From: an uncultured Chloroflexia bacterium
GTDB taxonomy: Bacteria; Chloroflexota; Limnocylindria; Limnocylindrales; CSP1-4
Reading direction: 5' to 3'
Length of the DNA stretch: 64,000 nt
NCBI GenBank assembly: GCA_963763075.1
Contig: CAVXNF010000005.1
Location: 210,984-274,983, forward strand
In this document: positions 1 to 64,000 of the stretch, piece by piece
How the letters are laid out: every line of letters begins with the position of its first letter
How positions within the stretch are numbered: position 1 is the first letter of the stretch
The notes under the pieces: generated by a model
The model's input: only the letters and a program-made list of their open reading frames with translations
What the model was told of the DNA's origin: nothing
Databases searched by the model: none
Program-made: the position numbers and the translations under genes

Positions 1-620
1 CGCCGCTCGACCTGGCGGCGCTCGGCGCGCGGCTCGCGTCGATCGGGGAGCGACTCGCGGGCGACGCCGCGACGGCCGGCACGCGCGTGCTGCTCGAGCC
101 GGGCCGCTGGCTCGTCGGACCCGCGGGTGCGTACGTGGCGCGCGTCGTCGACCGCAAGCGGGTGGGCGAGTCGGAGGTGGCGATCCTCGACGGCGGCATC
201 CATCACGTGCTCCGGCCGGTGCTCGTCGGCCAGCCCCACCGGGTCGTCGCGGTCACCGGTGATGCGTCCGCGCGGCGCCGGCTGCCGCCGTCACCCTCGC
301 GGGCCCGCTGTGCACCGGCCTCGACATCCTCGCCCGGGACGTCCCGCTCGGCGGGCTCCGTGCCGGCGACCTCGTCGCGGTGCTCGACGTCGGGGCATAC
401 GGCGCCACCGAGTCGATGCCGCTGTTCCTCAGCCACGCGATGCCCGCCGAGGTCGGTCGTGCGCGGCGGCACGGCGCACCTGGCCCGTCCGCGGCTCGAG
501 CCCGAGACGTGGCTCGGAACGGCACCTGGACCTGCCCGACCCGGAGGTCCCGCCCGCTTCGTGACCACCGGCCCGGGCGGGCCGGTTGTCGCGCACCCGG
601 TATACTCCCCTGGAGTATGA
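1..620 (+). CDS. Orn/DAP/Arg PLP-dependent decarboxylase (LysA-like), C-terminal part, 5'-truncated by window edge, at least two frameshifts
   Basis: Frame A reads LLEPGRWLVGPAGAYVARVV...ILDGGIHHVLRPVLVGQPHRVVAV; after a 1-nt shift near 285 frame B reads VTLAGPLCTGLDILARDVPLGGLRAGDLVAVLDVGAYGATESMPLFLSHAMPAEV, the canonical fold-III decarboxylase C-terminus. True stop is uncertain (564 or 620). Confidence 0.6.
   Translation, partial: PLDLAALGARLASIGERLAGDAATAGTRVLLEPGRWLVGPAGAYVARVVDRKRVGESEVAILDGGIHHVLRPVLVGQPHRVVAVTGDASARRRLPPSPSRARCAPASTSSPGTSRSAGSVPATSSRCSTSGHTAPPSRCRCSSATRCPPRSVVRGGTAHLARPRLEPETWLGTAPGPARPGGPARFVTTGPGGPVVAHPVYSPGV
601..619. promoter_or_regulatory. CsoR-type candidate operator palindrome (TATACTCC-CCT-GGAGTAT) abutting the copA start codon
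   Basis: Arms ATACTCC/GGAGTAT are a perfect 7-bp inverted repeat with a 3-nt spacer, in the ATAC(C-rich)/(G-rich)GTAT style of actinobacterial CsoR boxes. The copA ATG is at 617-619. Confidence 0.45.
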
Positions 621-3322
621 CTGCGACGCCTGACGCCCCCCAGCCCATCGAGATCGTCCTGCCCATCGAGGGCATGACCTGCGCGTCGTGCGTCAACCGG
701 ATCGAGCGCTTCCTCAAGAAGACGCCCGGCGTCGAGCAGGCTGCCGTGAACCTCGCCACCGAGCGGGCGACCGTCCTCGTCGATCCCGGCACGGCGGGTC
801 GCGACGAGCTCGTGCGGGCCGTCGAGGCCGCCGGCTACGAGGTCCGGCCGGAGGCGCCTGCCACCGACGCGACGGCCGCGGCCGCGTTCGATGCCGAGCT
901 GACCGAGGAGGACCGGGAGCGCGAGCGCGCCCAGCGCACGACGCTCGATCCAGGCGGTCGTCTCGATCGCGGCGGCGCTCGTGTTCATGACCCTCATGTT
1001 CGTCCCCCAGACGCGGATCGCGATGGAGGACCTCAACAAGCTCATCCTGTGGCCCGCGACGTTCATCCAGTTCTGGGCGGGCGGCCGGTTCTACCGGGCG
1101 GCGTGGCGGGCCGGGCGGCACGGCGGCATGACGATGGACACGCTGGTCGCGCTGGGGACGACCGCCGCCTGGGCGTACTCCGTGTTCGTCACGATGTGGC
1201 CCGAGAAGGTCCACGAGGCGGGCCTCCACCCCGAGACGTACTTCGACAGCGCGACGATCATCATCGGCCTGATCCTGCTCGGCCGGTGGCTCGAGGCCCG
1301 CGCGAAGGGCCGCACGACCGGCGCGATCCGGCGGCTGGTGGGGCTCCAGGCGACGACCGCCCGGCGGCTGCGCAACGGCGTCGAGGAGGACGTCGAGCTG
1401 GCGGTCGTCGTCCCGGGCGACCTGCTGCGCGTCCGGCCCGGCGACAAGGTCCCGGTCGACGGCGTGCTCGTCGAGGGCTCGAGCGCGGTCGACGAGTCGA
1501 TGCTCACCGGTGAGCCGATCCCGTCCACGAAGCAGCCCGGCGACGAGGTCATCGGCGCGACCCTCAACACCACCGGCTCGTTCGTGATGCGGGCGACGCG
1601 CGTCGGCCGCGACACCGCCCTGGCGCGGATCGTCGAGCTGGTCCAGCGCGCGCAGGGCTCGAAGGCGCCGATCCAGCGCCTGGCCGACCGGATCTCCGAG
1701 GTCTTCGTCCCGGCCGTGATCGTCGTTGCCGTCGCGACGTTCGTCGTGTGGTTCGCGTTCGGTCCGGAGCCGCGGCTCACGCTCGCGCTCACCGCGTTCA
1801 TCGGCGTCGTGATCATCGCCTGCCCGTGCGCCATGGGCCTCGCGACGCCGACGGCGATCATGGTCGGCACCGGCAAGGGCGCCGAGGCCGGGATCCTCGT
1901 CCGCGGCGGCGAGGCGCTCGAGGCGGCCGGCCGGGTCGACACCGTCGTGTTCGACAAGACCGGGACGCTCACGCTCGGCCGGCCGGTGGTGACCACGATC
2001 ACGGCCGCTGCCGGCGTCGACGAGACGCGCCTGCTCGATCTCGCCGCGTCGCTCGAGCAGGGGTCGGAGCACCCGCTGGGCGAGGCGATCGTGCGCGCCG
2101 CGCGCGAGCGCGAGCTCGGGTTCGCCAAGGCGGCCGGGTTCGAGGCGGTCGTCGGGCGCGGGGTCGCGGGCACGATCGACGGCACGAGCGTGCTCGTCGG
2201 CAGCGCCCGCCTCATGCAGGAGCGCGGGCATGCGACGTCGGGCCGCTCGCCGACGCCGCCGGCCTCGCCGCGTCCACCGGCGCCACGCTCGTGTACGTCG
2301 CGCTCGACGGCGGTCGCCGCGGGCGTCATCGCCATCGCCGACCCGGTCAAGGCCGAGTCCGCGCAGGCGGTGCGCGACCTGCGCGCGGCCGGGCTCGAGG
2401 TGTGGCTGCTCACCGGCGACGCGCGGGTCACGGCCGATGCCGTCGCGCGCCAGGTCGGCATCCCGGCGGACCACGTGATCGCCGAGGTGCTCCCCGCGCG
2501 ACAAGGACGCCACGATCGAGCGCCTCCAGGCCGAGGGCCGCCGGGTCGCGATGGTCGGCGACGGCATCAACGATGCACCCGGCCCTCGCCCGGGCGGACC
2601 TGGGCGTGGCGATCGGCACCGGCGCCGACGTCGCGATCGAGGCGTCCGACGTCACCCTCGTCGGCGGCGACCCGCGCCTCGTGCTGTCGGCGATCGCGCT
2701 GTCACGCGAGACGATCCGGGTCATCCGCCAGAACCTGTTCTGGGCGTTCGCCTACAACGTGCTCCTGATCCCGATCGCGATGGGCGTCCTGTACCCGGCG
2801 TTCGGCGTGCTGCTCAACCCGGCGCTCGCCGCCGGCGCGATGGCGCTGTCGAGCGTGTCGGTCGTCATGAACTCGCTCCGGCTCCGGGGCGTCGACGTCC
2901 GGCCGGGGCACCTCCGCGAGCTGCGTCGCGGGCCGGTCGGCCTGGTCCGCGACGGCGCGTTCCTCGTCGTCGTCGCGCTCCTGGGCCTCGGGCTCGCGAC
3001 GACGGTCGTCGCCGCGGACCGGGCCGTGACCGCGGCCCTGCCGACCGTGGCGGTGACGGCCAAGGACGTCCGGTTCTCGCCGGCCGACGTCACCGTCCGG
3101 GCAGGCGAGTGGTCGGCGATCACGTTCACCAACGCCGATCCGGTCGTCCACGACTGGATGGTCGAGGCGATCCCCAACCTCGACACCGTCGCGCGGCCCG
3201 GCCAGACGACGACGCTCCGGTTCGTCCTCGACACGCCCGGCACGTACGAGGTCCTGTGCTCGGTCCCCGGTCACGCGGAGGCCGGGATGGTCGGGACGCT
3301 GACCGTCCTCCCCGCCGACTGA
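617..3322 (+). CDS. copA: Copper-translocating P-type ATPase (CopA-like) with N-terminal HMA domain and C-terminal TM helix plus cupredoxin-like domain; at least 3 frameshifts
   Basis: MTATPD...[15 protein letters not shown] (HMA, CxxC); CPC motif ([13 protein letters not shown]); DKTGTLT phosphorylation site; [10 protein letters not shown]; C-terminal HDWMVEAIP...[17 protein letters not shown] with Cys/His/Met type-1 Cu ligands. Frame switches near 2230, 2495 and 2585. Confidence 0.85.
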
Positions 3323-3344
3323 CGGCCCGCCTACACTCGCGGCC

Positions 3345-3836
3345 ATGGGCACCCGCATCGACGTCCCCGCCGATCCGCGCGATCTCGCCGGCGACTTCGT
3401 CCACCGCTACGTCGTGGACGTCCGGTTCGGCGACACGGACGCGATGGGCCATGCCAACAACTCGCGCTTCCTGACCTACTGCGAGTCCGCCCGGATCGCG
3501 TACTGGGAGGCGGCGACCGGCGAGCCGATGGCGCTGGTCACGCACGGCGCGCAGGAGTCGCTGATCCTCGCCGACATCCGCGTCTCGTTCCGGTCGCCGG
3601 CCTACTTCGGCGAGGTGCTGACGGTCGAGTCGCGGATCGGCCGGCTCGGGCGGACGTCGTTCACGCTCGAGCACCGCTTGACGGCGGGCGAGTCGGCCGC
3701 GGGGCACGCGCGGCTGGTCGCGACCGCCGAGGGCGTCCAGGTCCTGTACGACTACGCCGAGGGCCGGCCGCGCGAGATCCCGCCCGACGTCGTCGCGCCG
3801 AGCTCGAGGCGTTCGAGGGCCGCGCCCTCCGCTGAC
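3345..3836 (+). CDS. Acyl-CoA thioesterase, hotdog fold (YbgC/4HBT-like); frameshift near the 3' end
   Basis: YVVDVRFGDTDAMGHANNSRFLTYCESARIAYWE...SFTLEHRL; the alternative frame gives a natural C-terminus ...AELEAFEGRALR and a stop at about 3836. Confidence 0.65.
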
Positions 3837-3842
3837 CCGGCG

Positions 3843-5098
3843 TCAGCCGTCGACGGCGAAGCGGCGGAAGATCGTGACCGCGTTCTGGCCGCCGAAGCCG
3901 AAGCCGTTGACCGCGACCGTGTCGACCTTCGTCTCGCGCGCGACGAGCGGCACGTAGTCGAGGTCGCAGTCCGGGTCGGGCGTGTTGAGGTTCGCGGTGG
4001 GGGAGATGACGTTGTCGCGGATCCCGCCGACCGCGGCCAGCGCGGACGCGATCCCGGCGGCACCGACGAGGTGCCCGATCATCGACTTGGGCGACGAGAT
4101 CGCGCGTGTCGCGGCGGCCGAGCCATAGGCCACCTTGATCGCCCGCGTCTCGGTCACGTCGTTGAGCGACGTCGAGGTGCCGTGGGCGACGATCCAGTCG
4201 ATCTCGTCCGGCGCGACGCCGGCGTTGCGCAACGCGCTCGTCATCGCGCGGGCCTGGCCGCGGCCGGTCGGGTCGGGGGCCGAGATGTGGAACGCGTCGG
4301 CGGTCAGGGCGCCACCGAGGACCTCGGCGATCGGCGTCGCGCCGCGCTTCAGCGCATGCTCGGCGGACTCGAGGACCATCACGCCCGCACCCTCGCCGAG
4401 GACGAACCCGTCGCGGGTGAGGTCGAACGGCCGCGACGCGGTCTCGGGCGACTCGTTGTTCTTCGACAGCGCGGTCATGTTCGAGAGCGCCGCCACGCCC
4501 ATCGGGACGATCGGGGCCTCGGAGCCGCCGGTCAGGACGACGTCGGCCTCGCCGGTCGCGATCAGCCGCAGCGCGTCGTGGAACGCGATGACCGACGTCG
4601 CGCACGCGGCGACCTGGGTCATCACGGGGCCGGTGAGCTTGTACTCCATCGACAGCATGCACGCGGCCATCGACCCGGACAGCGCCGGCACGGCGAACGC
4701 GGACACGAAGCGCGGGCCCTTGGTGTCGTGGACGTGGGTGCCGTCGATGATCGCCTCGATCCCGCCGCCGCCGGTGTTGACGACGACGCCCACGCGATCG
4801 CGCTGGTCCTCGGTCATGGCGGCGAAGTCGATGCCCGACGCCGTCACCGCCTCCTTGCCCGCGGCGGTCGCGAGGTGGATGAACCGGCTCATGCGGCGGG
4901 CCATCTTCGCGTCCATGAACTTGGTCGGGTCGAAGTCGAGCACCTCGGCCGCGATCTGGACCTCGAACGCGGACGCGTCGAACGACCGGATCCGGCGCGT
5001 GCCGGTCACGCCGTTGCGCAGGTTCGTCCAGTAGGTCTCGAAGTCGTTGCCGATCGGCATGACCGCGCCGAGGCCGGTGATCACGGCACGGCGTGAGA
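3843..5098 (-). CDS. fabF: Beta-ketoacyl-ACP synthase I/II (KasB/FabF-like), intact
   Basis: RRAVITGLGAVMPIGN...ACATS (active-site Cys)...HGTSTSLND...GHLVGAAG...NGFGFGGQNAVTIFRR; GTG start with AAAGG SD. Confidence 0.85.
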
Positions 5099-5499
5099 GG
5101 TCAGACGAGGGCACAGCACACCTTTCGGGACGGGCATCCGGCGAGGAAGATCGCCGGGATTGTAGCGAAGGCAGCGTGCGTGGCCGGGGCGGACGCAAGG
5201 CGCCGGGATCGAGGATGGTGCCCGACGCCCGCCGTCCGGCGGACGCCGGACGCACGCGAGGAGGCGGCGATGGACGAGTCCAGCGAGCGCGACCGCGGGG
5301 CAGACCCCGGGCCCGACGAGGCCACGGACACGGTCGGCCTGGGACGGGTCGTCGAGGACCACCGCCCCGCGGCGGAGCATCCGGCGACGGACCGCGCGCC
5401 CGGCACGGAGGACGAGCGTCGAGGAGGCGTCGGAGGACAGCTTCCCGGCCAGCGACGCGCCGCCGTTCACATCCGCGTCGGGCGGCTGACCGACGGTCG

Positions 5500-6776
5500 T
5501 CAGCTGCCGTCCCAGCGCTTGAAGATGACGGCGCCGTTGTGGCCGCCGAGCCCGATGTTGTTCGACAGCGCGTAGCGCACGGGCAGCTGCGTCGTCTCGG
5601 GGACGACCCAGATGTCGGCCTCCGGGTCGAACTCGCGGTAGTTGATCGTCCCGGGCACGCACTGCTCGGCGACGGTCATGACCGTCGCGAACGCCTCGAA
5701 CGCGCCGGCGGCGCCCATCATGTGGCCGGTCATCGACTTGGTGCCGCTGATCGCCAGGTTCTTCCGGTCGGATGCGGCGCGATCGCCGAACACCGTCCAG
5801 ATCGCCTCGGCCTCGCGCTTGTCGCCCAGCGGCGTCGAGGTGCCGTGCGGGTTGATCACGTCGACCTCGTCGGCCGGCACGCCCCGCCGCTCGAGCGCCG
5901 CGCGCATCGCCCGGGCCGAGCCGGAGCCGCGCTCGATCGGCTGGACCATGTCCCAGCCGTCGGCCGCGGAGCCGTAGCCCACGACCTCGGCGTAGATGTG
6001 CGCGCCGCGCGCCTTCGCGTACTCGAGGTCCTCGAGGATCAGGCTCCCCGCGCCCTCGCCCAGGACGAACCCGTCGCGGCTGCGGTCGAACGGCCGCGAC
6101 ACGTCGGTGTGCGGCTCGCCGTCGCGCGGCGAGCCCGAGCCCGCGCATGTTGCCGAACCCGGCGTGCGCGACCTCGAGCAGCGGCATCTCGCTGGAGCCC
6201 GAGATGATCGTGTGCACGTCGCCGCGGCGGATGATCTCCGCGGCCTCGCCCACGCAGTTGGTGCCGGTGGAGCAGGCGGTGACGACGCAGATGTTGTGGC
6301 CGATGGCGCCGGTCTCGATCGCGATCATCCCGGACGTGCTGTCGACGAGGCCGTTCGCGATGAACGTCGGCGCGACCCGGTTGGGGCCCTTCTGGTCGAG
6401 CACCTGCCAGTTGTCGATCATCAGCGACTGGCCGCCGGCGCCGGAGCCGAACACGACCCCGATGTCCTCGCGGTTCTCGTCGGTGATCTCGAGGCCGGCG
6501 TCCGCGACGGCCTGCTTGGCGGCCGCGACGCCGTACCACATCGTCGCCTCGGAGCGGCGCACGGCCTTCGCGTCCATCCACGCGACGGGGTCGAAGTCCC
6601 TGACCTCGCCCGCCCACTTGTGGGCGTAGCGGTCGGGATCGAACTTGGTGATGAGGTCGAGGCCGGACCGGCCGTTGACGAGGGACGCCCACGCGGTGTC
6701 CTTGTCGTTGCCGACGGGGCTGATGACGCCGAGGCCGGTCACGACGACGCGGCGGGTGAAATCGGGCTGACGCATG
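5500..6776 (-). CDS. Beta-ketoacyl-ACP synthase I/II (KasA-like), one frameshift near 6120
   Basis: MRQPDFTRRVVVTGLGVISPVGN...VVTACSTGTNCVGEA...(shift)...DGFVLGEGAGSLILE...HGTSTPLGD...GHMMGAAG...GLGGHNGAVIFKRW; GAGAGG SD before the ATG. Confidence 0.85.
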
Positions 6777-6846
6777 TTCCTCTCGGTGCTCGATGGGCTG
6801 GCCGGCGAACCGGCGAAGGTGGTGGGGGTCTGCTGGGGACGCGGGC

Positions 6847-7822
6847 CTAGCCGTCGACCGCGGCGGCGTCGGCGAACGGCACGGCGAGCCGGTCGGCGGC
6901 CGCCTTGTCGTCGGTCGCGATGGCCACGGCATCGGGCGCGATGCGCTTGATGAGGCCGGTCAGGACCTGGCCCGGACCGATCTCGATGAAGGTGGTGACG
7001 CCGTGCGCGCGCATGGCCTCGATCGCGCCGACCCAGTCGACGCCGGTCGTCAGGTGATCCACGAGCTCCGCCCGGCAGCCGTCGGCGGTGGTGATGACGC
7101 GCGCATCGGCGTTGGCCAGGAGCGGCGGCCGGGGATCGTGGAACGTGATCCCGGCGAGGACCTCGGCCATGCCCGCGGCGGCCTCGGCCATGAGCGGGGA
7201 GTGGGCGGCGACGCTGACCGGCAGCTCGATCGCGCGCTTGGCGCCGAGCTCCTTGGCGATGCCGAGCGAGGCCTCGACCGCGGCGCGCTCGCCGGACATG
7301 ACGACCTGGCCCGGGCGAGTTCCGGTTCGCGACGCCGAACACGCCATGGGCGGATGCCCGTTCGACGAGCTCGGGGATCCGCGCGTCGTCGAGGCCGATG
7401 AGGGCGGCCATGCGCCCCTCGCGCCCGGTGCCCGACGCCTGCATCAGCTGGCCGCGGCGACGGACGAGGCGGACCGCATCGCCGAGGTCGAGGGCGCCTG
7501 CGGCGACGAGGGCCGAGTACTGGCCCATCGAGTGGCCGGCCGCGAAGGCGGGCTCGGGGGCATCGATGCCGAGCTCGCCCCAGCGGGCGCGGACGGCGGC
7601 GAGGTAGGCGATGCTCGCGGCGAGGAGCGCGGGCTGCGCGTTCTCGGTGCGGTTGAGGTCCTCCTCGGGACCCTCCCACGCGAGCCGGGTGATCGGCTCG
7701 CCGAGCGCCTCGTCGGCGGCGGCGAACACGGCGGCGGCATCGGGCGAGGATTCGGCGAGGGCGCGGCCCATGCCGACGGACTGGCTCCCCTGCCCGGGGA
7801 ACACGAAGGCGATCTGGCTCAT
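6847..7822 (-). CDS. fabD: Malonyl-CoA:ACP transacylase FabD, one frameshift near 7320
   Basis: MSQIAFVFPGQGSQSVGMGRAL...GHSMGQYSALVAAG...(shift)...PGQVVMSGERAAVE...VAAHSPLM. Confidence 0.85.
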
Positions 7823-7868
7823 CGCCCGTCAGCGTAGGCTCGATGATCGTCTCGGGCCGCCAACTGCG

Positions 7869-7880
7869 TGCAAGCTTGCA
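7869..7880. promoter_or_regulatory. Perfect 12-bp palindrome TGCAAGCTTGCA in the fabD/MarR divergent intergenic region; candidate MarR operator
   Basis: AT-richer perfect palindrome in a GC-rich 104-nt divergent promoter region, flanked by an imperfect inverted repeat (CAGCGTAGGCTCG ... CGAACTTACGCTCG). Confidence 0.35.
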
Positions 7881-7925
7881 GGAATCTCCGACCGAACTTA
7901 CGCTCGACGGCGTGAGGATCCGCCC

Positions 7926-8585
7926 GTGACCGACACCGAACGCCCTGCCCAGCCGGCGCCCACGCCGCGCGCCCGCCGGCCGCGTCCCAGCGACCCCGCC
8001 GCCGGCCCCGCCCTGCCCGAGGCGCTGACCCGGACGCGCCGCCGCAAGGCCGCCCCGTCGCGGGTGATCGCCCGGGTCTTCGAGGCGGACCTGTCGGCGC
8101 CGGTCGTCGCGGCCGGCACGCGGATCCAGAACGTGCGCCAGATCTCGGAGCGGGTCGCGATGGGGCGGGCCCTGTGGCGCGAGCTGGTCGTCGGCTTCGC
8201 CTATCAGCTGGGCGAGCTCAACCTCGGGTTCACGCAGCTCGCCGCCCTGTACGTCCTCGCCGAGGGCTCCACGACGACGGTCGCCGACCTCGCCGAGGCG
8301 ATCGGGCGCTCGCCGTCCGCCACGTCACGCCTCGTCGACGGGCTGGTCAAGCGGCGGCTCGTCGAGCGGCGGCGCGAGGAGGACGACGGGCGGCTGCGCT
8401 CCGTGTGGCTCACGCCCCGCGGCCAGGCCGTGCTCCGGATGGTCGACCGGGCCCGCGCGGAGCAGTTCCTGTCCGCCGTCCGGCCGATGCCGCGCGGCGA
8501 GCGAGCGCTGATCGCGATGGGCGTCGCGGCGCTCGCGACGCATGCGATCAGCCGGCGTGGCCGGCTCGTCCGCGGCGGGAGCTGA
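7926..8585 (+). CDS. MarR-family transcriptional regulator
   Basis: Winged HTH: FTQLAALYVLAEGSTTTVADLAEAIGRSPSATSRLVDGLVKRRLVERRREEDDGRLRSVWLTPRG; GTG start; intact. Confidence 0.8.
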   Translation: MTDTERPAQPAPTPRARRPRPSDPAAGPALPEALTRTRRRKAAPSRVIARVFEADLSAPVVAAGTRIQNVRQISERVAMGRALWRELVVGFAYQLGELNLGFTQLAALYVLAEGSTTTVADLAEAIGRSPSATSRLVDGLVKRRLVERRREEDDGRLRSVWLTPRGQAVLRMVDRARAEQFLSAVRPMPRGERALIAMGVAALATHAISRRGRLVRGGS

Positions 8586-8607
8586 CCCGGGTCCTCGCGC
8601 GCGGCGA

Positions 8608-9942
8608 TCAGCCGCAGAAGGTGATGGTGGCGTCGTACAGGACGGGGAGCCCCCAGCGGAGCGACTCGACGCCGACCCGCTCGTCCACGGAGTGGAAGTT
8701 GTCGAGGAAGCCCTCGCCGGGCTCCTGGAGCAGCGGCGAGAAGCCGTAGACGGGCACGCCGAGGCGGACGAGGTGCTTGCCGTCGGTGGCGAACGGCGCG
8801 AGCATCGGGACCGGGATGCCGTCCGGGTCGGCCGCCCGGATCGTGTCCGCCAGGAGCTCGTACACGTCGCCGACCGGCATCTCGAACGGGATCGCGCTGT
8901 GGAGGTGCTCGAGCTCGCAGACGGGCACGAGGTCGCCCAGCCGCGCGAGGAGCTCCTCGCGGATGTCGCCCGGGCGTCGTGCCGGGGAGCGGCCGGATGT
9001 CGACCTCGACCGTGGCGTCGCCGGGGATGACGTTGTACTTCATCCCCGCGTGGATGACGTCCGGGCTGAACGTGTCGCGGATGACCGCGCGCAGGATCCG
9101 CGCGTGGATCGGGTCGCACAGCGCGCCGATCGCGAGCTCGGCCCGGCGCGGATCGTCGCCCGTCGCCGCGTCCAGGAGCCGCCGCTGGTCCTCGCCCAGG
9201 GCCGCGCTCACCTCGTCGAGCAGCCGCCGCACGACCGGCGTGATCCGCGGCTCGCCCGGCGTCGCGAGGCGGCGGACGACCTCGGCCGCGAGGACCGCGG
9301 CGTTGTCGTCGCGGGGCAGCGACCCGTGCCCCTGCGTCCCCTTGACGTGGATCCGGTAGACCTCGTGGCCCTTCTCCGCGACCTGGATCGGGTAGAAGCG
9401 GCGCCCCCGGCGTCGGCGCTGACGCCGCCCGCCTCGCTGAACGCGGCGGCGGCCCGCAGCAGCTCCGGCCGGTTGTCGACGATCCAGCCGGCCCCCTCCC
9501 AGCCGCCGTTCTCCTCGTCCGCGGTGGAGGCGAACAGGATGTCGCGGCGGAGCCCGGGGATGGGGTCGGTGGCGGGGTCGAGGCCGGCGTCGCGTGCCCG
9601 CGCGGCGAGCAGCCGCATGACGCCGACCGAGAGCGCGACCATCGCCTTCATGTCGACCGCGCCACGGCCGTAGACGTAGCCGTCGGCGACGTCGCCGTCG
9701 AACGGCCCGTGCGTCCAGCCCTCGGGTGCGGCGGCGACGACGTCGAGGTGGGAGAGGATGAGCAGCGGGTCGCCGCCGGTGCCGTCGCCGCGGAGGCGGG
9801 CGACCACCGAGCCGCGGCCGGGGAACGGCTCCAGGACCTCGGGGACGAGGCCGAACGAGCGCAGCTCGGCGGCGATCCGCTCCGCGGCCACGAGCTCCGG
9901 GCCGGGCGGGTCCGGCGGGTTGATCGACGGGATGCGCAGCAT
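8608..9942 (-). CDS. M20-family metallopeptidase (ArgE/DapE/CPG2-like), at least 2 frameshifts
   Basis: LILSHLDVVAA...GYVYGRGAVDMKAMV...ADEENGG; middle and C-terminal parts lie in two other frames (...GMKYNVIPGDATVEVDIRPLPG ... PVYGFSPL...LYDATITFCG). Confidence 0.75.
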
Positions 9943-10044
9943 GCTCGCGCAGGAACCCGATCAGGTGGTCGTGGGCGTCGGCCCATGCCTCGTTCGACAG
10001 CGCGGCCGACGGTCGGCGGGCGGGCGTGGGCGCGAGGGGCACCC

Positions 10045-10308
10045 TCAGCTGCCGGTGATGATCGCGCCGGCGATCCCCAGCACGAACCCGAGCAGGACGA
10101 TCGCGATGATCATCCCGAGGAGGATCCGGACGTACGGGCGCTCGGCCGCGAGGGTGGCCGGCAGGTCCGGGTCGTCGCCGCCCGCGATGTACGGCTTCGG
10201 CAGGCCGCGCTTGCGGGCCGCGACGTTCCGGTACTCGTCGTAGCGCTCCGGGTCGGGCGGCAGCGACGAGCGATCGTCCGCGGCGGGGGCGGTGGGCTGG
10301 CTGGTCAC
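10045..10308 (-). CDS. Small membrane protein (87 aa), hypothetical
   Basis: Pro/acidic N-terminal region followed by a single TM helix ILLGMIIAIVLLGFVLGIAGAIITGS; stop/start overlap with the next gene on this strand. Confidence 0.5.
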   Translation of the reverse strand: MTSQPTAPAADDRSSLPPDPERYDEYRNVAARKRGLPKPYIAGGDDPDLPATLAAERPYVRILLGMIIAIVLLGFVLGIAGAIITGS

Positions 10309-10337
10309 GCCCCCATCATGCCGCAGGTCGTCCGGCG

Positions 10338-10835
10338 GGGCCGCCGTGTCAGCCCTTCGACGCCAGCGCGTCGTTCAGCGTCGCCTCGAGCTCCGGGTCC
10401 AGCGTCGTCTGGAACACCTTGCCGTTGAACGGCTGCGAGCGCCTGGGACAGGGCGCCGGCGTGCCCGGTGACGATCACGAACAGCGCCGACGTGCCCGGC
10501 GTGAGCTCCGCGGTGACGTCGTCGACGAACTTGGGATCGACGCTCTGGCCCATCGACCGGCCGAACAGCGCGCCGATCGCGCCGCCCGCGACGATCCCGA
10601 ACAGCGGCAGGAAGAACAGGCCGAGCAGCAGGCCGAGGAAGCCGCCGATGATCGCCCCGGTCTTCGTGTCCGACGAGACCTCGTTGGTGACGTGGGTCTT
10701 GCCGTCGGCGTCCTTCGTGATCACGGCCGAGTCGCCGATCTCGAGCTGGCCGGCCTTGGCGAGGTCGCGGACACGGGCGAGCGCCGTCTGCCCATCGGCC
10801 TCGTTGGCGAACGTGACGACGACCAGGTCCTTCAT
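10338..10835 (-). CDS. DUF1269-family membrane protein, one frameshift near 10395
   Basis: MKDLVVVTFANEADGQTALARVRDLAKAGQLEIGDSAVITKDADGKTHV plus a Gly-rich TM segment; the alternative frame restores the C-terminus QPFNGKVFQTTLDPELEATLNDALASKG. Confidence 0.7.
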
Positions 10836-10938
10836 CGGGTGCCTCCGTGCAGGGCGTGCGGGCGGGTGATGCCCGGTGCGCGAGCCGCCATCATGCCCCG
10901 CCCGGCGCGCGCGGTCACCCCCTCGCCCGGGTGACGGA

Positions 10939-11960
<1,022 letters not shown>

Positions 11961-13036
11961 TCAGGCGGTGACGGACGCGACGTCCGCCGCGTGGTCGGCG
12001 GGGATCGGCGGCGCGACCTCGGTCGTGCGGTCGGCGTCGGCCGCCGGCTGCCAGTGCGGCGCGGTCGCCGGCGGCGCGTAGCCCTCGACGCGCGAGATGA
12101 GGCGCCGGATGCGCAGCCCCTCGAGCGGCCCGAGCGCGTACAGCGGCATCGGCTGGAGCCAGACGGCCGACCCGAGGCTCACGGCGTCGGCGCCCGCCCA
12201 CATGTACTCGCGGCAGTCGTCGAAGTCGCGGATCCCGCCGTTCGCGATGATCGGCAGCCGGATCCCGGCGTCGCGCAGCTCGGCGACGACCCGCAGCCCG
12301 ATCGGCTTGATCGCCCGCCCGGAGACCGCGCCGTAGCGGTTCTTGAGGTACGGCTCGCCGGTCTCGGGGTCGAGCCGCAGGCCCTTCACGGTGTTGATCG
12401 CGGTGATCCCCGCGCAGCCGTAGGTCTCGGCGAGGCGCGCCTGCCAGCGGTAGTCCTCGTCCGGGCTGACCTTGAGGATGACCGGGTGGCGGCTCTTCGG
12501 GACGGCCCGGCGGAGGCTGTCCTCGAGGATCGTCTCGAACGGGAAGTTGACGTTGTGGCAGCTCGCGTTGAGCTCGATCGCGGCGATCTCGCCCGGCTTC
12601 GCGCGTTCGTTGACCGTCTCGAACAGCTGCTCGATCTCGTCCGCGCTGAAGCCGCCGACGCTGACGATCCGGTTGAGCCCGGCCGTCCGCCCGAAGTACT
12701 CGTCGAAGTAGCGGCCGATCCCGATGTTCGACCAGCCGAAGGCGTTGAGCCAGCCCGCGTCGACCCGATGGAGCGCCTTGCCGTACAGCCGCGAGCATCT
12801 CGGGGAACTCGCGGAGCGACCAGTCCTCCTTGAGCGTGAAGTGGCCGGGCCGCGGCTCGAGGGTCAGGGTCCGGGTCGTGACCGCGCCGAAGCGCTCGAG
12901 CGGCACCCACTGGGCGATCGGGGAGAGGCCGTACAGGATCAGCCGCCGCTTCGACGCGCCATAGCCGAGCAGGCTGGCCGACGTCAGCAGCCGGTTGCGC
13001 AGCCGGATCCCGTTGAGGTCGATCGTCACGGCGCCA
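11961..13036 (-). CDS. Dihydroorotate-dehydrogenase-like flavoenzyme (DHOD/dihydropyrimidine dehydrogenase family), about 2 frameshifts
   Basis: VTIDLNGIRLRNRLLTSAS...; ...LPIIANGGIRDFDDCREYMWAGADAVSLGSAVW (FMN-binding TIM barrel C-terminus). Confidence 0.65.
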
Positions 13037-13064
13037 GTATGCCGCGCCGCGTCGGCGCGCACGG

Positions 13065-14040
13065 TCACGCCTCGGGCGCGAGCGGGCCCTGCAGGCCGAC
13101 GGAATCGGGGATCGGCCGATAGCCCAGCCGGGCGTTCACCGCGCGCATCGGGGCGTTGTGCTCGTCGTTGCCGGTCTCGAGCGCCGCGAGCCCGTTGTCG
13201 ATCGCCCAGGCGATCGTCGCGCGCTTGATCGCCGTCGCGATGCCGCGCCCGCGCCACGCCGGCCGGACCGCGGTCATGTCGTGCAGCGCGGTCGTGTCGC
13301 TGCCCGCCTGCAGGATCAGGTTGCCGTAGCCCGCCACGTCGCCCGTTGCGTCGTCCACGGCGATGACGAAGCCATCACGCGGCAGGTCGGGCCGGTCCAC
13401 GTCGCGGGCGACGAACTCGTCGAACGTGCCGGCGTACAGCGGCTCGCCGCCGGTCGGAACATCCGGAAACGCCTCGACGGCGGCGCGGTGGACGGCCGGC
13501 AGGAGGTCGGGTCGCGCGGCGAGCGTCGTGAGCGAGATGCCGGCGGGTGGATCGGCCGGCGGTGCCGCGACGCCGGCGAGGTCCAGGCGGACGGCCTTCG
13601 TCCGCTCGACCTCCACGAATCCGCGCGCGGCGAGGAAGCGGATCCCCTCGACGTGGGCCTCGGACAGCTCGGTCTGGAACCCGGTCTTGCCCGCGACCCG
13701 GGCGGCGTCGCTGCAGGCCCGGAACAGCGCCGTGCCGACGCCCCGCCGCCGCGCCTCGGGCATGACCCACAGGCCGAGCCACCACCGCTCGTAGTCGGGC
13801 CCGTGCATCCAGATCCGACCGGCGCTCGCGGCGCCGACGGCGGTCCCGGCGGCATCGGTCGCGAGGAACGTCGTCCCCTGGCCGGGGTAGGTCGCCTCCG
13901 CCCAGCGCGCGTTCGCCGCCGAGTCCGGGCTGTCGGGCGTCGTGGCGTTGCGGATCGCGACGTACGCCTCGATCCCCGACTCGTCTCCTGGGTCGATGGC
14001 GGCGATGTCGATCGCCAGCGGGCGGGGGTCCTCCGTCACG
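13065..14040 (-). CDS. Tandem-GNAT N-acetyltransferase (two GNAT domains; MshD-like architecture), intact
   Basis: Two acetyl-CoA-binding motifs: WVMPEARRRGVGTALFRA and VRPAWRGRGIATAIKRATIAWA; the GTG start overlaps the LLM stop (GTGA). Confidence 0.7.
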
Positions 14041-14940
14041 CGGCCGCGTCGCGGAGCGGCGGGAGCAGGTCCCGATGCACGGCGTCGAGCCCTGCCGGTC
14101 CGAGCGCGGCCGGCATCCCCAGCACGATCTCCGCTCGCGCCCGCGGCGATGATCCGCCGGGCCTGCTCGAGCGCGCGTGCCCGGCCGGCCGCGTCCCGCC
14201 CCGTGACGACCTGGCCGACGAGCTCGAACGTCGCGGGGTCCCGGCCCGCGTCCTCGAGCGCGCGGACGATCAGGTCGCGCTTGGCCGCGAAGTACGCATC
14301 GTCGCCCGCCTCGGTGCCGGGGAGCAGCCATCCCTGCGCCGCGCGCGCCGCGAGGCGGATCCCGCGCGGACCCTGCCCGCCGAGGTACAGCGGCGGGCCG
14401 CCCGGGGTGAGCGGCACGGGCAGGTTGGTCGCGCCGCTGAGCGGGTAGAAGGGGTCGTCACGGGTGACGCCGGGTGCGCCGGCGGCGTCCGGGCCGAACA
14501 GGGCAGCGATCGTGTCCACGGCCGATTCGAGGCGCGAGATCCGCTCGCCGATCTGCGGCAGGTCGATGCCGAACGGGCCGTGCTCGTTCTCGAACCAGCC
14601 CGGCGCCGAGTCCGAGCACGAACCGGCCACCGGTCACGTGGTCCATGACCGTCGCGGCCTTCGCGACGAGCACCGGGTGGCGGAACGTGTTCGAGAGCAC
14701 CGCGTGCCCGATCCGGAGGCCCGGGACGTGATGGGCCAGCGCGGCGAGCACGGTCACCGCCTCGAGCGAGGGCCCCGGGACGGACGGATCCATGTCGAGC
14801 AGGTGGTCGTTCATCCACGCGCCGTCGAACGCGGACGGGCCGCCGTCCGCGGACAGCTCCCCGGCGCGCCGCCACGTGGCGTCGAGCGTCGGCCAGTCGA
14901 CGCCCTGGGGCGAGGTCTTGAACGAGATCCGCAGGGTCAT
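14038..14940 (-). CDS. LLM-class (luciferase-like) F420-type oxidoreductase, one frameshift near 14085
   Basis: MTLRISFKTSPQGVDW...LRIGHAVLSNTFRHPVLVAKAATVMDHVTGGRFVLGLGAGWFENEHGPFG...; the corrected C-terminus ...AEIVLGMPAALGPAGLDAVHRDLLPPLRDAAA is typical of this family. Confidence 0.7.
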
Positions 14941-14953
14941 CGGCCTGACGTGC

Positions 14954-16717
14954 TCAGGCGCCGGTGCCGTCGGTGCGGCTCGCGAGGGTCCGACGCAGCT
15001 GGGCGCCGTTGGTGATCGCGCCCTCGGACGCGGACGACACGAGCGCCGCGTACTTCGCGAGCACGCCGGTCCGGTAGCGCGGCTCGGGCGGGGACCAGCG
15101 GGCGCGCCGCTCGGCGAGGACGGCCTCGTCGACCTCGAGGTTGAGCTCGTGGGCATCGGCATCGACGACGATCGAGTCGCCCTCCTCGATCAGCGCGATC
15201 GGCCCGCCGAGCGCGGCCTCGGGCGCGACGTGCCCGATCATCAGCCCGTGGGTGCCGCCCGAGAAGCGGCCGTCGGTGAGCAGCGCGACGCTCTCGCCCA
15301 GGCCCTCGCCGACGAGCGCGCCCGTGACGCTCAGCATCTCCTGCATGCCCGGTCCGCCGATCGGCCCCTCGTAGCGGATGACGACGACGTCGCCCGCGAC
15401 GATCTGGCGGTTCTTCACCGCCTCGAAGCAGGCCTGCTCGCTGTCGTACACCCGGGCCGGCCCGCGGTGGAACCGCCGCTCGTGGCCCGCGAGCTTCACG
15501 ACCGAACCCTCCGGCGCGAGCGAGCCGTGGAGGATCGTCAGCCCGCCGACCGGCTTGATCGGCGTCTCGATCGGGTGCACGACCTGCTGGCCCTCGGCCT
15601 CGACCGTGTCGGCCGCGATCTGCGCGATCGTCCGCCCGTCGACCGTCGTCTGCTCGCCGTGGAGCTTGTCCGCCTTGAGCAGCTCGCGCATGACGAGGCC
15701 AACGCCGCCGGCGTCGTACATGTCCGACGCGGAGTAGCGGCCGCCCGGGCGCATGTCGGCGATGAGCGGCGTCCGGTCCGCGGTCTCGCCGAACTCGTCG
15801 ATCGAGAGCGGGATGCCGAACTCGTGCGCGATCGCCGGCAGGTGGAGCACCGCGTTGGTCGAGCCGCCGGTCGCGGCGACGGACGCGATCGCGTTGTCGA
15901 ACGACTGGCGGGTCACGATCGAGCTCGGGCGGATGTCGTGGCGGACGAGGTGCATCACCAGCTCGCCGGCCTGGCGGGCGGCCTCGTCCTTGCGCCCGTC
16001 CTCGGCGGGGATCGCGTTGAGCCCCGCCGGGCTGAGGCCCAGGAACTCGAGCACGGTCGCCATCGTGTTGGCCGTGAACTGGCCGCCACACGCGCCGGCG
16101 CCGGGGCAGGCGCCGTTCTCCGCCTCGTACAGCTCGTCGAGCGTGATCTTCCCCGCCCGGTACGCGCCGATCGCCTCGTACACGGTGACGACGTCAGCCG
16201 GCTTGCCCTTGTACGTGCCCGGGTAGATCGTGCCGTTGTAGAGGACGAGCCCCGGGATGTCGAGGCGGCCGAGCGCCATCGCGCCGGCCGGGATCGTCTT
16301 GTCGCAGCCGACGAGGCACACGATCCCGTCGAACAGGTGGCCGCGCGCGACGAGCTCGATCGAGTCGGCGATGACCTCGCGCGACACGAGCGACGCCTTC
16401 ATGCCCTCGGTGCCCATCGACACGCCGTCGCTCACCGCGATCGTGTTGAACTCCATCGGCGTCCCGCCCGCCGCGCGGATCCCGTCCTTCACGAACGTCG
16501 CCAGCCGCCGCTGGTTGATGTTGCAGGGCATCGTCTCGATCCATGTCGTCGCGACGCCGATGATCGGCTGGCTGAGGTCGTCGTCCGTGAACCCGATCGC
16601 CTTGAGCATCGCCCTGGCCCCGGCGCGGTCCGGGCCATCGGTGAGCGCGTGGCTGTGGCGCTTGGCCGGGTCGCTCGGGCGGTGGTAGGGGAGCGTGTGC
16701 TCGTCGGTGGCGGTCAC
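14954..16717 (-). CDS. ilvD: Dihydroxy-acid dehydratase
   Basis: Full-length IlvD/EDD family: [45 protein letters not shown]; GTG start preceded by a GAAGGAA SD; intact. Confidence 0.9.
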
Positions 16718-16811
16718 TGCGGGTTCCTTCCGGTGGGCGGCGTGACAGGCGGCGTCGGTCGTCGGTGGCAGGTGGGTTCGAGGCTGGGTCGGGGTCCAGT
16801 ATCGCGCGGAC

Positions 16812-18524
16812 TCAGGCCCCGGCGTCGGTGGTCCCGAGCCGGGCATCGACGACATCGCTCGCCACCCGCCAGCTGCCCTCGTGCCCGGTGACCGCGTCGA
16901 CGAACGTGTGGCAGTCGACCTGGAACCCCTCGACCGGCTCGAGCGCGGTGACCGTCGCCGTCCGCGGCACGCGGCGCAGGAGCGCGATCTCGCCCACCCC
17001 GTCGCCCGGGCCCTGCTCGTGGCTGGGCTGGCCGTCGATCGTCACCAGCACGCGGCCGGACTCGACCATCACGTACGTGTCGCCCTCCTCGCCCTGGGTC
17101 ATGATCGGCTGGCCGGCGGCGTAGTGGACCGGCTCCATCCCGTCGGCGATCCGCTCCAGCGCGGCGAGCGGCAGCGGCGCGAACAGCGGGATCCCGCGCA
17201 GCAGCCGCGCCTCGCGCTCGGGGAGGACGCCCTCGTCGTCGAGGCGGCGGATCCACGGCCAGCCGAGGACCGCGGTGATCGGCAGCGCGATGCCCGTGAT
17301 GACGAGCGCCCGCTCCACGCCGATCGTCGTGACCAGCGCCGACCCGATCAGCGCCCCGATCGAGATCCCGATGCTGGCCATGACCTCGAGCACCGCGAAC
17401 ACGGCGCCGCGGGACGGGCTCGACACGCCGCGCTGGAGCAGCGTGATCCCCGAGACGTCGAGGAGCGCGTTGCCGAGGCCGGTGACCCCAAGCGCGATCA
17501 GCGCGAGCGCCGGGCTGGGCGCGACGCCGATGAGCACGAACGGTGCGCCCCAGGCGACGAGCGCGGCCGCGAACATGCCCGCGAGCCGGCCGCCGGTGCC
17601 CATCGCGACCGCGAACACCGCGCCGACGATCCCGCCCGCCCCGATGGCGGCGCCGAGGATGCCGACGCCCGCGTCGCCCATGCCCAGGACCTCGATCGCG
17701 AGGATCGCGATGAACGTGGTGAGCGCGCCGCGGACGGTGACCTGGACGCCGAACGAGAGCATCAGGACGGCGGCCGGGCGGCGCCGGAGCAGCTCGCGGA
17801 TGCCGGCCAGGAGCGGCAGGCCGTGGCTGCGGTTCGCCGGCGCCGGACGCGCCGCGGCGGCGACCGTGACCCGGACGACGAGCGCGGCCGCGATGACGCC
17901 GCCTGCCGCGGCGATCGCGGCGGCCGGCGCCGGGCCGGACGAGGCGACCACGAGGCCGGTGATCAGCGGCCCGGCGAACGTGCCCAGGCTCTCGCCGAGC
18001 GCGCCGGCCGTGTTCGCGGCGACCAGGTCCTCGGGCCGGGTGGCGACCGACGGCAGGAGCGCGAGGGTCGTGGGCCGGACGAGGGCGCCGGCAGCCGAGG
18101 CGCCCGCGACGGCGAGGTACACGACGATCGGCTGGTCCACGACGATCGCCGCGGCGACGACCGCGGCCCCGGCGGCCCGCAGGAGGTTGACCGCCACCAG
18201 CACGCGCTCCGGGCGTGGCGCCCGGGTCGCATCGACGAGGATGTTGACCACCATCGCCGGCAGCATCCGGAACAGCGACACGAGGCCGACGGCGACGGCC
18301 CCGCCGGCGTCGTACGCGACGACGAGCGCCACGACGAGGATCGCCCAGTCCACGCCGACGCCCACCGTCCACGACAGCTCCAGCGCGCGGATGTCGGGGT
18401 TGCGCAGGACGCGCGACAGCGACCGGACGGCGATCGCGATGCGCGAGGGCTGGGCGGTCGCGGGCGGGTCGTCGGGCTCGGTCGTCGACGGGGCGGGAGC
18501 AGGCGGGACGGGATCGTTCCCCAC
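16812..18524 (-). CDS. MFS transporter fused to a C-terminal cyclic-nucleotide-binding (cNMP/CAP-effector) domain
   Basis: About 12 TM segments, then [51 protein letters not shown]...GEIALL (cNMP-binding beta-roll signature). Start assignment (GTG about 18524) is uncertain. Confidence 0.7.
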
Positions 18525-18600
18525 GAGGGCAACGCTACCGAGTCGCCGGTCGGGTTTGCCAGCGTTCGGCGCGCGCCGCGACTCGCCGCGTGCGGCGCGG

Positions 18601-20370
18601 TCAGCTCGCGGCCGCGATCCGCTCGTCGACGGCCAGCGGACCCGTCTGTGCGACCGCGTCGTCGGCCCACGCGTACACGACCTCGGCGAGCGTCGGCAGC
18701 GGCAGCGCCCCGTCGGACAGGATCGCGTCATGGAAGCCGCGGATGTCGAACGCGGCGCCCATCCGGCGCTGCGCCTCCTCGCGGATCCGGAGCAGCTCCA
18801 GCTGGCCGGTCTTGTAGGCGAGGGCCTGGCCGGGCAGCGCGATGTAGCGGTCGACCTCGTCGGCGACCGACGCGCGGCGAGAGCGCGGTGTGGGCGAGCA
18901 TGTAGTCGATGGCCTGCTGGCGGGACCAGCCCATCGCGTGGATGCCGGTGTCGACGACGAGCCGCGCCGCCCGCCAGGCGTCGAACGACAGCATCCCGAG
19001 CCGGTCCAGGTCGCCGGAGTAGAGCCCCATCTCGTCCGCGAGCCGCTCCGCGTACAGGCCCCAGCCCTCGAAGTAGGCCGTCGGCCCGAGGTGGCGGCGG
19101 AAGTCCGGCAGCCCGCGGAGCTCCTGGCCGAGCGCCCCCTGGAGGTGATGGCCGGGCACGGCCTCGTGGTACGCGAGCGCCTCGGCCTCGTAGCGCGGCC
19201 GGTCCTGCGGGTTGGACGTGTTGACGACGTACTGGCCGGGCCGCGACCCGTCCTCGGCGGACGGCCGGTAGTAGGCCGCGCCGACGTGGTCCTCCTCGTG
19301 CGCCGGCATCTCGAGGATCACGCACGAGGCCAGCGGCAGGCGCCCGAACCACCGGGGCGCGACCTCCCGGGCCCGCTCGAGGCTGGCGGCCGCCTTGTCG
19401 AACACCTCGCGCCGCGAGGCGAAGAACAGGCCGGGGTCCGCGCGCAGCGCCGACAGGGCGAGGCCGAGCGACGAGACGCCGAGGGTGCGACCCGCGAGCT
19501 CGACGATCTCGCGGTCGATGCGGTCGATCTCGTCGTGCCCGGTGCGGTGCAGCTGCGCCGCGTCGACGTCGAGCGACGTGTGCATCCGGATGAGGTGGTG
19601 GTAGCCCTCGTCGCCGCCGGCCACCGCGCACATGCCGGGCTCGCCGTCGGGCCGCGCCGCCGGGAGGACCTCGAGCACGAGCGCGTCGTGGAGGCGGATG
19701 AACGCCGGCCGGATCGTCGCCTCGACCGCCCAGTGCAGCTCCCTCGTGAAGCGCGACTTCTCGCTCCTCGGACCAGCCGTCGACCTCGTCCAGCGTCGAG
19801 ATCGGGTCGAGCAGCGGCCAGCGCTCGATCGGCGCGTCGAGGACCTCCTCGAGGACCGTGATCGTGCGCCGGACCGGCGACACGCTCGCGACGCGCCCGT
19901 CGGCCAGGCTCGCGCGCAGCGTCGTCCAGCTGCTGGTCCGTGTAGCGGCCCATCGCCTGCCAGCGGGCGATCATCCGCTCGCCGTCCTCGGGCGTCTCGA
20001 GGCGCTGGTACGCGGGGATCGTCAGGAAGTCGACGGGCGCCCCCTCGAGCGGGTTGACGTTCCACTCGAGGATGCCCGTCCGGAGCTCGGCGATGTCGGC
20101 GGCGAGCGAGCCGCGGAGGGCCGACAGCGTCGTCCGGTCGGCGGGCGTCTCGCGCGCGGGATCGAGCGCGTCGGCGCGGGCGAGCAGGGCCTCGAAGCGG
20201 GCGATCGTCGCCGCCGTGCCGGCCGGCGTGTGATCGGCCAGGCGGTCGTCGAACCGCGGGTCGCCGATCGCGGTCGCGTTGAGCGGATTCGCCTCGAGAT
20301 AGGTCTCCCAGTACTCGGCCGTGAGCCCGTCAAGGGCAGCCGAGGACGTCATCCGCTCCATGCGGGCCAT
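18601..20370 (-). CDS. DUF885-family protein (putative metallopeptidase-like), at least 3 frameshifts
   Basis: N-terminus [24 protein letters not shown]...; core ...[11 protein letters not shown]...[11 protein letters not shown]...; C-terminus ...[35 protein letters not shown], found in three frames. Confidence 0.6.
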
Positions 20371-20519
20371 GCTATCGGCCGGTTGCCGGGCTGGAACCAC
20401 CCCCGGGTGTCGGGTTGGCGACACTCGTGCGCGAGCCGGTGCGCGGGCGCGACGACGCACGCCCGTGCGCGCCCGGCGACCCCGCCAGCCTGGTGTCCCA
20501 GGCCGCGCCCGATGACGGG

Positions 20520-21702
20520 TCAGCGCAGGCACTCGCCGACGTCGACGCCGCCGGTCCGGCCGATCGCGGGGCCGATGCGGACGGCGACGCTCGTCGGCGT
20601 CAGCGCGTAGCCGACCGACTCGTCCGCGCGCGACTCCGCGAACACGAGCCCGCCGATCGTCCCGTTCTCGAGCACGAGCGGCCCGCCCGAGTCGCCCGGC
20701 TCGACCTCGGCGCGCAGCTCGAGGATGTCGCGCCGCACGACGTCGTCGTCGTAGATGTCGCGGCCGTCGGCCGCGTAGCCGCCGGTCACCGCCGCCGGCA
20801 GCACGACGAGCGGGCCGCCGCCCGCGTAGCCGAGCGCCGCCCCGATCGCGCCCCGCTCCGGGTCGTTGGAGGCGAAGCGGAGCGCGGGCGCGTCGAGGCC
20901 CGGGGCGTAGAGCAGCGCGACGTCGAGGTCGGGGTCGAACAGGACGACCGTCGCGTCGGCGGTCCCGGACGGCACCTCGACCCGGATCGTCGACGACCCG
21001 GCGACGACGTGGGCGTTGGTGACGAGGTAGTCGTCCGCGACGACGGCGCCCGTCCCGTTGACGAGCGCCTCGCACGCCCTCGTGGACACGCGGGCGGTGC
21101 TCGCGGCTGCGGCACGGGCGATGGCGGTCGCGATCGGATCGCTGGGCAGGTCGACCGGGGCGAGCGGCACGGGCTCCAGGCCGACGAACACGTCGGGCAG
21201 CCCGCTCGCGTCGATGACGCCCGCGATGTCGCCCACGACCTCGGTCGGCGACGGCAGGAACGAGTCGGTCAGGCGGACCGCGGTCGAGTTGGCGGCCGCG
21301 CGGCCGAGCGTCGGAAACGCCGACGCGGCGAGCAGCCCGCCGGCGAGCCAGATGATGAGGATCGCCTGGGCGCCACCGAGCAGCGCGCCGGCGAACCGGT
21401 CGAGGCCCGAGAGGACGCCGGTCCCCAGGCCCTCCGCGATCGCGCGGCCGACCGTCGACCCGAGGCCCTCGCCGACGAGCACGCCGCCCAGCACCGCGCC
21501 GATGCACGACGAACGCGCGGACGATCGGGTCGAGGTCGTCGGTGACGTCGAGCAGCCACGGGGCGAGCTGGAACAGCAGGAGCAGGGCCGCGAGCGCGCC
21601 GAGGATGCCGCCGACCTGCGGCAGCGCGCCGGTCCGGATGCCCGCGACCACGGCGAACACGAGGATCGCGATGGCGGCCACGTCGAACAGGTTGAACGTC
21701 AC
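20520..21702 (-). CDS. CvpA-family membrane domain fused to a trypsin-like serine protease (MarP/Rv3671c-like), one frameshift near 21500
   Basis: N-terminal 4-TM CvpA-like region (MTFNLFDVAAIAILVFAVVAGI...); protease domain with TNAHVV (His), DVALL (Asp) and GDSGGPL (Ser). Confidence 0.75.
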
Positions 21703-21782
21703 CGCGGGAGTATCGAGGGGATGGCGGAAGCGCGCCGCCGGGGGTTCCGGAGCGGTCGCGGCCTCGCGGACGGCTCAGCGGC

Positions 21783-22419
21783 CTGTCAGCCCGCGAGCGC
21801 GGTCCCGATGCGGGTGTCGACGCGCGGCGGGTGCGCGGCCTCCCAGGCGGCGATCGTCGGCGTCCTTGGCCATGACGTAGCCGATCTCGTCGGTGCCGGC
21901 CATCAGCATCATCTTGCTGAACGGGTCGACGTCGAAGTCGATCGTGCTGCCGTCCGGGAGGAGGATCCCCTGCTCGGCGAGGTCGACCCGCAGCTCGGCA
22001 TCGGGATCGGCGGCGATGAGGTCGAACAGCCGCTCGTGGGTGGCCGGGTCGACGACGATCGGCAGGACGCCGTTCTTGAGCGAGTTGCTCTTGAAGATGT
22101 CCGCGAAGCTCGTCGAGAGGATCGCCTGGATGCCCCAGCTCCGGAGCGCCCACGGGGCGTGCTCGCGCGAGCTGCCGGTGCCGAAGTTGTCGCCGGCCAG
22201 GAGGATCTTGCGGCCGGGCATGCCCGGCTCGTCGAGGATGAACGGCGGGTCCTTCTTCGACCCGTCCTCCTCGAACCGCCAGTCGCGGAACAGCGCGTCC
22301 GCGAGGCCCTCCTTGTCGGTGACCTTGAGGTAGCGGGCGGGGACGATCTGGTCGGTGTCGACGTTCTCGGCGCCCCACGGGACGACCTTGCTCGTGAACG
22401 CGCGGAAGCCCTCGGCCAT
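21783..22419 (-). CDS. leuD: 3-isopropylmalate dehydratase small subunit, frameshift near 21860
   Basis: MAEGFRAFTSKVVPW...DTDQIVPARYLK...ILLAGDNFGTGSSREHAPWAL; corrected C-terminus ...IAAWEAAHPPRVDTRIGTALAG. Confidence 0.85.
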
Positions 22420-22420
22420 C

Positions 22421-23865
22421 TCAGTACCCTCCGCCGACGGTGACCAGCGACTCGACGCCGGGCAGCGTGCGCGGGTCCGTGACCCGGCCGGCGATCGCGG
22501 AGGCCGCGGCGGTCAGCGGGCTGGCGAGGAACGTCCGGCCGCCCTTGCCCTGGCGTCCCTCGAAGTTGCGGTTCGAGGTGCTGATCGCGTACTGGCCGGG
22601 GGTCAGCTGGTCGCCGTTCATCGCGATGCACATCGAGCAGCCCGACTCGCGCCACTCGGCGCCGGCCGCCCGGAAGATGTCGTCGAGCCCCTCGCGCTCG
22701 GCCTGGGCCTTCACCTGCTGGGAGCCCGGCACGATCATCAGCCGCACGCCGTCCGCGGCGTGGCGGTCCTTGAGGACGCTCGCCGCGAGGCGCAGGTCGC
22801 TGATCCGGCTGTTGGTGCAGCTGCCGATGAACACGACGTCGACCGGGTGGCCGGCGATCGGGTCGCCCGGCGTGAGCGCCATGTACTCGAACGCGCGCTC
22901 GAGGCCGCGACGGGTCTGCGCGTCGGCGGCGTCCTCGAGGCGCGGCAGGCGCGCGCTGATCGGCACGCCCATGCCCGGGTTGTTGCCCCAGGTGACCATC
23001 GGCTCGAGCTCGCTCGCGTTGAGCACGATCGACTTGTCGAACGTCGCGCCGTCATCGGTGGGCAGCGTGCGCCACGTGGCGACGGCCGCGTCCCACGTCG
23101 GCGCCCTGCGGGGCGTGGCGGCGGCCGTGGAGGTACTCGAAGGTCTGGTCGTCCGGGGCGACGAGGCCGGCCCGCGCGCCGCCCTCGATGCTCATGTTGC
23201 AGATCGTCATCCGCTGCTCCATGTTGAGCGCGCGGATGGCCTCGCCCCGGTACTCGAACACGTGCCCGGTGCCGCCGCCGATCCCGATCCGGGCGATGAG
23301 CGCGAGGATGATGTCCTTCGCGCTGACGCCGGCGGTCAGCCGCCCGTCGACCCGGACCTCGTACGTCTTCGGCTGGCGCTGGAGGAGCGTCTGGGTGGCG
23401 AGGACCATCTCGACCTCGCTCGTCCCGATCCCGAACGCGAGCGCCCCGAACGCGCCGTGCGTCGCCGTGTGGCTGTCGCCGCACACGATCGTCATGCCCG
23501 GCTGCGTGAGCCCGAGCTCCGGCCCGATGACGTGGACGATGCCCTGGGTGTCGCTGCCGAAGGCGTGGAGCGGGATGCCGAAGTCGCGGCAGTTCGTCTC
23601 GAGCTGGGCGATCTGCGTCGCCGCCTGCATGTCCATGATCGGCAGGCCGCGCGGCGTCGTCGGGGTGCCGTGATCGGCGGTCGCGACGGTCTTGTCCGTG
23701 CGCCGGACCGTGAGGCCGCGGTTCCGGAGCCCGGTGAACGCCTGCGGGCTGGTGACCTCGTGGACGAGGTGCAGGTCGACCGCGAGGACGGCCGGCGCGC
23801 CCGTCGTCCTGCGTGACGACATGGTCGTCCCAGATCTTCTCGACGAGTGTTCGCGGGTTGCTCAT
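22421..23865 (-). CDS. leuC: 3-isopropylmalate dehydratase large subunit, 2 frameshifts
   Basis: [17 protein letters not shown]...; ...[12 protein letters not shown]...GIVHVIGPE...[23 protein letters not shown]...; ...[14 protein letters not shown]...[10 protein letters not shown]. Confidence 0.85.
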
Positions 23866-24301
23866 TGCGGCTGGTGCTCTGCTGCGGCTGCGACGGATCG
23901 CCAAGGGTATCAGCGCCGCCCGACGAGTCGCGCCGTGCCGCCCGCGACGAGGATCCATCACCAGGCGCGGTCGACGACGGCCTGTCACCAGGCGTCGGGG
24001 CAGCAGCGTCGGGCCGGCGGCCGTCGATTGCGGACCCAGCACATGGACGCGCCGGGCCACGAAGCGTCGCTGACGAGGCGATGCGTAGGCGTCGGCCGGA
24101 TTGGCCGGATACGCGTCGCGAAGCGAGCCGCCGGGCATCGGCCACCGCCTCTCGGTTCGCGCGCGTCCACCGCACGAGGAGGAGCTGTGAGATCCGCGGC
24201 TCGTTGCCCGGCCGCGAGACGCTGCCAGGCGTCGGACGACGGCAGGGCGGCGGCCTTCTCGGCGTGACCAGCGGACGAGCTGCTCCAGGCGGCGCAGCGC
24301 G

Positions 24302-24737
24302 CTACTCGAGCTCCGTGGCAACGACGACGTCCGCGCCCGCGTCGTGCAGCGACGACGTCGATCCAGCCCCGGACCGGCCGACGGACGGCGACCTCCGGGA
24401 CCGTCGCCCACCGCGGGTGGATGTCCCGCCTGAGCAGATCTCGCGCATCTGCGCCTGGTGCCGGTCGCGGAGCGCGGGTCCGGTGTTCGGGTAGGCGCGC
24501 AGGTGGAGATCGGCGCCGAGGGCCGCGACGATCCGCGAGTACGTCTCGATCGGACGGATCGGCGTCGTGCCGCTCGAGGCGCGGGACACGAGCGACGCAT
24601 CAATGCCAGCGAGCCGGGCGACCGCCCGCTGGCTCAGGCCCGCATCCTCGCGGAAGCGCCGGAGGTCATCGGCCAGGAGTCGACTGGATCGCTTCGGCGC
24701 GGCGGTCGGCCTCGAGCTGGAGCTTCGATCGCGCCAT
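24302..24737 (-). CDS. XRE-family HTH DNA-binding protein, small; probable frameshift(s), C-terminus uncertain
   Basis: ...LRRFREDAGLSQRAVARLAGIDASLVSRASSGTTPIRPIETYSRIVAALGADL (Cro/C1-type HTH); a likely ATG start (MARSKLQLEADRRAE) lies in an adjacent frame. Confidence 0.5.
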
Positions 24738-25132
24738 GGGCCGAGTACAGCGGTCGCGCCTTGCTCGCGGCTTATCTCGTCGATGACGCGCGTCACACGT
24801 CTGGCGACGTTCGCACGACAATGCGCGCGAGTCAGCAGAGTCAGGCGCGGCGGGCCGCATCAGGCGACAAGGCATCGCTCGATCGCGCTGATGCACAAGC
24901 GTCATCGCCTTCGCGATCTGCCAGCGATTGGATGCATGTGGCGCATCGGCGTGCGAGGGCCGGTTCGCGGTGGCGGCAGCGCTCGGACGCACGCGGCGCG
25001 GCGGGCGACCTGTGGCCGCGGCGAGAGAGCGCGGCGCGGCGCGACCGGCGCCGGAGGCGAGAGACCGAGGGTGGTGCGCGCCGTGGGGCGATCGGCGGCG
25101 GGAACCAGTACCGAAGGTTGCGGGAAGGGTGG

Positions 25133-25162
25133 TTGCGCTCGCACGGAATGGGGGGCTACACT
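25133..25162 (+). promoter_or_regulatory. Candidate sigma-70-like promoter (TTGCGC, 18-nt spacer, TACACT) upstream of the ilvB leader
   Basis: -35-like TTGCGC at 25133-25138 and -10-like TACACT at 25157-25162 (TANNNT class), located about 360 nt upstream of ilvB. Confidence 0.25.
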
Positions 25163-25276
25163 CCGCGGACCCCGCTCCCAGCGGGTGTACAGGAGTTGGG
25201 TCGCTTGGATTTCTTCCAGGGTCACAGCCGGAACCGCGTCGCCGTCGTCGTGACGAGCGATGGGCGCCGCGTCACC

Positions 25277-25423
25277 GTGCCCCTGCGCGACCTCGAATCC
25301 CAGGACGTATCGCTCCTCGGCCTTATTCGCTCGCTCCTTGCCGGCCTTGACAGCCTTCTTGGGCTCCTCATTACCGGCTCCCGGCGGGAGAACGGAGGAA
25401 CGCGGAGGAACGAGCGCCACTGA
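25277..25423 (+). other. Candidate Leu/Ile-rich leader peptide ORF of an ilvBN-ilvC-leuA attenuator
   Basis: ORF ending 24 nt before a strong hairpin: ...DVSLLGLIRSLLAGLDSLLGLLITGSRRENGGTRRNERH (11 Leu, 2 Ile, 2 Val in about 35 residues). It contains a perfect 10-bp tandem duplication CGGAGGAACG x2 (25393-25412). The start codon is uncertain (GTG 25250/25277, no clear SD). Confidence 0.3.
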
Positions 25424-25446
25424 GGCGCCGATCACCGAAGACCGAA

Positions 25447-25475
25447 GGGACCCTCGCCGGGTGGCGAGGGTCTTT
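25447..25475 (+). terminator. Intrinsic-terminator-like hairpin (candidate attenuator) 50 nt upstream of ilvB
   Basis: GGGACCCTCGCC-GGGT-GGCGAGGGTC-TTT: 10-bp perfect GC-rich stem, 4-nt loop, short T tract. Confidence 0.45.
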
Positions 25476-25523
25476 GCATGTTCGGGAGGTCGCGGGGCCG
25501 ACCGGACGGAGGGACGCAGCACG

Positions 25524-27406
25524 ATGACGATGACGAGGGGCGAGGAACCGGCGAGTCCCGCCGCGACCGCGACGCCCGCCGACGCGCCACAGCGTCGCAG
25601 CCACGTGCCGCCGACGGCACGGCGAGCGCGGCGGCGGTCGAGCAGGCGCGCAAGGCGATGCTCCACGAGGTCCGGCCGCGGAAGCGGACGCGGATCGGCG
25701 CCGACGCGCTGATGGAGGCGCTCATCCTCCAGGGCACCGACGTGCTGTGGAGCTACCCGGGCGGCGTGATCCTCCCGATCTACGACATCCTCGGCGACTA
25801 CCCCGAGATCCGGCACGTCCTCGTCCGCCACGAGCAGGGCGGCGGGCACGCGGCCGACGGCTACGCCCGCGCCAGCAACCGGGTCGGCGTGTGCATGGGC
25901 ACGAGCGGCCCGGGCGCCACGAACCTCGTCACCGCGATCGCCACGGCCCAGCTCGACTCGATCCCGATGGTCGCGATCACCGGCAACGTCCCCAACGCCC
26001 TGATCGGCAAGGACGCGTTCCAGGAGATCGACATCACCGGCATCACGCTGCCGATGACGAAGCACAACTACCTGGTCCGGAACGCCGACGACATCCCGCA
26101 CGTCGTCGCCGAGGCGTTCTACCTCGCGGCCCACGGCCGCCCGGGGCCGGTCCACATCGACATCACGAAGGACGCCCTGCAGCAGGAGACACGCGCCGAG
26201 CACCCCTCCCTCGACGACGTGATCGCCGGCGTGCCGGGCTTCCGGCCCACGACCGAGGGCCACCCGAAGCAGCTCAAGCTCGCCGCCCGCGAGATCGCCG
26301 AGGCCAAGCGCCCGCTGATCCTCGCCGGGCACGGCGTCCTCATCGCCGAGGCCTGGGACGCGCTCAAGACGTTCGCCGACAAGACCCAGATCCCCGTCGC
26401 GTGGACGCTGCTCGGCATCGGCGCGATCGACGAGGAGGATCCCCTGGCCTACGGCTACATGGGGATGCACGGCTGGAAGCACGTGAACCGCGCGATCCAG
26501 TCGGCCGACCTCCTGATCGCCATCGGGATGCGGTTCGACGACCGGGTCACCGGCAGCGTCCGGACGTACGCGCCGTACGCCCGGATCATCCACGCCGACA
26601 TCGACCCGGCCGAGATCGGCAAGAACGTCGCGGTCGAGGTGCCGATCGTCGGCGATGCGAAGAAGGTCCTCGAGGGCCTGACCCGCCTCGTCCCCGAGGT
26701 CGATCCCGCGACCCGCGCCGACTACCTCGCGCAGCTGGCCGAGTGGCGCCGCGACTCCGAGGGCTCGTCCTGGCACGGCTCCGGCGCGTGGCGCGACGGC
26801 CTGCTGTCCGCCGACTTCGTCGTCGAGCGGATCGGCGAGCTGACGAACCACATGGCGACCTACGTCGCGGACGTCGGCCAGAACCAGATGTGGCTCGCCC
26901 GGTACACGAAGTTCCGCCGGCCGCACAGCCACGTCAGCTCGGGCGGGCTCGGGACGATGGGCTACTCGGTGCCCGCGGCCATGGGCGCCGCGCTCGGCAA
27001 TCCCGACGTCGAGACCTGGGCGATCACCGGCGACGGCGGCTTCCAGATGACGAGCCAGGAGCTGATGACCCTCGCCGCGGACAACATCCCGGTGAAGATC
27101 GCGCTCCTCGACAACAAGAAGCTCGGGATGATCCGCCAGTGGCAGGAGATCATCTACGGGGGCAACTACCACTCCGCCCACCTGCCCGGGCCGGACTTCG
27201 TCAAGCTCGCCGAGGCGTACGGCGTCCCGGCGTTCAAGGCGACGAGGACCAGCGAGGTCGACGAGGTCATCCAGAAGGCACAGGCCATCGACGGGCCGGT
27301 GCTCATCTGGTTCGAGATCGCCGAGGAGCAGAACGTGTTCCCGATGATGCCGGCGGGCAAGGGCCTGTCCGACCTGATCGAGACGTGGGGGGCGCCGGAG
27401 GAATGA
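25524..27406 (+). CDS. ilvB: Acetolactate synthase large subunit (possible 1-nt frameshift in the N-terminal 120 nt)
   Basis: ThDP enzyme: GADALMEALILQGTDVLWSYPGGVILPIYD...; GDG motif ITGDGGFQMTSQELMT; ATG 25524 has a GGAGGG SD but lies in a different frame from the conserved body (alternative in-frame ATG at 25661). Confidence 0.85.
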
Positions 27407-28011
27407 GCACCGACGACTCGACCCCGAGCGCCAACGGCTCGGCGCCGCACCCGGCCCACTCCACGACGCCGCCCCCGCCGCGGAGCCTGCCGGGCTCGGG
27501 CGAGGCGCGCCGCCACATCCTCGTCGTCCTGGTCCTCGACCGGCCGGGCGTGCTCAACCGCGTCGCGAGCCTCATGCGCGCACGCAACTTCAACATCGAC
27601 TCGCTCGCGGTCAGCCGGACCGACAAGGACCACATCAGCCGGATGACGCTGACGCTCCACGGCGACGACGTCGCGGTCGAGCAGGCCGCGAAGCAGCTCT
27701 ACCGGCTGATCGACGTGCTCAAGGTCCAGGACGTGACCGCCGAGCAGGTCGTCGAGCACGAGCTCGCCCTGATCAAGGTCCGGGTCACCGACGCCAACCG
27801 GGTCGAGGTGATCAAGATCGTCGAGCTCTACAAGGGCTCGGTCGTCGACATCTCGACCGACGCCGTGATCGTCGAGGCCCACGGCACCGAGACGGAGATC
27901 GACGCGCTCGTCGCGCTCCTCCGCTCGTACGGCATCAAGGAGCTCGTCCGCACCGGGGCCACCGTGATGCTCCGGGGCGCGACCAGCATCGAGGAGGCGC
28001 TGAAGCTCTGA
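27403..28011 (+). CDS. ilvN: Acetolactate synthase small (regulatory) subunit
   Basis: ACT domain HILVVLVLDRPGVLNRVASLMRARNFNIDSLAVSRTD...; ATGA start/stop overlap with ilvB. Confidence 0.9.
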   Translation: MSTDDSTPSANGSAPHPAHSTTPPPPRSLPGSGEARRHILVVLVLDRPGVLNRVASLMRARNFNIDSLAVSRTDKDHISRMTLTLHGDDVAVEQAAKQLYRLIDVLKVQDVTAEQVVEHELALIKVRVTDANRVEVIKIVELYKGSVVDISTDAVIVEAHGTETEIDALVALLRSYGIKELVRTGATVMLRGATSIEEALKL

Positions 28012-28103
28012 GGCCGCGCCCCGGCCCACGGGCGACGCCCATCGCCCGCCGTCATCGAACGTTCGTCCCCGACCCCGTCATCGACTGAAAGGAACCGGAC
28101 CCT

Positions 28104-29159
28104 GTGACAGCCAAGATGTACTACGACGCCGACGCCGATCTCGCGGCGCTCGAGGGCCAGACCGTCGCCGTCATCGGGTACGGGAGCCAGGGCCACGCCC
28201 ACGCCCAGAACCTGCGTGACTCGGGCGTGCGCGTGATCGTCGGCCTCGCGGACGGCTCCAAGAGCCGCTCGATCGCCGAGGCGGCGGGCTTCGAGGTCCC
28301 GACCGTCGCCGACGCGGTGAAGCAGGCCGACGTGATCATGATCGCCGTGCCCGACACGCTCCAGAAGTCGGTCTACGACGGCGAGATCGAGCCCAACCTC
28401 CGGCCCGGGCAGCTGCTGATGTTCGCCCACGGCTTCAACATCCGGTTCGGCCGGGTCCTGCCGCCGGAGTCGATCGACGTCGGGATGGTCGCCCCCAAGG
28501 GCCCCGGCCACCTGCTGCGCAGCGTGTACGAGCAGGGCGGCGGCGTGCCGGCGCTGTTCGCGGTCGAGCAGGATCCCTCGGGCACGGGCCGGGCGCGGAC
28601 GCTCGCCTACGCGCGGGGCCTCGGCTCGACGCGGGCCGGCGTCCTCGAGACGACGTTCAAGGAGGAGACCGAGACCGACCTGTTCGGCGAGCAGGCGCTC
28701 CTGTGCGGCGGCGTCTCGGCGCTGGTCAAGGCGGCCTTCGAGACGCTCGTCGAGGCGGGCTACCAGCCCGAGCTCGCGTACTTCGAGACGATGCACGAGC
28801 TCAAGCTGATCGTGGACCTGATGTACCGCGGCGGCCTCAACTTCATGCGCTTCAGCGTGTCCGACACCGCGGAGTACGGCGACTACGTCTCCGGGCCGCG
28901 GGTCACCGAGGGCGCGAAGGCCGCGATGCAGGACGTCCTCACCGACATCCAGTCCGGGGCGTTCGCCGCCAAGTGGATCGCGGTCCAGGAGGCCGGCGGC
29001 GAGGACTTCCGCCGGCTGCGCGACCAGGACAAGAACCACCAGATCGAGCAGGTCGGCGCCGACCTGCGGGCGAAGATGCCGTTCCTCAAGCCGGTCGTCG
29101 TCGAGGCGGGCCAGGCGCAGGCGGTGACCGAGGCGGTAGCCGCGGGCGGTGAGCGATGA
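28104..29159 (+). CDS. ilvC: Ketol-acid reductoisomerase
   Basis: [41 protein letters not shown]...; AAAGGAA SD; intact. Confidence 0.92.
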
Positions 29160-30799
29160 CGTTCGAGGCCATCGCGCCCCGGTTCGGCGGGGGCGTCGCG
29201 TCGGGCCAGATCCGGATCTTCGACACGACGCTCCGTGACGGCGAGCAGGCGCCCGGCGCCGGCCTGACCGCCGCCGAGAAGCTCGAGGTCGCGCGCCAGC
29301 TCGCGCGGCTCAAGGTCGACGTCATCGAGGCGGGCTTTCCTGCCGCGTCGCCCGGCGACTTCGAGGCGGTCCGCCGGATCGCGCAGGAGACGAAGGGCGG
29401 GATCGCGGTCGCGGCGCTCGCGCGCTGCAAGGACGGCGACCCGCAGCGGGCGGTCGAGGCGATCGGGATCGCCGAGCGGCCGCACCTCCACCTGTTCATC
29501 GCCACCAGCGACATCCACCTCAAGCACAAGCTGCGCATCGACCGCGACGAGGCCCGTCGCGAGGCCGTGCGCTGGGTCAAGTGGGCCCGCGAGACGCTGG
29601 GCCGCGACGCCGAGATCGAGTTCTCCGCCGAGGACGCCTCCCGGACCGAGGACGACTTCCTGCTCGACATCTACGAGGCCGTCACCGAGGCCGGCGCCTC
29701 GACCCTCAACATCCCGGACACCGTCGGCTACGCGATCCCGTCCGAGTTCGGCGCGCTCGTCGGCCGGGTCAAGGACCGGATCGGGGACGCCGCGGTCATC
29801 TCGGTCCACTGCCACAACGACCTGGGGCTCGCGACGGCGAACACCCTCGCGGCGGTCCAGGCCGGCGCCCGCCAGGTCGAGGTCACGATCAACGGCCTCG
29901 GCGAGCGGGCCGGCAACGCCTCCCTCGAGGAGGTCGTGATGGCCCTGCGGACGCGCCCGGCGCAGTTCCCGCAGCTGGCGGCCGGCGTCCAGACCGAGCA
30001 GCTGACCCCGGCCAGCCGCCTCGTCAGCTATCTCACCGGCTTCGCGATCCAGCCCAACAAGGCGATCGTCGGCTCGAACGCGTTCGCGCACGAGTCCGGG
30101 ATCCACCAGGACGGCTACCTCAAGAACCCGCTGACCTACGAGATCATGACCCCGCAGTCGGTCGGCCTCCAGGGCAGCACCCTGTCGATCGGCAAGCTGT
30201 CCGGCCGGCGCGGCCTCCAGGGCAAGCTCCAGGAGCTGGGCGTGGACGTGGAGGGCGAGCAGCTCGACGCGATCTACCGCGCGGCGATCGCCCTCGCCGA
30301 CACGAAGAAGGAGGTCACCGACGCGGACCTGCTGGCGCTCGTCAACGAGCGCAAGAGCGACGTGCCGCGATCCGTGGAGCTCCTCGGCTGGAGTGTCAGC
30401 TCGGCGTCCGGCGGGCACTCCGTGGGCAGCGTCTCGCTCGTCGTCGCGGGCGAGGCGAAGGCTGCCAATGAGACCGGCAACGGCCCCGTCAACGCGCTGT
30501 ACAAGGCCGTGGACGAGGCGGTCCGCCCGGTCCTCCACTGGGCGCCGGTGCTCACCGAGTACGAGATCAAGGCCGTGTCCGCGGGCGAGGACGCCCAGGG
30601 GCAGGTCCTCGTGCGCTGCCGCCGCTCGTCCGACGAGGGGCCCGGGGCGCTCGTGGTCACCGGCCACGGGTTGAGCACGAACATCATCGAGGCGTCGCTC
30701 GAGGGCTACCTCACCGCGATCAACAAGCTCCACGGCGCCGAGATCAACGGCATCGAGGTCGCGTTCGTCGGCCGGCGGACCGCCGAGGAGCTGCCGTGA
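29156..30799 (+). CDS. leuA: 2-isopropylmalate synthase (short bacterial type with C-terminal LeuA-dimer regulatory domain)
   Basis: [20 protein letters not shown]...[21 protein letters not shown]...; C-terminal allosteric domain; ATGA overlap with ilvC. Confidence 0.9.
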
Positions 30800-30853
30800 C
30801 GGAGACCGGCCTCGCGCGCCGCACCGGGCACGGCCGACGGCAGCGGGCCAGCG

Positions 30854-31963
30854 GTGACCTACCGGATCGCGCTCGTCCCCGGTGACGGGGTCGGGCCGGA
30901 GGTCATCGCCGGGGCGGTCCACGTCCTCGAAGCGGTCGGTGCCCGGTTCGGGTTCGGCTTCGCGTGGCAGGAGCTCACGATCGGCGGCGCGGCGATCGAC
31001 GCGTACGGGACGGCCTGCCGGCCCGAGGACGTCGAGGCGTGCCGCGACGCCGATGCCGTGCTGCTCGGCGCGGTCGGCGGGCCGAAGTGGGACAACCCCG
31101 ACGCCACGGTCCGGCCGGAGCAGGCGCTGTTCGCGCTCCGCGGCGGGCTCGGGCTGTACGCGAACCTGCGCCCGATCACCGTCCAGCCGCAGCTCATCGA
31201 CGCCTCGCCGCTCAAGCCGGAGCTGCTCGAGGGCGTGGACTGCCTCATCCTCCGCGAGCTCACCAGCGGCCTGTACTTCGGCAAGCCGTCGGAGCAGCGC
31301 ACGACCGACGAGGGCCGGGCCGCGATCGACACGCTGTGGTACACGGAGGCGGAGATCCGCCGGATCGTGACCCTCGCGTTCGAGCTCGCCCGGACCCGCC
31401 GCAGGAAGGTCACCCAGGTCGACAAGGCGAACGTCCTCGCGACGAGCCGCCTGTGGCGCAAGGTGACCGACGAGGTCCACGCCGACTTCCCCGACGTCGA
31501 GCTGGAGCACCGGCTCGTCGACAGCGCCGCGATGACGCTCGCGAAGTGGCCGGCGGGCTTCGACGTCCTCGTGACCGAGAACCTGTTCGGCGACATCCTC
31601 TCGGACGAGGCGGCGGTCATCGCCGGCTCGCTGGGGCTGCTGCCGTCGGCGTCGCTCGGGACGCGCGAGACGGCCTACGGGCGTCACGGCCTGTACGAGC
31701 CGATCCACGGCTCGGCGCCGGACATCGCGGGCCAGGACCTCGCCAACCCGCTGGGGACGATCCTGTCCGCGGCGATGATGCTCCGCTGGTCGCTCGGCCA
31801 GCCGGAGGCCGCCGCCGCGATCGAGACGGCGGTCGACGACGCGCTCGATGCCGGCTACCGGACCCGCGACCTGCTGCCGGCCGGCGGCGCGGACGACGGT
31901 GCGCTGACGCTCGTCGGCACGAGGGAGATGGCGCGCGTGATCGGGGACCGGATCGCGATTTGA
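30854..31963 (+). CDS. leuB: 3-isopropylmalate dehydrogenase
   Basis: MTYRIALVPGDGVGPEV...NLFGDILSDEAA...GSAPDIAGQDLANP. Confidence 0.9.
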   Translation: MTYRIALVPGDGVGPEVIAGAVHVLEAVGARFGFGFAWQELTIGGAAIDAYGTACRPEDVEACRDADAVLLGAVGGPKWDNPDATVRPEQALFALRGGLGLYANLRPITVQPQLIDASPLKPELLEGVDCLILRELTSGLYFGKPSEQRTTDEGRAAIDTLWYTEAEIRRIVTLAFELARTRRRKVTQVDKANVLATSRLWRKVTDEVHADFPDVELEHRLVDSAAMTLAKWPAGFDVLVTENLFGDILSDEAAVIAGSLGLLPSASLGTRETAYGRHGLYEPIHGSAPDIAGQDLANPLGTILSAAMMLRWSLGQPEAAAAIETAVDDALDAGYRTRDLLPAGGADDGALTLVGTREMARVIGDRIAI

Positions 31964-32041
31964 CGGCCGGTGCCCGCCGCAGCGCGGGTGACCGGCCATC
32001 GCCGATCTGACGACCCGACCCCGCATGCAGGACACGCACCC

Positions 32042-33727
32042 ATGACGACCGATCCGACCGCCCCGCCCGTCATCCTCTACGACACGACCCTCCGCGACGG
32101 CACCCAGGGCGAGAACATCACGCTCTCGCTCGCGGACAAGCTGCGCGTCGCGCGGATGCTCGACGAGTACGGCTTCCCGTTCATCGAGGGCGGCTGGCCG
32201 GGCTCCAACCCGAAGGACATCGAGTTCTTCGCGGCCGCCCGGACGACGCGCTGGGAGCAGGCGAAGCTCGCCGCGTTCGGCTCCACGCGCCACCGGTCCA
32301 ACCGGCCGGAGGCGGACCCGAACCTCCAGGAGCTGGTCAAGGCCGAGACGCCGGTCGTCACGATCTTCGGCAAGTCGTGGCTGCTCCACGTGACCGAGGT
32401 CCTGGGCGCCACGCCGGCCGAGAACCTGGACATGATCGCGGACTCGGTGGGGTTCATCGTCGAGCGCGGCCGCGAGGCGGTGTACGACGCCGAGCACTTC
32501 TTCGACGGCTACAAGGCCGACCGCGACTACGCGCTGTCGACGCTCCGCGCCGCACGCCAGGCCGGCGCCCGGACGCTCGTCCTGTGCGACACCAACGGCG
32601 GCACGCTCACCGACGAGCTGGTCCGGATCGTCGGCGACGTCCGCGGCTCGCTCGAGGGCGAGCCCGATGCGCCGCCGGTCACGTGGGGCATCCACACCCA
32701 CAACGACGCCGAGCTCGCGGTCGCCAACTCGATCGCCGCGGTCCAGGCCGGCATCCGCCACGTGCAGGCGACGATCAACGGCTACGGCGAGCGGTGCGGC
32801 AACGCGAACATGGTCTCGATCCTCGCCAACCTCGCGCTCAAGACCCCGGCGCCGCTCATGCCCACCGGCGGCGGCTCGCTGGCCGACCTGACGGAGCTCA
32901 GCCGGAGCGTCGCGGAGATCGCGAACGTCGCCCCCAACGACTACCAGCCGTACGTCGGCCGGTCGGCGTTCGCGCACAAGGGCGGCGTCCACGGCGCGGC
33001 CGTGGCCAAGGTCGAGCGGAGCTACCAGCACGTCGACCCGTCGTCCGTCGGCAATGCCGGCCGGCTCGTCGTGAGCGAGCTGGGCGGCAGGGCGAACACC
33101 GAGATCCGGGCCCGCCAGCTCGGCCACGACCTGGCCGGCATCGTCGATCCCCGCGAGCTGTCGAAGATCATCAAGCAGCTCGAGCACGAGGGGCTCGCGT
33201 TCGAGGGCGCCGAGGCGAGCTTCGAGCTCCTCATCAAGCGCCAGGCGGCCGACTACGCCGCGCCGTTCCGGATCGTCGACTACACCTGTCTCGTGGAGCA
33301 GCGGTCCGGCCGCGAGCTCCTCGCCGAGGCGACGGTCAAGGTCGAGGTCGCGGGCGAGGTGCTCCACACCGCCGCCGACGGCAACGGCCCGGTCAACGCG
33401 CTCGACGGCGCGCTGCGCAAGGCGCTCCGGGCGTTCTACCCGCAGCTCGACACGGTCCACCTCGTCGACTACAAGGTCCGCATCCTCGACGGGGGGACCG
33501 CGACGGCGGCCCGGACGCGCGTCATCATCGATTCGCAGGACGGCGCGCTGACGTGGTCCACCATGGGCAGCGACACGAACATCATCGCGGCCTCGGCGCA
33601 GGCGCTCGCCGACTCGCTGGAGTACGCGATCTGGAAGTCCGGGGCCGAGCTCCGGCGGCGCGACGAGCGCCACTTCACGACGTCGAACGGGCAGCCCGCC
33701 ACGGCCGCCCCGGGAGGGCACGAATGA
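32042..33727 (+). CDS. cimA: (R)-citramalate synthase-type LeuA homolog (CimA-like)
   Basis: PVILYDTTLRDGTQGENITLSLADKLRVARMLDEYGFPFIEGGWPGSNPKDIEFF... (CimA/TIGR00977-style N-terminus); C-terminal LeuA-dimer domain; intact. Confidence 0.8.
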   Translation: MTTDPTAPPVILYDTTLRDGTQGENITLSLADKLRVARMLDEYGFPFIEGGWPGSNPKDIEFFAAARTTRWEQAKLAAFGSTRHRSNRPEADPNLQELVKAETPVVTIFGKSWLLHVTEVLGATPAENLDMIADSVGFIVERGREAVYDAEHFFDGYKADRDYALSTLRAARQAGARTLVLCDTNGGTLTDELVRIVGDVRGSLEGEPDAPPVTWGIHTHNDAELAVANSIAAVQAGIRHVQATINGYGERCGNANMVSILANLALKTPAPLMPTGGGSLADLTELSRSVAEIANVAPNDYQPYVGRSAFAHKGGVHGAAVAKVERSYQHVDPSSVGNAGRLVVSELGGRANTEIRARQLGHDLAGIVDPRELSKIIKQLEHEGLAFEGAEASFELLIKRQAADYAAPFRIVDYTCLVEQRSGRELLAEATVKVEVAGEVLHTAADGNGPVNALDGALRKALRAFYPQLDTVHLVDYKVRILDGGTATAARTRVIIDSQDGALTWSTMGSDTNIIAASAQALADSLEYAIWKSGAELRRRDERHFTTSNGQPATAAPGGHE

Positions 33728-34274
33728 CCGACGCCCCGCGCCTCGCCCCCTCGGGCTCCGACCAGGTCAGCCTCGAGCGCTGGACGGTCACGTCCGGCTC
33801 CAACGCGAGCAGCCGTGCCGCGGTCGTGCTCCAGGCCGGCAGCCACGACTGGCAGGCCTCGGCGGAGGGGACGGGCGCCGTCGACGCGCTGTTCAAGGCG
33901 ATCGACCAGGCGCTGGCGCCGATCCTCGACGGGCATCCGCGGCTCGTCGCCTACGACGTCCACGCGCTGGACGAGGGTCCGGCCGCCGAGGGACGGGTCA
34001 TCGTCCAGATCGCCCCGCCGCCGAGCGCGGCAGGGGACCGGGCGGACGGCCGGTTCACCGGCGAGGTCGCGTCGACCAACACGATCGCCGCCTCGGTCGA
34101 GGCCTACGTCGACGCGCTCAACGCGATGCTCGGCGGAGCAGTCGTGGGCCGGCGCCGCGGACGAGGCCGGGGTCGCGCCGCAGCGGCGGCCGCGGCACGG
34201 ACTCGCCCGGCCCGACGACCGAGTTCGACACCGACGCCGGCCACATCGACACGACGGAGTGGTTCAACCGCTAG
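33724..34274 (+). CDS. Standalone LeuA-allosteric (LeuA_dimer-like) domain protein, translationally coupled to cimA; at least 1 frameshift in a low-complexity linker
   Basis: DWQASAEGTGAVDALFKAIDQALAPILDGHPRLVAYDVHALDEGPAAEGRVIVQIAPP...GRFTGEVASTNTIAASVEAYVDALNAML matches the GNGPVDA...ASxxAYxxALN regulatory-domain pattern; ATGA overlap with the cimA stop; C-terminus ...EFDTDAGHIDTTEWFNR found in another frame. Confidence 0.5.
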
Positions 34275-35121
34275 GCGGCGACGGGAGCGCCACCGCCGCT
34301 TCCGCCGCCATCGACCCCGAGGCGTTCAACCGGTTCGAGGCCGAGGGCTGGGAGGCCCGCGCGGATTCGTACGGGTTCCTCGCGCCGATCACCGGGCGGG
34401 TCATCGGGGCGCTGCTGGCGGCGGTGCAGGCCGGGCCGGGCGTCCAGCTGCTGGACGTCGGGTCGGGGCCGGGCGACCTCGCGGCGGCCGCCGGCCTCCG
34501 GGGCGCGGACGCGGTGGGGATCGACGTCGCGCCGTCGATGGTCCGGCGGGCCGCGCTCGCCCACCCGACGATCCCGTTCCGGGTCGGCTCGTTCGAGGAG
34601 CTGCCCGGTGGCGCGGGGGCGTTCGACGCGGTCGTCGGCAACTTCGTCTTCAACCACGTCGGCCGGCCGGCGCATGCCCTCGCGCGAGGCGCGGCGCGTG
34701 CTGCGGCCCGGCGGGCCGGGTCGCGCTCTCGACCTGGGACGCGCCGAGCCGCAACCGCGTGCTGGGCCTCGTGCTCGACGCGGTCGTCGCCGCCGATGCG
34801 CCGCCACCGCCCGGCCTGCCCGCGGGACCGACCAACTTCCGCGACGACGACGAGCTGCGGGCGCTGTTCGAGGCCGCCGGGTTCGTCGAGGTCGGCGTCT
34901 CGCACCTCCACTTCGAGACCGCCGTCGCCGACGCGGAGACGCTGTGGCGCGGCGTCCTCGACTCCGCGGTGCGGATCCCGCCGCTCGTCACCGAGCAGCC
35001 GGCCGACGTCCAGGTCCGGATCCGTGCGGCGTTCGACGAGCTGGTCGCGGTCCACCGCCGGGAGGGCGGCACGCTCGCGATCCCGGTCGCGGTCCAGGTG
35101 ACCCAGGGCATGCGGCCGTGA
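34258..35121 (+). CDS. Class I SAM-dependent methyltransferase (type 11-like), one frameshift near 34690
   Basis: Motif I LLDVGSGPGDLA; ...FDAVVGNFVFNHV...(shift)...EARRVLRPGGRVALSTWD... Confidence 0.65.
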   Translation, partial: SGSTARRRRERHRRFRRHRPRGVQPVRGRGLGGPRGFVRVPRADHRAGHRGAAGGGAGRAGRPAAGRRVGAGRPRGGRRPPGRGRGGDRRRAVDGPAGRARPPDDPVPGRLVRGAARWRGGVRRGRRQLRLQPRRPAGACPRARRGACCGPAGRVALSTWDAPSRNRVLGLVLDAVVAADAPPPPGLPAGPTNFRDDDELRALFEAAGFVEVGVSHLHFETAVADAETLWRGVLDSAVRIPPLVTEQPADVQVRIRAAFDELVAVHRREGGTLAIPVAVQVTQGMRP

Positions 35122-35125
35122 GCGC

Positions 35126-35987
35126 GTGGCACTCCGGGTCGCGTACACCGGCGAGCCCGGCGCGTTCGCGGAAGAGGCGGTGCTCCGGTTCTTCGCCGCG
35201 CCCGAGACCGTGACCCGCGGCTCGTTCCGGGAGGTGTTCGAGGCGGTCCGCGACGGCACCGTCGACGCGGGCGTCGTGCCGGTGGAGAGCTCGCTGCTGG
35301 GGACGATCCGCGAGAACCTCGACCTGCTGTGGTCGTTCGACCTGCCGATCGCCGGCGAGGTCTCGGTTCCCGTCCGCCTCGCGCTGCTCGGCCTGCCCGG
35401 GGAGCGGCTGGAGACGGTCGAGCGCGTGTACTCGATCGCCGCCGCGCTCGCCCAGGCGGACGAGTTCCTGCGGTCGCGCCCGTGGACGATCCAGACCACG
35501 TACAACACCGCGGGCGCGGCGAAGCAGGTCGCGGAGCGCGGGGAGCGCGGCTCGGCGGCGGTGGCCTCCGCCCGCGTCGCGCCGATCTACGGCCTCGAGG
35601 TCCTGGCCGACGACATCCAGTCCGGCACGGACAACCGGACCCGGTTCGCGGTGATCTCGCGGCCGGGCGACGAGGCGCGGATCCGGGAGGCGGCGCAGGC
35701 ACGCAGCCGTCGCCGGCCCGCCGCGGACGACCCTCGTGTTCGCCGTCCGGAACGTCCCGGGCAGCCTCCACCGATCGCTGGGCGCGTTCGCGACCCGCGG
35801 GCTCAACATGTCCCGGCTCGAGTCACGGCCGTGGACGGAGCGCGGCTCGCGCTGGGAGTACCTGTTCTGGGTGGACCTCGACGCGGACCCCGCCGAGCCC
35901 GCCTGCGCGGCCGCGCTCGCCGAGCTCGCCGACGAGACCGAGATCGTCCGGATCCTCGGCACGTTCCCGAAGGCCGCCGAGGAGTAG
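35126..35987 (+). CDS. pheA: Prephenate dehydratase (PDT domain plus C-terminal ACT domain), frameshift near 35700
   Basis: RVAYTGEPGAFAEEAV...DAGVVPVESSLLGTIRENLDLL...TRFAVISRPG; ACT: LVFAVRNVPGSLHRSLGAFATRGLNMSRLESRP... Confidence 0.8.
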
Positions 35988-36047
35988 CCGGACATGGAAC
36001 GGCGGCGCGGGCCGAAGCCGCGCGCCGCCGCGCTCGTTGGTGCGATG

Positions 36048-37639
36048 CTAGAGCCGGACGAAGGCGTCCAGGATCACGTTCGGACGCGCCCCGCTGGAGG
36101 ACACGATCCGGATGACGTGCTCGCCGTACGACGAGAACCGCCGCGCGTAGACGACCACCCTGTCGCCCGCAGTCGAAGTCGGCCATGTCGACGGTCTTCC
36201 GGAGATCGCCGTCGATGTAGACCTTGACGATGCCGAGCGTCGGATCCGTGGTCATGACGAGGCCGATCGCCCGGCCGGTGAACCGGTACCGCGCGGACGA
36301 CGCCGGTCGCATCCGACATCCTGGCCGAGCCGCCGGAGAACGCGACGTCGTTGAGCGTCGTCCAGCCGGAGCTGAACGTCGCGTACGGGCTCGTCTGCTG
36401 GGCGATCCGCGGGACGGAGCGTCGGGGTCTGCGGCCCAGGGGCCCTTGTTGTTCGCCCAGTCGACGGCGCGGACCTTGTACAGGATCGATCCGCCGGTGG
36501 CCTGCGTGATCGCCGCGTAGGTCGGCTGCCCGGAGCCGAGCAGCGTCCACGAGTCACCGCCGTTGGTGGATCGCGCGATGTCGTACTTCATGACGCCGGC
36601 GCCGCCGACATCGGACGGCGGCGGCCCAGGCCAGCTTCACCGGGATCGAGGAGCCGCTCAACGGCGCCCCGACCCATGGCGTCGCCCGCGGCGTCGTCCC
36701 GCGGGGCTTCGACCGGTCGATCCGGAGGGTGGCGGCACTCTTCGTGGCCACCGCCGGGCCGCGCGGCGACACATCGCCCGTCGACGCCACGGCTTGTGCC
36801 CGCATCGTGAGCCGGAGCGTCCCGGCGGAGCAGTTGCTGACGGTCATCGACCACGCCAGGCCGCCGTTGCTGGTCGACGGCGCGCCGATCGAGCAGTGGT
36901 CCGCCGAGCCGGTCTTCGTGAAGTCGCCCGCCGTCAGCCCGGACACGGGCTTGTCGAACAGGACCTTCCAGGCGAACGAGGACGCCCGCGTCGGGCCCTG
37001 GGGGGCGACAATCGCCACGCGCGGCGTCGACCCCATGAGGGACGTGGAGCCGTAGATCGTCGTCACGAAGTCGACGTTGCCGGACGGCGTGTAGTCGGTC
37101 CAGCAGGCGCCGGTGACGCACAGGAAGCCTTCGCCCTCGCTGTACTGGTCGGGACCACCGGCCGTGCTCGCGTGCCACTTGAGGCCCGTGTTCGTGCCCC
37201 GCAGCACGACGATGGCGAGCGTGTCGACGCCCGCGGGGGCCATGGCCGGCGCGTCGAATGAGACGGGGACCGTCGACGGGCTGCCGCTGTTCGTCGAGAT
37301 GCCCGACGTGCTCACGGTCTTCGACGCGAGCACGATGCCCGAGCTCGATGCCTGGTAGCCGGACGGCGTACCGGACGGCGCCGTCCGGATCTCCACCCGG
37401 AACGTGCCCGTGTCACCGCTCGCCCGGCGGTGCATCAGCAGGTCGACCGAGACGATCGGCCCGACCGTGTCGAAGGTCTGCGCCATCGCCGGCGCGGACC
37501 AGCTCGATCCGTCCTGGTCGTTGATCAGGAGCGCAAACGCAGCCGCTCGCGCGCTGCCCGCCATCGTGGCCAGCAGCATCGTCGCGGCCATCAAGCTCGC
37601 CAGCGCGCGTCGCCGGCCGTTCCCCGTGCGTGTCGGCAC
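36048..37639 (-). CDS. Secreted hypothetical protein with Sec signal peptide and BNR/Asp-box motif (STNGGDSW); about 3 frameshifts
   Basis: Signal peptide RTGNGRRRALASLMAATMLLATMAGSARA|AA; Asp-box ARSTNGGDSWTLL; beta-rich C-terminal domain ...RYRFTGRAIGLVMTTDPTLGIVKVYIDGDLRKTVDMADFDCGDRVVVYARRFSSYGEHVIRIVSS; GGAGGG SD. Confidence 0.55.
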
Positions 37640-37735
37640 GTTTCCCTCCAAGTGCGGCCCTGCGTTTCCCGCCTGACAGGCGCTCGGGCGGTGCGATCAT
37701 AGGCAGTCGGGACCCCCGATGACCAGCCGCTGGAG

Positions 37736-39419
37736 GTGAAGGTGGACGACGCGTTCCGCACGGAGATGGCCGCGGGCTACACGTTCGACGAGCCCGTCGT
37801 CGTGTTCGGCTCGCCGATCCAGGGCGACGAGGTCCTGTCCGAGGTCCGCGTCCAGGTGCCGCTGTCGCGCGTCAACCGCCACGGGCTCATCGCGGGTGCG
37901 ACCGGCACCGGCAAGACGAAGACCCTGCAGCTCCTCGCCGGCCAGCTGAGCGCGCACGGGGTCCCCGTGTTCGCCGTCGACGTGAAGGGCGACCTGTCGG
38001 GCGTCGGCGCGCCCGGCGACCCCGCCAACCCGGCGGTCGTGAGCCGGGTCGAGTCGATGAAGCTCACCTACGAGCCCCAGGGCCACCCGATCGAGATCCT
38101 GTCGCTCTCGGGGACCCAGGGCGCGCACGTGCGGGCGAGCGTCTCGTCGTTCGGGCCGCTGCTGCTGGGCAAGGTCCTCGACCTCAACGACACCCAGACC
38201 TCGATCCTGTCGCTCGTCTTCCGCTACTGCGACGACGAGGACCTGCCGCTGCTCGACCTCGCGGACCTGCGGACGACGCTCAAGTTCCTCGGCTCGGACG
38301 AGGGCAAGCCGGTGCTCGAGGAGCTGGGCGGCATCGCGCCGGCGAGCCTCGGGGTCATCCTGCGCGCGATCGTCACCCTCGAGCAGGAGGGTGCCGGCGA
38401 CTTCTTCGGCGAGCCCGAGTTCGATCCCGACGACCTCGTCCGCACGACCGCGGACGGCAAGGGGATCATCACGCTGCTCGAGGTCGCGGACGTCATGGAC
38501 CGCCCGCGGCTGTACTCGACGTTCGTGCTGTGGATGCTCGCCCAGCTGTACGAGACGCTGCCCGAGGTGGGCGACCTCCCGAAGCCCAAGCTCGCGTTCT
38601 TCTTCGACGAGGCGCACCTCCTGTTCGCGGATGCGTCGAAGCCGCTGATGGAGCAGATCGAGCGCACCGCGCGGCTCATCCGGTCCAAGGGCGTCGGCGT
38701 GTACTTCGTGACCCAGGCGCCGACCGACGTGCCCTCGTCCGTGCTGAGCCAGCTCGGCAACCGCGTCCAGCACGCGCTCCGCGCGTTCACGCCCGACGAC
38801 GCCGACGCGCTGCGCAAGACCGCGCCGGACGTTCCCCGTCACCACCCACTACGACGTGGAGCGGACGATCACCTCGCTGGGCATCGGCGAGGCGCTCGTG
38901 ACCGTCCTGTCGCCCAAGGGCATCCCGACCCCGCTCGCGGCGACCCGGCTCGTGCCGCCCGACTCGCGGATGGCGCCGCTCACCGCCGAGGAGCTCGCCG
39001 CGAACGTCGCCGCGTCGACGCTGGCCGGCCGCTACAACCAGTCGCTCGATCCCGAGAGCGCGCACGAGATCATCACCGCGCGGCTCGCGAACGCGAAGGC
39101 CGCCGCCGCGACGGCCGCGGTCGAGGCGACGATGCGCGACGGCGTGTCGCCGACGACCGCCGACGGGCTCGAGACGATGACGCCGGCGCAGCAGAAGCGC
39201 GAGATCGAGAAGCGGGCGAAGGAGCTGGCGGCCGCGCAGCGGGCCGCGGAGCGCGAGCGCAAGGCCCAGGTGAAGGCGGCGCAGGAGGCCGAGAAGCAGC
39301 GCCAGCGGATGCTCGAGACGTCGATCCGGACGGCGGGCAGGGTCGCGACATCGAAGGCCGGCCAGTCGATCCTGCGCGGGGTGTTCGACGTGTTCTTCGG
39401 GGGCGGCAAGAGCCGCTGA
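37736..39419 (+). CDS. DUF853-family HerA/FtsK-like P-loop ATPase (YjgR-like), one frameshift near 38830
   Basis: Walker A GATGTGKTKTLQLLAG; Walker B ...LAFFFDEAHLLF; lysine/alanine-rich coiled-coil C-terminus. Confidence 0.7.
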
Positions 39420-39503
39420 GCGCGCGCGTGCCGGTGCGTGCGGGCGACGCATCGTGTCGGAGACGGGTGACGCCGCGTGCGCCGATCTGTCAGCATCCCG
39501 GCC

Positions 39504-39765
39504 ATGGACCTCACGTTTGTCGGCTGGATCGTCGTCGGCCTCATCGCCGGCCTGTTCTCCGGTGTCGCTCGTCGGCGGCCGGACGGCCCGCGGCTGGATG
39601 CCCAGCCTCGTCATCGGCGTCGTCTCGGCGTTCCTCGTCGGCTGGCTGCTGACGTCGTTCCTGGGCGTGGACTCGATCACGAGCATCTGGCTCTCGGCGC
39701 TGTTCGCGGCCGGGATCGCGACCGTGCTCCGGCTGCTGCTCAAGTCGTTCTCGTTCAGCGACTGA
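39504..39765 (+). CDS. GlsB/YeaQ/YmgE-family small membrane protein, one frameshift
   Basis: MDLTFVGWIVVGLIAGLFSGV...(shift)...GGRTARGWMPSLVIGVVSAFLVGWLLTSFLGVDSITSIWLSALFAAGIATVLRLLLK. Confidence 0.65.
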
Positions 39766-39813
39766 GCCCCGCCGGGCGGCGCCGCCTTGCCGCCACGCGC
39801 TAGCCTTGCGCCC

Positions 39814-40342
39814 ATGACGCAGGGTGAGTTCGCGGCGCGCACGCTGATCGGCGAGTCGTTCGCGGGTAGCGGCGCCAACGCCGCGCACATCAACATCGTG
39901 ATCGGGCGCAAGGGCGGGCCCGTCGAGACGGCCTGGACGACGTCGCTCGCGACGCCGCGCGCCGGCCACATCCCGTTCCTCACGGTCCTCCGGCCGAACC
40001 TGCCCGTGAAGCCGATGACGCTGTTCGTCAACAAGGCGGACCTGCGCGGCGACACCCACTCGCAGCTCACCTGGGGTCCCGCGCAGGCGGGCGTCGCCGC
40101 CGGCGTCACGCAGGCCGTGGCGGACGGCGCTGATCCCGGCCGACGCGGTGGACGACGTGCTCGCGATCGTCGCGGTGTGGGTCGACTGGGCGGCGGACGA
40201 CGCCGCGCTGGTGTTCGCGAACAACAAGGTCGCGACCCACGAGGCGATCGCGGCCGCGGTCCGCCTGGAGCCCAGGATCGAGGACGTGCGTGGCCGAGGT
40301 CGGGCACCCGTGGAACGCCTCGTACCACGAGCACCGGAACTA
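39814..40342 (+). CDS. fae: Formaldehyde-activating enzyme (Fae) family homolog, 1-2 frameshifts
   Basis: Alignable by eye to Methylorubrum Fae as I recall it (not checked here): IGESFAGSGANAAHINIVIGRKGGPVETAW / FLTVLRPNLPVKPMTLFVNKA / WGPAQAGVAAGVTQAVADG(L)IPADAVDDVLAIVAVWVDWAADDAALVFANN. Confidence 0.7.
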
Positions 40343-40392
40343 GCCGGGCGCACCGCGTCCGCGACCTAGCCGCCGAACCCGCCCTCCCGGCC

Positions 40393-41505
40393 ATGCAGAT
40401 CACCCGGATCCGGATCGCCCGCCTCGAGCACCCGCTCGATCCGCCGTTCGACGCCGCATGGGATCCCGTGCCGCGGACGTCCTTCGCGGCGACGCTGGTC
40501 GAGGTCGAGACCGACGAGGGCGTGACCGGGATCGGCTCGGGCGACACGATGGACGGGTTCGCGGCGTTCGAGCACCTGTTCATCGGGCAGGACCCGCTCC
40601 GGATCGCGCGCCACGTCCGCGCGCTCGAGACGATCGGCTTCCACGCCGGCCGGTACTGGCCGCTCGAGGCCGCCCTGTGGGATCTCGCGGGCAAGGTGAC
40701 CGGCCAGCCGGTCGCGGTCCTGTTCGGCGGCGCGACCGATGCGCTGCCCGCGTATGCCTCGACCGGGGAGCGGCGCCCACCGGCCGAGCGGGCGGCCTCC
40801 GCCGTCGCGATCGCCGACGCCGGGTTCCGGGCGATGAAGATCCGGATCGACCGCACCCGGATCGACGAGGGGCTCGAGACCGTCCGCGCGGTGCGGGACG
40901 CCGTCGGCGACCGGCTCGAGCTCATGGTCGACCTCAACGCCGGCTGGCGGATGGCCGGCGACACGACGCCGTCGCTCGACGTGGTGGCGGCGCGCCGCGC
41001 GGCCGACGCCCTCGCCGAGCTCGGCGTCCTGTGGCTCGAGGAGCCGCTCGACGGCGCCGACCTGCGAGGTCACGCCGCGCTCCGGGCGGGCGCCCGGATC
41101 CGGATCGCGGGCGGCGAGATGACCCGCACGATGGCGGAGCTGCTCGCCGCGCTCGACGCGGACGCGTTCGACGTCTACCAGCCGGACGTGGTGCTCGCGG
41201 TCGGGATGCTCCGGGCGCGGACGATCGGCGAGCTCGCCCTGGCGCGGAACCGCTGGTTCACGCCGCACACCTGGACCAACGGGATCGGGCTGCTGGCGAA
41301 CCTCCACGTCGCGGCGGGCGTCGGCGGCGGTCCGTACCTCGAGGTCCCGTACGACCCGCCCGGCTGGACGCCCGAGCGACGGGACTTCGTGCTCGCCGCG
41401 CCCGTCGCGGTGGGGCCCGACGGGATGCTGCGGGTGCCGCCGGTGCCGGGCCTCGGCATCGAGCTGTCCCGCGAGGCTCGCGCCGCGCTCGACGCCACGC
41501 GCTAG
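40393..41505 (+). CDS. Mandelate racemase/muconate lactonizing enzyme (enolase superfamily) protein
   Basis: N-terminal capping domain followed by a barrel domain with metal ligands (..MVDLNAGW.., ..WLEEPL.., ..DVYQPDV..); intact. Confidence 0.75.
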   Translation: MQITRIRIARLEHPLDPPFDAAWDPVPRTSFAATLVEVETDEGVTGIGSGDTMDGFAAFEHLFIGQDPLRIARHVRALETIGFHAGRYWPLEAALWDLAGKVTGQPVAVLFGGATDALPAYASTGERRPPAERAASAVAIADAGFRAMKIRIDRTRIDEGLETVRAVRDAVGDRLELMVDLNAGWRMAGDTTPSLDVVAARRAADALAELGVLWLEEPLDGADLRGHAALRAGARIRIAGGEMTRTMAELLAALDADAFDVYQPDVVLAVGMLRARTIGELALARNRWFTPHTWTNGIGLLANLHVAAGVGGGPYLEVPYDPPGWTPERRDFVLAAPVAVGPDGMLRVPPVPGLGIELSREARAALDATR

Positions 41506-41517
41506 GCTGGCCGGACC

Positions 41518-43018
41518 GTGACCGACACCGCGACGCACGCCGACTGGCTCGACCGCGCCCGTGCGGTCCGGCCGCATGCCCGCCCGTTCATCGACGGCGA
41601 CTACGTCACGCCGCTCGACGGACGTCCCGTGCCCGACACGACGCCGCGCGACGGATCCGTCATCGCGGAGGTCGAGACCGCGGGCGAGCGCGACGTCGAC
41701 CGGGCCGTGCGGGCGGCGCGCGCGGCGTTCGAGGACGGCCGCTGGGCGGACCGCTCACCCGTCGCCCGCAAGCGGATCCTGCTCCGGTTCGCGGACCTCG
41801 TCCGCGAGCACGCCGACGAGCTCGCCCTGCTCGAGAGCCTCGACGTGGGCCACCCGATCGCGGACGCCACCGGCGTCGACGTGCCGGGTGCCGCGAACTG
41901 CCTCCAGTGGTACGCCGAGGCGGCCGACAAGCAGTACGGGGAGATCGGGCCGACCGGGCCGGACGCGCTGTCGCTCGTGACCCGCGAGCCGCTGGGCGTC
42001 GTGGCCGCGGTGGTGCCCTGGAACTACCCGCTGATCATCTCCGCCTGGAAGCTCGGCCCGGCGCTCGCGACCGGGAACTCGGTGATCCTCAAGCCCGCCA
42101 GCCAGTCCCCGCTGACGGCGCTCCGGCTCGCGTCGCTCGCGGCGGAGGCGGGCCTGCCGGACGGCGTCTTCAACGTGCTGCCCGGCCCGGGCGCCGTCGT
42201 CGGCGAGGCGCTGGCGCGCCACCCGGGCGTCGACAAGCTCGCGTTCACGGGCTCGATCGGGACCGGCCGCCGCCTCCTCCACGCGAGCGCCGACTCGAAC
42301 CTCAAGCCGGTCCAGCTGGAGCTCGGCGGCAAGAGCCCGCAGCTCGTCCTCGCCGACGCCCCGGACCTCGATGCCGCGGTCGAGGCGGTGGGGTGGGGGA
42401 TCTTCTACAACGCCGGCCAGACCTGCAACGCCGGCTCGCGGGTCCTCGTGCAGCGCTCGATCAAGGACGCGTTCCTCGAGCGGCTCGTCGCGTTCGCGGA
42501 GGGCCTCGTCGCCGGCGGACCCGCTCGATCCGGCCACGCGGTTCGGGTCGCTCGTCGGCGCGGAGCACCTCGAGACCGTGCTCGGCTACGTCGAGCTCGG
42601 GCGGCGCGAGGGTGCGCGCGTCGTGACGGGCGGCGACCGGGCGCTGGCCGAGACCGGTGGCGCCTACCTCCCGCCGACGATCCTCGACGGCGTCACGAAC
42701 GACATGCGCGTCGCCCGCGAGGAGATCTTCGGGCCCGTGCTCGCCGTCCTCGAGTTCGATGACCCGGACGAGGCGGTCGCGCTCGCCAACGACACCGACT
42801 ACGGGCTCGCGGCGGCGGTCTGGACCTCGGACGTGCGCCTTGCCCACCGGCTGTCGCGCCGGCTGCGGGCGGGCGTCGTGTGGGTGAACACGTTCGACGC
42901 GGCCGACGTGACGGTCCCGTTCGGCGGGTTCAAGCAGTCGGGATCGGGGCGCGACAAGAGCCTCCACGCGCTCGACGGCTACACGCAGCTCAAGACGACC
43001 TGGATGGACCTCTCGTGA
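41518..43018 (+). CDS. NAD(P)-dependent aldehyde dehydrogenase, one frameshift near 42515
   Basis: VVPWNYPL...ELGGKSPQLV (catalytic Glu)...GQTCNAGSR (catalytic Cys)...EEIFGPVLAV... Confidence 0.85.
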
Positions 43019-43947
43019 ACGGCGCGTGGCCGTCCGGCGGTGAGCGGCCGGTCGTCGGGTTCATCGGGCTCGGGCGGATGGGCCAGCCGATGGCGTCGAA
43101 CGTGCTCCGCGCGGGCTTCGAGCTCGTCGCGTTCGACGTCCGCGGCGAGGCGCTCGAGCCGCTCGTCGAGTCCGGCGCACGGGTCGCCGAGAGCGCGCCC
43201 GGCCTGGCGGCGATGGTCGACGTCCTGATCACGATGCTCCCGGGGCCGCCGCAGGTCGAGGCCGTGATGCTCGGACCGGGTGGCGCGTTCCAGGCGCTCC
43301 GCGAGGGCGCGGTGTGGATCGACATGTCCACGTCCACGCCCGCCGCGGGCAGGACGGCGGCCGACGACGGGACCCCGCGCGGCGTCGCCGTCATCGACGC
43401 GCCGGTCGCGGGCATGGTCAAGGGCGCCACGAGCGGCACGCTCCAGGTGTTCGTCGGTGGCGACGCGGCCGACGTCGAGCGCGTCCGCCCGGTGCTCGAC
43501 GCGATGGGTGACCCGGAGCGGGTGGTCCACGTCGGGCCGCGCGGCGCGGGGTACGCCGTGAAGCTGTGCCTCAACCTCCTGTGGTTCATCCACGCGGCGG
43601 CCGCGGCCGAGGTGCTGGTGCTGGGCGCGAAGGCGGGCGTCGAGGTCGGGACCCTGCGGCGGGCGCTCGTGTCGGGTCCCGCCGGCTCGGTGCTGCTGGA
43701 GCGCGACATCGACGGCGTGTTCGAGGGCGACTACGACGAGAGCTTCACGCTCGACCTCGTGACCAAGGACCTCGGGCTGGCGGTGGACCTCGGGCGCGAT
43801 CTCGGCGTGCCGCTGGAGCTCAGCGCGCTCGTCGAGCAGCTCCACCGCCGCGCGCGGGCGCTGTACGGGGACCGGGCCGGCGAGCTGTCGGCGGTGCGGC
43901 TGGTGGAGGAGGCGGCGGGGATCAAGCTGCGGCTCGGCGAGCCGTGA
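43015..43947 (+). CDS. 3-hydroxyisobutyrate/2-hydroxy-3-oxopropionate dehydrogenase family NAD(P)-dependent reductase
   Basis: VGFIGLGRMGQPMASNVLRAG (Rossmann fold)...DAPVAGMVKGATSGTL...; the GTG start overlaps the ALDH stop. Confidence 0.8.
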   Translation: MNGAWPSGGERPVVGFIGLGRMGQPMASNVLRAGFELVAFDVRGEALEPLVESGARVAESAPGLAAMVDVLITMLPGPPQVEAVMLGPGGAFQALREGAVWIDMSTSTPAAGRTAADDGTPRGVAVIDAPVAGMVKGATSGTLQVFVGGDAADVERVRPVLDAMGDPERVVHVGPRGAGYAVKLCLNLLWFIHAAAAAEVLVLGAKAGVEVGTLRRALVSGPAGSVLLERDIDGVFEGDYDESFTLDLVTKDLGLAVDLGRDLGVPLELSALVEQLHRRARALYGDRAGELSAVRLVEEAAGIKLRLGEP

Positions 43948-45133
43948 GCGCGGTCGCCCACGCCACGCTCGACATCCCGCTGCGGGACCGGATCCTGTAC
44001 GGCCGCGGCCGGATCGTCGGAGCTGCCCCACCTCGTCCGCGAGCTGGGCGGGCGGCACGCGTTCGTCGTCACGGACCCGGGCGTGGCCCGGGCCGGCGTC
44101 GCGGCTCGCGTGCGCGAGGTGCTCGAGGCCGGCGGCATCACCACGCATGTCCACGCCGAGGTGGAGCCGAACCCGGGCACCGCCTCGATCCTCCGCGGCA
44201 GCCACGCGCTCGCCCTGTTCGGGACGACGCAGTCGGTCGTCGTGGCGGTCGGTGGCGGGTCGTCGATGGACTCGGCCAAGGCGATCTCGCTCCACGCGAT
44301 CAACGGCGGTGACGTGCTGGCGCTCGGGTACCACCGGGAGGAGCTGCTGCCCGGCCTGCCGCTGATCGCCGTGCCGACGACCGCCGGGACCGGCGCCGAG
44401 ACGAACACCTACGGCGTGATCACGGACGAGGCGGCGGGCCGCAAGGGGTACGTCGGCCACCCGTCGGTCCAGCCACGGGTCGCGATCCTCGACCCGGAGC
44501 TCACCGTCGGCATGCCGCCCGCGGTCACGGCGGCGACCGGGCGTCGACGCGATGACCCATTCGCTCGAGAGCCTCCTGTCGCGCAACCCCAACCCGTTCG
44601 CCGAGGGCATGGCGCTCCAGGTGATCCGGACGGTCGCCTCGTGGCTGCCGGTCGCGGTCGACGACGGGTCGCACATGGAGGCGCGCGGACAGCTGCTCCT
44701 CGCGTCGCATCTCGCGGGGCTCGGGCAGGCGAGCGGGACGGGCGTCGGGCTCGTGCACGCGATCGGGCATGCGCTGGGGACGCGCGGGCGGCTGCCCCAC
44801 GGGACGGCGCTCGCCGCGGTCCTCCCGGAGGTCCTGGCGTTCTACCTCGAGCACGAGGGGCTGCGGGACCGCGAGCTCGCCCTCGTCGGCGTCGCGCTCG
44901 GCGCGGCCTCGCCCGCGGATCCCTGGCCCGACGCCGCGCGGGCGGGGATCGATGCCCTCGATGCGCTCCTCCGACGCGTGGGCCAGCGTCCGACGCTCGC
45001 GGCGCTCGGCGTCGACGAGGCGCTGATCCCCGTCATCGCCCTCGACGCGGTCGACGACGCGGCCATCGCCAACAGCCCGCGCCTGCCCGACCAGGCACAG
45101 GTCGAGGCCATCCTGCGGGCCGTCGCAGCCTGA
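43944..45133 (+). CDS. Iron-containing (group III) alcohol dehydrogenase (FucO/lactaldehyde-reductase-like), 2 frameshifts
   Basis: ...AVGGGSSMDSAKAISL...GTGAETNTYGVITD...GLVHAIGHALG...; start overlaps the upstream stop. Confidence 0.8.
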
Positions 45134-45144
45134 TTCCGCCGACC

Positions 45145-45164
45145 CTGCCCTAGAATCAGGGCAG
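45145..45164. promoter_or_regulatory. Inverted repeat CTGCCCT-N6-AGGGCAG between the Fe-ADH and the second ALDH gene
   Basis: 7-bp perfect inverted repeat in a 90-nt intergenic spacer; no T tract. Confidence 0.3.
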
Positions 45165-45223
45165 CGTCGCCCGACAGGCGATCCCGCCTCGCATCCGACC
45201 GCACGCACACCCAGGAGCCACCG

Positions 45224-46670
45224 ATGGCAACCGTCGCCGGCGTCAAGCCGCATCCGATCTACCTCGCCGGCTCGTGGGTCGACTCGCCCGAGATCCTCGA
45301 GATCGAGAACCCGGCCCGCCCGGGCGAGCTCGCCGGTGCCACGTACCTGGCGACCGAGGCGCAGTACGAGCAGGCGGTCGAGGCCGCGGTCAAGGCGTTC
45401 GAGGTCACGCGCGTCATGCCCGCGTACGAGCGCGGCCGGATCCTGCGCGAGGTGAGCGCCGGCATCAAGGCCCGGCGCGAGGAGCTGGGCGCGTTGATCG
45501 CCGCCGAGGCGGGCAAGCCGATCCGCGACGCGCTGACCGAGGTGGACCGCGCGACCCTGACGTTCCGGCTCGGCGCGGAGGAAGCCGAGCGCCAGTACGG
45601 CGAGGTCATCCCGCTCGACCTGATGGCGTCGTCGAAGGACCGGGTCGGGCATCACCCGCCGGTTCCCGATCGGCCCGATCGCCGGCATCAGCCCGTTCAA
45701 CTTCCCGCTCAACCTCGCGGCGCACAAGGTGGCGCCGGCGATCGCCTCGGGCAACCCGATCGTGCTCAAGCCGCCGTCCAAGGACCCGCTCGTGATGCTC
45801 GCCATCGCGGAGATCCTCGACGCGGCGGGGATCCCCGAGGGCGCCGTGAGCATCCTGCCGATGAGCCGCGAGCTGGGCGACCGGATGGTGAGCGACGAGC
45901 GGTTCAAGCTGCTCACGTTCACGGGCTCGCCGTCGGTCGGCTGGCGGATGAAGGAGCGGGCCGGCAAGAAGAAGGTCGTGCTCGAGCTGGGCGGCAACGC
46001 CGGCGTCATCGTCGACAAGAGCGCCGACCTCGACTGGGCGGTGAAGCGGACCCTCGTCGGCGCCTTCGCCTACAGCGGGCAGGTGTGCATCAGCGTCCAG
46101 CGGATGTTCATCCACGAGGACGTGTGGGACGCGTTCATGGAGCGCTTCGTCGCGGGCGCCAAGGCGCTCGTGCTGGGCGACCCGGCCGATCCCACCACCG
46201 ACGTCGGCCCGATGGTCGACGCCAAGGCGGCCGCCCGGACCCAGGCCTGGGTCGACGAGGCGAAGGCGCTCGGCGGCACGGTGCTCGCCGGCGGCACCGC
46301 CGACGGCACGTTCTTCCCGCCCACCGTGCTGACCGACGTCCCGGTCACGGCCCAGGTGTGCTCCAACGAGGCGTTCGCCCCGGTCGTCGTCGCGTTCCCG
46401 TTCCGCGAGATCGACGACGCGATCGCCCAGGTCAACGACAGCTTCTTCGGGCTCCAGACCGGCGTGTTCACCTCCGACCTCGGGGCCGCCTGGACGAGCT
46501 TCAACGAGCTCGAGGTGGGCGGCGTCATCGTCAACGACATCCCGACCTACCGGATCGACAACATGCCCTACGGCGGGGTCAAGGACTCGGGCCTCGGCCG
46601 GGAGGGCATCCGCTGGGCGATCGAGGACATGACCGAGATCCGGATCATGGTCCTCGCCTGGCCCCAGTAG
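45224..46670 (+). CDS. NAD(P)-dependent aldehyde dehydrogenase (second copy), one frameshift near 45650
   Basis: ...FNFPL...ELGGNAGVIV...GQVCISVQR...; AGGAG SD. Confidence 0.85.
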
Positions 46671-46706
46671 GCCGGGCGCCGAGCCGCCCGTCCCGGGTGA
46701 GCGGGG

Positions 46707-48010
46707 CTACTCTGCGGCGTCTGCGGTGGCCGCTGTCGGGACCGGCAGGCGTGGCTCCGGCACCTCTTCCAGCAACCCGTGCTCCACGAGCTGCTCAGCC
46801 ACGCGCTGGAGCTCCATCACCGGCACCCCGATGATGTCGCCGATCCCGACCAGGTCGTGCGTTCCGTCCGCGTACGCGAGGAGGTCCATGGTCGTCCGAA
46901 CCGCTCCGTAGCTGGATGTGGTGCCGAGCGTCGGATAGAGGCCTCGGCCGCCGAGGTGCGGCTCGCCGAGGCTCGTCGACCGGTACGTCCGGTTGCCCTC
47001 CAGGACCTCCAGGCAGTCGCGCAGGATGGCGTAGCCGCCCTCGAGCCCGGCGGGCGTGACGACCGTCAGGTCGTCCAGCGACGTGTGGTACTCGGGATAC
47101 TCGTGATACTTGGTGCGCATCACGCTCACGACGGGCAGGTCGATGCCCGGGCTGCAGTACTGCCGCTCGTCGCTGCCGCGGTCGAGGAACGAGTAGCGGA
47201 CGAAATCCGGATGCCTGGCCTTGAGGGTGTGGAGGGCGACCCGGTCCGCGAGCGTGCCGCCGTTCCTGGAAGGCAGGAAGGAGTACGCCCGGTCATCGCC
47301 GACGCAGGTCACGTTGAAGCCCGCCACCACGTTGGCCTTCAGGGTGTCGAGGTGGCGTGACAGGTAGACCAGCGAGCCGATGGTCTCGGGGATGAAGACC
47401 AGGCGGTAGGTGTAGTGGCGTGGCCGGCTGGCGATCCACTTCGCGAGCCACGTCGTGACCACCGGGCCGGAGAGCTCGTTGTTGGCCATCGACGGATGGC
47501 AGACGTAGGTGGACAGGAACACCTCGCTCGGCGTGGCGCCGGGAATGACGAGCTCGCCGTAGGTGAGGGAGCCGTCCTTGAGCTCGCTGTCGATCACGAC
47601 CCGGTACTGGCCGTCCTGAGGCGCTGCCGCTGGGCGTGCGACAGGCAGAAGCCCCACCGCCGCTCGTAGTAGGAGGTGACGTACGGGATCGCGGTGGGCT
47701 GGTCGACCAGCGAGTGCAGGTGCGGCTGGAGCTCGGCCAGCGACAGGGTCGCGTCGACGGGGACCGAGTAGCCGACGACGTGCAGGTTGTTCTGCTGGAA
47801 GTCGACGATCCGGTCGCCGTGCTCGTCGAGGATGTAGGCATCCCGGATGGTCCACTCGGGGGGCACGGTCCAGTCGAACGCACGGGTGCCGGTGGGTACC
47901 TCGTGGATCTCCAGGGGGAGGTGCTCGCCGAGGATGCGGAGCGTCTCGCGCACGCCGTCCCCGGTGATGCTCCGGGTGATCGGGAAGAGGCGCCGCGCGA
48001 GCGCGTGCAT
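46707..48010 (-). CDS. DUF4910/DUF2172 aminopeptidase-like (M28-fold) domain protein, one frameshift near 47630
   Basis: Recalled as a family often found in glycan loci (from memory, not checked against a database): ...[12 protein letters not shown]...VVGYSVPV...; ...[15 protein letters not shown]...; terminates convergently 36 nt from the ALDH stop. Confidence 0.5.
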
Positions 48011-48066
48011 CGCCGCGCCGGGCGCTTCATCGGCGTCCGCCACGCCGTCGGCATCCGCGCGAAGCC

Positions 48067-49131
48067 CCTCAGAATTCGTCCATCGCGCACGTCTTCCTGG
48101 GCGCGGTTGTAGTCCTCGTGACGGCCGACGTCCTGCCAGTACTCGATGATCGGGTAGCCCACCACGACCTGGCCCTCGTCCAGCAGGCGCCGGATGAGGT
48201 CGGTCATGTCGAAGCGTCGGCCGGCCGGGATGAAGTCCCAGGCGCCGGGCTCGAGCAGGTAGATGCCGGCGTTCACGAGGAGGCGGATGCGCGGCTTCTC
48301 GGTCAGGTCGGTGACGCGAGCGTCGTCGCATTCCACGACCCCGAATGGGACCTCGACCTCGTAGGTGCGAACGCCCACCGTCAGCGTCGCGGCGTGCTTC
48401 CGGTGAAAGCGCAGCATCTTCTGGTACGAGACCCGGGTCAGGATGTCGCCGTTGATCACCAGGAACGGCCCGGTCGGACGCGGGATCAGCCGGAGGCCGC
48501 CCGCCGTGCCCATCGGCTCATCCTCGGTGGCGTAGCTGATGCGGACCCCGAATGCCTCGCCGTCGCCGAAGTGGCCGACGATGGTGTCGGGCAGGTAGTG
48601 GGTGGTGAGGTGGACCTCGCTGATCCCGGCCTCGCGCAGCTGGTCGATCGTGCGCTCCAGCATCGGCCGCTCGCCCACCGGCAGCATGGGCTTGGGGACG
48701 GTCTCCGTCAGCGGCAGGAGGCGGGTGCCGAAGCCGCCGGCCATGACGACGGCCGACAGGTCCCCGGGCACATCGGCGACGAGGTTCTTGCGGAGCAGGA
48801 AGTCGATCAGGACGCCGGCTTCGTCGACAACCGGCAGGTGGTTGATGTCGTGCTGCAGCATCAGCTGCAGCGCCTCGGCCGGTTCGATGGGCGCGCGCGC
48901 GACGACGGGATCCCGGGTCGCGATGGAGCCGCACGGGTCGGCCAGCGACACCTTGTGCAGGACCGCGCGGCGAATGTCACCGTCGGTGAGGAGTCCCGCG
49001 ACCTGCCGATCCGGATGGCACAGGACGAGGCCGCCGGTCCCGGCCATGTCCAGCTGGGAGATGGCGTCGGCGATGGAGAGCTCCGGCGGCGCGACGACGG
49101 CCTCAAGAGTGTCCGGGCGCTCGTCGTCCAC
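48067..49131 (-). CDS. Tandem-CBS-domain plus sugar-phosphate nucleotidyltransferase fusion (PtmE-like), frameshift near the 3' end
   Basis: CBS pair (...[13 protein letters not shown]...[25 protein letters not shown]) followed by an NTP-transferase domain ([32 protein letters not shown]...INGDIL...); 3' end approximate. Confidence 0.7.
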
Positions 49132-49133
49132 GA

Positions 49134-49622
49134 TCAGGACCCGTGGCTGGCCGCGACGGCGGCCGACGGGTCGTTGAGGACGCGGCGACTGGCGGCGCCC
49201 GAGCCGGTCTCGCGGATCACGCCCTGGTAGTGGTCGTAGACGTTGTGGTAGCCGATGTCGCGACGCCTCGGGTTGAGGTCGTAGTCCACGTGATCGACGC
49301 AGAACCAGTTGTAGACCCAGCCCTGCCCCTCGGAATCGACGGTCTGCTGCCGGAACGCCGGCGACATGCACGACTCGAGCATCCCGTCGATCTTGTCCCA
49401 GGTGTCGTTGTAGCCCAGCAGGTGCGGGTCCACGACCTTGCGCACCGCCTGCTCGAGGCCGCCCAGGTCGACCTCGCCCGCCTGCAGCTGCCGGAGCAGC
49501 GCGACGCTGGGCTCGAGATCGATCCCGAAGATGGCCTTGAGGCGTTCGAAGGTCGCCTCCACCGATTCGTGGAGCGGTCCCTCCGTATCCACGCAATGGA
49601 CGACGTAGACCGGGCGCGCCAT
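49134..49622 (-). CDS. Hypothetical protein (162 aa) inside the nonulosonic-acid module
   Basis: MARPVYVVHCVDTEGPLHESVEATFERLKAIFG...; no family recognised; start and stop tightly packed between neighbouring genes. Confidence 0.4.
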   Translation of the reverse strand: MARPVYVVHCVDTEGPLHESVEATFERLKAIFGIDLEPSVALLRQLQAGEVDLGGLEQAVRKVVDPHLLGYNDTWDKIDGMLESCMSPAFRQQTVDSEGQGWVYNWFCVDHVDYDLNPRRRDIGYHNVYDHYQGVIRETGSGAASRRVLNDPSAAVAASHGS

Positions 49623-49652
49623 GGTGATCCTCGTGGCAGGGAGAGGATGAAT

Positions 49653-50706
49653 CTAGCGCAGGTGCTCCCAGCGGAGCACCTGGTCCTCGGCGAGGTCCGC
49701 GGCCAGCTCGCGGCCGACGGCATACGGGAGCTCGTCGGGACCGATCCCGGTTCCCGGACGCTTCGCATCCAGGTCCGCCTCGGTGAGGACGTGTCCGGCC
49801 GGCAGCGCGGTCCGCGTGACCAGGCTCCGCCGGAACTGGCGGCGCTTGACGATCTCGGCCTCCGACAGCATCCGGCGCGTGCTGCCCAGCGCCTCGTGGA
49901 TGATGCGCCCGTCCTCGACGACGGCCCGCAGCACCGCGGGATCGGACGAGATGGCGTGATCCCAGCCCTCCATCTCCCGGTCGAGGGTGAAGTGCTTCTC
50001 GATGAAGCATGCGCCCAGGGCGATGGCGGCGAGCGGGATCGCCGTCCCCAGGGTGTGGTCGCTGAAGCCGACGGGAACATCGAAGGCGCGGCGCAGGGTC
50101 TCGAGGTTGCGCAGGTGGACGGTGGACGGCGCCGCCGGATAGAGGGAGACGCAGTGGAGCAGGATGATCTCCTCGTTGCCCTGGGCGCGCACGGTATCCA
50201 TGGCTCGCTCGATCTCGCCCAGGGTGGCCATCCCCGTCGAGATCACGACGGGCTTGCCCGTCCGGGCGACATGGGCCAGGAGCGGCAGGTTGGTGACGTC
50301 CATCGAGGCGATCTTGATGAACGGGACGTCCAGTCCGGCGAGCAGGTCCGCCTCCGCCGGGGCGAACGCGCTGGAGGAGAAGGCGATTCCACGCTCCCGG
50401 GCGTGGTCGCGGGCGACGACGTGCTGCTCGGGCGTGAGCTGGTAGGCGCGCACCATCTCGCGGAGCGACCCGAAGTGCTTCTTCTTGTCCGAGTAGCTGG
50501 GATTCCGCTCGTATTCCTCGTTCGCGATGAGCGACGTCTCAGCTCCACGACTGGAACTTGACCGCGTTGGCGCCCGCCTCCGCTGCGGCGTCGATCAGCT
50601 GCAGGCAGAGATCCATGTCGCCGTTGTGGTTGGAGCCGACCTCGGCGACGATGTAGGGCGGGTTGTCGCCGCCCACGGCGACGCTTCCCAGGTTGACGGG
50701 TCTCAC
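49653..50706 (-). CDS. N-acylneuraminate-type nonulosonic acid synthase (NeuB/LegI/PseI family), one frameshift near 50545
   Basis: PYIVAEVGSNHNGDMDLCLQLIDAAAEAGANAVKFQ...IKIASMDVTN...VISTGMATLGEI... plus C-terminal SAF domain; GAAGGAG SD. Confidence 0.8.
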
Positions 50707-50789
50707 GTTGGCTCCTTCGGGGTGGTCCACTGGGATCGCAGGGGCGGGTGGGCGACGGACGCCCACCAGAGGAGGGGCGGAGGCGCCGC

Positions 50790-51621
50790 GTTCAGCGCCC
50801 GGACATAGCGGGACGAGTTCGGCCGGGTCCTCGACGACGCGCTGGTCGAAGGCCGCGACATCGGCGGCGGCTTCGCGGACCTGCGTCGCTCGGGCCGGCA
50901 GCGCCCCCGCCGGCAGGCCGTCCAGCACCAGCCGGAAGTGCTCGCGGACCAGCGCCGTGTCGGCCCGCACGCGCTCCGCCGTGAACGGCGACCGGATTCT
51001 GGCCATGTTTGCGCCGTGCTGGCGATAGTCCATTCGTGGCGTCGGATCGAAGGCCAGCCGTGCGCCCTGCAGCCAGGCCATCGTGATCAGGTACCAGTCC
51101 ACCAGGGCGGCCGCGGCCGGGATCGGGAGGCAGGCTCGCAGCACGTCGGACCGGTAGGCCGTGTTCGAGAGCCCGAACGCGTTGGTGCGGGGCAGGGTGG
51201 ATTCGGTCTCCCCTTCGCCCGGCGTCGCGAGCGACAGCCCCAGCGGCTGTCCAGCCTCGTCGACCAGGCGCAGGCCGCAGGCGGCGACATCGGCGCCTTC
51301 CAGCCAGGCGCGTGCCGCAGCGACGCGATCCGGGTGCAGGAGGTCGTCGCTGTCGACGAGGACCACCGCCTCGTAGCGGTCGGCGATCCGCGCCAGCGCC
51401 TGCTGGCGCACCTGGGCGGGCGTGAACCCCGGTTCGGCGACGACGAAGGTCGCGGCCGGCCGAGTCCCCAGCTGCGCCGTGACCGCCGTCTCGGTCAGCC
51501 CGTCCAGGCTGATCCAGAGATCGAAGTCGCGGTCGGCCTGTGCCTGGACCGACGCGTACCACGCGTCAAGAAAGCGGGCGGCACCGGGGTAGACGGCGGT
51601 GTAGAGGGCAATCGCGCTCAT
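50790..51621 (-). CDS. GT2-like (GT-A fold) glycosyltransferase, frameshift(s); 3' end approximate
   Basis: IALYTAVYPGAARFLDAWYASVQAQADRDFDLWISLDG (GT2 N-terminal pattern); DSDD (DxD-like); ATGA overlap with the upstream gene. Confidence 0.5.
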
Positions 51622-52314
51622 GAACGCCCCATCAGCGCGTCTGCCAGCCGCCAGTCGTCCTCGGTGTCGATGTCGATCGCATGCGTCCAGTCGATCTCCC
51701 AGCCGGTCCTGCCGGCAAGGTGGAACGTCCCCGCGCGACGCAGGGCGTCCGTCCTGGCCCACCAGACGGCTCCCGTGGGGCAGAAGAGCTCGGGAAGGTC
51801 CTGGCTGCGCTCGTCGCATCGCATCCGGGAAGAGGGGGTCCAGCGAACCGTCCGCCGCCCGGCGCATCGCCCACCAGGGGCTCTGCCAGCCGTACCGCGC
51901 GACCGAGATCTGCGCCTCGGCCGGCCGTTCGGTGAACTGGCGATGGCTGGCCACCACGTCGTCGGCCGTGCGCAGCGGACAGTTCGGCATCAGCTGGCAG
52001 ACCTCGAGGTACGCCTCTCCGGCCTCCTCCAGGCGATCCACGACGTCGATCGTCGCCCGCGAGACGGGCGTGATGTCATCGGCCAGGGCGGGGGCTCGAA
52101 GGAACGGAACCTCGGCGCCCAGGGCCCGGGCCACGGCGGCAATCTCGGCATCGTCGGTCGACACCACGACCCGGGCGAAGAGGCCGCTGCCCAGCGCGGC
52201 CTCGACCGAGTAGGCGAGCAGCGGCCGGCCATGCATCTCGCGGATGTTCTTGCGCGGTACCCGCCGCGATCCGCCGCGGGCGGGGATCACCGCGAGGGCG
52301 CCGCCGGCGCTCAT
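51618..52314 (-). CDS. CMP-nonulosonic acid synthetase (acylneuraminate cytidylyltransferase family, NeuA/LegF/PseF-like), one frameshift
   Basis: LAVIPARGGSRRVPRKNIREMHGRPLLAYSVEAALGSGLFARVVVSTDDAEIAAVARALGAEVPFLR...; C-terminus in another frame. Confidence 0.75.
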
Positions 52315-52981
52315 CGGATCCTCCGGGCGGGAGCCCCGACGTACGTGCCCGGCTCGGTCAGGTCGCTCCGTGACCACCGCTCCGGCACCGATCAGGCAGC
52401 CCTCCGCGATCCGGACGCCGTGGATGACCACGGCTCCGGCACCGACGAAGGTGTGGTCGCCGATCGTGACCCCGCCGCTCACCGTGGCTCCGGGGCCGAT
52501 GTGGACGTTCGTGCCGAAGCGACAGTCGTGCTCCACGGTGGCGTTGGTGTTGACGACGCAGGTCGGCCCGGTGACAACACCCGCGTTGACGACGGCCCCG
52601 TCGAAGACGGCCGTGCCGGCCCCCAGCTCCACCTCGGCGTTGACCACGGCGTCGGGAGAGACGAAGGTGGGGAATCCGTACCCCAGCGCCTCGGCTGCGG
52701 CCTGGATCCGGGCACGGCGCGTCGGTCGCGTCCACCTTGCCGACGCCCATGGCCGCCGCACAGCCGGGGTGGCGGGCCAGCAGGGCCGGCAGCACGTCGT
52801 CGCCGCCCGCATGGGGAACGCCCAGCACGGGCCCGACGTCGCGCGGATCCACATAGCCGGCGATCGTCCAGGGCAGCTTGCGGATGACGCTGATGAGCAC
52901 CTTGGCATGGCCACCCCCGCCGATGACGACGAGAGGACGGCTGTGTCTCTCCGGCGCCGTGCGGACTTCGGGATCGGGCAT
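52311..52981 (-). CDS. NeuD/PglD-family sugar N-acetyltransferase (left-handed beta-helix), about 2 frameshifts
   Basis: N-terminal LVVIGGGGHAKVLISVI...; hexapeptide repeats ...GTNVHIGPGATVSGGVTIGDHTFVGAGAVVIHGVRIAEGCLIGAGAVV...; corrected C-terminus ...GAPARRIR. Confidence 0.7.
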
Positions 52982-53430
52982 GGCCCCAGCATCGCGCAGT
53001 CGCGGGCGCCGCGCCACGGATTCGAACGTCGGGTGGGTCATGCGCTCGCCAGCGCGGTGCGTCACGCTGCCTCGACGAAACGGTGTCCCCGCATGTGGCT
53101 CCGTCGGAACGGGTCTGAAGGCGGACCGGCTCGTCCGCATGCGAGCCGGCGAGGACCCTGTCGCATATAGTGCCCACAGGATCGGGTCGCAGGGTGATGC
53201 ATCCCGCTGCGTCGGACGACCGTCTGCGCGGACGGCACCGCTCGCCTCGTTCGGGGGCCGCGTGATCAAGGGAGAGACGTGACATCCTGGTTGGCCGCTG
53301 TGTGCCGCGAGCGGGACGGGCGTGAGGTTCGTCGTTCGTCGGCAGATCCCTCCCGGCGCCCGCTCGTCCATACGTCTCGTCGGCCTCGAGTCGTCGGCGC
53401 GTCGCGAGCCGACCCGCGGGCGGCGCGCCC

Positions 53431-55323
53431 ATGACGCAGGCGAACGTCTCCGAGGCCCGAACGAACCCGTTCGTCAGCTCTCAGGTCAGACGTTCTCTCG
53501 CGATGCTCACCCCCAGAGAGCGACGCACCTACTGGGCGGCCGTGGGGCTGCAGATGGCGACATCCCTGCTGGATCTGGCCGGCGTGCTGCTGTTCGGGAT
53601 GGTCGGGGTCATCGCCGCGTCCGCCGCCCAGGGCGTCGCGATCCCGGACTCGATCCAAGTGGTGCTGTCGTGGTTTGGCGTGGCAGATGTCCCAGCGACC
53701 ACGGCGAGCCTTGTGCTCGCGGGGATCGCAGCCCTGCTGCTGATCCTCAAGACCATCGCGTCCCTGTGGATCCTGCGTTGGGTCACGAAGTTCCTCACCA
53801 TGTCCTCGACGCGAGTCTCATGCTCAGATGTGCGCGGATTTCTTATGCACTTCCGATCGTGCATGTCAACCGCTTCGAAAGCCAGTTTTCAGCCTTCGCC
53901 CTGGTGAGCGGCGTGAGCGGGGCAATCGTCGAGCACACTGACCAACGCGATGGTCATCTGGGTGGAACTCACCCTCCTCGTCGTCCTCGGCGGGGCCCTC
54001 CTGCTGCTCAATCCGCTCATCGCCTTGTTCGCCGTCGGGTTCTTTGGTTTGATCGCGATCGTCATGAACCAGATCCTCAAGGGGTGGGCCTACTCGACCG
54101 GCAAGGTGATGGCTGAAACTGGGTGGGAGTCCAATGTGACGGTCCAGGACGGGATCGCGACGTATCGAGAGATCACCGTGGCAAATCGTCGACAGCACTA
54201 CATCGACCGGTTCCGATCGCTCAGGCAGGCAGGCTCCGAAGCCTACGCCGACCAGCAGTTCATCGGCCAGCTGCCGCGCTATGGGATGGAGATCGCACTC
54301 GTTGTCGGCGCAGGCCTGCTGGTCATCGCCCTGCTCCAGTTAGGCACCGTGGAGAGCGCCCTCGCCTCCCTCGCCCTGTTCCTCACCGCCGCGACCCGCG
54401 TCATGCCATCCATGCTCCGGCTGAATGGTTCCCGGATCACCTTGCGGTCCCTGGGGCCACGCGCGGAGTACGCCTTCACGATGGCGACCCACATCCGGGA
54501 GCACGCGACAGCGGCCACGTTGCGGGACACTCCCCTGGCGACGCTCCGCAGCTGCGGTCGGCGGCGGGCTTCCGGGCAGGCGCGAACCGGTCCTTGAGGT
54601 CGCTGTCCGGGACCTGACCGTGGACTACCCGGGCTCCGATACCCCTGCCATTAACGGGATCACCTTCACGTTGCCCCCCGGCGGAGCCCTTGCAGTCGTC
54701 GGCCCTTCGGGAGGCGGCAAGTCCACGCTTGCAGATGCCATCCTTGGAGTCGTGCAGCCCTCGGCGGGCTCTGTCCGGATCGGCGGTTTGTCTCCGGAGG
54801 CAGGTTGTCCGCCGCTATCCCGGCTTGGTCGCGTACGTTCCGCAGTCCGTCGCTCTGGTCTCGGGCTCGGTGCGGGACAACGTCGCGCTCGGACGCACGC
54901 AGCGATGAGATCGACGATGACCGAGTCTGGGCTGCATTGAAGCGAGCGCATCTCGCTGACTACCTGGCGGACGCCCGCGACGGGCTCGACACCGAAGTCG
55001 GGGAGCGTGGCGTGCAGTTGAGCGGTGGCCAGCGGCAGCGGCTGGGGATCGCTCGCGCGCTGTACACGGACCCGAGGCTGCTGGTGATGGACGAGGCGAC
55101 CAGTGCCCTTGACGCAGAGATCGAGAACCTGGTGACACAGACGATCGAGGAACTGGGGTCAGAAGTGACCACGATCACGATCGCCCACAGGCTGGCGACC
55201 ATCCGGCGCGTCAGACACGGTCATCTACCTCGAACGCGGCCGCTTGCTGGCACAGGGGACCTTCGAGGAAGTACGAAATGCGGTGCCGCGGTTCGATCAC
55301 CAGGCGAACTTGCTGGGGTTGTG
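53431..55323 (+). CDS. Fused permease/ATPase ABC exporter (type I exporter fold), at least 5 frameshifts
   Basis: Six-TM N-terminal half; NBD with Walker A VVGPSGGGKSTL, signature LSGGQRQRLGIARAL, Walker B LLVMDEATSALD, H-loop TITIAHRL. Confidence 0.75.
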
Positions 55324-55427
55324 AAGCCGCGGTGGCCAGGAGGCCGTGAGAGGGCTTACGGTCCGGGCGCGGAGCCGGGCGGCGGCTTTGTTGATGGGGC
55401 TAGCGCGGGAGCTGCGGTGGATCCCGG

Positions 55428-56432
55428 TCAGGCAGGACGGTTCGAGGTCGCTTGGCTGCCAACGTGCGGCGCCACTTGCGCCACCTCCTTCTTGGGGATC
55501 CGCCGGACCTGCCGCTCAGTGCTTGTCGGGTCGATCAGCAGACGGCCACGAAACCATCGCCACACAGAGACCGGGATCGCAGCAAGGACGCGCGGCAGGA
55601 GCTTCAAGCCGACCGATGTGCGGCCGTGCTTGATGTGCCACAGGGGGCGGATGGTGAAATCGACGAACATCGCCCACACTTCGTACGTGGGACGGTTCGA
55701 CAGGTAGTAGTACAGGTATCCAGCGAGCACCCGCCAGTTGCCATCGGGCCCGCTGCCCCACTCAGCAGCACGCTCGCCTCCCCTCGGCGCCCGGAGATGA
55801 AGCAGGCGAGCCTGCGGGTCGAAGACGAGCAGGGCGCTCGCGGCATTCAGCCGGTCTGAGAAATCCTCGTCTTCCCCATGCGTCAGGATGTTCTCGTCCC
55901 ACCCCCCGATGGCAAACGCACTTGCTACCCGAAGGCTGTTATTCGTACCAACGAAGGAAAGGCAGCTGGCGAACGCGGGCGCGTCCCACCCTCCCATCAT
56001 GAGTCTGTCGTACCACTTCACGTACCACTCTTTGGAGTCCGCGTCCCATTCGTACACCGGGCCTGTCACGCCATCCACTCGGTCGTCGGCGAAGTGTCGG
56101 ATGTGGTTCTCGACGTAGTCCGGGCCGACGCGACTGTCGTCATCAGATTGCAGGATGATGTCCGACCGACATTCCCGAAGCAATTGGTTCCTCGCCTTGG
56201 TGGTGCCGCGTAATTCTTGGTACACCACCCGCACTGGGAACGCGTGGCTCCAGTTGGTCGTCGGTATGGGCTGCCGCTTGTGGCGGGCCGTCTGGTCGAC
56301 GATCACAACCTCGTCAGGGAGGTGGGTCTGGACTGCCAGATCATCCAGGAGCGCGGCGACGTACGGGTAACGATCGAGAGTGGCGATGCCGACCATGATC
56401 GTGGGGAGGCGCCCGCTCGTGTCGATGCTCAC
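55428..56432 (-). CDS. Family 2 glycosyltransferase, intact
   Basis: LPTIMVGIATLDRYPYVAALLDDLAVQT...VVIVDQ...; DxD-like QSDDD. Confidence 0.7.
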   Translation of the reverse strand: MSIDTSGRLPTIMVGIATLDRYPYVAALLDDLAVQTHLPDEVVIVDQTARHKRQPIPTTNWSHAFPVRVVYQELRGTTKARNQLLRECRSDIILQSDDDSRVGPDYVENHIRHFADDRVDGVTGPVYEWDADSKEWYVKWYDRLMMGGWDAPAFASCLSFVGTNNSLRVASAFAIGGWDENILTHGEDEDFSDRLNAASALLVFDPQARLLHLRAPRGGERAAEWGSGPDGNWRVLAGYLYYYLSNRPTYEVWAMFVDFTIRPLWHIKHGRTSVGLKLLPRVLAAIPVSVWRWFRGRLLIDPTSTERQVRRIPKKEVAQVAPHVGSQATSNRPA

Positions 56433-57592
56433 GCCCCGATCCCTGCGATGGTGCCCGCTGGGGTGGCCCGCTCCGCAGCCTCCACGAGCGCGACCACCTC
56501 CGCGATCTGTTGCGGCGTCAGGGAGAGCGAGCACGGCAGGTTCAGCACGGTGTCGTAGAAGCGGGGCGCGCGCGTGATGCCGTGCGCCTGCATCTCCCGA
56601 TACGGCTTCTGCAGGTGGTTGAGATACCAGAGCGGGCGGACCTGGACCTCGGCCGCAATGCATGCTTCCAGGAGCTCGCGCTTCATGTCGGCGCTGTCGC
56701 ACAGGAGGGCGTAGAACCAGCGGTTCGATTCGCTCCAGGCCGGCTGGTCGAGGAGACGGGACGGGCCGAGCGCCTCCTGGTAGCGGGCGAAGTTCGCGCG
56801 CTTGATCGCGACCCGCTCGTCGAGGTTCTCGAGCTGCGCCAAGCCGATCGCCGCAAGGACGTTGTTCATCCGGTAGTTGTAGCCGACGCTGTTGTGGACG
56901 TACTCGAGGCCGTCCTCCTTGGCCTGCGTGGTCAGGTACCGGGCCTGGCGGGCGATCTCGTCGTCGTCGGTCATGATCGCCCCACCGCCGCCGGTGGTCA
57001 CGATCTTGTTGCCGTTGAAGCTCAGGCAGCTGATCGGCGCGAGGGTGCCGCACATCCGACCCTTGTAGCGCGAGCCCAGGCTCTCGCTCGCGTCCTCCAC
57101 GATCGCGAGGCCGTATTCCTCTGCCAATGCCAGGATCGGATCCATGTCGACCGAGGTGCCGAAGACGTGGACCGGGACGATGGCCGAGACACGCCGGCCT
57201 GTCGTGCGGTTGGTCAGCACGCCGTCACGGACGACGCACTCGTCGGCGAGGAAGCTCCGCACGCCCTCGACGTCCATGTTGCAGAACTCGTCGCAGTCGA
57301 CGAACACCGGCCAGGCGTGCACGTAGCGAACCGCGTTGACCGGGGCGATGAACGTCACCGTGGGCACGATGACCTCGTCGTCGGGCTGGACGCCCGACAA
57401 CATGAGCGAGATGTGGATCGCCGACGTGCCCGAGTTGCAGGCGACGACGTGCTTCACACCGAGATAGCTCGCGAGGAACTTCTCCATCTCCCACACGAAC
57501 TCGCCGTTCGCGGAGATCCAGCGGGTGTCCAGGCAGCGGGTGATGTATTCGAGTTCGCGCCCACCAAGGGACGGCTCGGACAGCGGGATCAT
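56429..57592 (-). CDS. DegT/DnrJ/EryC1/StrS-family PLP-dependent sugar aminotransferase (PseC/LegC-like), intact
   Basis: MIPLSEPSLGGRELEYITRCLDTRWIS...; PLP lysine region LSFNGNKIVTTGGGGAI. Confidence 0.85.
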   Translation of the reverse strand: MIPLSEPSLGGRELEYITRCLDTRWISANGEFVWEMEKFLASYLGVKHVVACNSGTSAIHISLMLSGVQPDDEVIVPTVTFIAPVNAVRYVHAWPVFVDCDEFCNMDVEGVRSFLADECVVRDGVLTNRTTGRRVSAIVPVHVFGTSVDMDPILALAEEYGLAIVEDASESLGSRYKGRMCGTLAPISCLSFNGNKIVTTGGGGAIMTDDDEIARQARYLTTQAKEDGLEYVHNSVGYNYRMNNVLAAIGLAQLENLDERVAIKRANFARYQEALGPSRLLDQPAWSESNRWFYALLCDSADMKRELLEACIAAEVQVRPLWYLNHLQKPYREMQAHGITRAPRFYDTVLNLPCSLSLTPQQIAEVVALVEAAERATPAGTIAGIGA

Positions 57593-57605
57593 GGGCGTCC
57601 TCGGC

Positions 57606-58571
57606 TTACGAGTTGCGGTACCGGGCCGCGTACGGGTCGGCGATCAGGCCCGTGGAGATGGCGTCTGCCACCTCGCGGATGCCGTCGCGCAGCCGCATCC
57701 GTGGAGTGAACCCCAGGGCGGCGATGCGCTCGAAGGAGACCCGGTAGTCCCGTGGGTCCTCGGCCCGCTCGACGTACTCGAGACGAACCGGAATCTGCTC
57801 GGCGACCGCCTCCGCGATCGCGCGCTTCTGGTAGTTCTCGTCGTCGGCGCCGACGTTGAAGACCCGGCCGGCAACCCGCCCCCGGTCCTGCTCCAGGATC
57901 ATGGTCACGGCGTTCGCGATGTCGCGCACGTGGCAGTACGGTCGCCAGAAGTCCGGCCCGAAGACCTCCAGCTCGCCCTTGAGCAGGGCATCGCGGGCGA
58001 ACTCGTTGATCGTCAGGTCGAAGCGCGGCCGGAGCGACAGGCCGTAGACGGTGGCGAAGCGCAGGATGGTGAAGTCCAGAGCCACCGAACGGGCCATGAG
58101 GAGCTCCTCGAACCGGACCTTCAGCTCGGCGTAGAGGCTGACCGGGCGGAGGGGTGCGTCCTCATCGAGGACGGCATCGGCCTCCATCCTGCCGTAGTTG
58201 CTGCAGGTGGAGGCGAACACGAAGTGCCCCACGCCGTGCTGATCGCTGAGCTCGAGCAGGCTGCGCGAGCCGTCCCAGAGCGTCTGGGTGGCGAGCTCGG
58301 GCTGTGCCTTGCAGGCCGGATCGCCGACGATCGCGGCGAGATGGACCACCGCATCGATCTGCGAGGCCGAGAACACCGCCTCCAGCGCATGGGGGTCGCG
58401 GACGTCGACCTTGTGGAACGAGAAATCCGGGTTGGAGAGCAGGTCCAGGAGCGCCTCGCCGCCGAACAGGAGGGCGTCCGCCGCGACGACGCGGTGGCCC
58501 CTGGCAAGCAGCTCGCGGGATACCATCGAGCCGATATAGCCGGCACCGCCGGTGACAAGAACCGTGCTCAC
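57606..58571 (-). CDS. NAD-dependent epimerase/dehydratase (extended SDR), intact
   Basis: VLVTGGAGYIGSMVSRELLARGHRVV (Rossmann fold)...YAELK (YxxxK); GGGGAGAG SD. Confidence 0.8.
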   Translation of the reverse strand: MSTVLVTGGAGYIGSMVSRELLARGHRVVAADALLFGGEALLDLLSNPDFSFHKVDVRDPHALEAVFSASQIDAVVHLAAIVGDPACKAQPELATQTLWDGSRSLLELSDQHGVGHFVFASTCSNYGRMEADAVLDEDAPLRPVSLYAELKVRFEELLMARSVALDFTILRFATVYGLSLRPRFDLTINEFARDALLKGELEVFGPDFWRPYCHVRDIANAVTMILEQDRGRVAGRVFNVGADDENYQKRAIAEAVAEQIPVRLEYVERAEDPRDYRVSFERIAALGFTPRMRLRDGIREVADAISTGLIADPYAARYRNS

Positions 58572-58707
58572 GAAGTCATGCTCTCCCCGATCGCGACCCG
58601 CGCCAGAACGCGGGTCCGCATCGTAGCAGGCGGGCTGCCCGGATCCGGCTGGCGAGACCTGCGTCGGGTCGGGGGCTGGTGATGGAGGCCACTGGGGACC
58701 CCTTCCG

Positions 58708-59304
58708 ATGGCACGAAGGCTGACGGACATCTGGCTCGCCCTGGCCGGCCTGGCAATCGCGGCGCCGTTGCTGGCCGCGATCGCCGTGGCCGTGCGCCTG
58801 CGTGACGGAGCGCCCGTCATCTACCAGGCCCGCCGGGCCGGCCAGCACGGTCGCGAGTTCCGTCTCTTCAAGTTCCGGACGATGGTCCCGGCCGGCGGCT
58901 CGTCGGTGACCATCTGGGCGGACCCGCGGGTGACGCCGCTGGGCCGGCGTCTGCGGCGGCTCAAGCTCGACGAGCTGCCGCAGCTGTTCAACGTGCTGCG
59001 CGGGGAGATGAGCATCGTTGGTCCGCGTCCGGAGGACCCCAGCTACGTCGCCCTGTATAGCGACGAGCAGCGGCGCGTGCTCTCGGTCAAGCCCGGCATC
59101 ACCGGCGTCGCCGCGCTGGAGTACGCCGACGAGGAATCGCTTCTGCGCGGCGAGGACTGGGAGGCGACGTACCGGCTCACGATCATGCCGGCCAAGCTCC
59201 AGCTAGAGCTGGACTACCTCGCCAGGCGGTCGGCCCGGACCGATGCGGAGCTGATCCTGCGAACGGCGGCGGTCGTGTTTGGTCACCTGCTCCCGCGCAG
59301 GTAG
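58708..59304 (+). CDS. Small bacterial sugar transferase (monotopic phosphoglycosyl transferase, PglC/WbaP-C-terminal type)
   Basis: Single N-terminal TM/re-entrant helix; ...FKFRTM...DELPQLFNVLRGEMSIVGPRPE... Confidence 0.85.
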   Translation: MARRLTDIWLALAGLAIAAPLLAAIAVAVRLRDGAPVIYQARRAGQHGREFRLFKFRTMVPAGGSSVTIWADPRVTPLGRRLRRLKLDELPQLFNVLRGEMSIVGPRPEDPSYVALYSDEQRRVLSVKPGITGVAALEYADEESLLRGEDWEATYRLTIMPAKLQLELDYLARRSARTDAELILRTAAVVFGHLLPRR

Positions 59305-59477
59305 CGTGCGCGCGTGAGGCGCCGGTCCCCGAGCCAGCGCGCACGAGTTAGGTGCGGTTGACGCTCGCCACGGCCCAGACCATGATTCGCCGACGCAGGC
59401 CAGCTCGGATCGCGGCATTGCCGGACGCCGGGACAACCATCAGGCAATCATGTGCCCGCGCATGGAGAGAGTGGCCA

Positions 59478-61091
59478 GTGGACGTCCGACACCTCCTCGT
59501 CATCATCCGCGCGTGGCTGCCGCTTCTCGTGTTGGCCGCGGTGCTTGCCGGGGCGGCCGGGTTCACCGCGAGCGCCCTCCAGCCGAACGTGTACGCCGCC
59601 CGCGCCTCCCTGATCGTCGGCGAATCCCTGTCCAACGCGAACCCCAACCAGGCCCAGCTCCAGGTCTCGCAGAGCCTTGCTGCCACCTACACGGCGATCG
59701 CCAAGAAGCGGCCCCTGCTCGAGAAGGTGTCCGCCGACATCGGTGGGGCCCTGTCCCCGGGCGAGCTCGACGGGATAATCGAGGTCCGGGCGGCGCCGGA
59801 CGTGCCAATCCTCACGATTGAGGTGGAGGACACCGACGCCGACCGGGCAGCCGTAATCGCCAACTCGCTGGCCGAGGCGCTGATCGCGGCGTCGCCGACC
59901 GTACAGGGCCGCGAGGAGGCGTTCATCCAGTCGATTGACGCGGCACTGGCCGACACCCAGGCCACTATCGAGTCGACCCAGGCGCGCCTCGCTGAGCTGG
60001 CGGCCCTCGGTCAACGGACCGCGGCCCAGGACGCGGAATTCCGGGCAGTCGAACAGCGGCTTGTCGACCTGCGCTCGACGTTCGCCACGTTGCTGGGCTA
60101 CTCGTCGGCTGACGCCTCGAACCGGATCGCGATCGTGGAGAGTGCCCTCCCATCTACCGAGATCGTTGCGCCGCGGACGCTGCTCAACACGCTGCTGGCG
60201 GTGGCCATCGGCGTGGCCGCCATCCTCGCCCTCGCGTTCGTCACCGAGCAGCTGGACGATACGGTCAAGGATTCGGAAACCGTACAGGAGCTCACCGGCC
60301 TCAGCACCCTGGGGACGATCGCCAGGCTGAAGAAGCAGCGTGGCCGCAGCGAGATCTACCGGCTGGTGGCGCTGCTCTACCCTCGATCCAGCGCGGCGGA
60401 GGCATACCGCGCCCTGCGGTCGAATGTGGAGTTCGCCTCAGTCGATGCTCCCTTGCGATCACTGCTGGTGACGAGCTCGTCCGGGAGCGAGGGCAAGACG
60501 ACGACGGCCTGCAACCTCGCGGTCGTGTTCGCACAGGCTGGTCAGCGAGTCCTGCTGGTCGACGCTGACCTCCGCCGGCCCGGCGTCCACGTCATGTTCA
60601 ACCTCGCCAACACCACCGGCCTGACCACGCTGCTCCGCGAGTCCCCGGCCGCCATCGACAGCGTTGCCCAGGACACCGAAGAGCCGCACCTGCGGGTGAT
60701 CACCACGGGCCCGCTGCCGCCCAACCCGGCCGAGCTGCTCGGATCGATGCGGATGCGCACCCTGATGGCCAGTCTCCTGGAGCGGGCGGACCTCGTGGTG
60801 TTCGACAGCCCGCCGGTGCAGTCCGTTGCGGACGCCGCGGTGCTCAGCACCTTGGTCGACGGCACACTGGTCGTGGTTGCGGCAGGGAGCAGCCGCAGGC
60901 GCTCGATCCGGCTCACCATGGAGACCCTCCAGCGGGCCGGGGCAAACGTGCTGGGCGTCGTGCTCAACCGCGTGTCGGCCAAGTCGGATCGTGGCTACGA
61001 CAGCTACTACGGCAGCAACGAGGCGGCGGTCGATGCGGGGGGGCAGGGCGCCGCGAGCGCCGCCGCGTCTCCGGGCCGCTCAACCTCGTGA
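59478..61091 (+). CDS. Polysaccharide co-polymerase/BY-kinase (Wzc-like; Wzz domain plus CpsD/CapB-type tyrosine autokinase)
   Basis: Two TM segments flanking a coiled-coil periplasmic domain; Walker A SSGSEGKTTTACNL; Walker B-like LVVFDSPP; C-terminal Tyr cluster YDSYYG. Confidence 0.8.
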   Translation: MDVRHLLVIIRAWLPLLVLAAVLAGAAGFTASALQPNVYAARASLIVGESLSNANPNQAQLQVSQSLAATYTAIAKKRPLLEKVSADIGGALSPGELDGIIEVRAAPDVPILTIEVEDTDADRAAVIANSLAEALIAASPTVQGREEAFIQSIDAALADTQATIESTQARLAELAALGQRTAAQDAEFRAVEQRLVDLRSTFATLLGYSSADASNRIAIVESALPSTEIVAPRTLLNTLLAVAIGVAAILALAFVTEQLDDTVKDSETVQELTGLSTLGTIARLKKQRGRSEIYRLVALLYPRSSAAEAYRALRSNVEFASVDAPLRSLLVTSSSGSEGKTTTACNLAVVFAQAGQRVLLVDADLRRPGVHVMFNLANTTGLTTLLRESPAAIDSVAQDTEEPHLRVITTGPLPPNPAELLGSMRMRTLMASLLERADLVVFDSPPVQSVADAAVLSTLVDGTLVVVAAGSSRRRSIRLTMETLQRAGANVLGVVLNRVSAKSDRGYDSYYGSNEAAVDAGGQGAASAAASPGRSTS

Positions 61092-61174
61092 CCAGCCCTG
61101 ACGCCGATGGCTCCGGCGGCGCCACCTTCCGCAGACCTCCTTCATGACCGTCTCCCTCACCGGCGTCGCGAGTC

Positions 61175-62441
61175 GATGAGGCTCCTGTATATCAACCACT
61201 ACGCGGGGGGCCCGGCGTACGGGATGGAGCACCGCCCGTACTACCTCGCGCGCGAGTGGGTTCGCCGCGGGCATGAGGTCCTGCTCGTTGGCGCATCGTT
61301 CGCCCATGTGCGCAACCACCAGCCCGTGGTCACCGGCCCCTTCTCCCGGGAGGAGCGTGATGGCATCCGGTTCGTGTGGTGCCGCACGCCGGCCTATACC
61401 GGCAACGGGCCCGGGCGCGTCGCGAACATCGCCACGTTCCTCTACCGATTGCGCCGCTGGCGAGGCTGGCTCGACATGGTCCCTGACGCGGTCATCGCAT
61501 CCTCCACGTACCCGGCCGACATGGGCGTCGCACGAAGGATCGCGGCAGCCCACGGGGTGCCGCTCGTCTGGGAGGTCCACGACCTATGGCCGCTGTCGCC
61601 GATCGAGATCGGAGGCATGTCCCGGCGACACCCGTTCATCGCCTGGATGCAGCGAGCCGAGGACGCCGCCTGTCGTGATGCCGACCTCGTGGTCTCGATG
61701 TTGCCGCTCGCCGAGCCGCACCTGCGCGAGCACGGCCTGCCTCCCGGCCGGTTTGAGTACGTGCCAAACGGGGTCGATCCCGAGGAGTGGTCGGAGGAGA
61801 CCGACCTGGCGGCGCCGTCGGTGCTGCCCCCCGGTCACGTATTGGCCATGGCTGAAGCTCGGTCACGTGGCGACCTGCTCGTTGGGTACGCAGGCGCCCA
61901 CGGGATTGCCAACGATCTCGATGCGCTGCTCGATGCAGCGACGCTGACGCGCGAAGAACCCGTGACATGGCTGCTCGTCGGCAACGGACCGGAGAAGCCG
62001 CCACTCGAACGCCTCGCGGCCAGTCGCGGCCTGCACCGGGTCAAGCTCCTGGACCCGGTGCCCAAGACCGCGATCCCAGCGCTCCTGCGCGGCATGGACG
62101 TTCTGTACATCGGCCTCCGGCCGGAGGCAGTGTTCCGTTTCGGGGTCAGCCCCAACAAACTGATGGACTACATGATGGCCGGCCGCCCGATCGTGAGCGC
62201 CATCGCCGCCGGCAATGACCCGGTGGGCGAGGCAGGGTGCGGCGTCACTGTCGCGCCCGGCCGTCCGGATGCGATCGCTGCCGCGGTGCGACAGCTGGCC
62301 GCCACCACCCCGGGAGAGCGGGACGCGATGGGCATGCGTGGACTTGACTACGTGCGCGCCCGACACACGTACCCGGTGCTCGCCACGCGGTTCCTCGAGG
62401 CTATCGAGGCCGTTCGTGCCGGACGCGGTCCCGGTGCCTGA
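61175..62441 (+). CDS. GT4 (GT-B fold) glycosyltransferase, intact
   Basis: N-terminal GT4-like domain (LLYINHYAG...); C-terminal ...LLVGNGPEKPPLERLAASRGL...MDYMMAGRPIV... Confidence 0.7.
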
Positions 62442-62759
62442 TGGCATACTCGTTTCGAGCGAGGTTGCGCCAGTTCGCCGAACGCGCGGACGCCGACGTC
62501 CTCATGATGGCCCCCGAGTGATGGCTGACATAGCGATCGCTGGCCGCGAGACCAGCTGTCACTGCGAGGATTGGCGCGTGGCCCGCTGGACGAGTGCGAT
62601 CGATGACCTGCAACGCGTAGTCGAGGCCCTCCGATTCGACTTCTCCCGGAGACGTGACCGACGAACCCGGTCCGACGGACTGCTATGAGCTCCGCGCCCA
62701 ACAAACCCCCGGGAAGCGAGCACGCTCATGTGCCAACGCGGCCTCGACCACATGTCGCG

Positions 62760-64000
62760 ATGGCGCTCTACGGCGACCTGACGTTCGACAGCCCGCGTCC
62801 GCAAGGAAGCGCGGACCCTTGCCGAGGCGGGCTACGACGTGACGGTCGCCTGTCTGGCCTCGCAAGGTGCATCCGGAGACCTGCCGCCCGGTGTGAAGGT
62901 CGTTGTCCTTGAACCTGCGCGCCTGTCGCCCACCCGAGGATCGCTGAACCCCTTCTTCCACCCCGCGCGCCTCCGCGGGGGCGCCACGCTACGTCGCGCC
63001 ACCTGGCTGTTTGCATTCGTCCGGGGCATTCGATCCTGGGGGCGACTGGCGGTCGCCAGTTGCGGCGACGTGGACGCCTGGCATGCCCACGATCTGACCG
63101 GCCTGATCGCCATCGCGCCGAGCCTTCCGGCGGGGGCACGGCTGGTCTACGACTCGCACGAGCTGTTCCTCGAGCAGGGAACCGCCCTGCGACTGCCCGG
63201 ATTCGCGCGACGCCTCCTCCGCTGGTACGAGGCGCGCCTCGTGTCCCGGTCCACCGCGGTCATCACGGTCAACGCCGAGATCGCGGCCGAGCTGCAGCGG
63301 AGGTATCGACCTCGCCGGATCGACGTCATCCACAATTGCCCAAGTGGCTGGTTTCCGCCACCGGCGCAGTCCTCCCTCCTGCGTGACTCGACGGGCATCC
63401 CTAGCGACTCGCTCGTCGTGCTCTACCACGGGGGCATCACCGCCAATCGGGGCATCGAAGCGCTGATGCAGGCGATCGGCAGCGAGCGGCTTCGGGACGT
63501 TCACCTCGTGCTCATGGGCTTCGGCGAACGGCAGGAGGAGTACCTGCGCGCGTCCCGTTCGGGCCCCGGACGCGACCGGATTCACTTCGCGGATCCAGTC
63601 AGGCCGTCGGAGCTGTTGACCTGGGTCGCGTCAGCCGACATCGGGGCGATGCCAAACCCAGGCCTGGAGCTCAACGACCGATTCTCGACGCCAAACAAGC
63701 TGTTCGAATGCCTTGCAGCAGGGACGCCCGTCGTGGCCAGCGACTTCCCGACGATGCGCCGCATCGTGCTCGACGATCCCGATGGCCCTCTCGGTGCCTT
63801 GTGCGATCCGACCCAAATCGACTCAATCGTCAACGCAATTCTTTCGATCGGTCGACTGGATCCCGCCGCCCGAAGCGACCTCCGAGCCCGTTGCCTCCGG
63901 GCAACCGCGGCGCGTTGGAACTGGGATCGCGAGGCGGACAAGCTCCGGGGGATCTATGCCTCGATCTTCGCGGAACGCAACGTGAGCGTGCGCGACGCCC
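62760..64000 (+). CDS. GT4 glycosyltransferase, 3' end beyond the window, one frameshift near 62800
   Basis: MALYGDLTFDS(shift)PRVRKEARTLAEAGYDVTVACL...; C-terminal ...LYHGGITANRGIEALMQAIG...VMGFGE...FECLAAGTPVVASD...; reads through the window end. Confidence 0.7.

What the first reader, a model, noticed from the sequence alone, without database searches (positions are those of the whole stretch)
33724..34274. Standalone LeuA allosteric-domain ORF translationally coupled to cimA
Directly overlapping the cimA stop (ATGA) is an ORF whose only recognisable content is a LeuA_dimer-type regulatory domain. Both leuA and cimA already carry their own copy of this domain. A free-standing copy could act in trans on the leucine/citramalate synthases or be a remnant of a gene fission; either way it is an unusual arrangement.
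Basis: seen in the sequence. Interest (0 to 1): 0.55.

Follow-up and report, generated by a model that had tools for sequence, protein, structure and literature searches.

The report
Free-standing LeuA-type amino-acid sensor after cimA
Right after the citramalate synthase gene sits a real, conserved small gene that consists only of the amino-acid-sensing domain normally built into leucine and isoleucine pathway enzymes, plus a conserved tail; nobody has studied it, and this copy looks broken only because of two probable sequencing errors.

Summary
An ATG at 33724 overlaps the cimA stop (ATGA), and the reading frame encodes a LeuA_dimer (PF08502) domain (E=2.5e-23). cimA and leuA are complete and each keeps its own copy.

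Reaching the TAG at 34272-34274 needs two +1 frame corrections. Both are single-base insertions (C34134, G~34175). Both are absent from two close relatives (93.5% and 96.9% DNA identity), which encode an intact 182-aa protein. Neighbouring genes carry similar private insertions, so assembly error is the likeliest cause.

The repaired protein belongs to a family of more than 1,300 standalone proteins of about 175-190 aa. Nearly all come from Candidatus Limnocylindria (Chloroflexota). In every locus examined the gene ends the ilvBNC-leuA-leuB-cimA operon. In 59 of 61 intact loci it is translationally coupled to cimA.

The family has the full 2x(beta-beta-beta-alpha) allosteric fold and invariant motifs at the effector site. 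It also has a variable Arg-rich linker and a conserved tail (...IDTTEWFNR) under purifying selection.

Best reading: a dimeric branched-chain amino-acid sensor acting in trans on CimA or another pathway enzyme. It is neither a cimA fragment nor a decaying remnant. The function is untested and I found no literature on it.

The parts
25478..27406 (+). ilvB, acetolactate synthase large subunit (first gene of the operon string; the true start may lie downstream of 25478)
   Evidence: Pfam TPP_enzyme_N, TPP_enzyme_M and TPP_enzyme_C all match.
27403..28011 (+). ilvN, acetolactate synthase small (ACT) regulatory subunit; its start overlaps the ilvB stop by 4 nt
   Evidence: Pfam ACT_AHAS_ss and ALS_ss_C match. 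Coordinates were derived from the ORF end given.
28104..29159 (+). ilvC, ketol-acid reductoisomerase
   Evidence: Pfam KARI_N and KARI_C match.
29156..30799 (+). leuA, 2-isopropylmalate synthase with its own LeuA_dimer domain (residues 386-525)
   Evidence: NF002086 scores 646 bits against a cutoff of 532. Pfam HMGL-like, HCS_D2 and LeuA_dimer match.
30796..31963 (+). leuB, 3-isopropylmalate dehydrogenase. The 5' end is disturbed by a private 1-nt insertion at about 30816, so the mechanical ORF starts at 30854.
   Evidence: Pfam Iso_dh matches at 432 bits. The insertion is seen against both L001 and L003. In L001 leuB overlaps the leuA stop.
32042..33727 (+). cimA, (R)-citramalate synthase, complete, with its own LeuA_dimer domain. 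The longest ORF starts at 31970; orthologues start at the Met corresponding to 32042.
   Evidence: TIGR00977 scores 636 bits against a cutoff of 450. Pfam domains match. The L001 orthologue is 561 aa.
33724..34274 (+). Standalone LeuA-type allosteric-domain gene ('LD'). It encodes 182 aa once two inserted bases are removed. The start overlaps the cimA stop (ATGA).
   Evidence: Supported.
33766..34144 (+). The LeuA_dimer fold of LD, residues about 15-140. It has two beta-beta-beta-alpha units with invariant GxGAVDA (residues 49-55) and S-x-N..AAS (117-124) motifs at the helix N-termini.
   Evidence: Pfam match, alignment invariants, AF2 model, Foldseek hits to 3FIG and 3F6H.
34134..34134 (+). 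Private 1-nt insertion (C) causing the first +1 frameshift in LD
   Evidence: It is absent from L001 and L003.
34175..34175 (+). Private 1-nt insertion (G; exact base ambiguous within 34169-34176) causing the second +1 frameshift in LD
   Evidence: It is absent from L001 and L003.
34218..34271 (+). Conserved C-terminal tail of LD (residues 165-182). The consensus is A-E-[FLY]-D-[ED]-[ED]-A-x-x-I-D-T-T-[ED]-W-F-N-[RQH].
   Evidence: W179, F180 and T177 are identical in 64 of 64 orthologues. dN/dS is 0.37 here against 0.58 in the linker. AF2 pLDDT is below 50, so the tail is predicted disordered when the protein is alone.
34259..35121 (+). Class I SAM-dependent methyltransferase. It overlaps the LD 3' end by 16 nt and is broken in the window by private insertions at 34681 and 34713. 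It is present in only a subset of related loci.
35126..35987 (+). pheA, prephenate dehydratase (PDT plus ACT), broken in the window by a private insertion at 35700

Best explanation
The ORF is a genuine, conserved gene, named LD here. It is the last dedicated member of the ilvB-ilvN-ilvC-leuA-leuB-cimA branched-chain amino-acid operon of Candidatus Limnocylindria.

**What it encodes.** The product is about 180 aa and has three parts:
- a complete LeuA/CimA-type allosteric domain;
- a variable Arg-rich linker;
- a conserved acidic-aromatic C-terminal motif (...IDTTEWFNR).

**Shown here.**
- The domain identity and fold.
- Invariance of the two helix-N-terminal motifs, which in M. tuberculosis LeuA cradle the carboxylate of bound leucine.
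- Purifying selection on both the domain and the tail.
- Strict synteny with cimA.
- Conserved translational coupling to cimA, either a 4-nt ATGA/GTGA overlap or a GGAGG inside the last cimA codons followed by a 2-6 nt gap.

**Inferred.**
- Like the excised regulatory domain of Leptospira citramalate synthase, LD forms a homodimer, possibly stacking into tetramers.
- It binds a branched-chain amino acid at the dimer interface.
- It uses its tail, which is disordered when alone, to dock on a partner made in equal amounts. CimA is the most likely partner.
- In doing so it adds or modifies feedback control of the citramalate route to isoleucine. The closest analogy is IlvN acting on IlvB.

**The damage in this window.** The two +1 frameshifts are single-base insertions private to this assembly and are most likely sequencing or assembly errors, not gene decay.
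For: **Domain and fold.**
- PF08502 matches at E=2.5e-23.
- The AF2 core has pLDDT 80-95 with a 2x beta-beta-beta-alpha layout.
- The only significant Foldseek PDB hits are the M. tuberculosis LeuA structures 3FIG, 3HPS and 1SR9 and the Leptospira citramalate synthase regulatory domains 3F6G and 3F6H, at E=2e-5 to 3e-4.

**Family size.**
- More than 1,300 homologues were found. All 120 best hits are 171-196 aa and PF08502-only.
- 255 loci were found in the genome collection scanned, which holds one genome per species.

**Synteny.** cimA lies immediately upstream in all 80 genome-collection loci. ilvC-leuA-leuB is found upstream wherever the flank reaches far enough.

**Coupling.** Of 61 loci with intact cimA and LD, 39 have the 4-nt overlap. 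Another 20 have a 2-6 nt gap after a GGAGG-containing cimA 3' end.

**A divergent subfamily stays in the same operon.** Its tail reads ...LYNx or MFNH, and its members are 30-40% identical to the divergent query. Its gene order is cimA-(ilvE)-LD, and the genes downstream are unrelated.

**Effector-site motifs.**
- G49, G51, A52-L56 and S117, N119, A122-S124 are invariant in 26 diverse members.
- They sit exactly at the N-termini of helices 52-68 and 120-136 of the model.
- Leucine's carboxylate binds between two helix N-termini in M. tuberculosis LeuA (PMC11057210).

**Selection.** dN/dS is 0.30 for the domain, 0.37 for the tail, 0.58 for the linker and 0.87 for the N-terminus.

**Precedent for an autonomous domain.** The excised CimA regulatory domain folds on its own, forms dimers and tetramers, and binds Ile specifically (PMC13381585).

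**Frameshifts as errors.**
- Both insertions are absent from L001 (an Illumina-type assembly) and from L003.
- The same comparisons show further private 1-nt C/G insertions at 30816, 34681, 34713 and 35700, and many more from 36170 onward. These break leuB's 5' end, a methyltransferase, pheA and other genes.
Against: - No ligand, oligomeric state or partner has been measured for any member of the family.
- All the usual checkpoints already have their own sensors: LeuA and CimA carry allosteric domains, and IlvB has IlvN. The need for an extra sensor is therefore not obvious.
- No recurrent CimA-LD fusion exists. Only N-terminally truncated singleton merged ORFs were found.
- The conserved CimA C-terminal motif (RRRDERHFTT) does not track the LD tail type. 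Nothing therefore points specifically to CimA beyond gene order and coupling.
- In the divergent subfamily ilvE intervenes and the start is not overlapped.
- The tail is low-confidence in the monomer model. That fits a docking motif but does not prove one.
- The paired CimA+LD structure prediction could not be run.
- The error explanation for the frameshifts was not checked against reads.
Confidence: 0.6

Rival explanations
1. **Hetero-oligomer modulator or decoy.** LD has no enzyme-docking role. Instead its allosteric domain pairs or stacks with the allosteric domains of full-length CimA or LeuA. That would change their effector response, for example by relieving or retuning feedback inhibition. 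Stand-alone RAM-domain proteins do this with full-length Lrp-type regulators.
For: - Allosteric domains of this type dimerise, and the excised CimA domain also forms tetramers (PMC13381585).
- The stand-alone RAM protein DM1 forms hetero-octamers with full-length FL11 (PMC2995911).
- LD is closest to LeuA's own domain at 68 bits.
- It would be produced in equal amounts with CimA.
Against: - In LeuA and CimA the two allosteric domains of the homodimer already pair with each other, so a third partner must compete or stack.
- This reading does not explain the strongly conserved C-terminal tail.
- It has not been tested.
Confidence: 0.2
2. **Amino-acid-responsive regulator of expression.** The LD dimer binds a branched-chain amino acid and, through its Arg-rich linker, binds RNA or another non-enzyme target to control the operon, in the manner of TRAP.
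For: - The linker is rich in Arg, Lys and Gly (positions 151-157).
- The gene sits at the operon's end.
- No T-box or other riboswitch or leader family was detected anywhere in the window. Regulation of the operon is therefore unexplained.
Against: - No nucleic-acid-binding domain was found.
- The linker is the least conserved part apart from the N-terminus, with dN/dS of 0.58.
- Tight translational coupling to an enzyme gene is more typical of subunits than of regulators.
Confidence: 0.07
3. **Pseudogene or fission remnant.** The ORF is a decaying leftover of a third synthase paralogue, or in this organism specifically a recently inactivated gene, and the two frameshifts are real.
For: - The window copy has two frameshifts.
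- LD is only a domain-sized piece of a larger enzyme family.
Against: - At family level the gene is intact in 64 orthologous loci, with dN/dS of 0.3-0.37 and invariant motifs.
- At window level both insertions are private relative to relatives at 93.5% and 96.9% identity.
- Adjacent genes, including pheA and leuB, carry the same kind of private 1-nt C/G insertion. Simultaneous decay of that many genes is very unlikely.
- Other long-read assembled genomes in the set show similarly split genes (L019, L052, L076).
Confidence: 0.08
4. **Assembly artefact.** The ORF is the displaced C-terminus of cimA.
For: It lies directly after cimA in an error-prone assembly.
Against: - cimA is full length against TIGR00977, matching profile positions 2-524 of 526, and has its own LeuA_dimer domain.
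- LD is only 34% identical to that domain.
- The same two-gene arrangement is found in 80 independent genomes.
Confidence: 0.01

Closest known systems
C-terminal allosteric (LeuA_dimer, PF08502) domain of 2-isopropylmalate synthase and citramalate synthase (M. tuberculosis LeuA 3FIG/1SR9; Leptospira citramalate synthase regulatory domain 3F6G/3F6H)
   Same: - It has the same fold and the same Pfam family.
- It shares the conserved helix-N-terminal motifs GxG(P/A)V(D/N)A and (S/D)TN(I/T)xxAS.
- It is encoded in the same operon as both synthases.
   Different: - It is a separate polypeptide with no catalytic HMGL-like or HCS_D2 domains.
- It is only about 35% identical to the host's own LeuA and CimA domains and 18-21% identical to the solved structures.
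- It carries an extra Arg-rich linker and a conserved ...IDTTEWFNR tail that the enzyme-borne domains lack.
IlvN/IlvH, the ACT-domain small regulatory subunit of acetolactate synthase
   Same: - It is a small amino-acid-binding regulatory protein.
- Its gene is encoded immediately after, and overlaps, the gene of a branched-chain pathway enzyme. In this window ilvB and ilvN also overlap by 4 nt.
- It is the model for how LD might work.
   Different: - The fold is different (ACT versus LeuA_dimer).
- IlvB has no built-in sensor, whereas CimA already has one.
- The IlvN-IlvB complex is established experimentally. No LD partner is known.
Stand-alone RAM-domain proteins of archaea (DM1, STS042)
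   Same: - They are a free-standing copy of an amino-acid-binding regulatory domain that normally occurs fused to an effector domain.
- They bind Ile, Val or Leu.
- They form hetero-oligomers with full-length paralogues.
- Their physiological role is still unclear (PMC2995911).
   Different: - The fold is unrelated.
- Their partners are transcription factors, not enzymes.
- No conserved C-terminal tail has been described for them.
Excised CimA allosteric domain used as an isoleucine biosensor module
   Same: It shows experimentally that this domain type is an autonomous, dimeric or tetrameric, amino-acid-specific binding module when separated from the enzyme (PMC13381585).
   Different: It is an engineered fragment, not a natural gene, and has no tail.

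Membership tests
LeuA_dimer / LeuA allosteric domain (Pfam PF08502) | Significant match to the family HMM, above the gathering score | tested here: met
   82.9 bits against a cutoff of 24.9, E=2.5e-23, covering profile positions 20-130 of 131. All listed homologues carry PF08502.
LeuA_dimer / LeuA allosteric domain (Pfam PF08502) | A fold made of two beta-beta-beta-alpha units | tested here: met
   The AF2 model has strands 30-38, 41-49, 73-81, 90-97 and 111-117 and helices 52-68 and 120-136. The first strand is low-confidence. Top Foldseek hits are 3FIG, 3HPS, 1SR9, 3F6G and 3F6H, with a TM-score (normalised to the target length) of up to 0.74 against 3F6H.
LeuA_dimer / LeuA allosteric domain (Pfam PF08502) | An effector (amino-acid) pocket at the dimer interface, formed by helix N-termini | tested here: inconclusive
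   The motifs at both helix N-termini are invariant, consistent with the description of the leucine site in PMC11057210. No ligand docking, dimer model or binding measurement was possible.
LeuA_dimer / LeuA allosteric domain (Pfam PF08502) | Homodimerisation | not testable with these tools
   Only single-chain prediction is offered.
2-isopropylmalate synthase (LeuA; NF002086, TIGR00973) | A full-length equivalog score and the catalytic HMGL-like TIM barrel | tested here: not met
   59.7 bits against a cutoff of 532, and 54.2 against 598.7. Only the C-terminal 110-120 model positions match and there is no HMGL-like hit. The name '2-isopropylmalate synthase' given by JGI is therefore wrong.
Citramalate synthase (CimA; TIGR00977) | A full-length equivalog score and the catalytic domain | tested here: not met
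   23.8 bits against a cutoff of 450.
Separate regulatory subunit of a biosynthetic enzyme (functional class: IlvN-IlvB, HisZ-HisG) | The gene is adjacent to and translationally coupled with the catalytic gene across lineages | tested here: met
   cimA lies immediately upstream in 80 of 80 genome-collection loci. 59 of 61 intact loci show a 4-nt overlap or a 2-6 nt gap after an in-gene GGAGG. The exception is the divergent subfamily, where ilvE intervenes.
Separate regulatory subunit of a biosynthetic enzyme (functional class: IlvN-IlvB, HisZ-HisG) | A physical complex with the catalytic subunit and an effect on its activity | not testable with these tools

The most novel reading that the evidence does not exclude
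LD is a dedicated trans-acting allosteric subunit. It docks through its C-terminal ...DTTxWFN motif on citramalate synthase, or on another enzyme of the shared Leu/Ile pathway. In doing so it supplies a second amino-acid input, for example Leu or Val sensing on the isoleucine branch. This would be the first heteromeric, subunit-based feedback control described in the LeuA/CimA/homocitrate synthase enzyme family, and a natural example of an allosteric domain set free to act as a portable sensor.
Probability: 0.3. Interest if true: 0.65.

Novelty: new variant of a known kind. Interest (0 to 1): 0.45.

Why it matters
Feedback control in the LeuA/CimA family is currently understood as working within one polypeptide: the sensor domain is fused to the enzyme.

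A whole bacterial class that is abundant in soil and freshwater keeps an extra, free-standing copy of that sensor. It is made in equal amounts with CimA and has its own conserved docking-like tail. This suggests an additional layer of cross-regulation between the leucine pathway and the citramalate route to isoleucine, which share LeuB and LeuCD.

The protein is small and soluble-looking. Its binding and partner hypotheses can be tested directly with recombinant protein. It could also serve as a ready-made amino-acid sensing module, as excised CimA domains already do in engineered biosensors.

On the practical side, the case shows that this window carries frequent single-base insertion errors. 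These split real genes, which matters for every other finding drawn from it.

Tried and rejected
1. **Literature.** Searches for 'LeuA_dimer', and for isopropylmalate synthase together with 'regulatory domain' and 'stand-alone', found nothing on free-standing proteins of this kind.
2. **Sequence search of solved structures.** Both the single protein and the family profile gave only a 13-bit hit to 3F6G. No close homologue has been solved.
3. **Paired CimA+LD structure prediction.** I built a natural-junction fusion alignment of 13 locus-matched pairs to see whether the tail becomes ordered beside CimA.
4. **AlphaFold-database fold search.** The library was unavailable.
5. **Rosetta-stone search.** A query of the CimA C-terminus joined to LD returned only normal 550-580 aa CimA proteins and a few N-terminally truncated singleton merged ORFs (P0388, P0405, P0403, P0161). 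I regard these as frameshift artefacts. The longer LD-containing proteins from the representative search likewise show only partial domains.
6. **Covariation of tails.** The conserved CimA C-terminal motif (RRRDERHFTT) did not track the LD tail type in any clean way.
7. **pheA as the partner.** The pheA linkage holds only in the main subfamily. The divergent subfamily is followed by thrC, dapB, asd or opposite-strand genes, so I rejected it as the general partner.
8. **'DTT' resemblance.** The 'DTT' in the tail resembles the catalytic N-terminal motif DTTLRDG of the synthases. Three residues are too few to mean anything, and the divergent subfamily lacks it.
9. **RNA and signal scans.** The Rfam scan of the whole window, and a promoter and terminator scan of 33000-36500, found nothing.
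10. **Programmed frameshifting.** I rejected it because the same kind of private insertion occurs in unrelated neighbouring genes.
Full report
**1. The observation**

The + strand around 33700 reads ...cacgaATGAccgac.... The cimA ORF ends with TGA at 33725-33727, and an ATG at 33724 overlaps it by 4 nt.

Translating from 33724 in that frame gives MTDAPRLAPSGSDQVSLERWTVTSGSN...STNTIAASVEAYVDALNAMLG. After that the frame degenerates into Arg/Gly/Ala-rich sequence and runs on to 35121. The continuation EQSWAGAADEAG is in the +1 frame, and ...GGRGTDSPGPTTEFDTDAGHIDTTEWFNR* is in the +2 frame, ending at TAG 34272-34274.

Residues 13-135 match Pfam LeuA_dimer at E=2.5e-23 (82.9 bits, cutoff 24.9). 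leuA (29156-30799) and cimA (to 33727) each have HMGL-like, HCS_D2 and their own LeuA_dimer domains. Both pass their NCBIfam equivalog cutoffs, whereas the small ORF reaches only 60 bits on LeuA models and 24 bits on the CimA model.

**2. The frameshifts**

The spliced 182-aa sequence is 91% identical over its full length to P0001, a 182-aa protein from an ENA metagenome.

The contig that encodes P0001 (L001) aligns to window 28813-38528 at 93.5% identity. A genome-collection contig (L003) aligns to 27725-35983 at 96.9%. Both encode an intact 182-aa protein.

Relative to both, the window has one extra base at 34134 (ATGCTCGG[C]GGAG) and one at about 34175. The same comparisons reveal further single C/G insertions private to the window:
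- at 30816, in the 5' end of leuB;
- at 34681 and 34713, in a methyltransferase;
- at 35700, in pheA;
- many more from 36170 onward.

Each of these splits a gene that is intact in the relatives. Other long-read assembled genomes in the fetched set show similarly fragmented hits. Two real frameshifts 41 nt apart, alongside simultaneous inactivation of pheA, leuB and others, is far less likely than insertion-type assembly error. Reads were not available to prove this.

**3. A large, clade-restricted family with fixed gene order**

The protein search returned more than 1,300 homologues. The best 120 are all 171-196 aa and carry PF08502 only. NCBI names them 'alpha-isopropylmalate synthase regulatory domain-containing protein'. 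JGI often mislabels them '2-isopropylmalate synthase'.

A scan of the genome collection (one genome per species) found 255 loci. The 80 that were fetched are almost all labelled Candidatus Limnocylindrales, Chloroflexota or 'Chloroflexia'. A few short contigs binned elsewhere are probably misassigned.

In every one of these loci the order is (ilvC)-leuA-leuB-cimA-LD, followed by pheA. In about a third of the loci a methyltransferase sits between LD and pheA. In the window the string starts with ilvB and ilvN.

Among 61 loci with both genes intact, 39 have the ATGA/GTGA 4-nt overlap seen in the window. Another 20 have cimA ending in ...GGGAGG-stop with the LD start 2-6 nt later. The remaining two are artefacts. 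No promoter-like or terminator-like site lies in 33000-36500. Translational coupling to cimA is thus a conserved feature, not an accident of this genome.

An exhaustive profile-free search of 1.84 billion cluster representatives found only 316 clusters at E<=0.001, and full-length LeuA enzymes appear only at around E=1e-6. The family is distinct from the enzyme-borne domains.

A divergent subfamily is 30-40% identical to the divergent query used to find it, and its tail ends ...L(M)xLYNx or ...MFNH. It is encoded as cimA-(ilvE)-LD with its own ribosome-binding site, and is followed by unrelated genes: thrC-thrB, dapB-dapA, asd, or genes on the opposite strand. The constant association is therefore with the ilv-leu-cimA operon. 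The association with pheA is not constant.

**4. Anatomy of the protein**

An alignment of 26 diverse members shows 63 invariant positions. These include:
- L-x-R-W-T-V-T-x-G-S in the first strand;
- G49-x-G51-A-V-D-A-L;
- Y-D-V-H-A;
- S117-x-N119-x-x-A-A-S-x-E-A-Y;
- W141;
- the C-terminal D-x-x-x-W-F-N.

The AlphaFold2 model has a mean pLDDT of 71.6, with the core at 80-95. It shows two beta-beta-beta-alpha units with helices at 52-68 and 120-136. The N-terminal 11 residues and the segments 156-167 and 170-182 fall below pLDDT 50.

Foldseek against the PDB gives significant hits only to M. tuberculosis LeuA (3FIG with leucine bound, 3HPS, 3HPZ, 1SR9) and to the isolated regulatory domain of Leptospira citramalate synthase with isoleucine (3F6G, 3F6H). 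Sequence identity to these is 18-21%. Sequence-only comparison with the PDB barely detects 3F6G.

The two invariant motifs sit at the N-termini of the two helices. [quoted passage not shown] Conservation of these motifs argues for a working effector pocket, but this is an inference.

LD is 35% identical (68 bits) to the host's LeuA domain and 34% identical (36 bits) to the CimA domain. It is an old paralogue, somewhat closer to LeuA, and not a recent copy of the neighbouring gene.

Pairwise Nei-Gojobori estimates over 64 orthologues are as follows:

| Region | dN/dS |
|---|---|
| Domain | 0.30 |
| Last 18 residues (tail) | 0.37 |
| Linker | 0.58 |
| N-terminus | 0.87 |

W179, F180 and T177 are identical in 64 of 64 sequences. 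The tail consensus is A-E-[FLY]-D-[ED]-[ED]-A-x-x-I-D-T-T-[ED]-W-F-N-[RQH]. A conserved peptide that is predicted disordered in isolation is what one expects of a docking motif.

**5. Mechanism**

Established knowledge:
- The allosteric domains of LeuA and CimA pair across the homodimer and bind the end-product amino acid at their interface (PMC9860122; PMC11057210).
- The excised CimA domain is an autonomous dimer or tetramer that binds isoleucine specifically (PMC13381585).

Given this and the anatomy above, the best-supported model is that LD is a dimeric amino-acid sensor for the branched-chain pathway, acting in trans. Conserved coupling to cimA implies production in equal amounts and makes CimA the prime candidate partner. 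The tail is the candidate contact. The closest functional analogy is IlvN with IlvB, which in this very window also overlap by 4 nt.

A serious rival is hetero-oligomerisation with the allosteric domains of CimA or LeuA. The stand-alone RAM protein DM1 does this with full-length FL11 (PMC2995911).

I could not discriminate between these two. No recurrent natural CimA-LD fusion exists. A conserved CimA C-terminal motif does not co-vary with the tail type.

A role in gene expression through the Arg-rich linker is possible but weakly supported. Decay or remnant explanations are contradicted by conservation.

**6. Comparison with what is known, and novelty**

By domain, LD is a member of PF08502. 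It fails membership of the LeuA and CimA enzyme families because it has no catalytic domain. No NCBIfam model is specific to it, and no paper in the searched library mentions free-standing proteins of this type.

Databases already record the proteins under a generic name, so the existence of the family is not new. Its clade-wide synteny, its coupling to cimA, its two tail-defined subfamilies and its likely role have not been described.

I rate it a new variant of a known kind: a known allosteric domain released as a separate, tail-bearing protein.

**7. Verdict**

The finding is real and well read by the first stage. The 'fission remnant' and 'assembly-displaced C-terminus' readings are rejected. 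The 'acts in trans' reading is the best available but unproven.

Interest is moderate (0.45). A specialist in amino-acid pathway regulation would find a conserved third allosteric domain in one operon noteworthy and easy to test, but the fold and the general logic are familiar.

Noticed in passing
window 30816, 34134, 34175, 34681, 34713, 35700, and many sites in 36170-37400 and 37700-40400: The window carries frequent single-base C/G insertions that are absent from relatives at 93.5% and 96.9% identity. They split leuB's 5' end, a methyltransferase, pheA, a 511-aa minus-strand protein and a DUF853-like gene. This looks like systematic insertion error in the assembly, and it will create false frameshifts and pseudogenes in any other finding from this window.
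   Followed up: partly
window 33640-33700 (CimA C-terminus); all type-A loci in alignment A3: Beyond its allosteric domain, CimA of these organisms carries a nearly invariant basic motif, ...AIWKSGAELRRRDERHFTT, followed by a variable tail. The motif is present in some genomes of the divergent LD subfamily and absent from others, so no link to LD could be shown.
   Followed up: partly
L083, L086, L088, L089, L090: A second, divergent LD subfamily (tails ...LYNx or ...MFNH) is encoded after cimA-ilvE, or directly after cimA (L090), with its own ribosome-binding site. It is followed by unrelated genes (thrC-thrB, dapB-dapA, asd-ask, or opposite-strand genes).
   Followed up: partly
window 34259-35121: A class I SAM-dependent methyltransferase overlaps the 3' end of LD by 16 nt and pheA by 4 nt. 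It is present in only about a third of related loci; in the rest pheA follows LD directly. Its substrate is unknown.
   Followed up: no
window 36048-37651, minus strand (L001 7228-8763): A 511-aa protein with no Pfam match lies downstream of pheA. It is heavily fragmented in the window by at least six private insertions.
   Followed up: no
L003 (CAVTBS010000003.1): The closest genome-collection relative of the window (96.9% identity) is labelled 'uncultured Gaiellaceae bacterium' (Actinomycetota). All other relatives of this operon are labelled Limnocylindrales or Chloroflexota, so the taxonomic label of that assembled genome looks wrong.
   Followed up: no
P0388, P0405, P0403, P0161, P0128, P0146 (database proteins): These are singleton 'fusion' proteins joining part of CimA to LD, or LD to part of pheA. 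All are truncated or have partial domains and occur on single contigs. They are most likely frameshift read-through artefacts of the same kind as the 914-aa ORF 32377-35121 in this window.
   Followed up: partly
window 1-64000: No Rfam family, including T-box, leader and riboswitch families, reaches its gathering score anywhere in the window. How the ilv-leu-cimA operon is regulated at the RNA level is therefore not apparent.
   Followed up: no

Follow-up and report, generated by a model that had tools for sequence, protein, structure and literature searches.

The gene for a homologue of the formaldehyde-activating enzyme (Fae), placed at the head of a series of dehydrogenase genes, raises the question of where the formaldehyde would come from and which catabolic route the enzyme would serve. 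In the window (the whole 64,000-nucleotide stretch that was analysed), Pfam confirmed the families and their order as the sequence-only reading had given them, i.e. Fae–MR/MLE–ALDH–HIBADH–FeADH–ALDH on the forward (+) strand, between 39814 (the fae ATG) and 46670 (the final base of the ALDH2 stop codon). The genes encode a Fae homologue (39814..40343, PF08714, 175 aa after dropping two inserted bases), an MR/MLE enolase-superfamily enzyme (MLE, 40393..41505, 370 aa, intact, MR_MLE_N and MR_MLE_C), a PuuC/KauB/BADH-like aldehyde dehydrogenase (ALDH1, 41518..43018, about 499 aa, Aldedh split over two frames), a HIBADH-family beta-hydroxyacid dehydrogenase (43015..43947, intact, GTG start, NAD_binding_2 and NAD_binding_11), a group-III iron-containing alcohol dehydrogenase (Fe-ADH, 43944..45133, GTG start, with the domains Fe-ADH and ADH_Fe_C in different frames) and an ALDH21/SSADH/lactaldehyde-dehydrogenase-like enzyme (ALDH2, 45224..46670, Aldedh again split over two frames). 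The overlapping start and stop codons described earlier were found at two of the five junctions, in the form of a GTGA overlap (ALDH1/HIBADH 43015-18 and HIBADH/FeADH 43944-47); the remaining three have spacers of 49, 12 and 90 nt. Since the same six genes stand intact and in the same order on two independent contigs (L001 and L002), and the Fae-MLE pair was found again in 61 of 82 GTDB/metagenome loci, the arrangement lies far beyond chance. The six-gene operon is real, it is conserved in soil Chloroflexota and Actinomycetota, and its intact copies elsewhere show 80–90% identity.

In the raw sequence, six insertions disrupt four genes of the operon and spare only MLE and HIBADH; they lie near 40128 and 40289 in fae, 42507 in ALDH1, 44017 and 44539 in FeADH, and 45650 in ALDH2. 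All six are 1 nt long and private to the window (those in fae are absent from the compared loci L003, L001, L043, L005 and L002), and breaks of this kind are scattered across the window (about 18 frame junctions by a crude count, or about 0.3 per kb), splitting also housekeeping-type genes outside the operon (HerA, prephenate dehydratase). As the insertions are window-private and like breaks occur all over the window, they are errors of the assembly, each a single inserted base, and not gene decay, and the operon is intact in nature. One could hold instead that the operon has become, in this genome, a decaying pseudogene cluster with real frameshifts and no remaining function, and point to their local density (six over 6.9 kb, or roughly 0.9 per kb, somewhat above the window-wide value) and to an 8-kb stretch (25.5-33.7 kb) without any frameshift. 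This is, however, very improbable in view of the private nature of all six insertions, of the different private ones carried by L043 (96.5% identical) and by another long-read MAG (L006), of the breaks beyond the operon, and of the coding signal kept on either side of every break (GC3 > 0.9, stop-free and 80-93% identical to orthologues in the correct frame). Directly upstream of fae, tblastn with an 86-aa ORF of L001 located the gene of a small hydrophobic protein (39504..39765, +, about 86 aa, one frameshift at about 39567), which found no family match in Pfam or NCBIfam and is kept 5' of fae in Limnocylindria-type loci; it is a candidate member of the operon.

The claim that the first ORF matches Fae along its full length had to be amended, for the frame is broken twice and a full-length Fae emerges only after the removal of two bases: the tblastn HSPs are spread over three frames (39814-40125, 40127-40288 and 40287-40340), PF08714 matches fall in two, and the raw ORF (39787-41505) is a chimera that joins the N-terminal part of Fae to out-of-frame sequence and to the MLE gene. 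After correction, the protein shares 98% identity with an intact database entry (P0001), aligns with the Fae of M. extorquens over residues 9-159 and matches PDB 1y5y with an E value of 4.5e-32, while a 90%-identical orthologue scores 162 bits against the NCBIfam TIGR03126 cutoff of 118 bits. The catalytic His22 is kept, as it is without exception in 82 members of the clade, and Trp occupies the aromatic clamp positions. Judged by these features, the gene encodes a true Fae-family member, in agreement with the earlier claim, yet one from an unusual branch of the family, namely a deep-branching clade, sister to canonical Fae and marked by the fixed signature Asn24, Trp84 and Trp119. The refuting test set beforehand, a lack of H4MPT-pathway genes together with a non-catalytic Fae-like clade, has a mixed outcome: the homologue falls outside the canonical clade, and among the annotated neighbour genes none of the H4MPT pathway was recognised, but the clade itself is not obviously non-catalytic. 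Furthermore, the clade occurs with a co-transcribed 2OG-Fe(II) oxygenase in Acidimicrobiia and with class-III-ADH/formaldehyde-dehydrogenase-like Zn-ADHs in Gaiellaceae, which, together with the methanol-dehydrogenase-like Fe-ADH, points to a formaldehyde theme.

The host is a Limnocylindria-type Chloroflexota and not the actinobacterium proposed before: wherever proteins related to the window's acetolactate synthase (85-91% identity) are named, they carry Chloroflexota / Ca. Limnocylindrales labels, and so do the loci syntenic with the operon. The mycothiol-type context rests on a GNAT protein that matches MshD with 35 bits (cutoff 163 bits) and is not supported; of the F420-type actinobacterial context, an F420-type LLM oxidoreductase is present, but F420 is not a mark of actinobacteria alone. 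The Fae–MLE core is also found in GTDB loci of Streptomyces, Amycolatopsis, Rubrobacterales and Gaiellaceae.

The MLE aligns end-to-end with 4ggb (E 5e-37, motifs visible), the galactarolactone cycloisomerase of A. tumefaciens, and is MR-subgroup-like, with D/E/E metal ligands, a His-Asp dyad and K-x-R in place of K-x-K. All 62 orthologues are highly conserved and carry K-x-R, which leaves the enzyme without the second lysine that a two-base racemase would be expected to use as a base, an observation that speaks against the amine-based reading developed below. No NCBIfam equivalog cutoff was reached by the MLE (best match 111 of 500 bits), those for fuconate and rhamnonate included. A search from the MLE side revealed that Fae is present at no more than about 30% of the orthologue loci. 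Its Fae-less orthologues (64-76% identity) adjoin genes for an OpuAC-type ABC transporter, for MTTB (PF06253) and for a DAO+FAO_M+GCV_T protein, and in the MLE tree the window's clade is sister to this betaine-cluster clade. Where the window's operon has Fae, Fe-ADH and HIBADH, the sister module lacks them and has instead an MttB-family methyltransferase together with a DMGDH-type oxidase. MttB/DMGDH were counted in 0 of 59 Fae-bearing versus 8 of 14 Fae-less loci, Fe-ADH in 31 of 59 versus 1 of 14, and HIBADH in 27 of 59 versus 0 of 14 (counts not corrected for shared ancestry, the Fae-less sample comprising only the 14 loci with long flanks). A hybrid locus (L130) unites OpuAC transporter, IclR, Fae, MLE, ALDH1 and HIBADH.

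None of the five partner enzymes of Fae reaches a curated NCBIfam equivalog cutoff, and every substrate assignment is therefore made by analogy. The best models (score/cutoff) and nearest PDB entries are PuuC (598/850) followed by BADH (533/669), with 4lih and 6b4r KauB, for ALDH1; 2-hydroxy-3-oxopropionate reductase (221/397), with 3cky and 1vpd, for HIBADH; lactaldehyde reductase (260/523) followed by choline dehydrogenase GbsB (246/550), with 8zrl (an NAD-dependent methanol dehydrogenase, 212 bits) and then FucO (189 bits), for Fe-ADH; and a Methanocaldococcus-type lactaldehyde dehydrogenase (463/650), with 5kf0 and 5mz5 ALDH21, for ALDH2. We count the second-best models of ALDH1 and Fe-ADH towards an amine/betaine theme, and with them the surroundings of the operon in Rubrobacteraceae, where genes for an amino-acid permease, an agmatinase and a class-III aminotransferase border it.

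Because the closest relatives of the MLE sit in betaine breakdown clusters, we argue that the most likely role of Fae is to trap formaldehyde from the breakdown of methylated amines, ahead of a role in sugar-acid catabolism or classical methylotrophy. We tentatively propose that the six genes form a predicted co-transcribed, Fae-bearing version of a wider quaternary/N-methyl-amine catabolic module, the core of which would be one orthologous MLE and a PuuC/BADH-like aldehyde dehydrogenase. The gene identities, their conservation, the clade structure, the alternative contexts and the nature of the frameshifts are shown by the data; the substrate class (choline-, betaine- or amino-aldehyde-type), the sequence of the steps and their direction, the origin of the formaldehyde and the carrier used by Fae are inferred. 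Following the GbsB/GbsA logic, Fe-ADH and ALDH1 would turn an amino-alcohol into an amino-aldehyde and this into a betaine or amino acid; the MLE would take the alpha-proton from the resulting carboxylate (for epimerisation or beta-elimination); HIBADH and ALDH2 would convert a further hydroxy or semialdehyde intermediate into a central metabolite; and the Fae homologue would condense the N-methyl-derived formaldehyde with a reduced pterin carrier, sending it into C1 metabolism and sparing the cell from poisoning. In the sister module, the C1 units would be handled by the MttB-family methyltransferase and the DMGDH-type oxidase with its folate (GcvT) domain. Formaldehyde is known to arise in the catabolism of choline, glycine betaine, dimethylglycine and sarcosine (bioRxiv 10.1101/2023.12.12.567942), and in the cluster of the proline-betaine racemase hpbD, where demethylation yields it, the ADH encoded alongside, which resembles formaldehyde dehydrogenase, is induced (PMC3950512). 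HpbD is, however, not the nearest characterised relative of the window's MLE, which is to be sought among acid-sugar dehydratases or the lactone cycloisomerase. It also speaks against the proposal that neither the window's cluster nor the 10-kb surroundings of the Limnocylindria-type loci contain a formaldehyde-generating demethylase/oxygenase or a betaine transporter.

The formaldehyde-linked catabolic role claimed by the sequence-only reading remains the most reasonable one, the coupling of Fae to aldehyde/alcohol enzymes is evolutionarily conserved, and no published description of the cluster was found in the literature library searched. The pathway it had favoured is less supported than quaternary/N-methyl-amine catabolism, given the OpuAC, MttB and DMGDH-type genes of the MLE sister clade. 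According to this alternative, non-phosphorylative oxidation of sugar acids, deoxy-sugars or short polyols would employ the MLE as acid-sugar dehydratase or lactone cycloisomerase and the dehydrogenases on released lactaldehyde, glycolaldehyde or semialdehyde, with Fae scavenging by-product formaldehyde (e.g. when 4-hydroxy-2-oxobutanoate, formed from a C4 or branched sugar acid, undergoes retro-aldol cleavage). The single-base (His-Asp) active site of the MLE suits dehydration, its best family and structure matches are indeed L-talarate/galactarate dehydratase, galactonate dehydratase and 4ggb, and lactaldehyde models rank first for Fe-ADH and ALDH2, although below their cutoffs. The family matches of the MLE, however, all lie far under the equivalog cutoffs (111/500, 98/311 and 67/393 bits). 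Gaiellaceae have MDR dehydrogenases before the MLE and an Amidohydro_2 protein after it, as Gli accompanies Gci (pathway described in PMC6353982), L051 has GFO/IDH/MocA and xylose-isomerase-like genes, and Streptomyces a Sugar_tr-type MFS transporter and IclR; the window's cluster, however, is without sugar dehydrogenase, lactonase, 2-keto-3-deoxy-acid aldolase or dehydratase, the nearest MLE relatives beyond the Fae-bearing clade stand in betaine-type and not sugar clusters, and amino-aldehyde dehydrogenases are nearest to ALDH1. We regard this route as unlikely.

Quite improbable, in our estimation, is a unit for methanol/C1-alcohol oxidation and formaldehyde handling, recruited beside an unrelated MLE-ALDH1 module, in which Fe-ADH would act as NAD-dependent methanol dehydrogenase, Fae would activate the formaldehyde, and an ALDH or downstream pterin enzymes would oxidise it. 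The nearest solved relatives of Fe-ADH are NAD(P)-dependent methanol dehydrogenases (8zrl, 8zwd), the enzyme co-varies with Fae, and NDMA-dependent-ADH-like/class-III-ADH-like enzymes adjoin Fae in Gaiellaceae. Against this stand the slim margin of Fe-ADH over FucO, the score of the NDMA-methanol model (only 90/625), an adjacency of Fae to the MLE much tighter than to Fe-ADH (Gaiellaceae have Fae-MLE without Fe-ADH), and the fact that other methylotrophy genes were not recognised among the annotated genes of the window or the loci.

Moreover, the accessory genes vary between lineages: PALP joins Amidohydro_2 in Gaiellaceae, L051 has the GFO/IDH/MocA and xylose-isomerase-like genes named above, and an acyl-CoA dehydrogenase is present in L002 and L013. 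This variation allows for different substrates in each lineage.

Pfam assignments (PF08714; MR_MLE_N/C; Aldedh; NAD_binding_2 with NAD_binding_11; Fe-ADH with ADH_Fe_C; Aldedh) agree with the gene order Fae-MR/MLE-ALDH-HIBADH-FeADH-ALDH that the sequence-only reading had proposed for the plus strand. As the G+C content of the window amounts to 70-75%, its raw ORF lists consist mostly of spurious frames; third-position GC profiling in combination with three-frame translation revealed that the coding phase switches within genes, and the Pfam matches of Fae, the first aldehyde dehydrogenase (ALDH1), the iron-containing alcohol dehydrogenase (Fe-ADH) and the last aldehyde dehydrogenase (ALDH2) were found to be split over two or three frames. 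By placing the intact orthologous proteins of L001 (a database locus carrying an unbroken six-gene cluster) onto the window, we obtained a gene map, all on the plus strand, of fae (39814-40343, frame breaks at ~40128 and ~40289), the enolase-superfamily enzyme MLE (40393-41505, no frame break), ALDH1 (41518-43018, break at ~42507), the beta-hydroxyacid dehydrogenase HIBADH (43015-43947, no frame break), Fe-ADH (43944-45133, breaks at ~44017 and ~44539) and ALDH2 (45224-46670, break at ~45650). The overlapping start and stop codons claimed for the operon were recovered at two junctions (GTGA), while 49, 12 and 90 nt separate the genes at the remaining three. The raw ORF (39787-41505) thought to align along its whole length with Fae is a chimera (of the Fae N-terminus, an out-of-frame stretch and the MLE gene), and it is the corrected Fae that aligns over nearly the whole domain. 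Scanning for promoters and terminators gave nothing usable, the sequence having a GC content of 72-75%; the 90-nt spacer between Fe-ADH and ALDH2 (45134-45223) holds a 7-bp inverted repeat (CTGCCCT...AGGGCAG) that has no T-tail and went unflagged by the terminator scan.

All six frame breaks of the operon were resolved at nucleotide level as insertions of a single base, missing from every relative compared, including L043 (a contig that matches the window at 96-97% identity along 13 kb); L043 and a further relative, L006, both long-read Microflora Danica MAGs, possess private insertions of their own that differ from those of the window. On both flanks of each break the correct frame is stop-free, has a GC3 above 0.9 and shares 80-93% identity with orthologues. 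Furthermore, a crude GC3-phase scan detected ~18 frame junctions across the 64-kb window, of which the ilv/leu stretch (25.5-33.7 kb) is free; junctions or indels outside the operon lie, for example, at 14600, 35700, 38826-38857, 39567, 47620 and 48060, and genes beyond the operon (HerA, a small upstream gene, prephenate dehydratase and an LLM oxidoreductase) are broken too. The corrected Fae (175 aa) has an unbroken database counterpart at 98% identity, and ten more intact clusters were found at 87-94% identity. Judged by these comparisons, the six frameshifts are assembly errors; since they are private single-base insertions and intact relatives exist, the cluster is to be treated as functional in nature. 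The breaks would in themselves be in keeping with a truly pseudogenised operon, an explanation that we rejected on the grounds of the same private insertions and intact relatives, and to which we attach next to no probability. ORF-based readings of the window need frameshift-tolerant methods. The HerA/DUF87 gene upstream of the cluster in L002 (the other intact six-gene locus; 8316-9991) is also called as two genes (301 and 256 aa), which suggests indel errors in that independent ENA contig as well.

With regard to the host, the named relatives of the acetolactate synthase of the window (85-91% identity) belong solely to Chloroflexota/Candidatus Limnocylindrales, and the loci that share its synteny (ilv/leu ... 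HerA, small ORF, six-gene cluster) carry, in four independent projects, the labels Limnocylindrales, Chloroflexia or Chloroflexota, the outlier being the 'Gaiellaceae' label of L043. This contig (CAVTBS010000003.1, MFD02360.bin.3.536, tagged 'uncultured Gaiellaceae') is syntenic with Limnocylindrales/Chloroflexia MAGs at 84-91% protein identity, while true Gaiellaceae loci show ~63% identity and another context; it is probably mis-binned or mislabelled. The 'F420/mycothiol actinobacterial context' of the sequence-only reading did not hold, as only two genes stand behind it: a split LLM-class F420-type oxidoreductase and a GNAT protein (MshD, 35 bits vs a 163-bit cutoff). The oxidoreductase (13068-14985, minus strand) is broken at ~14600, its halves matching TIGR03560 positions 4-105 and 105-222, and downstream of it the same ORF holds a tandem-GNAT region with weak MshD-like similarity. 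An aconitase-family segment is found at 23094-23840 of the window.

The cluster is carried by Actinomycetota as well. In cultured Streptomyces (e.g. S. iranensis, S. malaysiensis) and Amycolatopsis the order is Fae, MLE, ALDH1, HIBADH and FeADH, with IclR, ALDH and MFS genes running divergently from it; Rubrobacterales have Fae, MLE, ALDH1, FeADH and ALDH, and Gaiellaceae two ZnADH genes, Fae, MLE, Amidohydro_2 (and PALP). Genes for an amino-acid permease, an agmatinase and a class-III aminotransferase border the cluster in Rubrobacteraceae, and the Zn-ADHs adjoining Fae in Gaiellaceae resemble class-III ADH/formaldehyde dehydrogenase.

We take His22 to be the acid catalyst of Fae, as has been proposed, and Leu53, Phe84 and Phe119 of the Methylorubrum extorquens enzyme to sandwich the pterin, roles that reportedly go back to a 2005 structure paper by Acharya and colleagues. 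The alignment of the window Fae to the M. extorquens enzyme (1Y5Y) spans nearly the entire domain (E 4.5e-32), PF08714 matches both of its halves, and an intact 90%-identical orthologue scores 162.3 bits against the 118.05 cutoff of TIGR03126. His22 is invariant among 82 members of its clade, and a hydrophobic or aromatic residue is kept at positions 53 (V/L/M), 84 (Trp) and 119 (Trp); the changes fixed in the clade relative to M. extorquens Fae are Asp24 to Asn, Leu52 to Phe, Phe84 to Trp, His89 to Ala and Phe119 to Trp. An exhaustive search of 1.84 billion representatives revealed a small family (904 at E<=1e-3, 435 at E<=1e-10), in which the 74 near-full-length representatives fall into two signature types, H-D-F-F (comprising M. 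extorquens Fae and the long fusion forms) and H-N-W-W (comprising the window). In a neighbour-joining distance tree of 71 representatives these types form two deep sister clades, the long fusion forms falling in the canonical one; the N/W/W clade, a few derived members of which have lost the signature, makes up about one third of the near-full-length representatives examined. The choice between true Fae and Fae-like posed at the outset was therefore answered in part on either side: the protein passes the TIGR03126 cutoff and keeps His22 as a member of the Fae family, and it stands outside the canonical clade (Asn24/Trp84/Ala89/Trp119). By its sequence, it is a non-canonical-clade Fae member, which is not a 'true Fae' strictly speaking but shows no obvious sign of being a dead paralogue either.

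No H4MPT-pathway genes were recognised around the genes of this clade in the conserved-neighbour representatives of ~80 GTDB loci with 10-kb flanks, several metagenome contigs and the annotated parts of the window, nor did any stand beside Fae in the scanned neighbourhoods of Binatia/Deltaproteobacteria, Acidimicrobiia, Gaiellaceae and Streptomyces. The contexts encountered were the MLE operon, a co-transcribed 2OG-Fe(II) oxygenase (Acidimicrobiia) and a 1-Cys peroxiredoxin/Macro/GST neighbourhood (Binatia). The window Fae shares with that of M. extorquens AM1 (PDB 1Y5Y/1Y60; TIGR03126; PF08714) the fold family, His22 and hydrophobic or aromatic residues at the pterin-clamp positions 53/84/119, but differs in belonging to a deep sister clade spread over Chloroflexota and Actinomycetota, in being tied to an enolase-superfamily gene and in never standing beside recognisable H4MPT genes in annotated neighbourhoods. 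The archaeal bifunctional Fae-Hps (NF009833, a model against which the Fae studied here scores 121 vs a 274-bit cutoff) offers a precedent for Fae coupled physically or genetically to a Mg-dependent enzyme by which formaldehyde is formed or consumed via an enediolate-type intermediate, whereas the partner in the window is a separately encoded enolase-superfamily protein and its Fae comes from the other clade. 'Actinomycetes, Chloroflexi' are named among the holders of H4MPT genes, with nothing further (Chistoserdova 2016), and Fae2/Fae3 paralogues have no assigned role in the literature even in methylotrophs; a search for literature on Fae in Streptomyces, Gaiella, Rubrobacter or Limnocylindria, or on Fae active-site residues, returned nothing usable. 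In Acidimicrobiia (L031, L033, L066, L073-L081) the clade Fae is co-transcribed with a HalD-like 2OG-Fe(II) oxygenase (4-nt overlap in L031), the pair being wedged, in a conserved arrangement, between cytochrome bc1 (qcrCAB) and cytochrome oxidase (cta) genes.

In two-base racemases of the enolase superfamily, the second Lys of the K-x-K motif (end of strand 2) is the general base. At this motif MLE has K-I-R, the K-x-R form being kept across its orthologues, and 3bjs likewise has K-L-R. Alignment to 4ggb (which we take to be Gci), 5olc and 3ozm located the features of the mandelate-racemase subgroup, with three carboxylate metal ligands (ends of strands 3-5) and a His-Asp dyad (strands 7/6); by its active-site residues MLE is MR-subgroup-like, with K-x-R in place of K-x-K. 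The active-site motifs (vDlN, lEEP, aGGE, qPD, pHtW) do not vary among 12 orthologues and are conserved across 62. The orthologues are very closely related to one another and share numerous invariant motifs, four family-specific tryptophans among them. MLE is nearest to acid-sugar dehydratases and to 4ggb, its best structural relative (end-to-end, E 5e-37, ~131 bits). A muconate-cycloisomerase/aromatic reading of MLE with Amidohydro_2 was discarded (muconate model 62/335, MR-type active site).

None of the five partner enzymes reached a curated NCBIfam equivalog cutoff. The sugar-acid or deoxy-sugar pathway favoured by the sequence-only reading would accord with these nearest relatives of MLE, and the oxidative hexuronate pathway of Agrobacterium, in which the amidohydrolase Gli works beside the enolase-superfamily galactarolactone cycloisomerase Gci (PMC6353982), offers a parallel, as the Gci-like 4ggb is the best structural relative and Gaiellaceae loci pair MLE with an Amidohydro_2 protein; a uronate dehydrogenase, KdgD or KGSADH set, however, is not present, and the similarity of MLE is limited to ~131 bits. 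Moreover, MLE stays far below the sugar-acid dehydratase models (111/500, 98/311 and 67/393 bits), its match to structures of L-fuconate dehydratase is no better than E ~1e-12, and sugar dehydrogenase, lactonase and 2-keto-3-deoxy-acid aldolase/dehydratase are absent from the cluster of the window. With neither an equivalog match nor these companion genes, the operon is not a known fuconate/rhamnonate cluster, and we consider a sugar-acid pathway improbable. A methanol/formaldehyde unit, towards which the structures nearest to Fe-ADH (NAD-dependent methanol dehydrogenases, then FucO) would point, appears to us very improbable. The closest relatives of ALDH1 are amino-aldehyde dehydrogenases of the PuuC/KauB type, betaine-aldehyde dehydrogenase (BADH) coming second; those of HIBADH are 2-(hydroxymethyl)glutarate dehydrogenase and tartronate-semialdehyde reductase, and those of ALDH2 ALDH21/SSADH-like and archaeal lactaldehyde dehydrogenases. 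The second-best NCBIfam models are choline dehydrogenase GbsB for Fe-ADH and BADH for ALDH1, both below cutoff (245.9/550 and 532.9/668.6). The GbsB/GbsA route (choline to betaine aldehyde to glycine betaine) likewise joins a group-III Fe-ADH and an ALDH in one operon, but the Fe-ADH of the window is slightly nearer to methanol dehydrogenase/FucO structures and its ALDH1 nearer to PuuC/KauB.

A metagenome scan with alignment of MLE orthologues recovered 80 loci at 64-76% identity, and Fae lies directly upstream of MLE in 21 of the 69 testable ones; an obligate Fae-MLE pair was hence rejected, Fae being an accessory to the module built on MLE. In Fae-less loci we observed, recurrently, a divergently transcribed transporter (an OpuAC-type glycine-betaine-binding protein with two permeases and an ATPase, or a Dpp-like ABC system), followed, in order, by MLE, ALDH1, a methyltransferase of the MttB family (PF06253; 324/525 bits, non-Pyl type) and a DAO-FAO_M-GCV_T protein of the dimethylglycine/sarcosine-dehydrogenase (DMGDH) type, which includes a folate-binding domain. 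The Limnocylindria clade of the window branches in the MLE tree as sister to this betaine-type clade, within which L130 is a hybrid locus (OpuAC transporter, IclR, Fae, MLE, ALDH1, HIBADH). Among loci with enough flanking sequence (59 with and 14 without Fae), MttB/DMGDH genes accompany none of the former and 8 of the latter (Fisher p = 2e-7, a value that ignores the relatedness of loci and involves few Fae-less ones), whereas Fe-ADH is found in 31/59 against 1/14, HIBADH in 27/59 against 0/14 and ALDH1 in 26/59 against 7/14. Quaternary amines are demethylated by methyltransferases of the MttB superfamily (MtgB, MtyB, MtcB, MtpB) and by DMGDH/sarcosine-dehydrogenase-type oxidases carrying a GcvT folate domain (PMC8604678, PMC13080624). 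Genes of these kinds flank the nearest Fae-less MLE-ALDH1 orthologues and define the proposed substrate class; they are absent from the window and all Fae-bearing loci, the window having Fae, Fe-ADH, HIBADH and a second ALDH instead. In some other loci the gene after MLE is a divergent relative of histidine ammonia-lyase (147/524 bits; L124, L139, L148, L160) or a genuine HutU urocanase (L142, L147, L149, L158), a pattern that would fit the catabolism of hercynine (histidine betaine) or an ergothioneine-type compound.

On the strength of these neighbourhoods, the reading that we find best supported, with confidence a little short of even, is that the window operon is a Fae-bearing variant of a quaternary/N-methyl-amine catabolic module. 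In such a module Fe-ADH and ALDH1 would oxidise an amino-alcohol/aldehyde, MLE would act on the resulting carboxylate, HIBADH and ALDH2 would complete the oxidation of the carbon skeleton, and Fae would trap formaldehyde. A precedent is found in the proline-betaine cluster of Paracoccus, where the proton-abstracting racemase HpbD is accompanied by demethylases and by hpbM, an adjacent, betaine-induced formaldehyde-dehydrogenase-like ADH, and where demethylation gives formaldehyde and formaldehyde detoxification genes are induced (PMC3950512). Its logic (an enzyme abstracting a proton from a betaine carboxylate, clustered with betaine transport and N-demethylation) is matched by OpuAC, MttB and DMGDH in the sister clade of MLE, by OpuAC with Fae in the hybrid locus, and by Fae or class-III-like ADHs in the Fae-bearing versions. 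On the other hand, betaine transporter and N-demethylases are absent from the cluster of the window itself, in which no Rieske or flavin demethylase was found, formaldehyde would pass via Fae rather than glutathione-dependent enzymes, and MLE is no HpbD orthologue: HpbD structures were not among the best 60 of its 68 PDB matches at E<=1e-10, and its MR-subgroup-like site (K-x-R and His-Asp dyad, in place of the two-lysine acid/base pair of HpbD-type epimerases/racemases), having a single base, suits beta-elimination better than racemisation. Against the amine module also speak the lack of a demethylase gene in Fae-bearing clusters, the lineage-dependent accessory genes and the fact that every substrate call lies below equivalog level.

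A bolder proposal, which we regard as unlikely but consequential, is that the Asn24/Trp84/Trp119 clade represents a second functional Fae type, using tetrahydrofolate or another non-methanopterin carrier in bacteria without the H4MPT pathway (Streptomyces, Gaiellaceae, Limnocylindria) and standing in for the folate domain of DMGDH-type GcvT proteins, its conserved partner being a new enolase-superfamily enzyme that acts on a quaternary-amine carboxylate (by epimerisation or by amine/hydroxyl beta-elimination). If so, abundant soil lineages would harbour an undescribed route of methylated-amine catabolism, and an enzyme for formaldehyde-folate condensation would close a gap recognised for a long time and bear on the old question whether that condensation is enzyme-catalysed. 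Both core proteins are from known superfamilies; the N24/W84/W119 clade, its Actinomycetota/Chloroflexota distribution, its coupling to one group of enolase-superfamily orthologues and its exclusivity with folate-domain demethylases appear to be undescribed in the searchable literature. As fae serves as a metagenome marker gene of H4MPT-linked methylotrophy, soil 'fae' counts would overstate this metabolism should the clade work with a different carrier or act in detoxification while methylated amines are broken down. The MLE family, tightly conserved across metagenomes and abundant in soil, is a well-defined target for function discovery, and cultured, genetically tractable Streptomyces carry the cluster, which makes the question directly testable.

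As for the surroundings of the operon, ~1.7 kb of the window (35984-37685) have no counterpart in L043 (96.5% identical) and encode, on the minus strand, a signal-peptide protein of ~320+ aa that belongs to no Pfam family (36701-37663, extending past a frame break to ~36154); at this position L001, L002 and L014 (a further related locus) carry a DUF4332 gene. On the 3' side, convergent with the operon, lies a glycan island of lower GC (46755-64000; 66-70%) with genes for DUF4910+HTH_47, NTP_transferase+CBS, NeuB+SAF (nonulosonic-acid synthase), a hexapeptide acetyltransferase/CMP-sugar synthetase and a DegT aminotransferase, and, by eye, glycosyltransferases, a Wzz-type tyrosine kinase and a sugar transferase. 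The downstream flank is variable, since L002 carries acyl-CoA dehydrogenase genes at the position of the island.

Follow-up and report, generated by a model that had tools for sequence, protein, structure and literature searches.

In the 64,000-nt stretch of DNA analysed here (the window), positions 46707-52981 of the minus strand carry seven co-directional genes, and the boundaries given in an earlier note on this DNA coincide exactly with our corrected gene models, from the NeuD start codon (ATG at 52981) to the DUF4910 stop at 46707. The gene families named in that note were all recovered with strong profile scores. These genes encode a NeuD/PglD-family (LegH-like) N-acetyltransferase (52311..52981, 222 aa once corrected), a CMP-nonulosonate synthetase of the NeuA/LegF/PseF-like type (51618..52314, 231 aa corrected), a conserved 305-aa protein of GT-A/GT2 fold directly upstream of NeuB (U305, 50703..51621), a NeuB-family nonulosonate synthase with an SAF domain (49653..50706, 350 aa corrected), a 162-aa ORF (49134..49622), a CBS-pair protein with a sugar-1-phosphate nucleotidyltransferase domain in a PtmE-like architecture (CBS-NT, 48069..49131), and a DUF4910/DUF2172/HTH_47 "aminopeptidase-like" protein of the Cj1295 family (46707..48083). 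Adjacent genes overlap through ATGA at the NeuD/NeuA and NeuA/U305 junctions, through GTGA at U305/NeuB, and by 14 nt at CBS-NT/DUF4910, while gaps of 30 and 2 nt separate the 162-aa ORF from NeuB and CBS-NT, respectively.

The surroundings bear out the proposed surface-glycan setting. Divergent from the module on the plus strand lies an ABC exporter with a partial ABC_tran match (53326..55707, start approximate), split into three ORFs by ~10 single-base indels and represented by an intact 694-aa homologue in the related locus L006. It is followed on the minus strand by a GT2 glycosyltransferase (55428..56444; PF00535, E 5e-16), an intact 387-aa LegC-family PLP aminotransferase (56429..57592) and its partner, an extended SDR presumed to be C4-oxidising or 4,6-dehydrating (57606..58571). 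Next come, on the plus strand, a small Bac_transf phosphoglycosyl transferase (58627..59304; PF02397, E 5e-53), a Wzc-like co-polymerase combining Wzz with a P-loop BY-kinase-like domain (59352..61091; PF02706 plus CbiA/ParA/AAA_31), and two GT4s within 61092..63999, one at 61092-62441 and one from 62782 to the window end (Glyco_trans_4_4, Glyco_trans_1_4).

In the raw sequence, parts of NeuD, NeuA and U305 and the NeuB N-terminus are fused into a single 817-aa ORF. Seven single-base fixes, all at sites where the window departs from seven of seven relatives, restore every module gene to full length with no internal stops: extra bases lie near 52722 and 52366 (NeuD), 51812 (NeuA), 50813 (U305), 50542 (NeuB) and 48076, the last abolishing the CBS-NT stop codon, and one base is missing at ~47618. 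We read these breaks as probable sequence errors in the assembly rather than gene decay, because similar breaks occur throughout the window and dN/dS is not raised. FabD/FabF, CopA, LeuC and an aldehyde dehydrogenase are likewise interrupted, and stitching CopA, FabD/FabF and the aldehyde dehydrogenase yields Pfam matches that run from end to end over the frame junctions. Break counts per 8 kb along the window are 9, 9, 4, 0, 6, 4, 6 and 1, with no enrichment in the module, and dN/dS is 0.246 against L006 and 0.208 against L005, compared with 0.235 between the two intact Illumina relatives themselves. A decaying pseudogene cluster, in which the frameshifts and a 909-bp deletion (see below) are genuine and the organism no longer has a working pathway, would fit the presence of seven indels that disrupt frames within 6.3 kb and of ~10 more in the adjoining exporter, their position outside homopolymer runs, the nearly indel-free neighbouring LegC, SDR and GT2 genes, and the deletions that affect the gene of the 162-aa ORF both here and in close relatives. 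We nevertheless regard decay as improbable, given the breaks of the same type elsewhere in the window, the complete lack of nonsense codons after correction, a dN/dS equal to that of intact relatives, and the GC3 of the shifted frames, which remains 0.9.

The deletion concerns the 162-aa ORF, which the earlier note had listed as an unknown protein. The ORF itself stands, but alignment with the L006 protein (BLASTP) and the junction DNA indicate that it is an in-frame remnant of X465, a conserved deacetylase-like protein of 465 aa, in which residues 1-142 are joined in frame to residues 446-465, with 303 codons (909 bp) missing. X465 is ~70% identical across phyla, and 14 of 80 loci lack it. 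Other in-frame deletion alleles occur in L081 and L002, a 116-aa allele is found on five contigs, and L004 has lost the gene completely; judged from these alleles, the pattern is one of independent X465 deletions in close relatives. All of the deletions are in frame and keep the downstream gene junctions intact, which again speaks against decay. Since X465 has lost 303 codons here, its tailoring step is probably off in this organism.

Profile searches after frameshift correction, as the earlier note had proposed, placed both NeuD, with its two single-base fixes, and the intact aminotransferase above their family cutoffs. The corrected acetyltransferase (Hexapep) scored 199.4 bits against TIGR03570 (cutoff 160.8), covering 2-202 of 202 model positions, and the DegT-type aminotransferase (PF01041, E 1e-91) scored 444.8 bits against the LegC model TIGR04181 (cutoff 420), compared with 219.6 for PseC. 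NeuB matched PF03102 (E 2e-76) and SAF in Pfam, with 342.6 bits for TIGR03569 (cutoff 399.65) and 283.7 for TIGR03586 (cutoff 340.25), and among solved structures it scored 180.8 bits with SpsE (1VLI), 178 with 6NCS, 172 with PseI and 150 with NmNeuB. The cytidylyltransferase matched CTP_transf_3 (PF02348) and reached 195 bits with the PseF model TIGR03584 (cutoff 205.7). Both proteins lie far above Pfam cutoffs but do not reach the equivalog cutoffs for NeuB, PseI and PseF, and any stereochemical assignment of the product is therefore tentative. The identities that the earlier note had set against its own reading, a KDO-8-P/DAHP-type synthase and a KdsB-like cytidylyltransferase, were rejected: matches to DAHP synthase (27.8 bits) and KdsB models (34-47 bits) amount to weak tails, whereas NeuB carries an SAF domain and both genes have LegC- and NeuD-family members as partners in their cluster, such that the chance of KDO or DAHP-type metabolism is practically negligible. 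CBS-NT contains PF00571 and PF00483 (E 2e-47), and its best NCBIfam match is mannose-1-phosphate guanylyltransferase at 164 bits, far below the cutoff of 440. The DUF4910 protein (Pfam E 2e-82) matched PDB entry 3K9T ("putative peptidase"), which we take to be a Clostridium acetobutylicum protein, at E 1e-107.

Two steps that the earlier note had left unclear, the hydrolysing 2-epimerase (NeuC/LegG) and the 4,6-dehydratase, are indeed the least certain ones. Neither the window nor the module of any of 81 loci, with ~10 kb of flank per locus, yielded an Epimerase_2 homologue, although the same search does pick up NeuC-type genes where L079 and L023 carry a second, canonical NeuB cluster. All characterised legionaminic pathways have NeuC/LegG (PMC5378307, PMC6137143). 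The SDR belongs to neither the LegB nor the PseB family by profile score (TIGR04180 LegB, 64 bits against a cutoff of 475; PseB, 26.5; GalE, 122), and its best PDB match is 6VO6 (167 bits). The motif (A/S)STCSNYG...YAxxK is present in 61 of 62 SDR homologues. In 4,6-dehydratases, an acidic pair sits beside the catalytic Thr; the SDR lacks such a pair.

From family membership and gene context, we infer the following route. CBS-NT would form an NDP-hexosamine, most likely GDP-linked, which the SDR would oxidise or dehydrate at C4(/C6); the LegC-family aminotransferase would then add an equatorial 4-amino group, to be N-acetylated by the NeuD-family enzyme. Because U305 co-occurs universally and no NeuC/LegG homologue is present, it is by elimination the best candidate for the subsequent removal of NDP to give the free hexose. 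U305 retains every feature expected of a true inverting glycosyltransferase, the DxD and a candidate base among them, and may simply be a transferase. The NeuB homologue would condense the hexose with PEP and the cytidylyltransferase would convert the product to a CMP-sugar. Tailoring, by exchange or removal of N-acyl groups, is probably an accessory role of the Cj1295-like DUF4910 protein and of the deacetylase-like X465. The sugar would be transferred onto a lipid-linked glycan whose assembly the Bac_transf transferase initiates, and the glycan would then be exported via the ABC exporter and the Wzc-like machinery.

Taken together, the region most likely encodes a functional-type CMP-activated 5,7-diamino nonulosonate pathway of the legionaminic kind, in a variable surface-glycan island (probability about 0.68, judged from sequence comparisons). 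This narrows the earlier legionaminic/pseudaminic-type assignment: the LegC family, the CBS-NT and the lack of a PseB-like enzyme all point to the legionaminic rather than the pseudaminic side. Alternatively, U305 or X465, neither related to NeuC, could hydrolyse the NDP-sugar and release the hexose for a different nonulosonic acid, either a stereoisomer made without C2 epimerisation or a 5-hydroxy, 7-acylamino sugar from a GDP-mannose/perosamine-type precursor, for which a 2-epimerase is unneeded. The absence of NeuC/LegG from all 81 loci, the atypical SDR, the guanylyltransferase match of CBS-NT, a NeuB equidistant from SpsE, PseI and NeuB structures, and "perosamine synthetase" among the source names of the aminotransferase cluster would all suit such a product. 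However, these source names are automated, the guanylyltransferase score lies far under its cutoff, the aminotransferase exceeds the curated LegC-family cutoff, and NeuC could lie elsewhere in the genomes, beyond the ~10 kb flanks. Hence we consider this alternative unlikely, albeit the foremost competitor of the legionaminic reading.

Among known systems, the GDP-linked legionaminic pathway of Campylobacter jejuni and Tannerella forsythia comprises PtmE, LegB, LegC, LegH, LegG, LegI and LegF (PMC5378307). The window shares with it a LegC-family aminotransferase, a NeuD/PglD-type N-acetyltransferase, a NeuB with SAF, a short CMP-sugar synthetase and a dedicated in-cluster sugar-1-phosphate nucleotidyltransferase. 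In contrast, it lacks LegG/NeuC within the module and has an SDR outside the LegB family, its module type adds three conserved genes (GT-A-fold U305, deacetylase-like X465 and DUF4910), and it resides in a soil Chloroflexota host within an EPS/cell-surface glycan island instead of a locus for flagellin or O-glycans. The UDP-linked sps pathway of Bacillus subtilis relies on SpsM, C, D, G, E and F (PMC7439481). SpsE is the top-scoring solved structure for the window NeuB, although its lead over PseI and the 6NCS synthase is marginal, and both hosts are monoderm-type, but the sps pathway uses UDP-GlcNAc with a separate hydrolase step (SpsG) and is without CBS-NT, X465 and DUF4910. The window DUF4910 protein resembles Cj1295 (PIRSF015244, [quoted passage not shown]) in family description and size (~435 aa). 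Cj1295 is required to replace the 5-N-acetyl group of pseudaminic acid and is needed for the 5-N-di-O-methylglyceroyl form in that pseudaminic context, its biochemical activity being a hypothesis; members of its family reportedly adjoin sialic-acid-synthase genes, with C. acetobutylicum among the species listed (PMC3068675).

The host is not actinobacterial, as had been supposed, but a Candidatus Limnocylindrales (Chloroflexota): the window IlvC is 100% identical to a protein encoded on a 610-kb contig, its 90% cluster and nearest named relatives belong to this order and phylum, and the closest relatives of the module come from Chloroflexia/Limnocylindrales MAGs. The view that such modules are unusual outside Gram-negative pathogens is likewise outdated, with 297 species-level genomes carrying a relative of this NeuB; according to published surveys, most NulO synthases are found in environmental bacteria (PMC8208679, PMC8157484). 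In conserved gene order, the module was found at 80 loci in Chloroflexota, Acidobacteriota, Actinomycetota, Verrucomicrobiota, Nitrospira and others, with the DUF4910 gene present in 42 of the 80. Geobacter sulfurreducens and ~80 soil/sediment genomes share the order SDR, LegC, NeuD, NeuA, U305, NeuB, X465, CBS-NT, DUF4910, ABC exporter, whereas in Acidobacteriota NeuD follows NeuB and SDR-LegC follow CBS-NT. The Geobacter module sits within an exosortase/EPS locus and has an additional Acyl_transf_3 and a pyruvyl transferase, while that of the window is set apart from other homologous modules by its 303-codon X465 deletion. A literature search of the searchable library found no paper on this module. 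As the best reading of these comparisons, the locus would represent a widespread, uncharacterised variant of nonulosonate cluster that is common among soil bacteria.

Pfam and NCBIfam scans of stop-to-stop frames recovered all the families that the earlier note had named from the sequence alone, but spread over different frames. Raw ORF lists are noisy here because G+C is 70–75% across the window, and third-position GC profiles showed minus-strand coding running uninterrupted from 46.7 to 53.0 kb through several frame switches without stop codons. A single raw frame held positions 69–188 of the NeuD profile, 1–158 of PseF and the first 38 residues of NeuB, with PseF 156–219 in a second raw frame and the remainder of NeuB in a third; the raw DUF4910 gene was broken at ~47615, and the raw CBS-nucleotidyltransferase met its first stop codon only at 47293. 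Indels were called against seven close relatives, including two Illumina assemblies (L005 and L006), with DNA identities of 87–94% over most of the module and 77–81% in two short stretches. Compared to all seven, six sites in the window (near 52722, 52366, 51812, 50813, 50542, and 48076) carry one surplus base each, and one base is missing at 47618. Seven single-base edits yielded seven full-length genes with zero internal stops that are colinear with their intact L006 counterparts. On the minus strand, the corrected models are NeuD (52981–52311), NeuA (52314–51618), the 305-aa putative GT-A-fold protein U305 (51621–50703, overlapping the NeuB start as GTGA), NeuB (50706–49653), a 162-aa ORF (49622–49134), the CBS-nucleotidyltransferase (about 49131–48069), and the DUF4910 protein (48083–46707). 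The seven-gene module first reported at 46707–52981 is real once sequence errors are allowed for, and the corrected models give identical end coordinates. An 817-aa ORF at 50539–52992 was considered as a NeuD-NeuA-glycosyltransferase fusion and rejected: in the relatives these are separate genes in different frames, and single extra bases sit at each junction in the window.

Frame changes without stop codons were detected throughout the window by a frame-aware HMM, with ~39 coding segments that are stop-less at their end and resume in another frame. Once stitched, CopA (632–3319), FabD/FabF (5284–7823), and an aldehyde dehydrogenase (41517–43012) are complete proteins, with Pfam domains spanning the junctions end to end (e.g., Aldedh 8–460/461), and LeuC (22423–23790) is likewise split between frames. 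Counts of frame breaks per 8-kb bin were 9, 9, 4, 0, 6, 4, 6, and 1, so that the module bin is not enriched, and stretches free of breaks lie at 14.9–18.5, 25.6–33.7, and 55.5–62 kb. Where relatives permit comparison, the indels are single-base, frequent, and mainly insertions outside homopolymers. The dN/dS of the window was 0.246 against L006 and 0.208 against L005, compared to 0.235 between L005 and L006, both of which are intact. Decay confined to the module is ruled out by the window-wide breaks, these dN/dS values, and the lack of nonsense codons, and a pseudogene reading of the module is unlikely. Because the breaks are window-wide, the stitched proteins complete, the module bin not enriched, and dN/dS similar to that of intact relatives, we conclude that the module frameshifts are assembly indel errors, i.e., a data-quality issue and not biology.

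The genome had been labeled “actinobacterial-type”. The IlvC (ketol-acid reductoisomerase) of the window has an exact match (100% identity) in a protein encoded on a contig to which the 162-aa ORF and the LegC protein also map. The 90% cluster of this protein and the named proteins nearest to it are assigned to Candidatus Limnocylindrales, an order in the class Limnocylindria of the phylum Chloroflexota, and the nearest relatives of the module come from “uncultured Chloroflexia” and Limnocylindrales MAGs; the label is therefore wrong. IlvC itself is part of a branched-chain amino-acid block at 14956–33723, identified by reading translations, along with IlvD, LeuD/LeuC, IlvB, IlvN, LeuA, LeuB, and a second LeuA/CimA-like gene. 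G+C falls from 0.72–0.75 in the housekeeping part (1–46000) to 0.66–0.71 in the glycan island (about 46–64 kb), and synteny with the closest relatives breaks off at about 46.7 and 59.3 kb. The drop in G+C and the ends of synteny suggest that 46.7–64 kb is a variable or exchanged surface-glycan island. Divergent from the module, an ABC exporter on the plus strand (53326–55707) carries ~10 single-base indels, the densest local indels seen, while its L006 homologue is intact at 694 aa; its Pfam match is confined to the nucleotide-binding domain, and the N-terminal ~470 aa gave no match.

The proposed nonulosonic-acid pathway class was right, with the NeuB, NeuD, CTP_transf_3, and LegC families all recovered. 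Already in the raw ORF, NeuB scored well above the Pfam family cutoffs (PF03102, 256.8 bits against 22.1; SAF domain PF08666, 43.6 bits against 21), and the corrected homologue aligns to positions 2–328/329 of TIGR03569. Nevertheless, it falls under the equivalog cutoffs of both TIGR03569 (342.6 vs 399.65) and the PseI model TIGR03586 (283.7 vs 340.25), and it gave no match to a LegI-specific model. Judged by profile score, the homologue belongs with neither the canonical NeuB nor the PseI enzymes. Against solved structures, the only references used, it showed no clear preference (SpsE 180.8, 6NCS 178.3, PseI 171.9, and NmNeuB 150.3 bits). The aminotransferase (56429–57592, minus strand) belongs to the LegC family (TIGR04181, 444.8 bits vs a cutoff of 420, over 1–359/359), scoring only 219.6 on the PseC model (cutoff 423.5). 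With two extra bases removed, the N-acetyltransferase is assigned to NeuD/PglD/VioB (TIGR03570, 199.4 vs 160.8, over 2–202/202), up from 138 bits over 69–188 only in the uncorrected frame. The cytidylyltransferase scored 66.4 on PF02348 (cutoff 22.6) and 195 on the PseF model TIGR03584 (cutoff 205.7). The earlier note had named a KDO- or DAHP-type synthase paired with a KdsB-type cytidylyltransferase as the scenario that would overturn its assignment. This scenario is excluded because the profile scores favor NeuB (342.6 vs 27.8 bits on the DAHP synthase model) and PseF (195 vs 34–47 bits on KdsB models with cutoffs of 155–281), with membership of the NeuD and LegC families alongside. Overall, each of the seven core enzymes tested by sequence falls into a known enzyme family, and the LegC and NeuD homologues also exceed curated cutoffs. 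The family scores do not specify the exact sugar. The CBS-nucleotidyltransferase combines a CBS pair with an NTP_transferase domain (Pfam); PtmE functions as a GTP-specific hexosamine-1-P guanylyltransferase in a Leg cluster (PMC5378307).

The earlier note had suggested searching the flanks for NeuC/LegG and a PseB/LegB dehydratase. Homologues of the hydrolysing NDP-sugar 2-epimerase NeuC/LegG (Pfam Epimerase_2) were absent from the window and from the module of 81 loci (tblastn, E. coli WecB query, E ≤ 10, ~10 kb flank per locus), and the module proteins gave no match to the NeuC model in NCBIfam. As a positive control, the WecB search gave matches in locus L002 and beside second NeuB copies in loci L079 (E 2e-16) and L023 (E 0.003). 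Characterised legionaminic pathways all have a hydrolase at this step: C. jejuni, T. forsythia, and Halorubrum use LegG (NeuC-type), and B. subtilis uses SpsG (PMC5378307, PMC6137143, PMC7439481). A hydrolysing 2-epimerase is a defining enzyme of all characterised legionaminic and sialic acid routes, whereas the module has no NeuC/LegG gene in the searched range. Since this range extends to ~10 kb of flank per locus, a NeuC/LegG gene may also lie at a distance in the genome. In L023 (5104–7556) and L079 (17137–19352), a second, canonical NeuB/NeuC-like/NeuA cluster is found a few kb away from the module that lacks NeuC, and both pathway types can thus coexist in one genome.

The SDR adjoining LegC (57606–58571, minus strand) is far under the cutoffs of LegB (TIGR04180, 64 vs 475 bits) and PseB (TIGR03589, 26.5 vs 407.75). 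4,6-dehydratases carry an acidic pair after the catalytic Thr. Of the 62 module SDR homologues compared, 61 have (A/S)STCSNYG...YAxxK and lack the acid/base pair that dehydratases show beside the catalytic Thr. The closest solved relative is 6VO6, an uncharacterised “epimerase/dehydratase” on which our literature search located nothing relevant.

U305 showed nothing significant in Pfam, NCBIfam, or a profile search of PDB, with Pfam GT2 reaching only E 0.057–0.13, under the cutoff. It is found in 79 of 80 loci, in 77 of which it precedes NeuB by no more than 200 nt, and has the invariant residues D40, D90-x-D92-D93, and D175. The DUF4910 protein matches PDB 3K9T (E 1e-107) and fits the description of the Cj1295 family, whose only studied member, Cj1295, is needed to swap the 5-N-acetyl of pseudaminic acid for di-O-methylglyceroyl (PMC3068675).

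The ORF first listed as a 162-aa unknown is indeed present but is not a standalone protein: it corresponds to residues 1–142 and 446–465 of X465, a 465-aa putatively deacetylase-like protein, with 909 bp lost in frame. X465 has >1,200 homologues that share ~70% identity between phyla; none is named or has a Pfam domain, and single-sequence and profile searches gave no sequence match in Pfam, NCBIfam, or PDB. It contains conserved His/Asp/Cys motifs (HCxDTEG, WFCVDH, HYHPH, and TNHDF), and its AF2 model has a pLDDT of 68, with residues 151–277 poorly modelled; the CE4/NodB-like polysaccharide deacetylase superfamily, with its (beta/alpha)7 barrel, is a candidate assignment. X465 is intact in L001, L003, L005, L006, and L007. 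In L081 (96.5% DNA identity), residues 1–49 are joined to 398–465 at 11469–11819, a 116-aa allele found on five contigs; in L002, residues 1–15 are joined to about 370–465 (about 10900–11300); and in L004 the gene is lost. The closest Limnocylindrales relatives, including the window, thereby display three distinct in-frame deletions and one complete loss, with five others intact. These losses leave the downstream gene junction intact. Because X465 is also missing from 14 of 80 loci, and the lesions differ among the closest relatives, we consider it an accessory function prone to repeated loss. Internal repeats were rejected as the origin of the 909-bp deletion, X465 having none and the junction sharing a few bases of microhomology at most. 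Two further candidate deletion alleles were discarded as an N-terminally truncated gene call (P0020, 354 aa) and a frameshifted call (P0374, 237 aa). At L004 3516–8575, an insert of ~4 kb separates the NeuD/NeuA start from the other module genes and carries a second X465 copy (64% identical) and a NeuA-like gene (30% identical), and the cluster looks rearranged or partly duplicated.

Searching species-representative genomes with the NeuB fragment yielded 297 NeuB relatives, and 80 of these loci were kept. Loci from Chloroflexota, Acidobacteriota, Actinomycetota, Verrucomicrobiota, Nitrospira, and other groups share the order NeuA-U305-NeuB-(NeuD)-X465-CBS-nucleotidyltransferase-(SDR-LegC)-DUF4910. 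Nonulosonic acids have now been detected chemically in many environmental microbes. Published surveys report nonulosonate synthases to be mostly environmental (PMC8208679; PMC8157484), and together with the 297 relatives in several phyla they contradict the view that such modules are rare outside Gram-negative pathogens. In Geobacter sulfurreducens (L083 4389–18508), the order is SDR, LegC, NeuD, NeuA, U305, NeuB, X465, CBS-nucleotidyltransferase, Acyl_transf_3, DUF4910, pyruvyl transferase, and ABC exporter, with Acyl_transf_3 and pyruvyl transferase being extra compared to the window. This module sits within an exosortase (EpsH/EpsI) polysaccharide locus, again with no Epimerase_2 gene there, and G. 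sulfurreducens is genetically tractable. Our literature search found no paper on this module, nor any linking Geobacter, Chloroflexi, or Acidobacteria to it.

Taken together, the module most likely supplies a legionaminic-type CMP-nonulosonate for a surface glycan, which would be assembled by the neighboring Bac_transf, GT2/GT4, Wzc-like, and ABC-exporter genes. What appears mildly new is the variant, with no NeuC/LegG in the searched range, a non-LegB SDR, a putative GT-A protein whose gene is coupled to that of NeuB, and a pair of putative tailoring-type proteins, one of them recurrently deleted. A more speculative reading, to which we give a probability of roughly one in four, is that the window holds a representative of a nonulosonate pathway widespread across phyla in which the NeuC/LegG (or PseG) step is replaced by an unrelated enzyme, most likely the NeuB-coupled U305, and that independent in-frame deletions have repeatedly switched off X465 in Limnocylindrales without uncoupling the genes downstream. 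Such a replacement would mean that the product may be an undescribed nonulosonic acid, and, if this reading is true, the X465 deletions would be a way to diversify the surface sugar. For the window, the lessons are a Limnocylindrales host and broken frames that reflect data quality. Hundreds of genomes from soil and sediment, as well as G. sulfurreducens, carry modules of this type, which comprise three conserved genes beyond the core enzymes; finding which of these frees the hexose for NeuB would improve genome-based sugar prediction.
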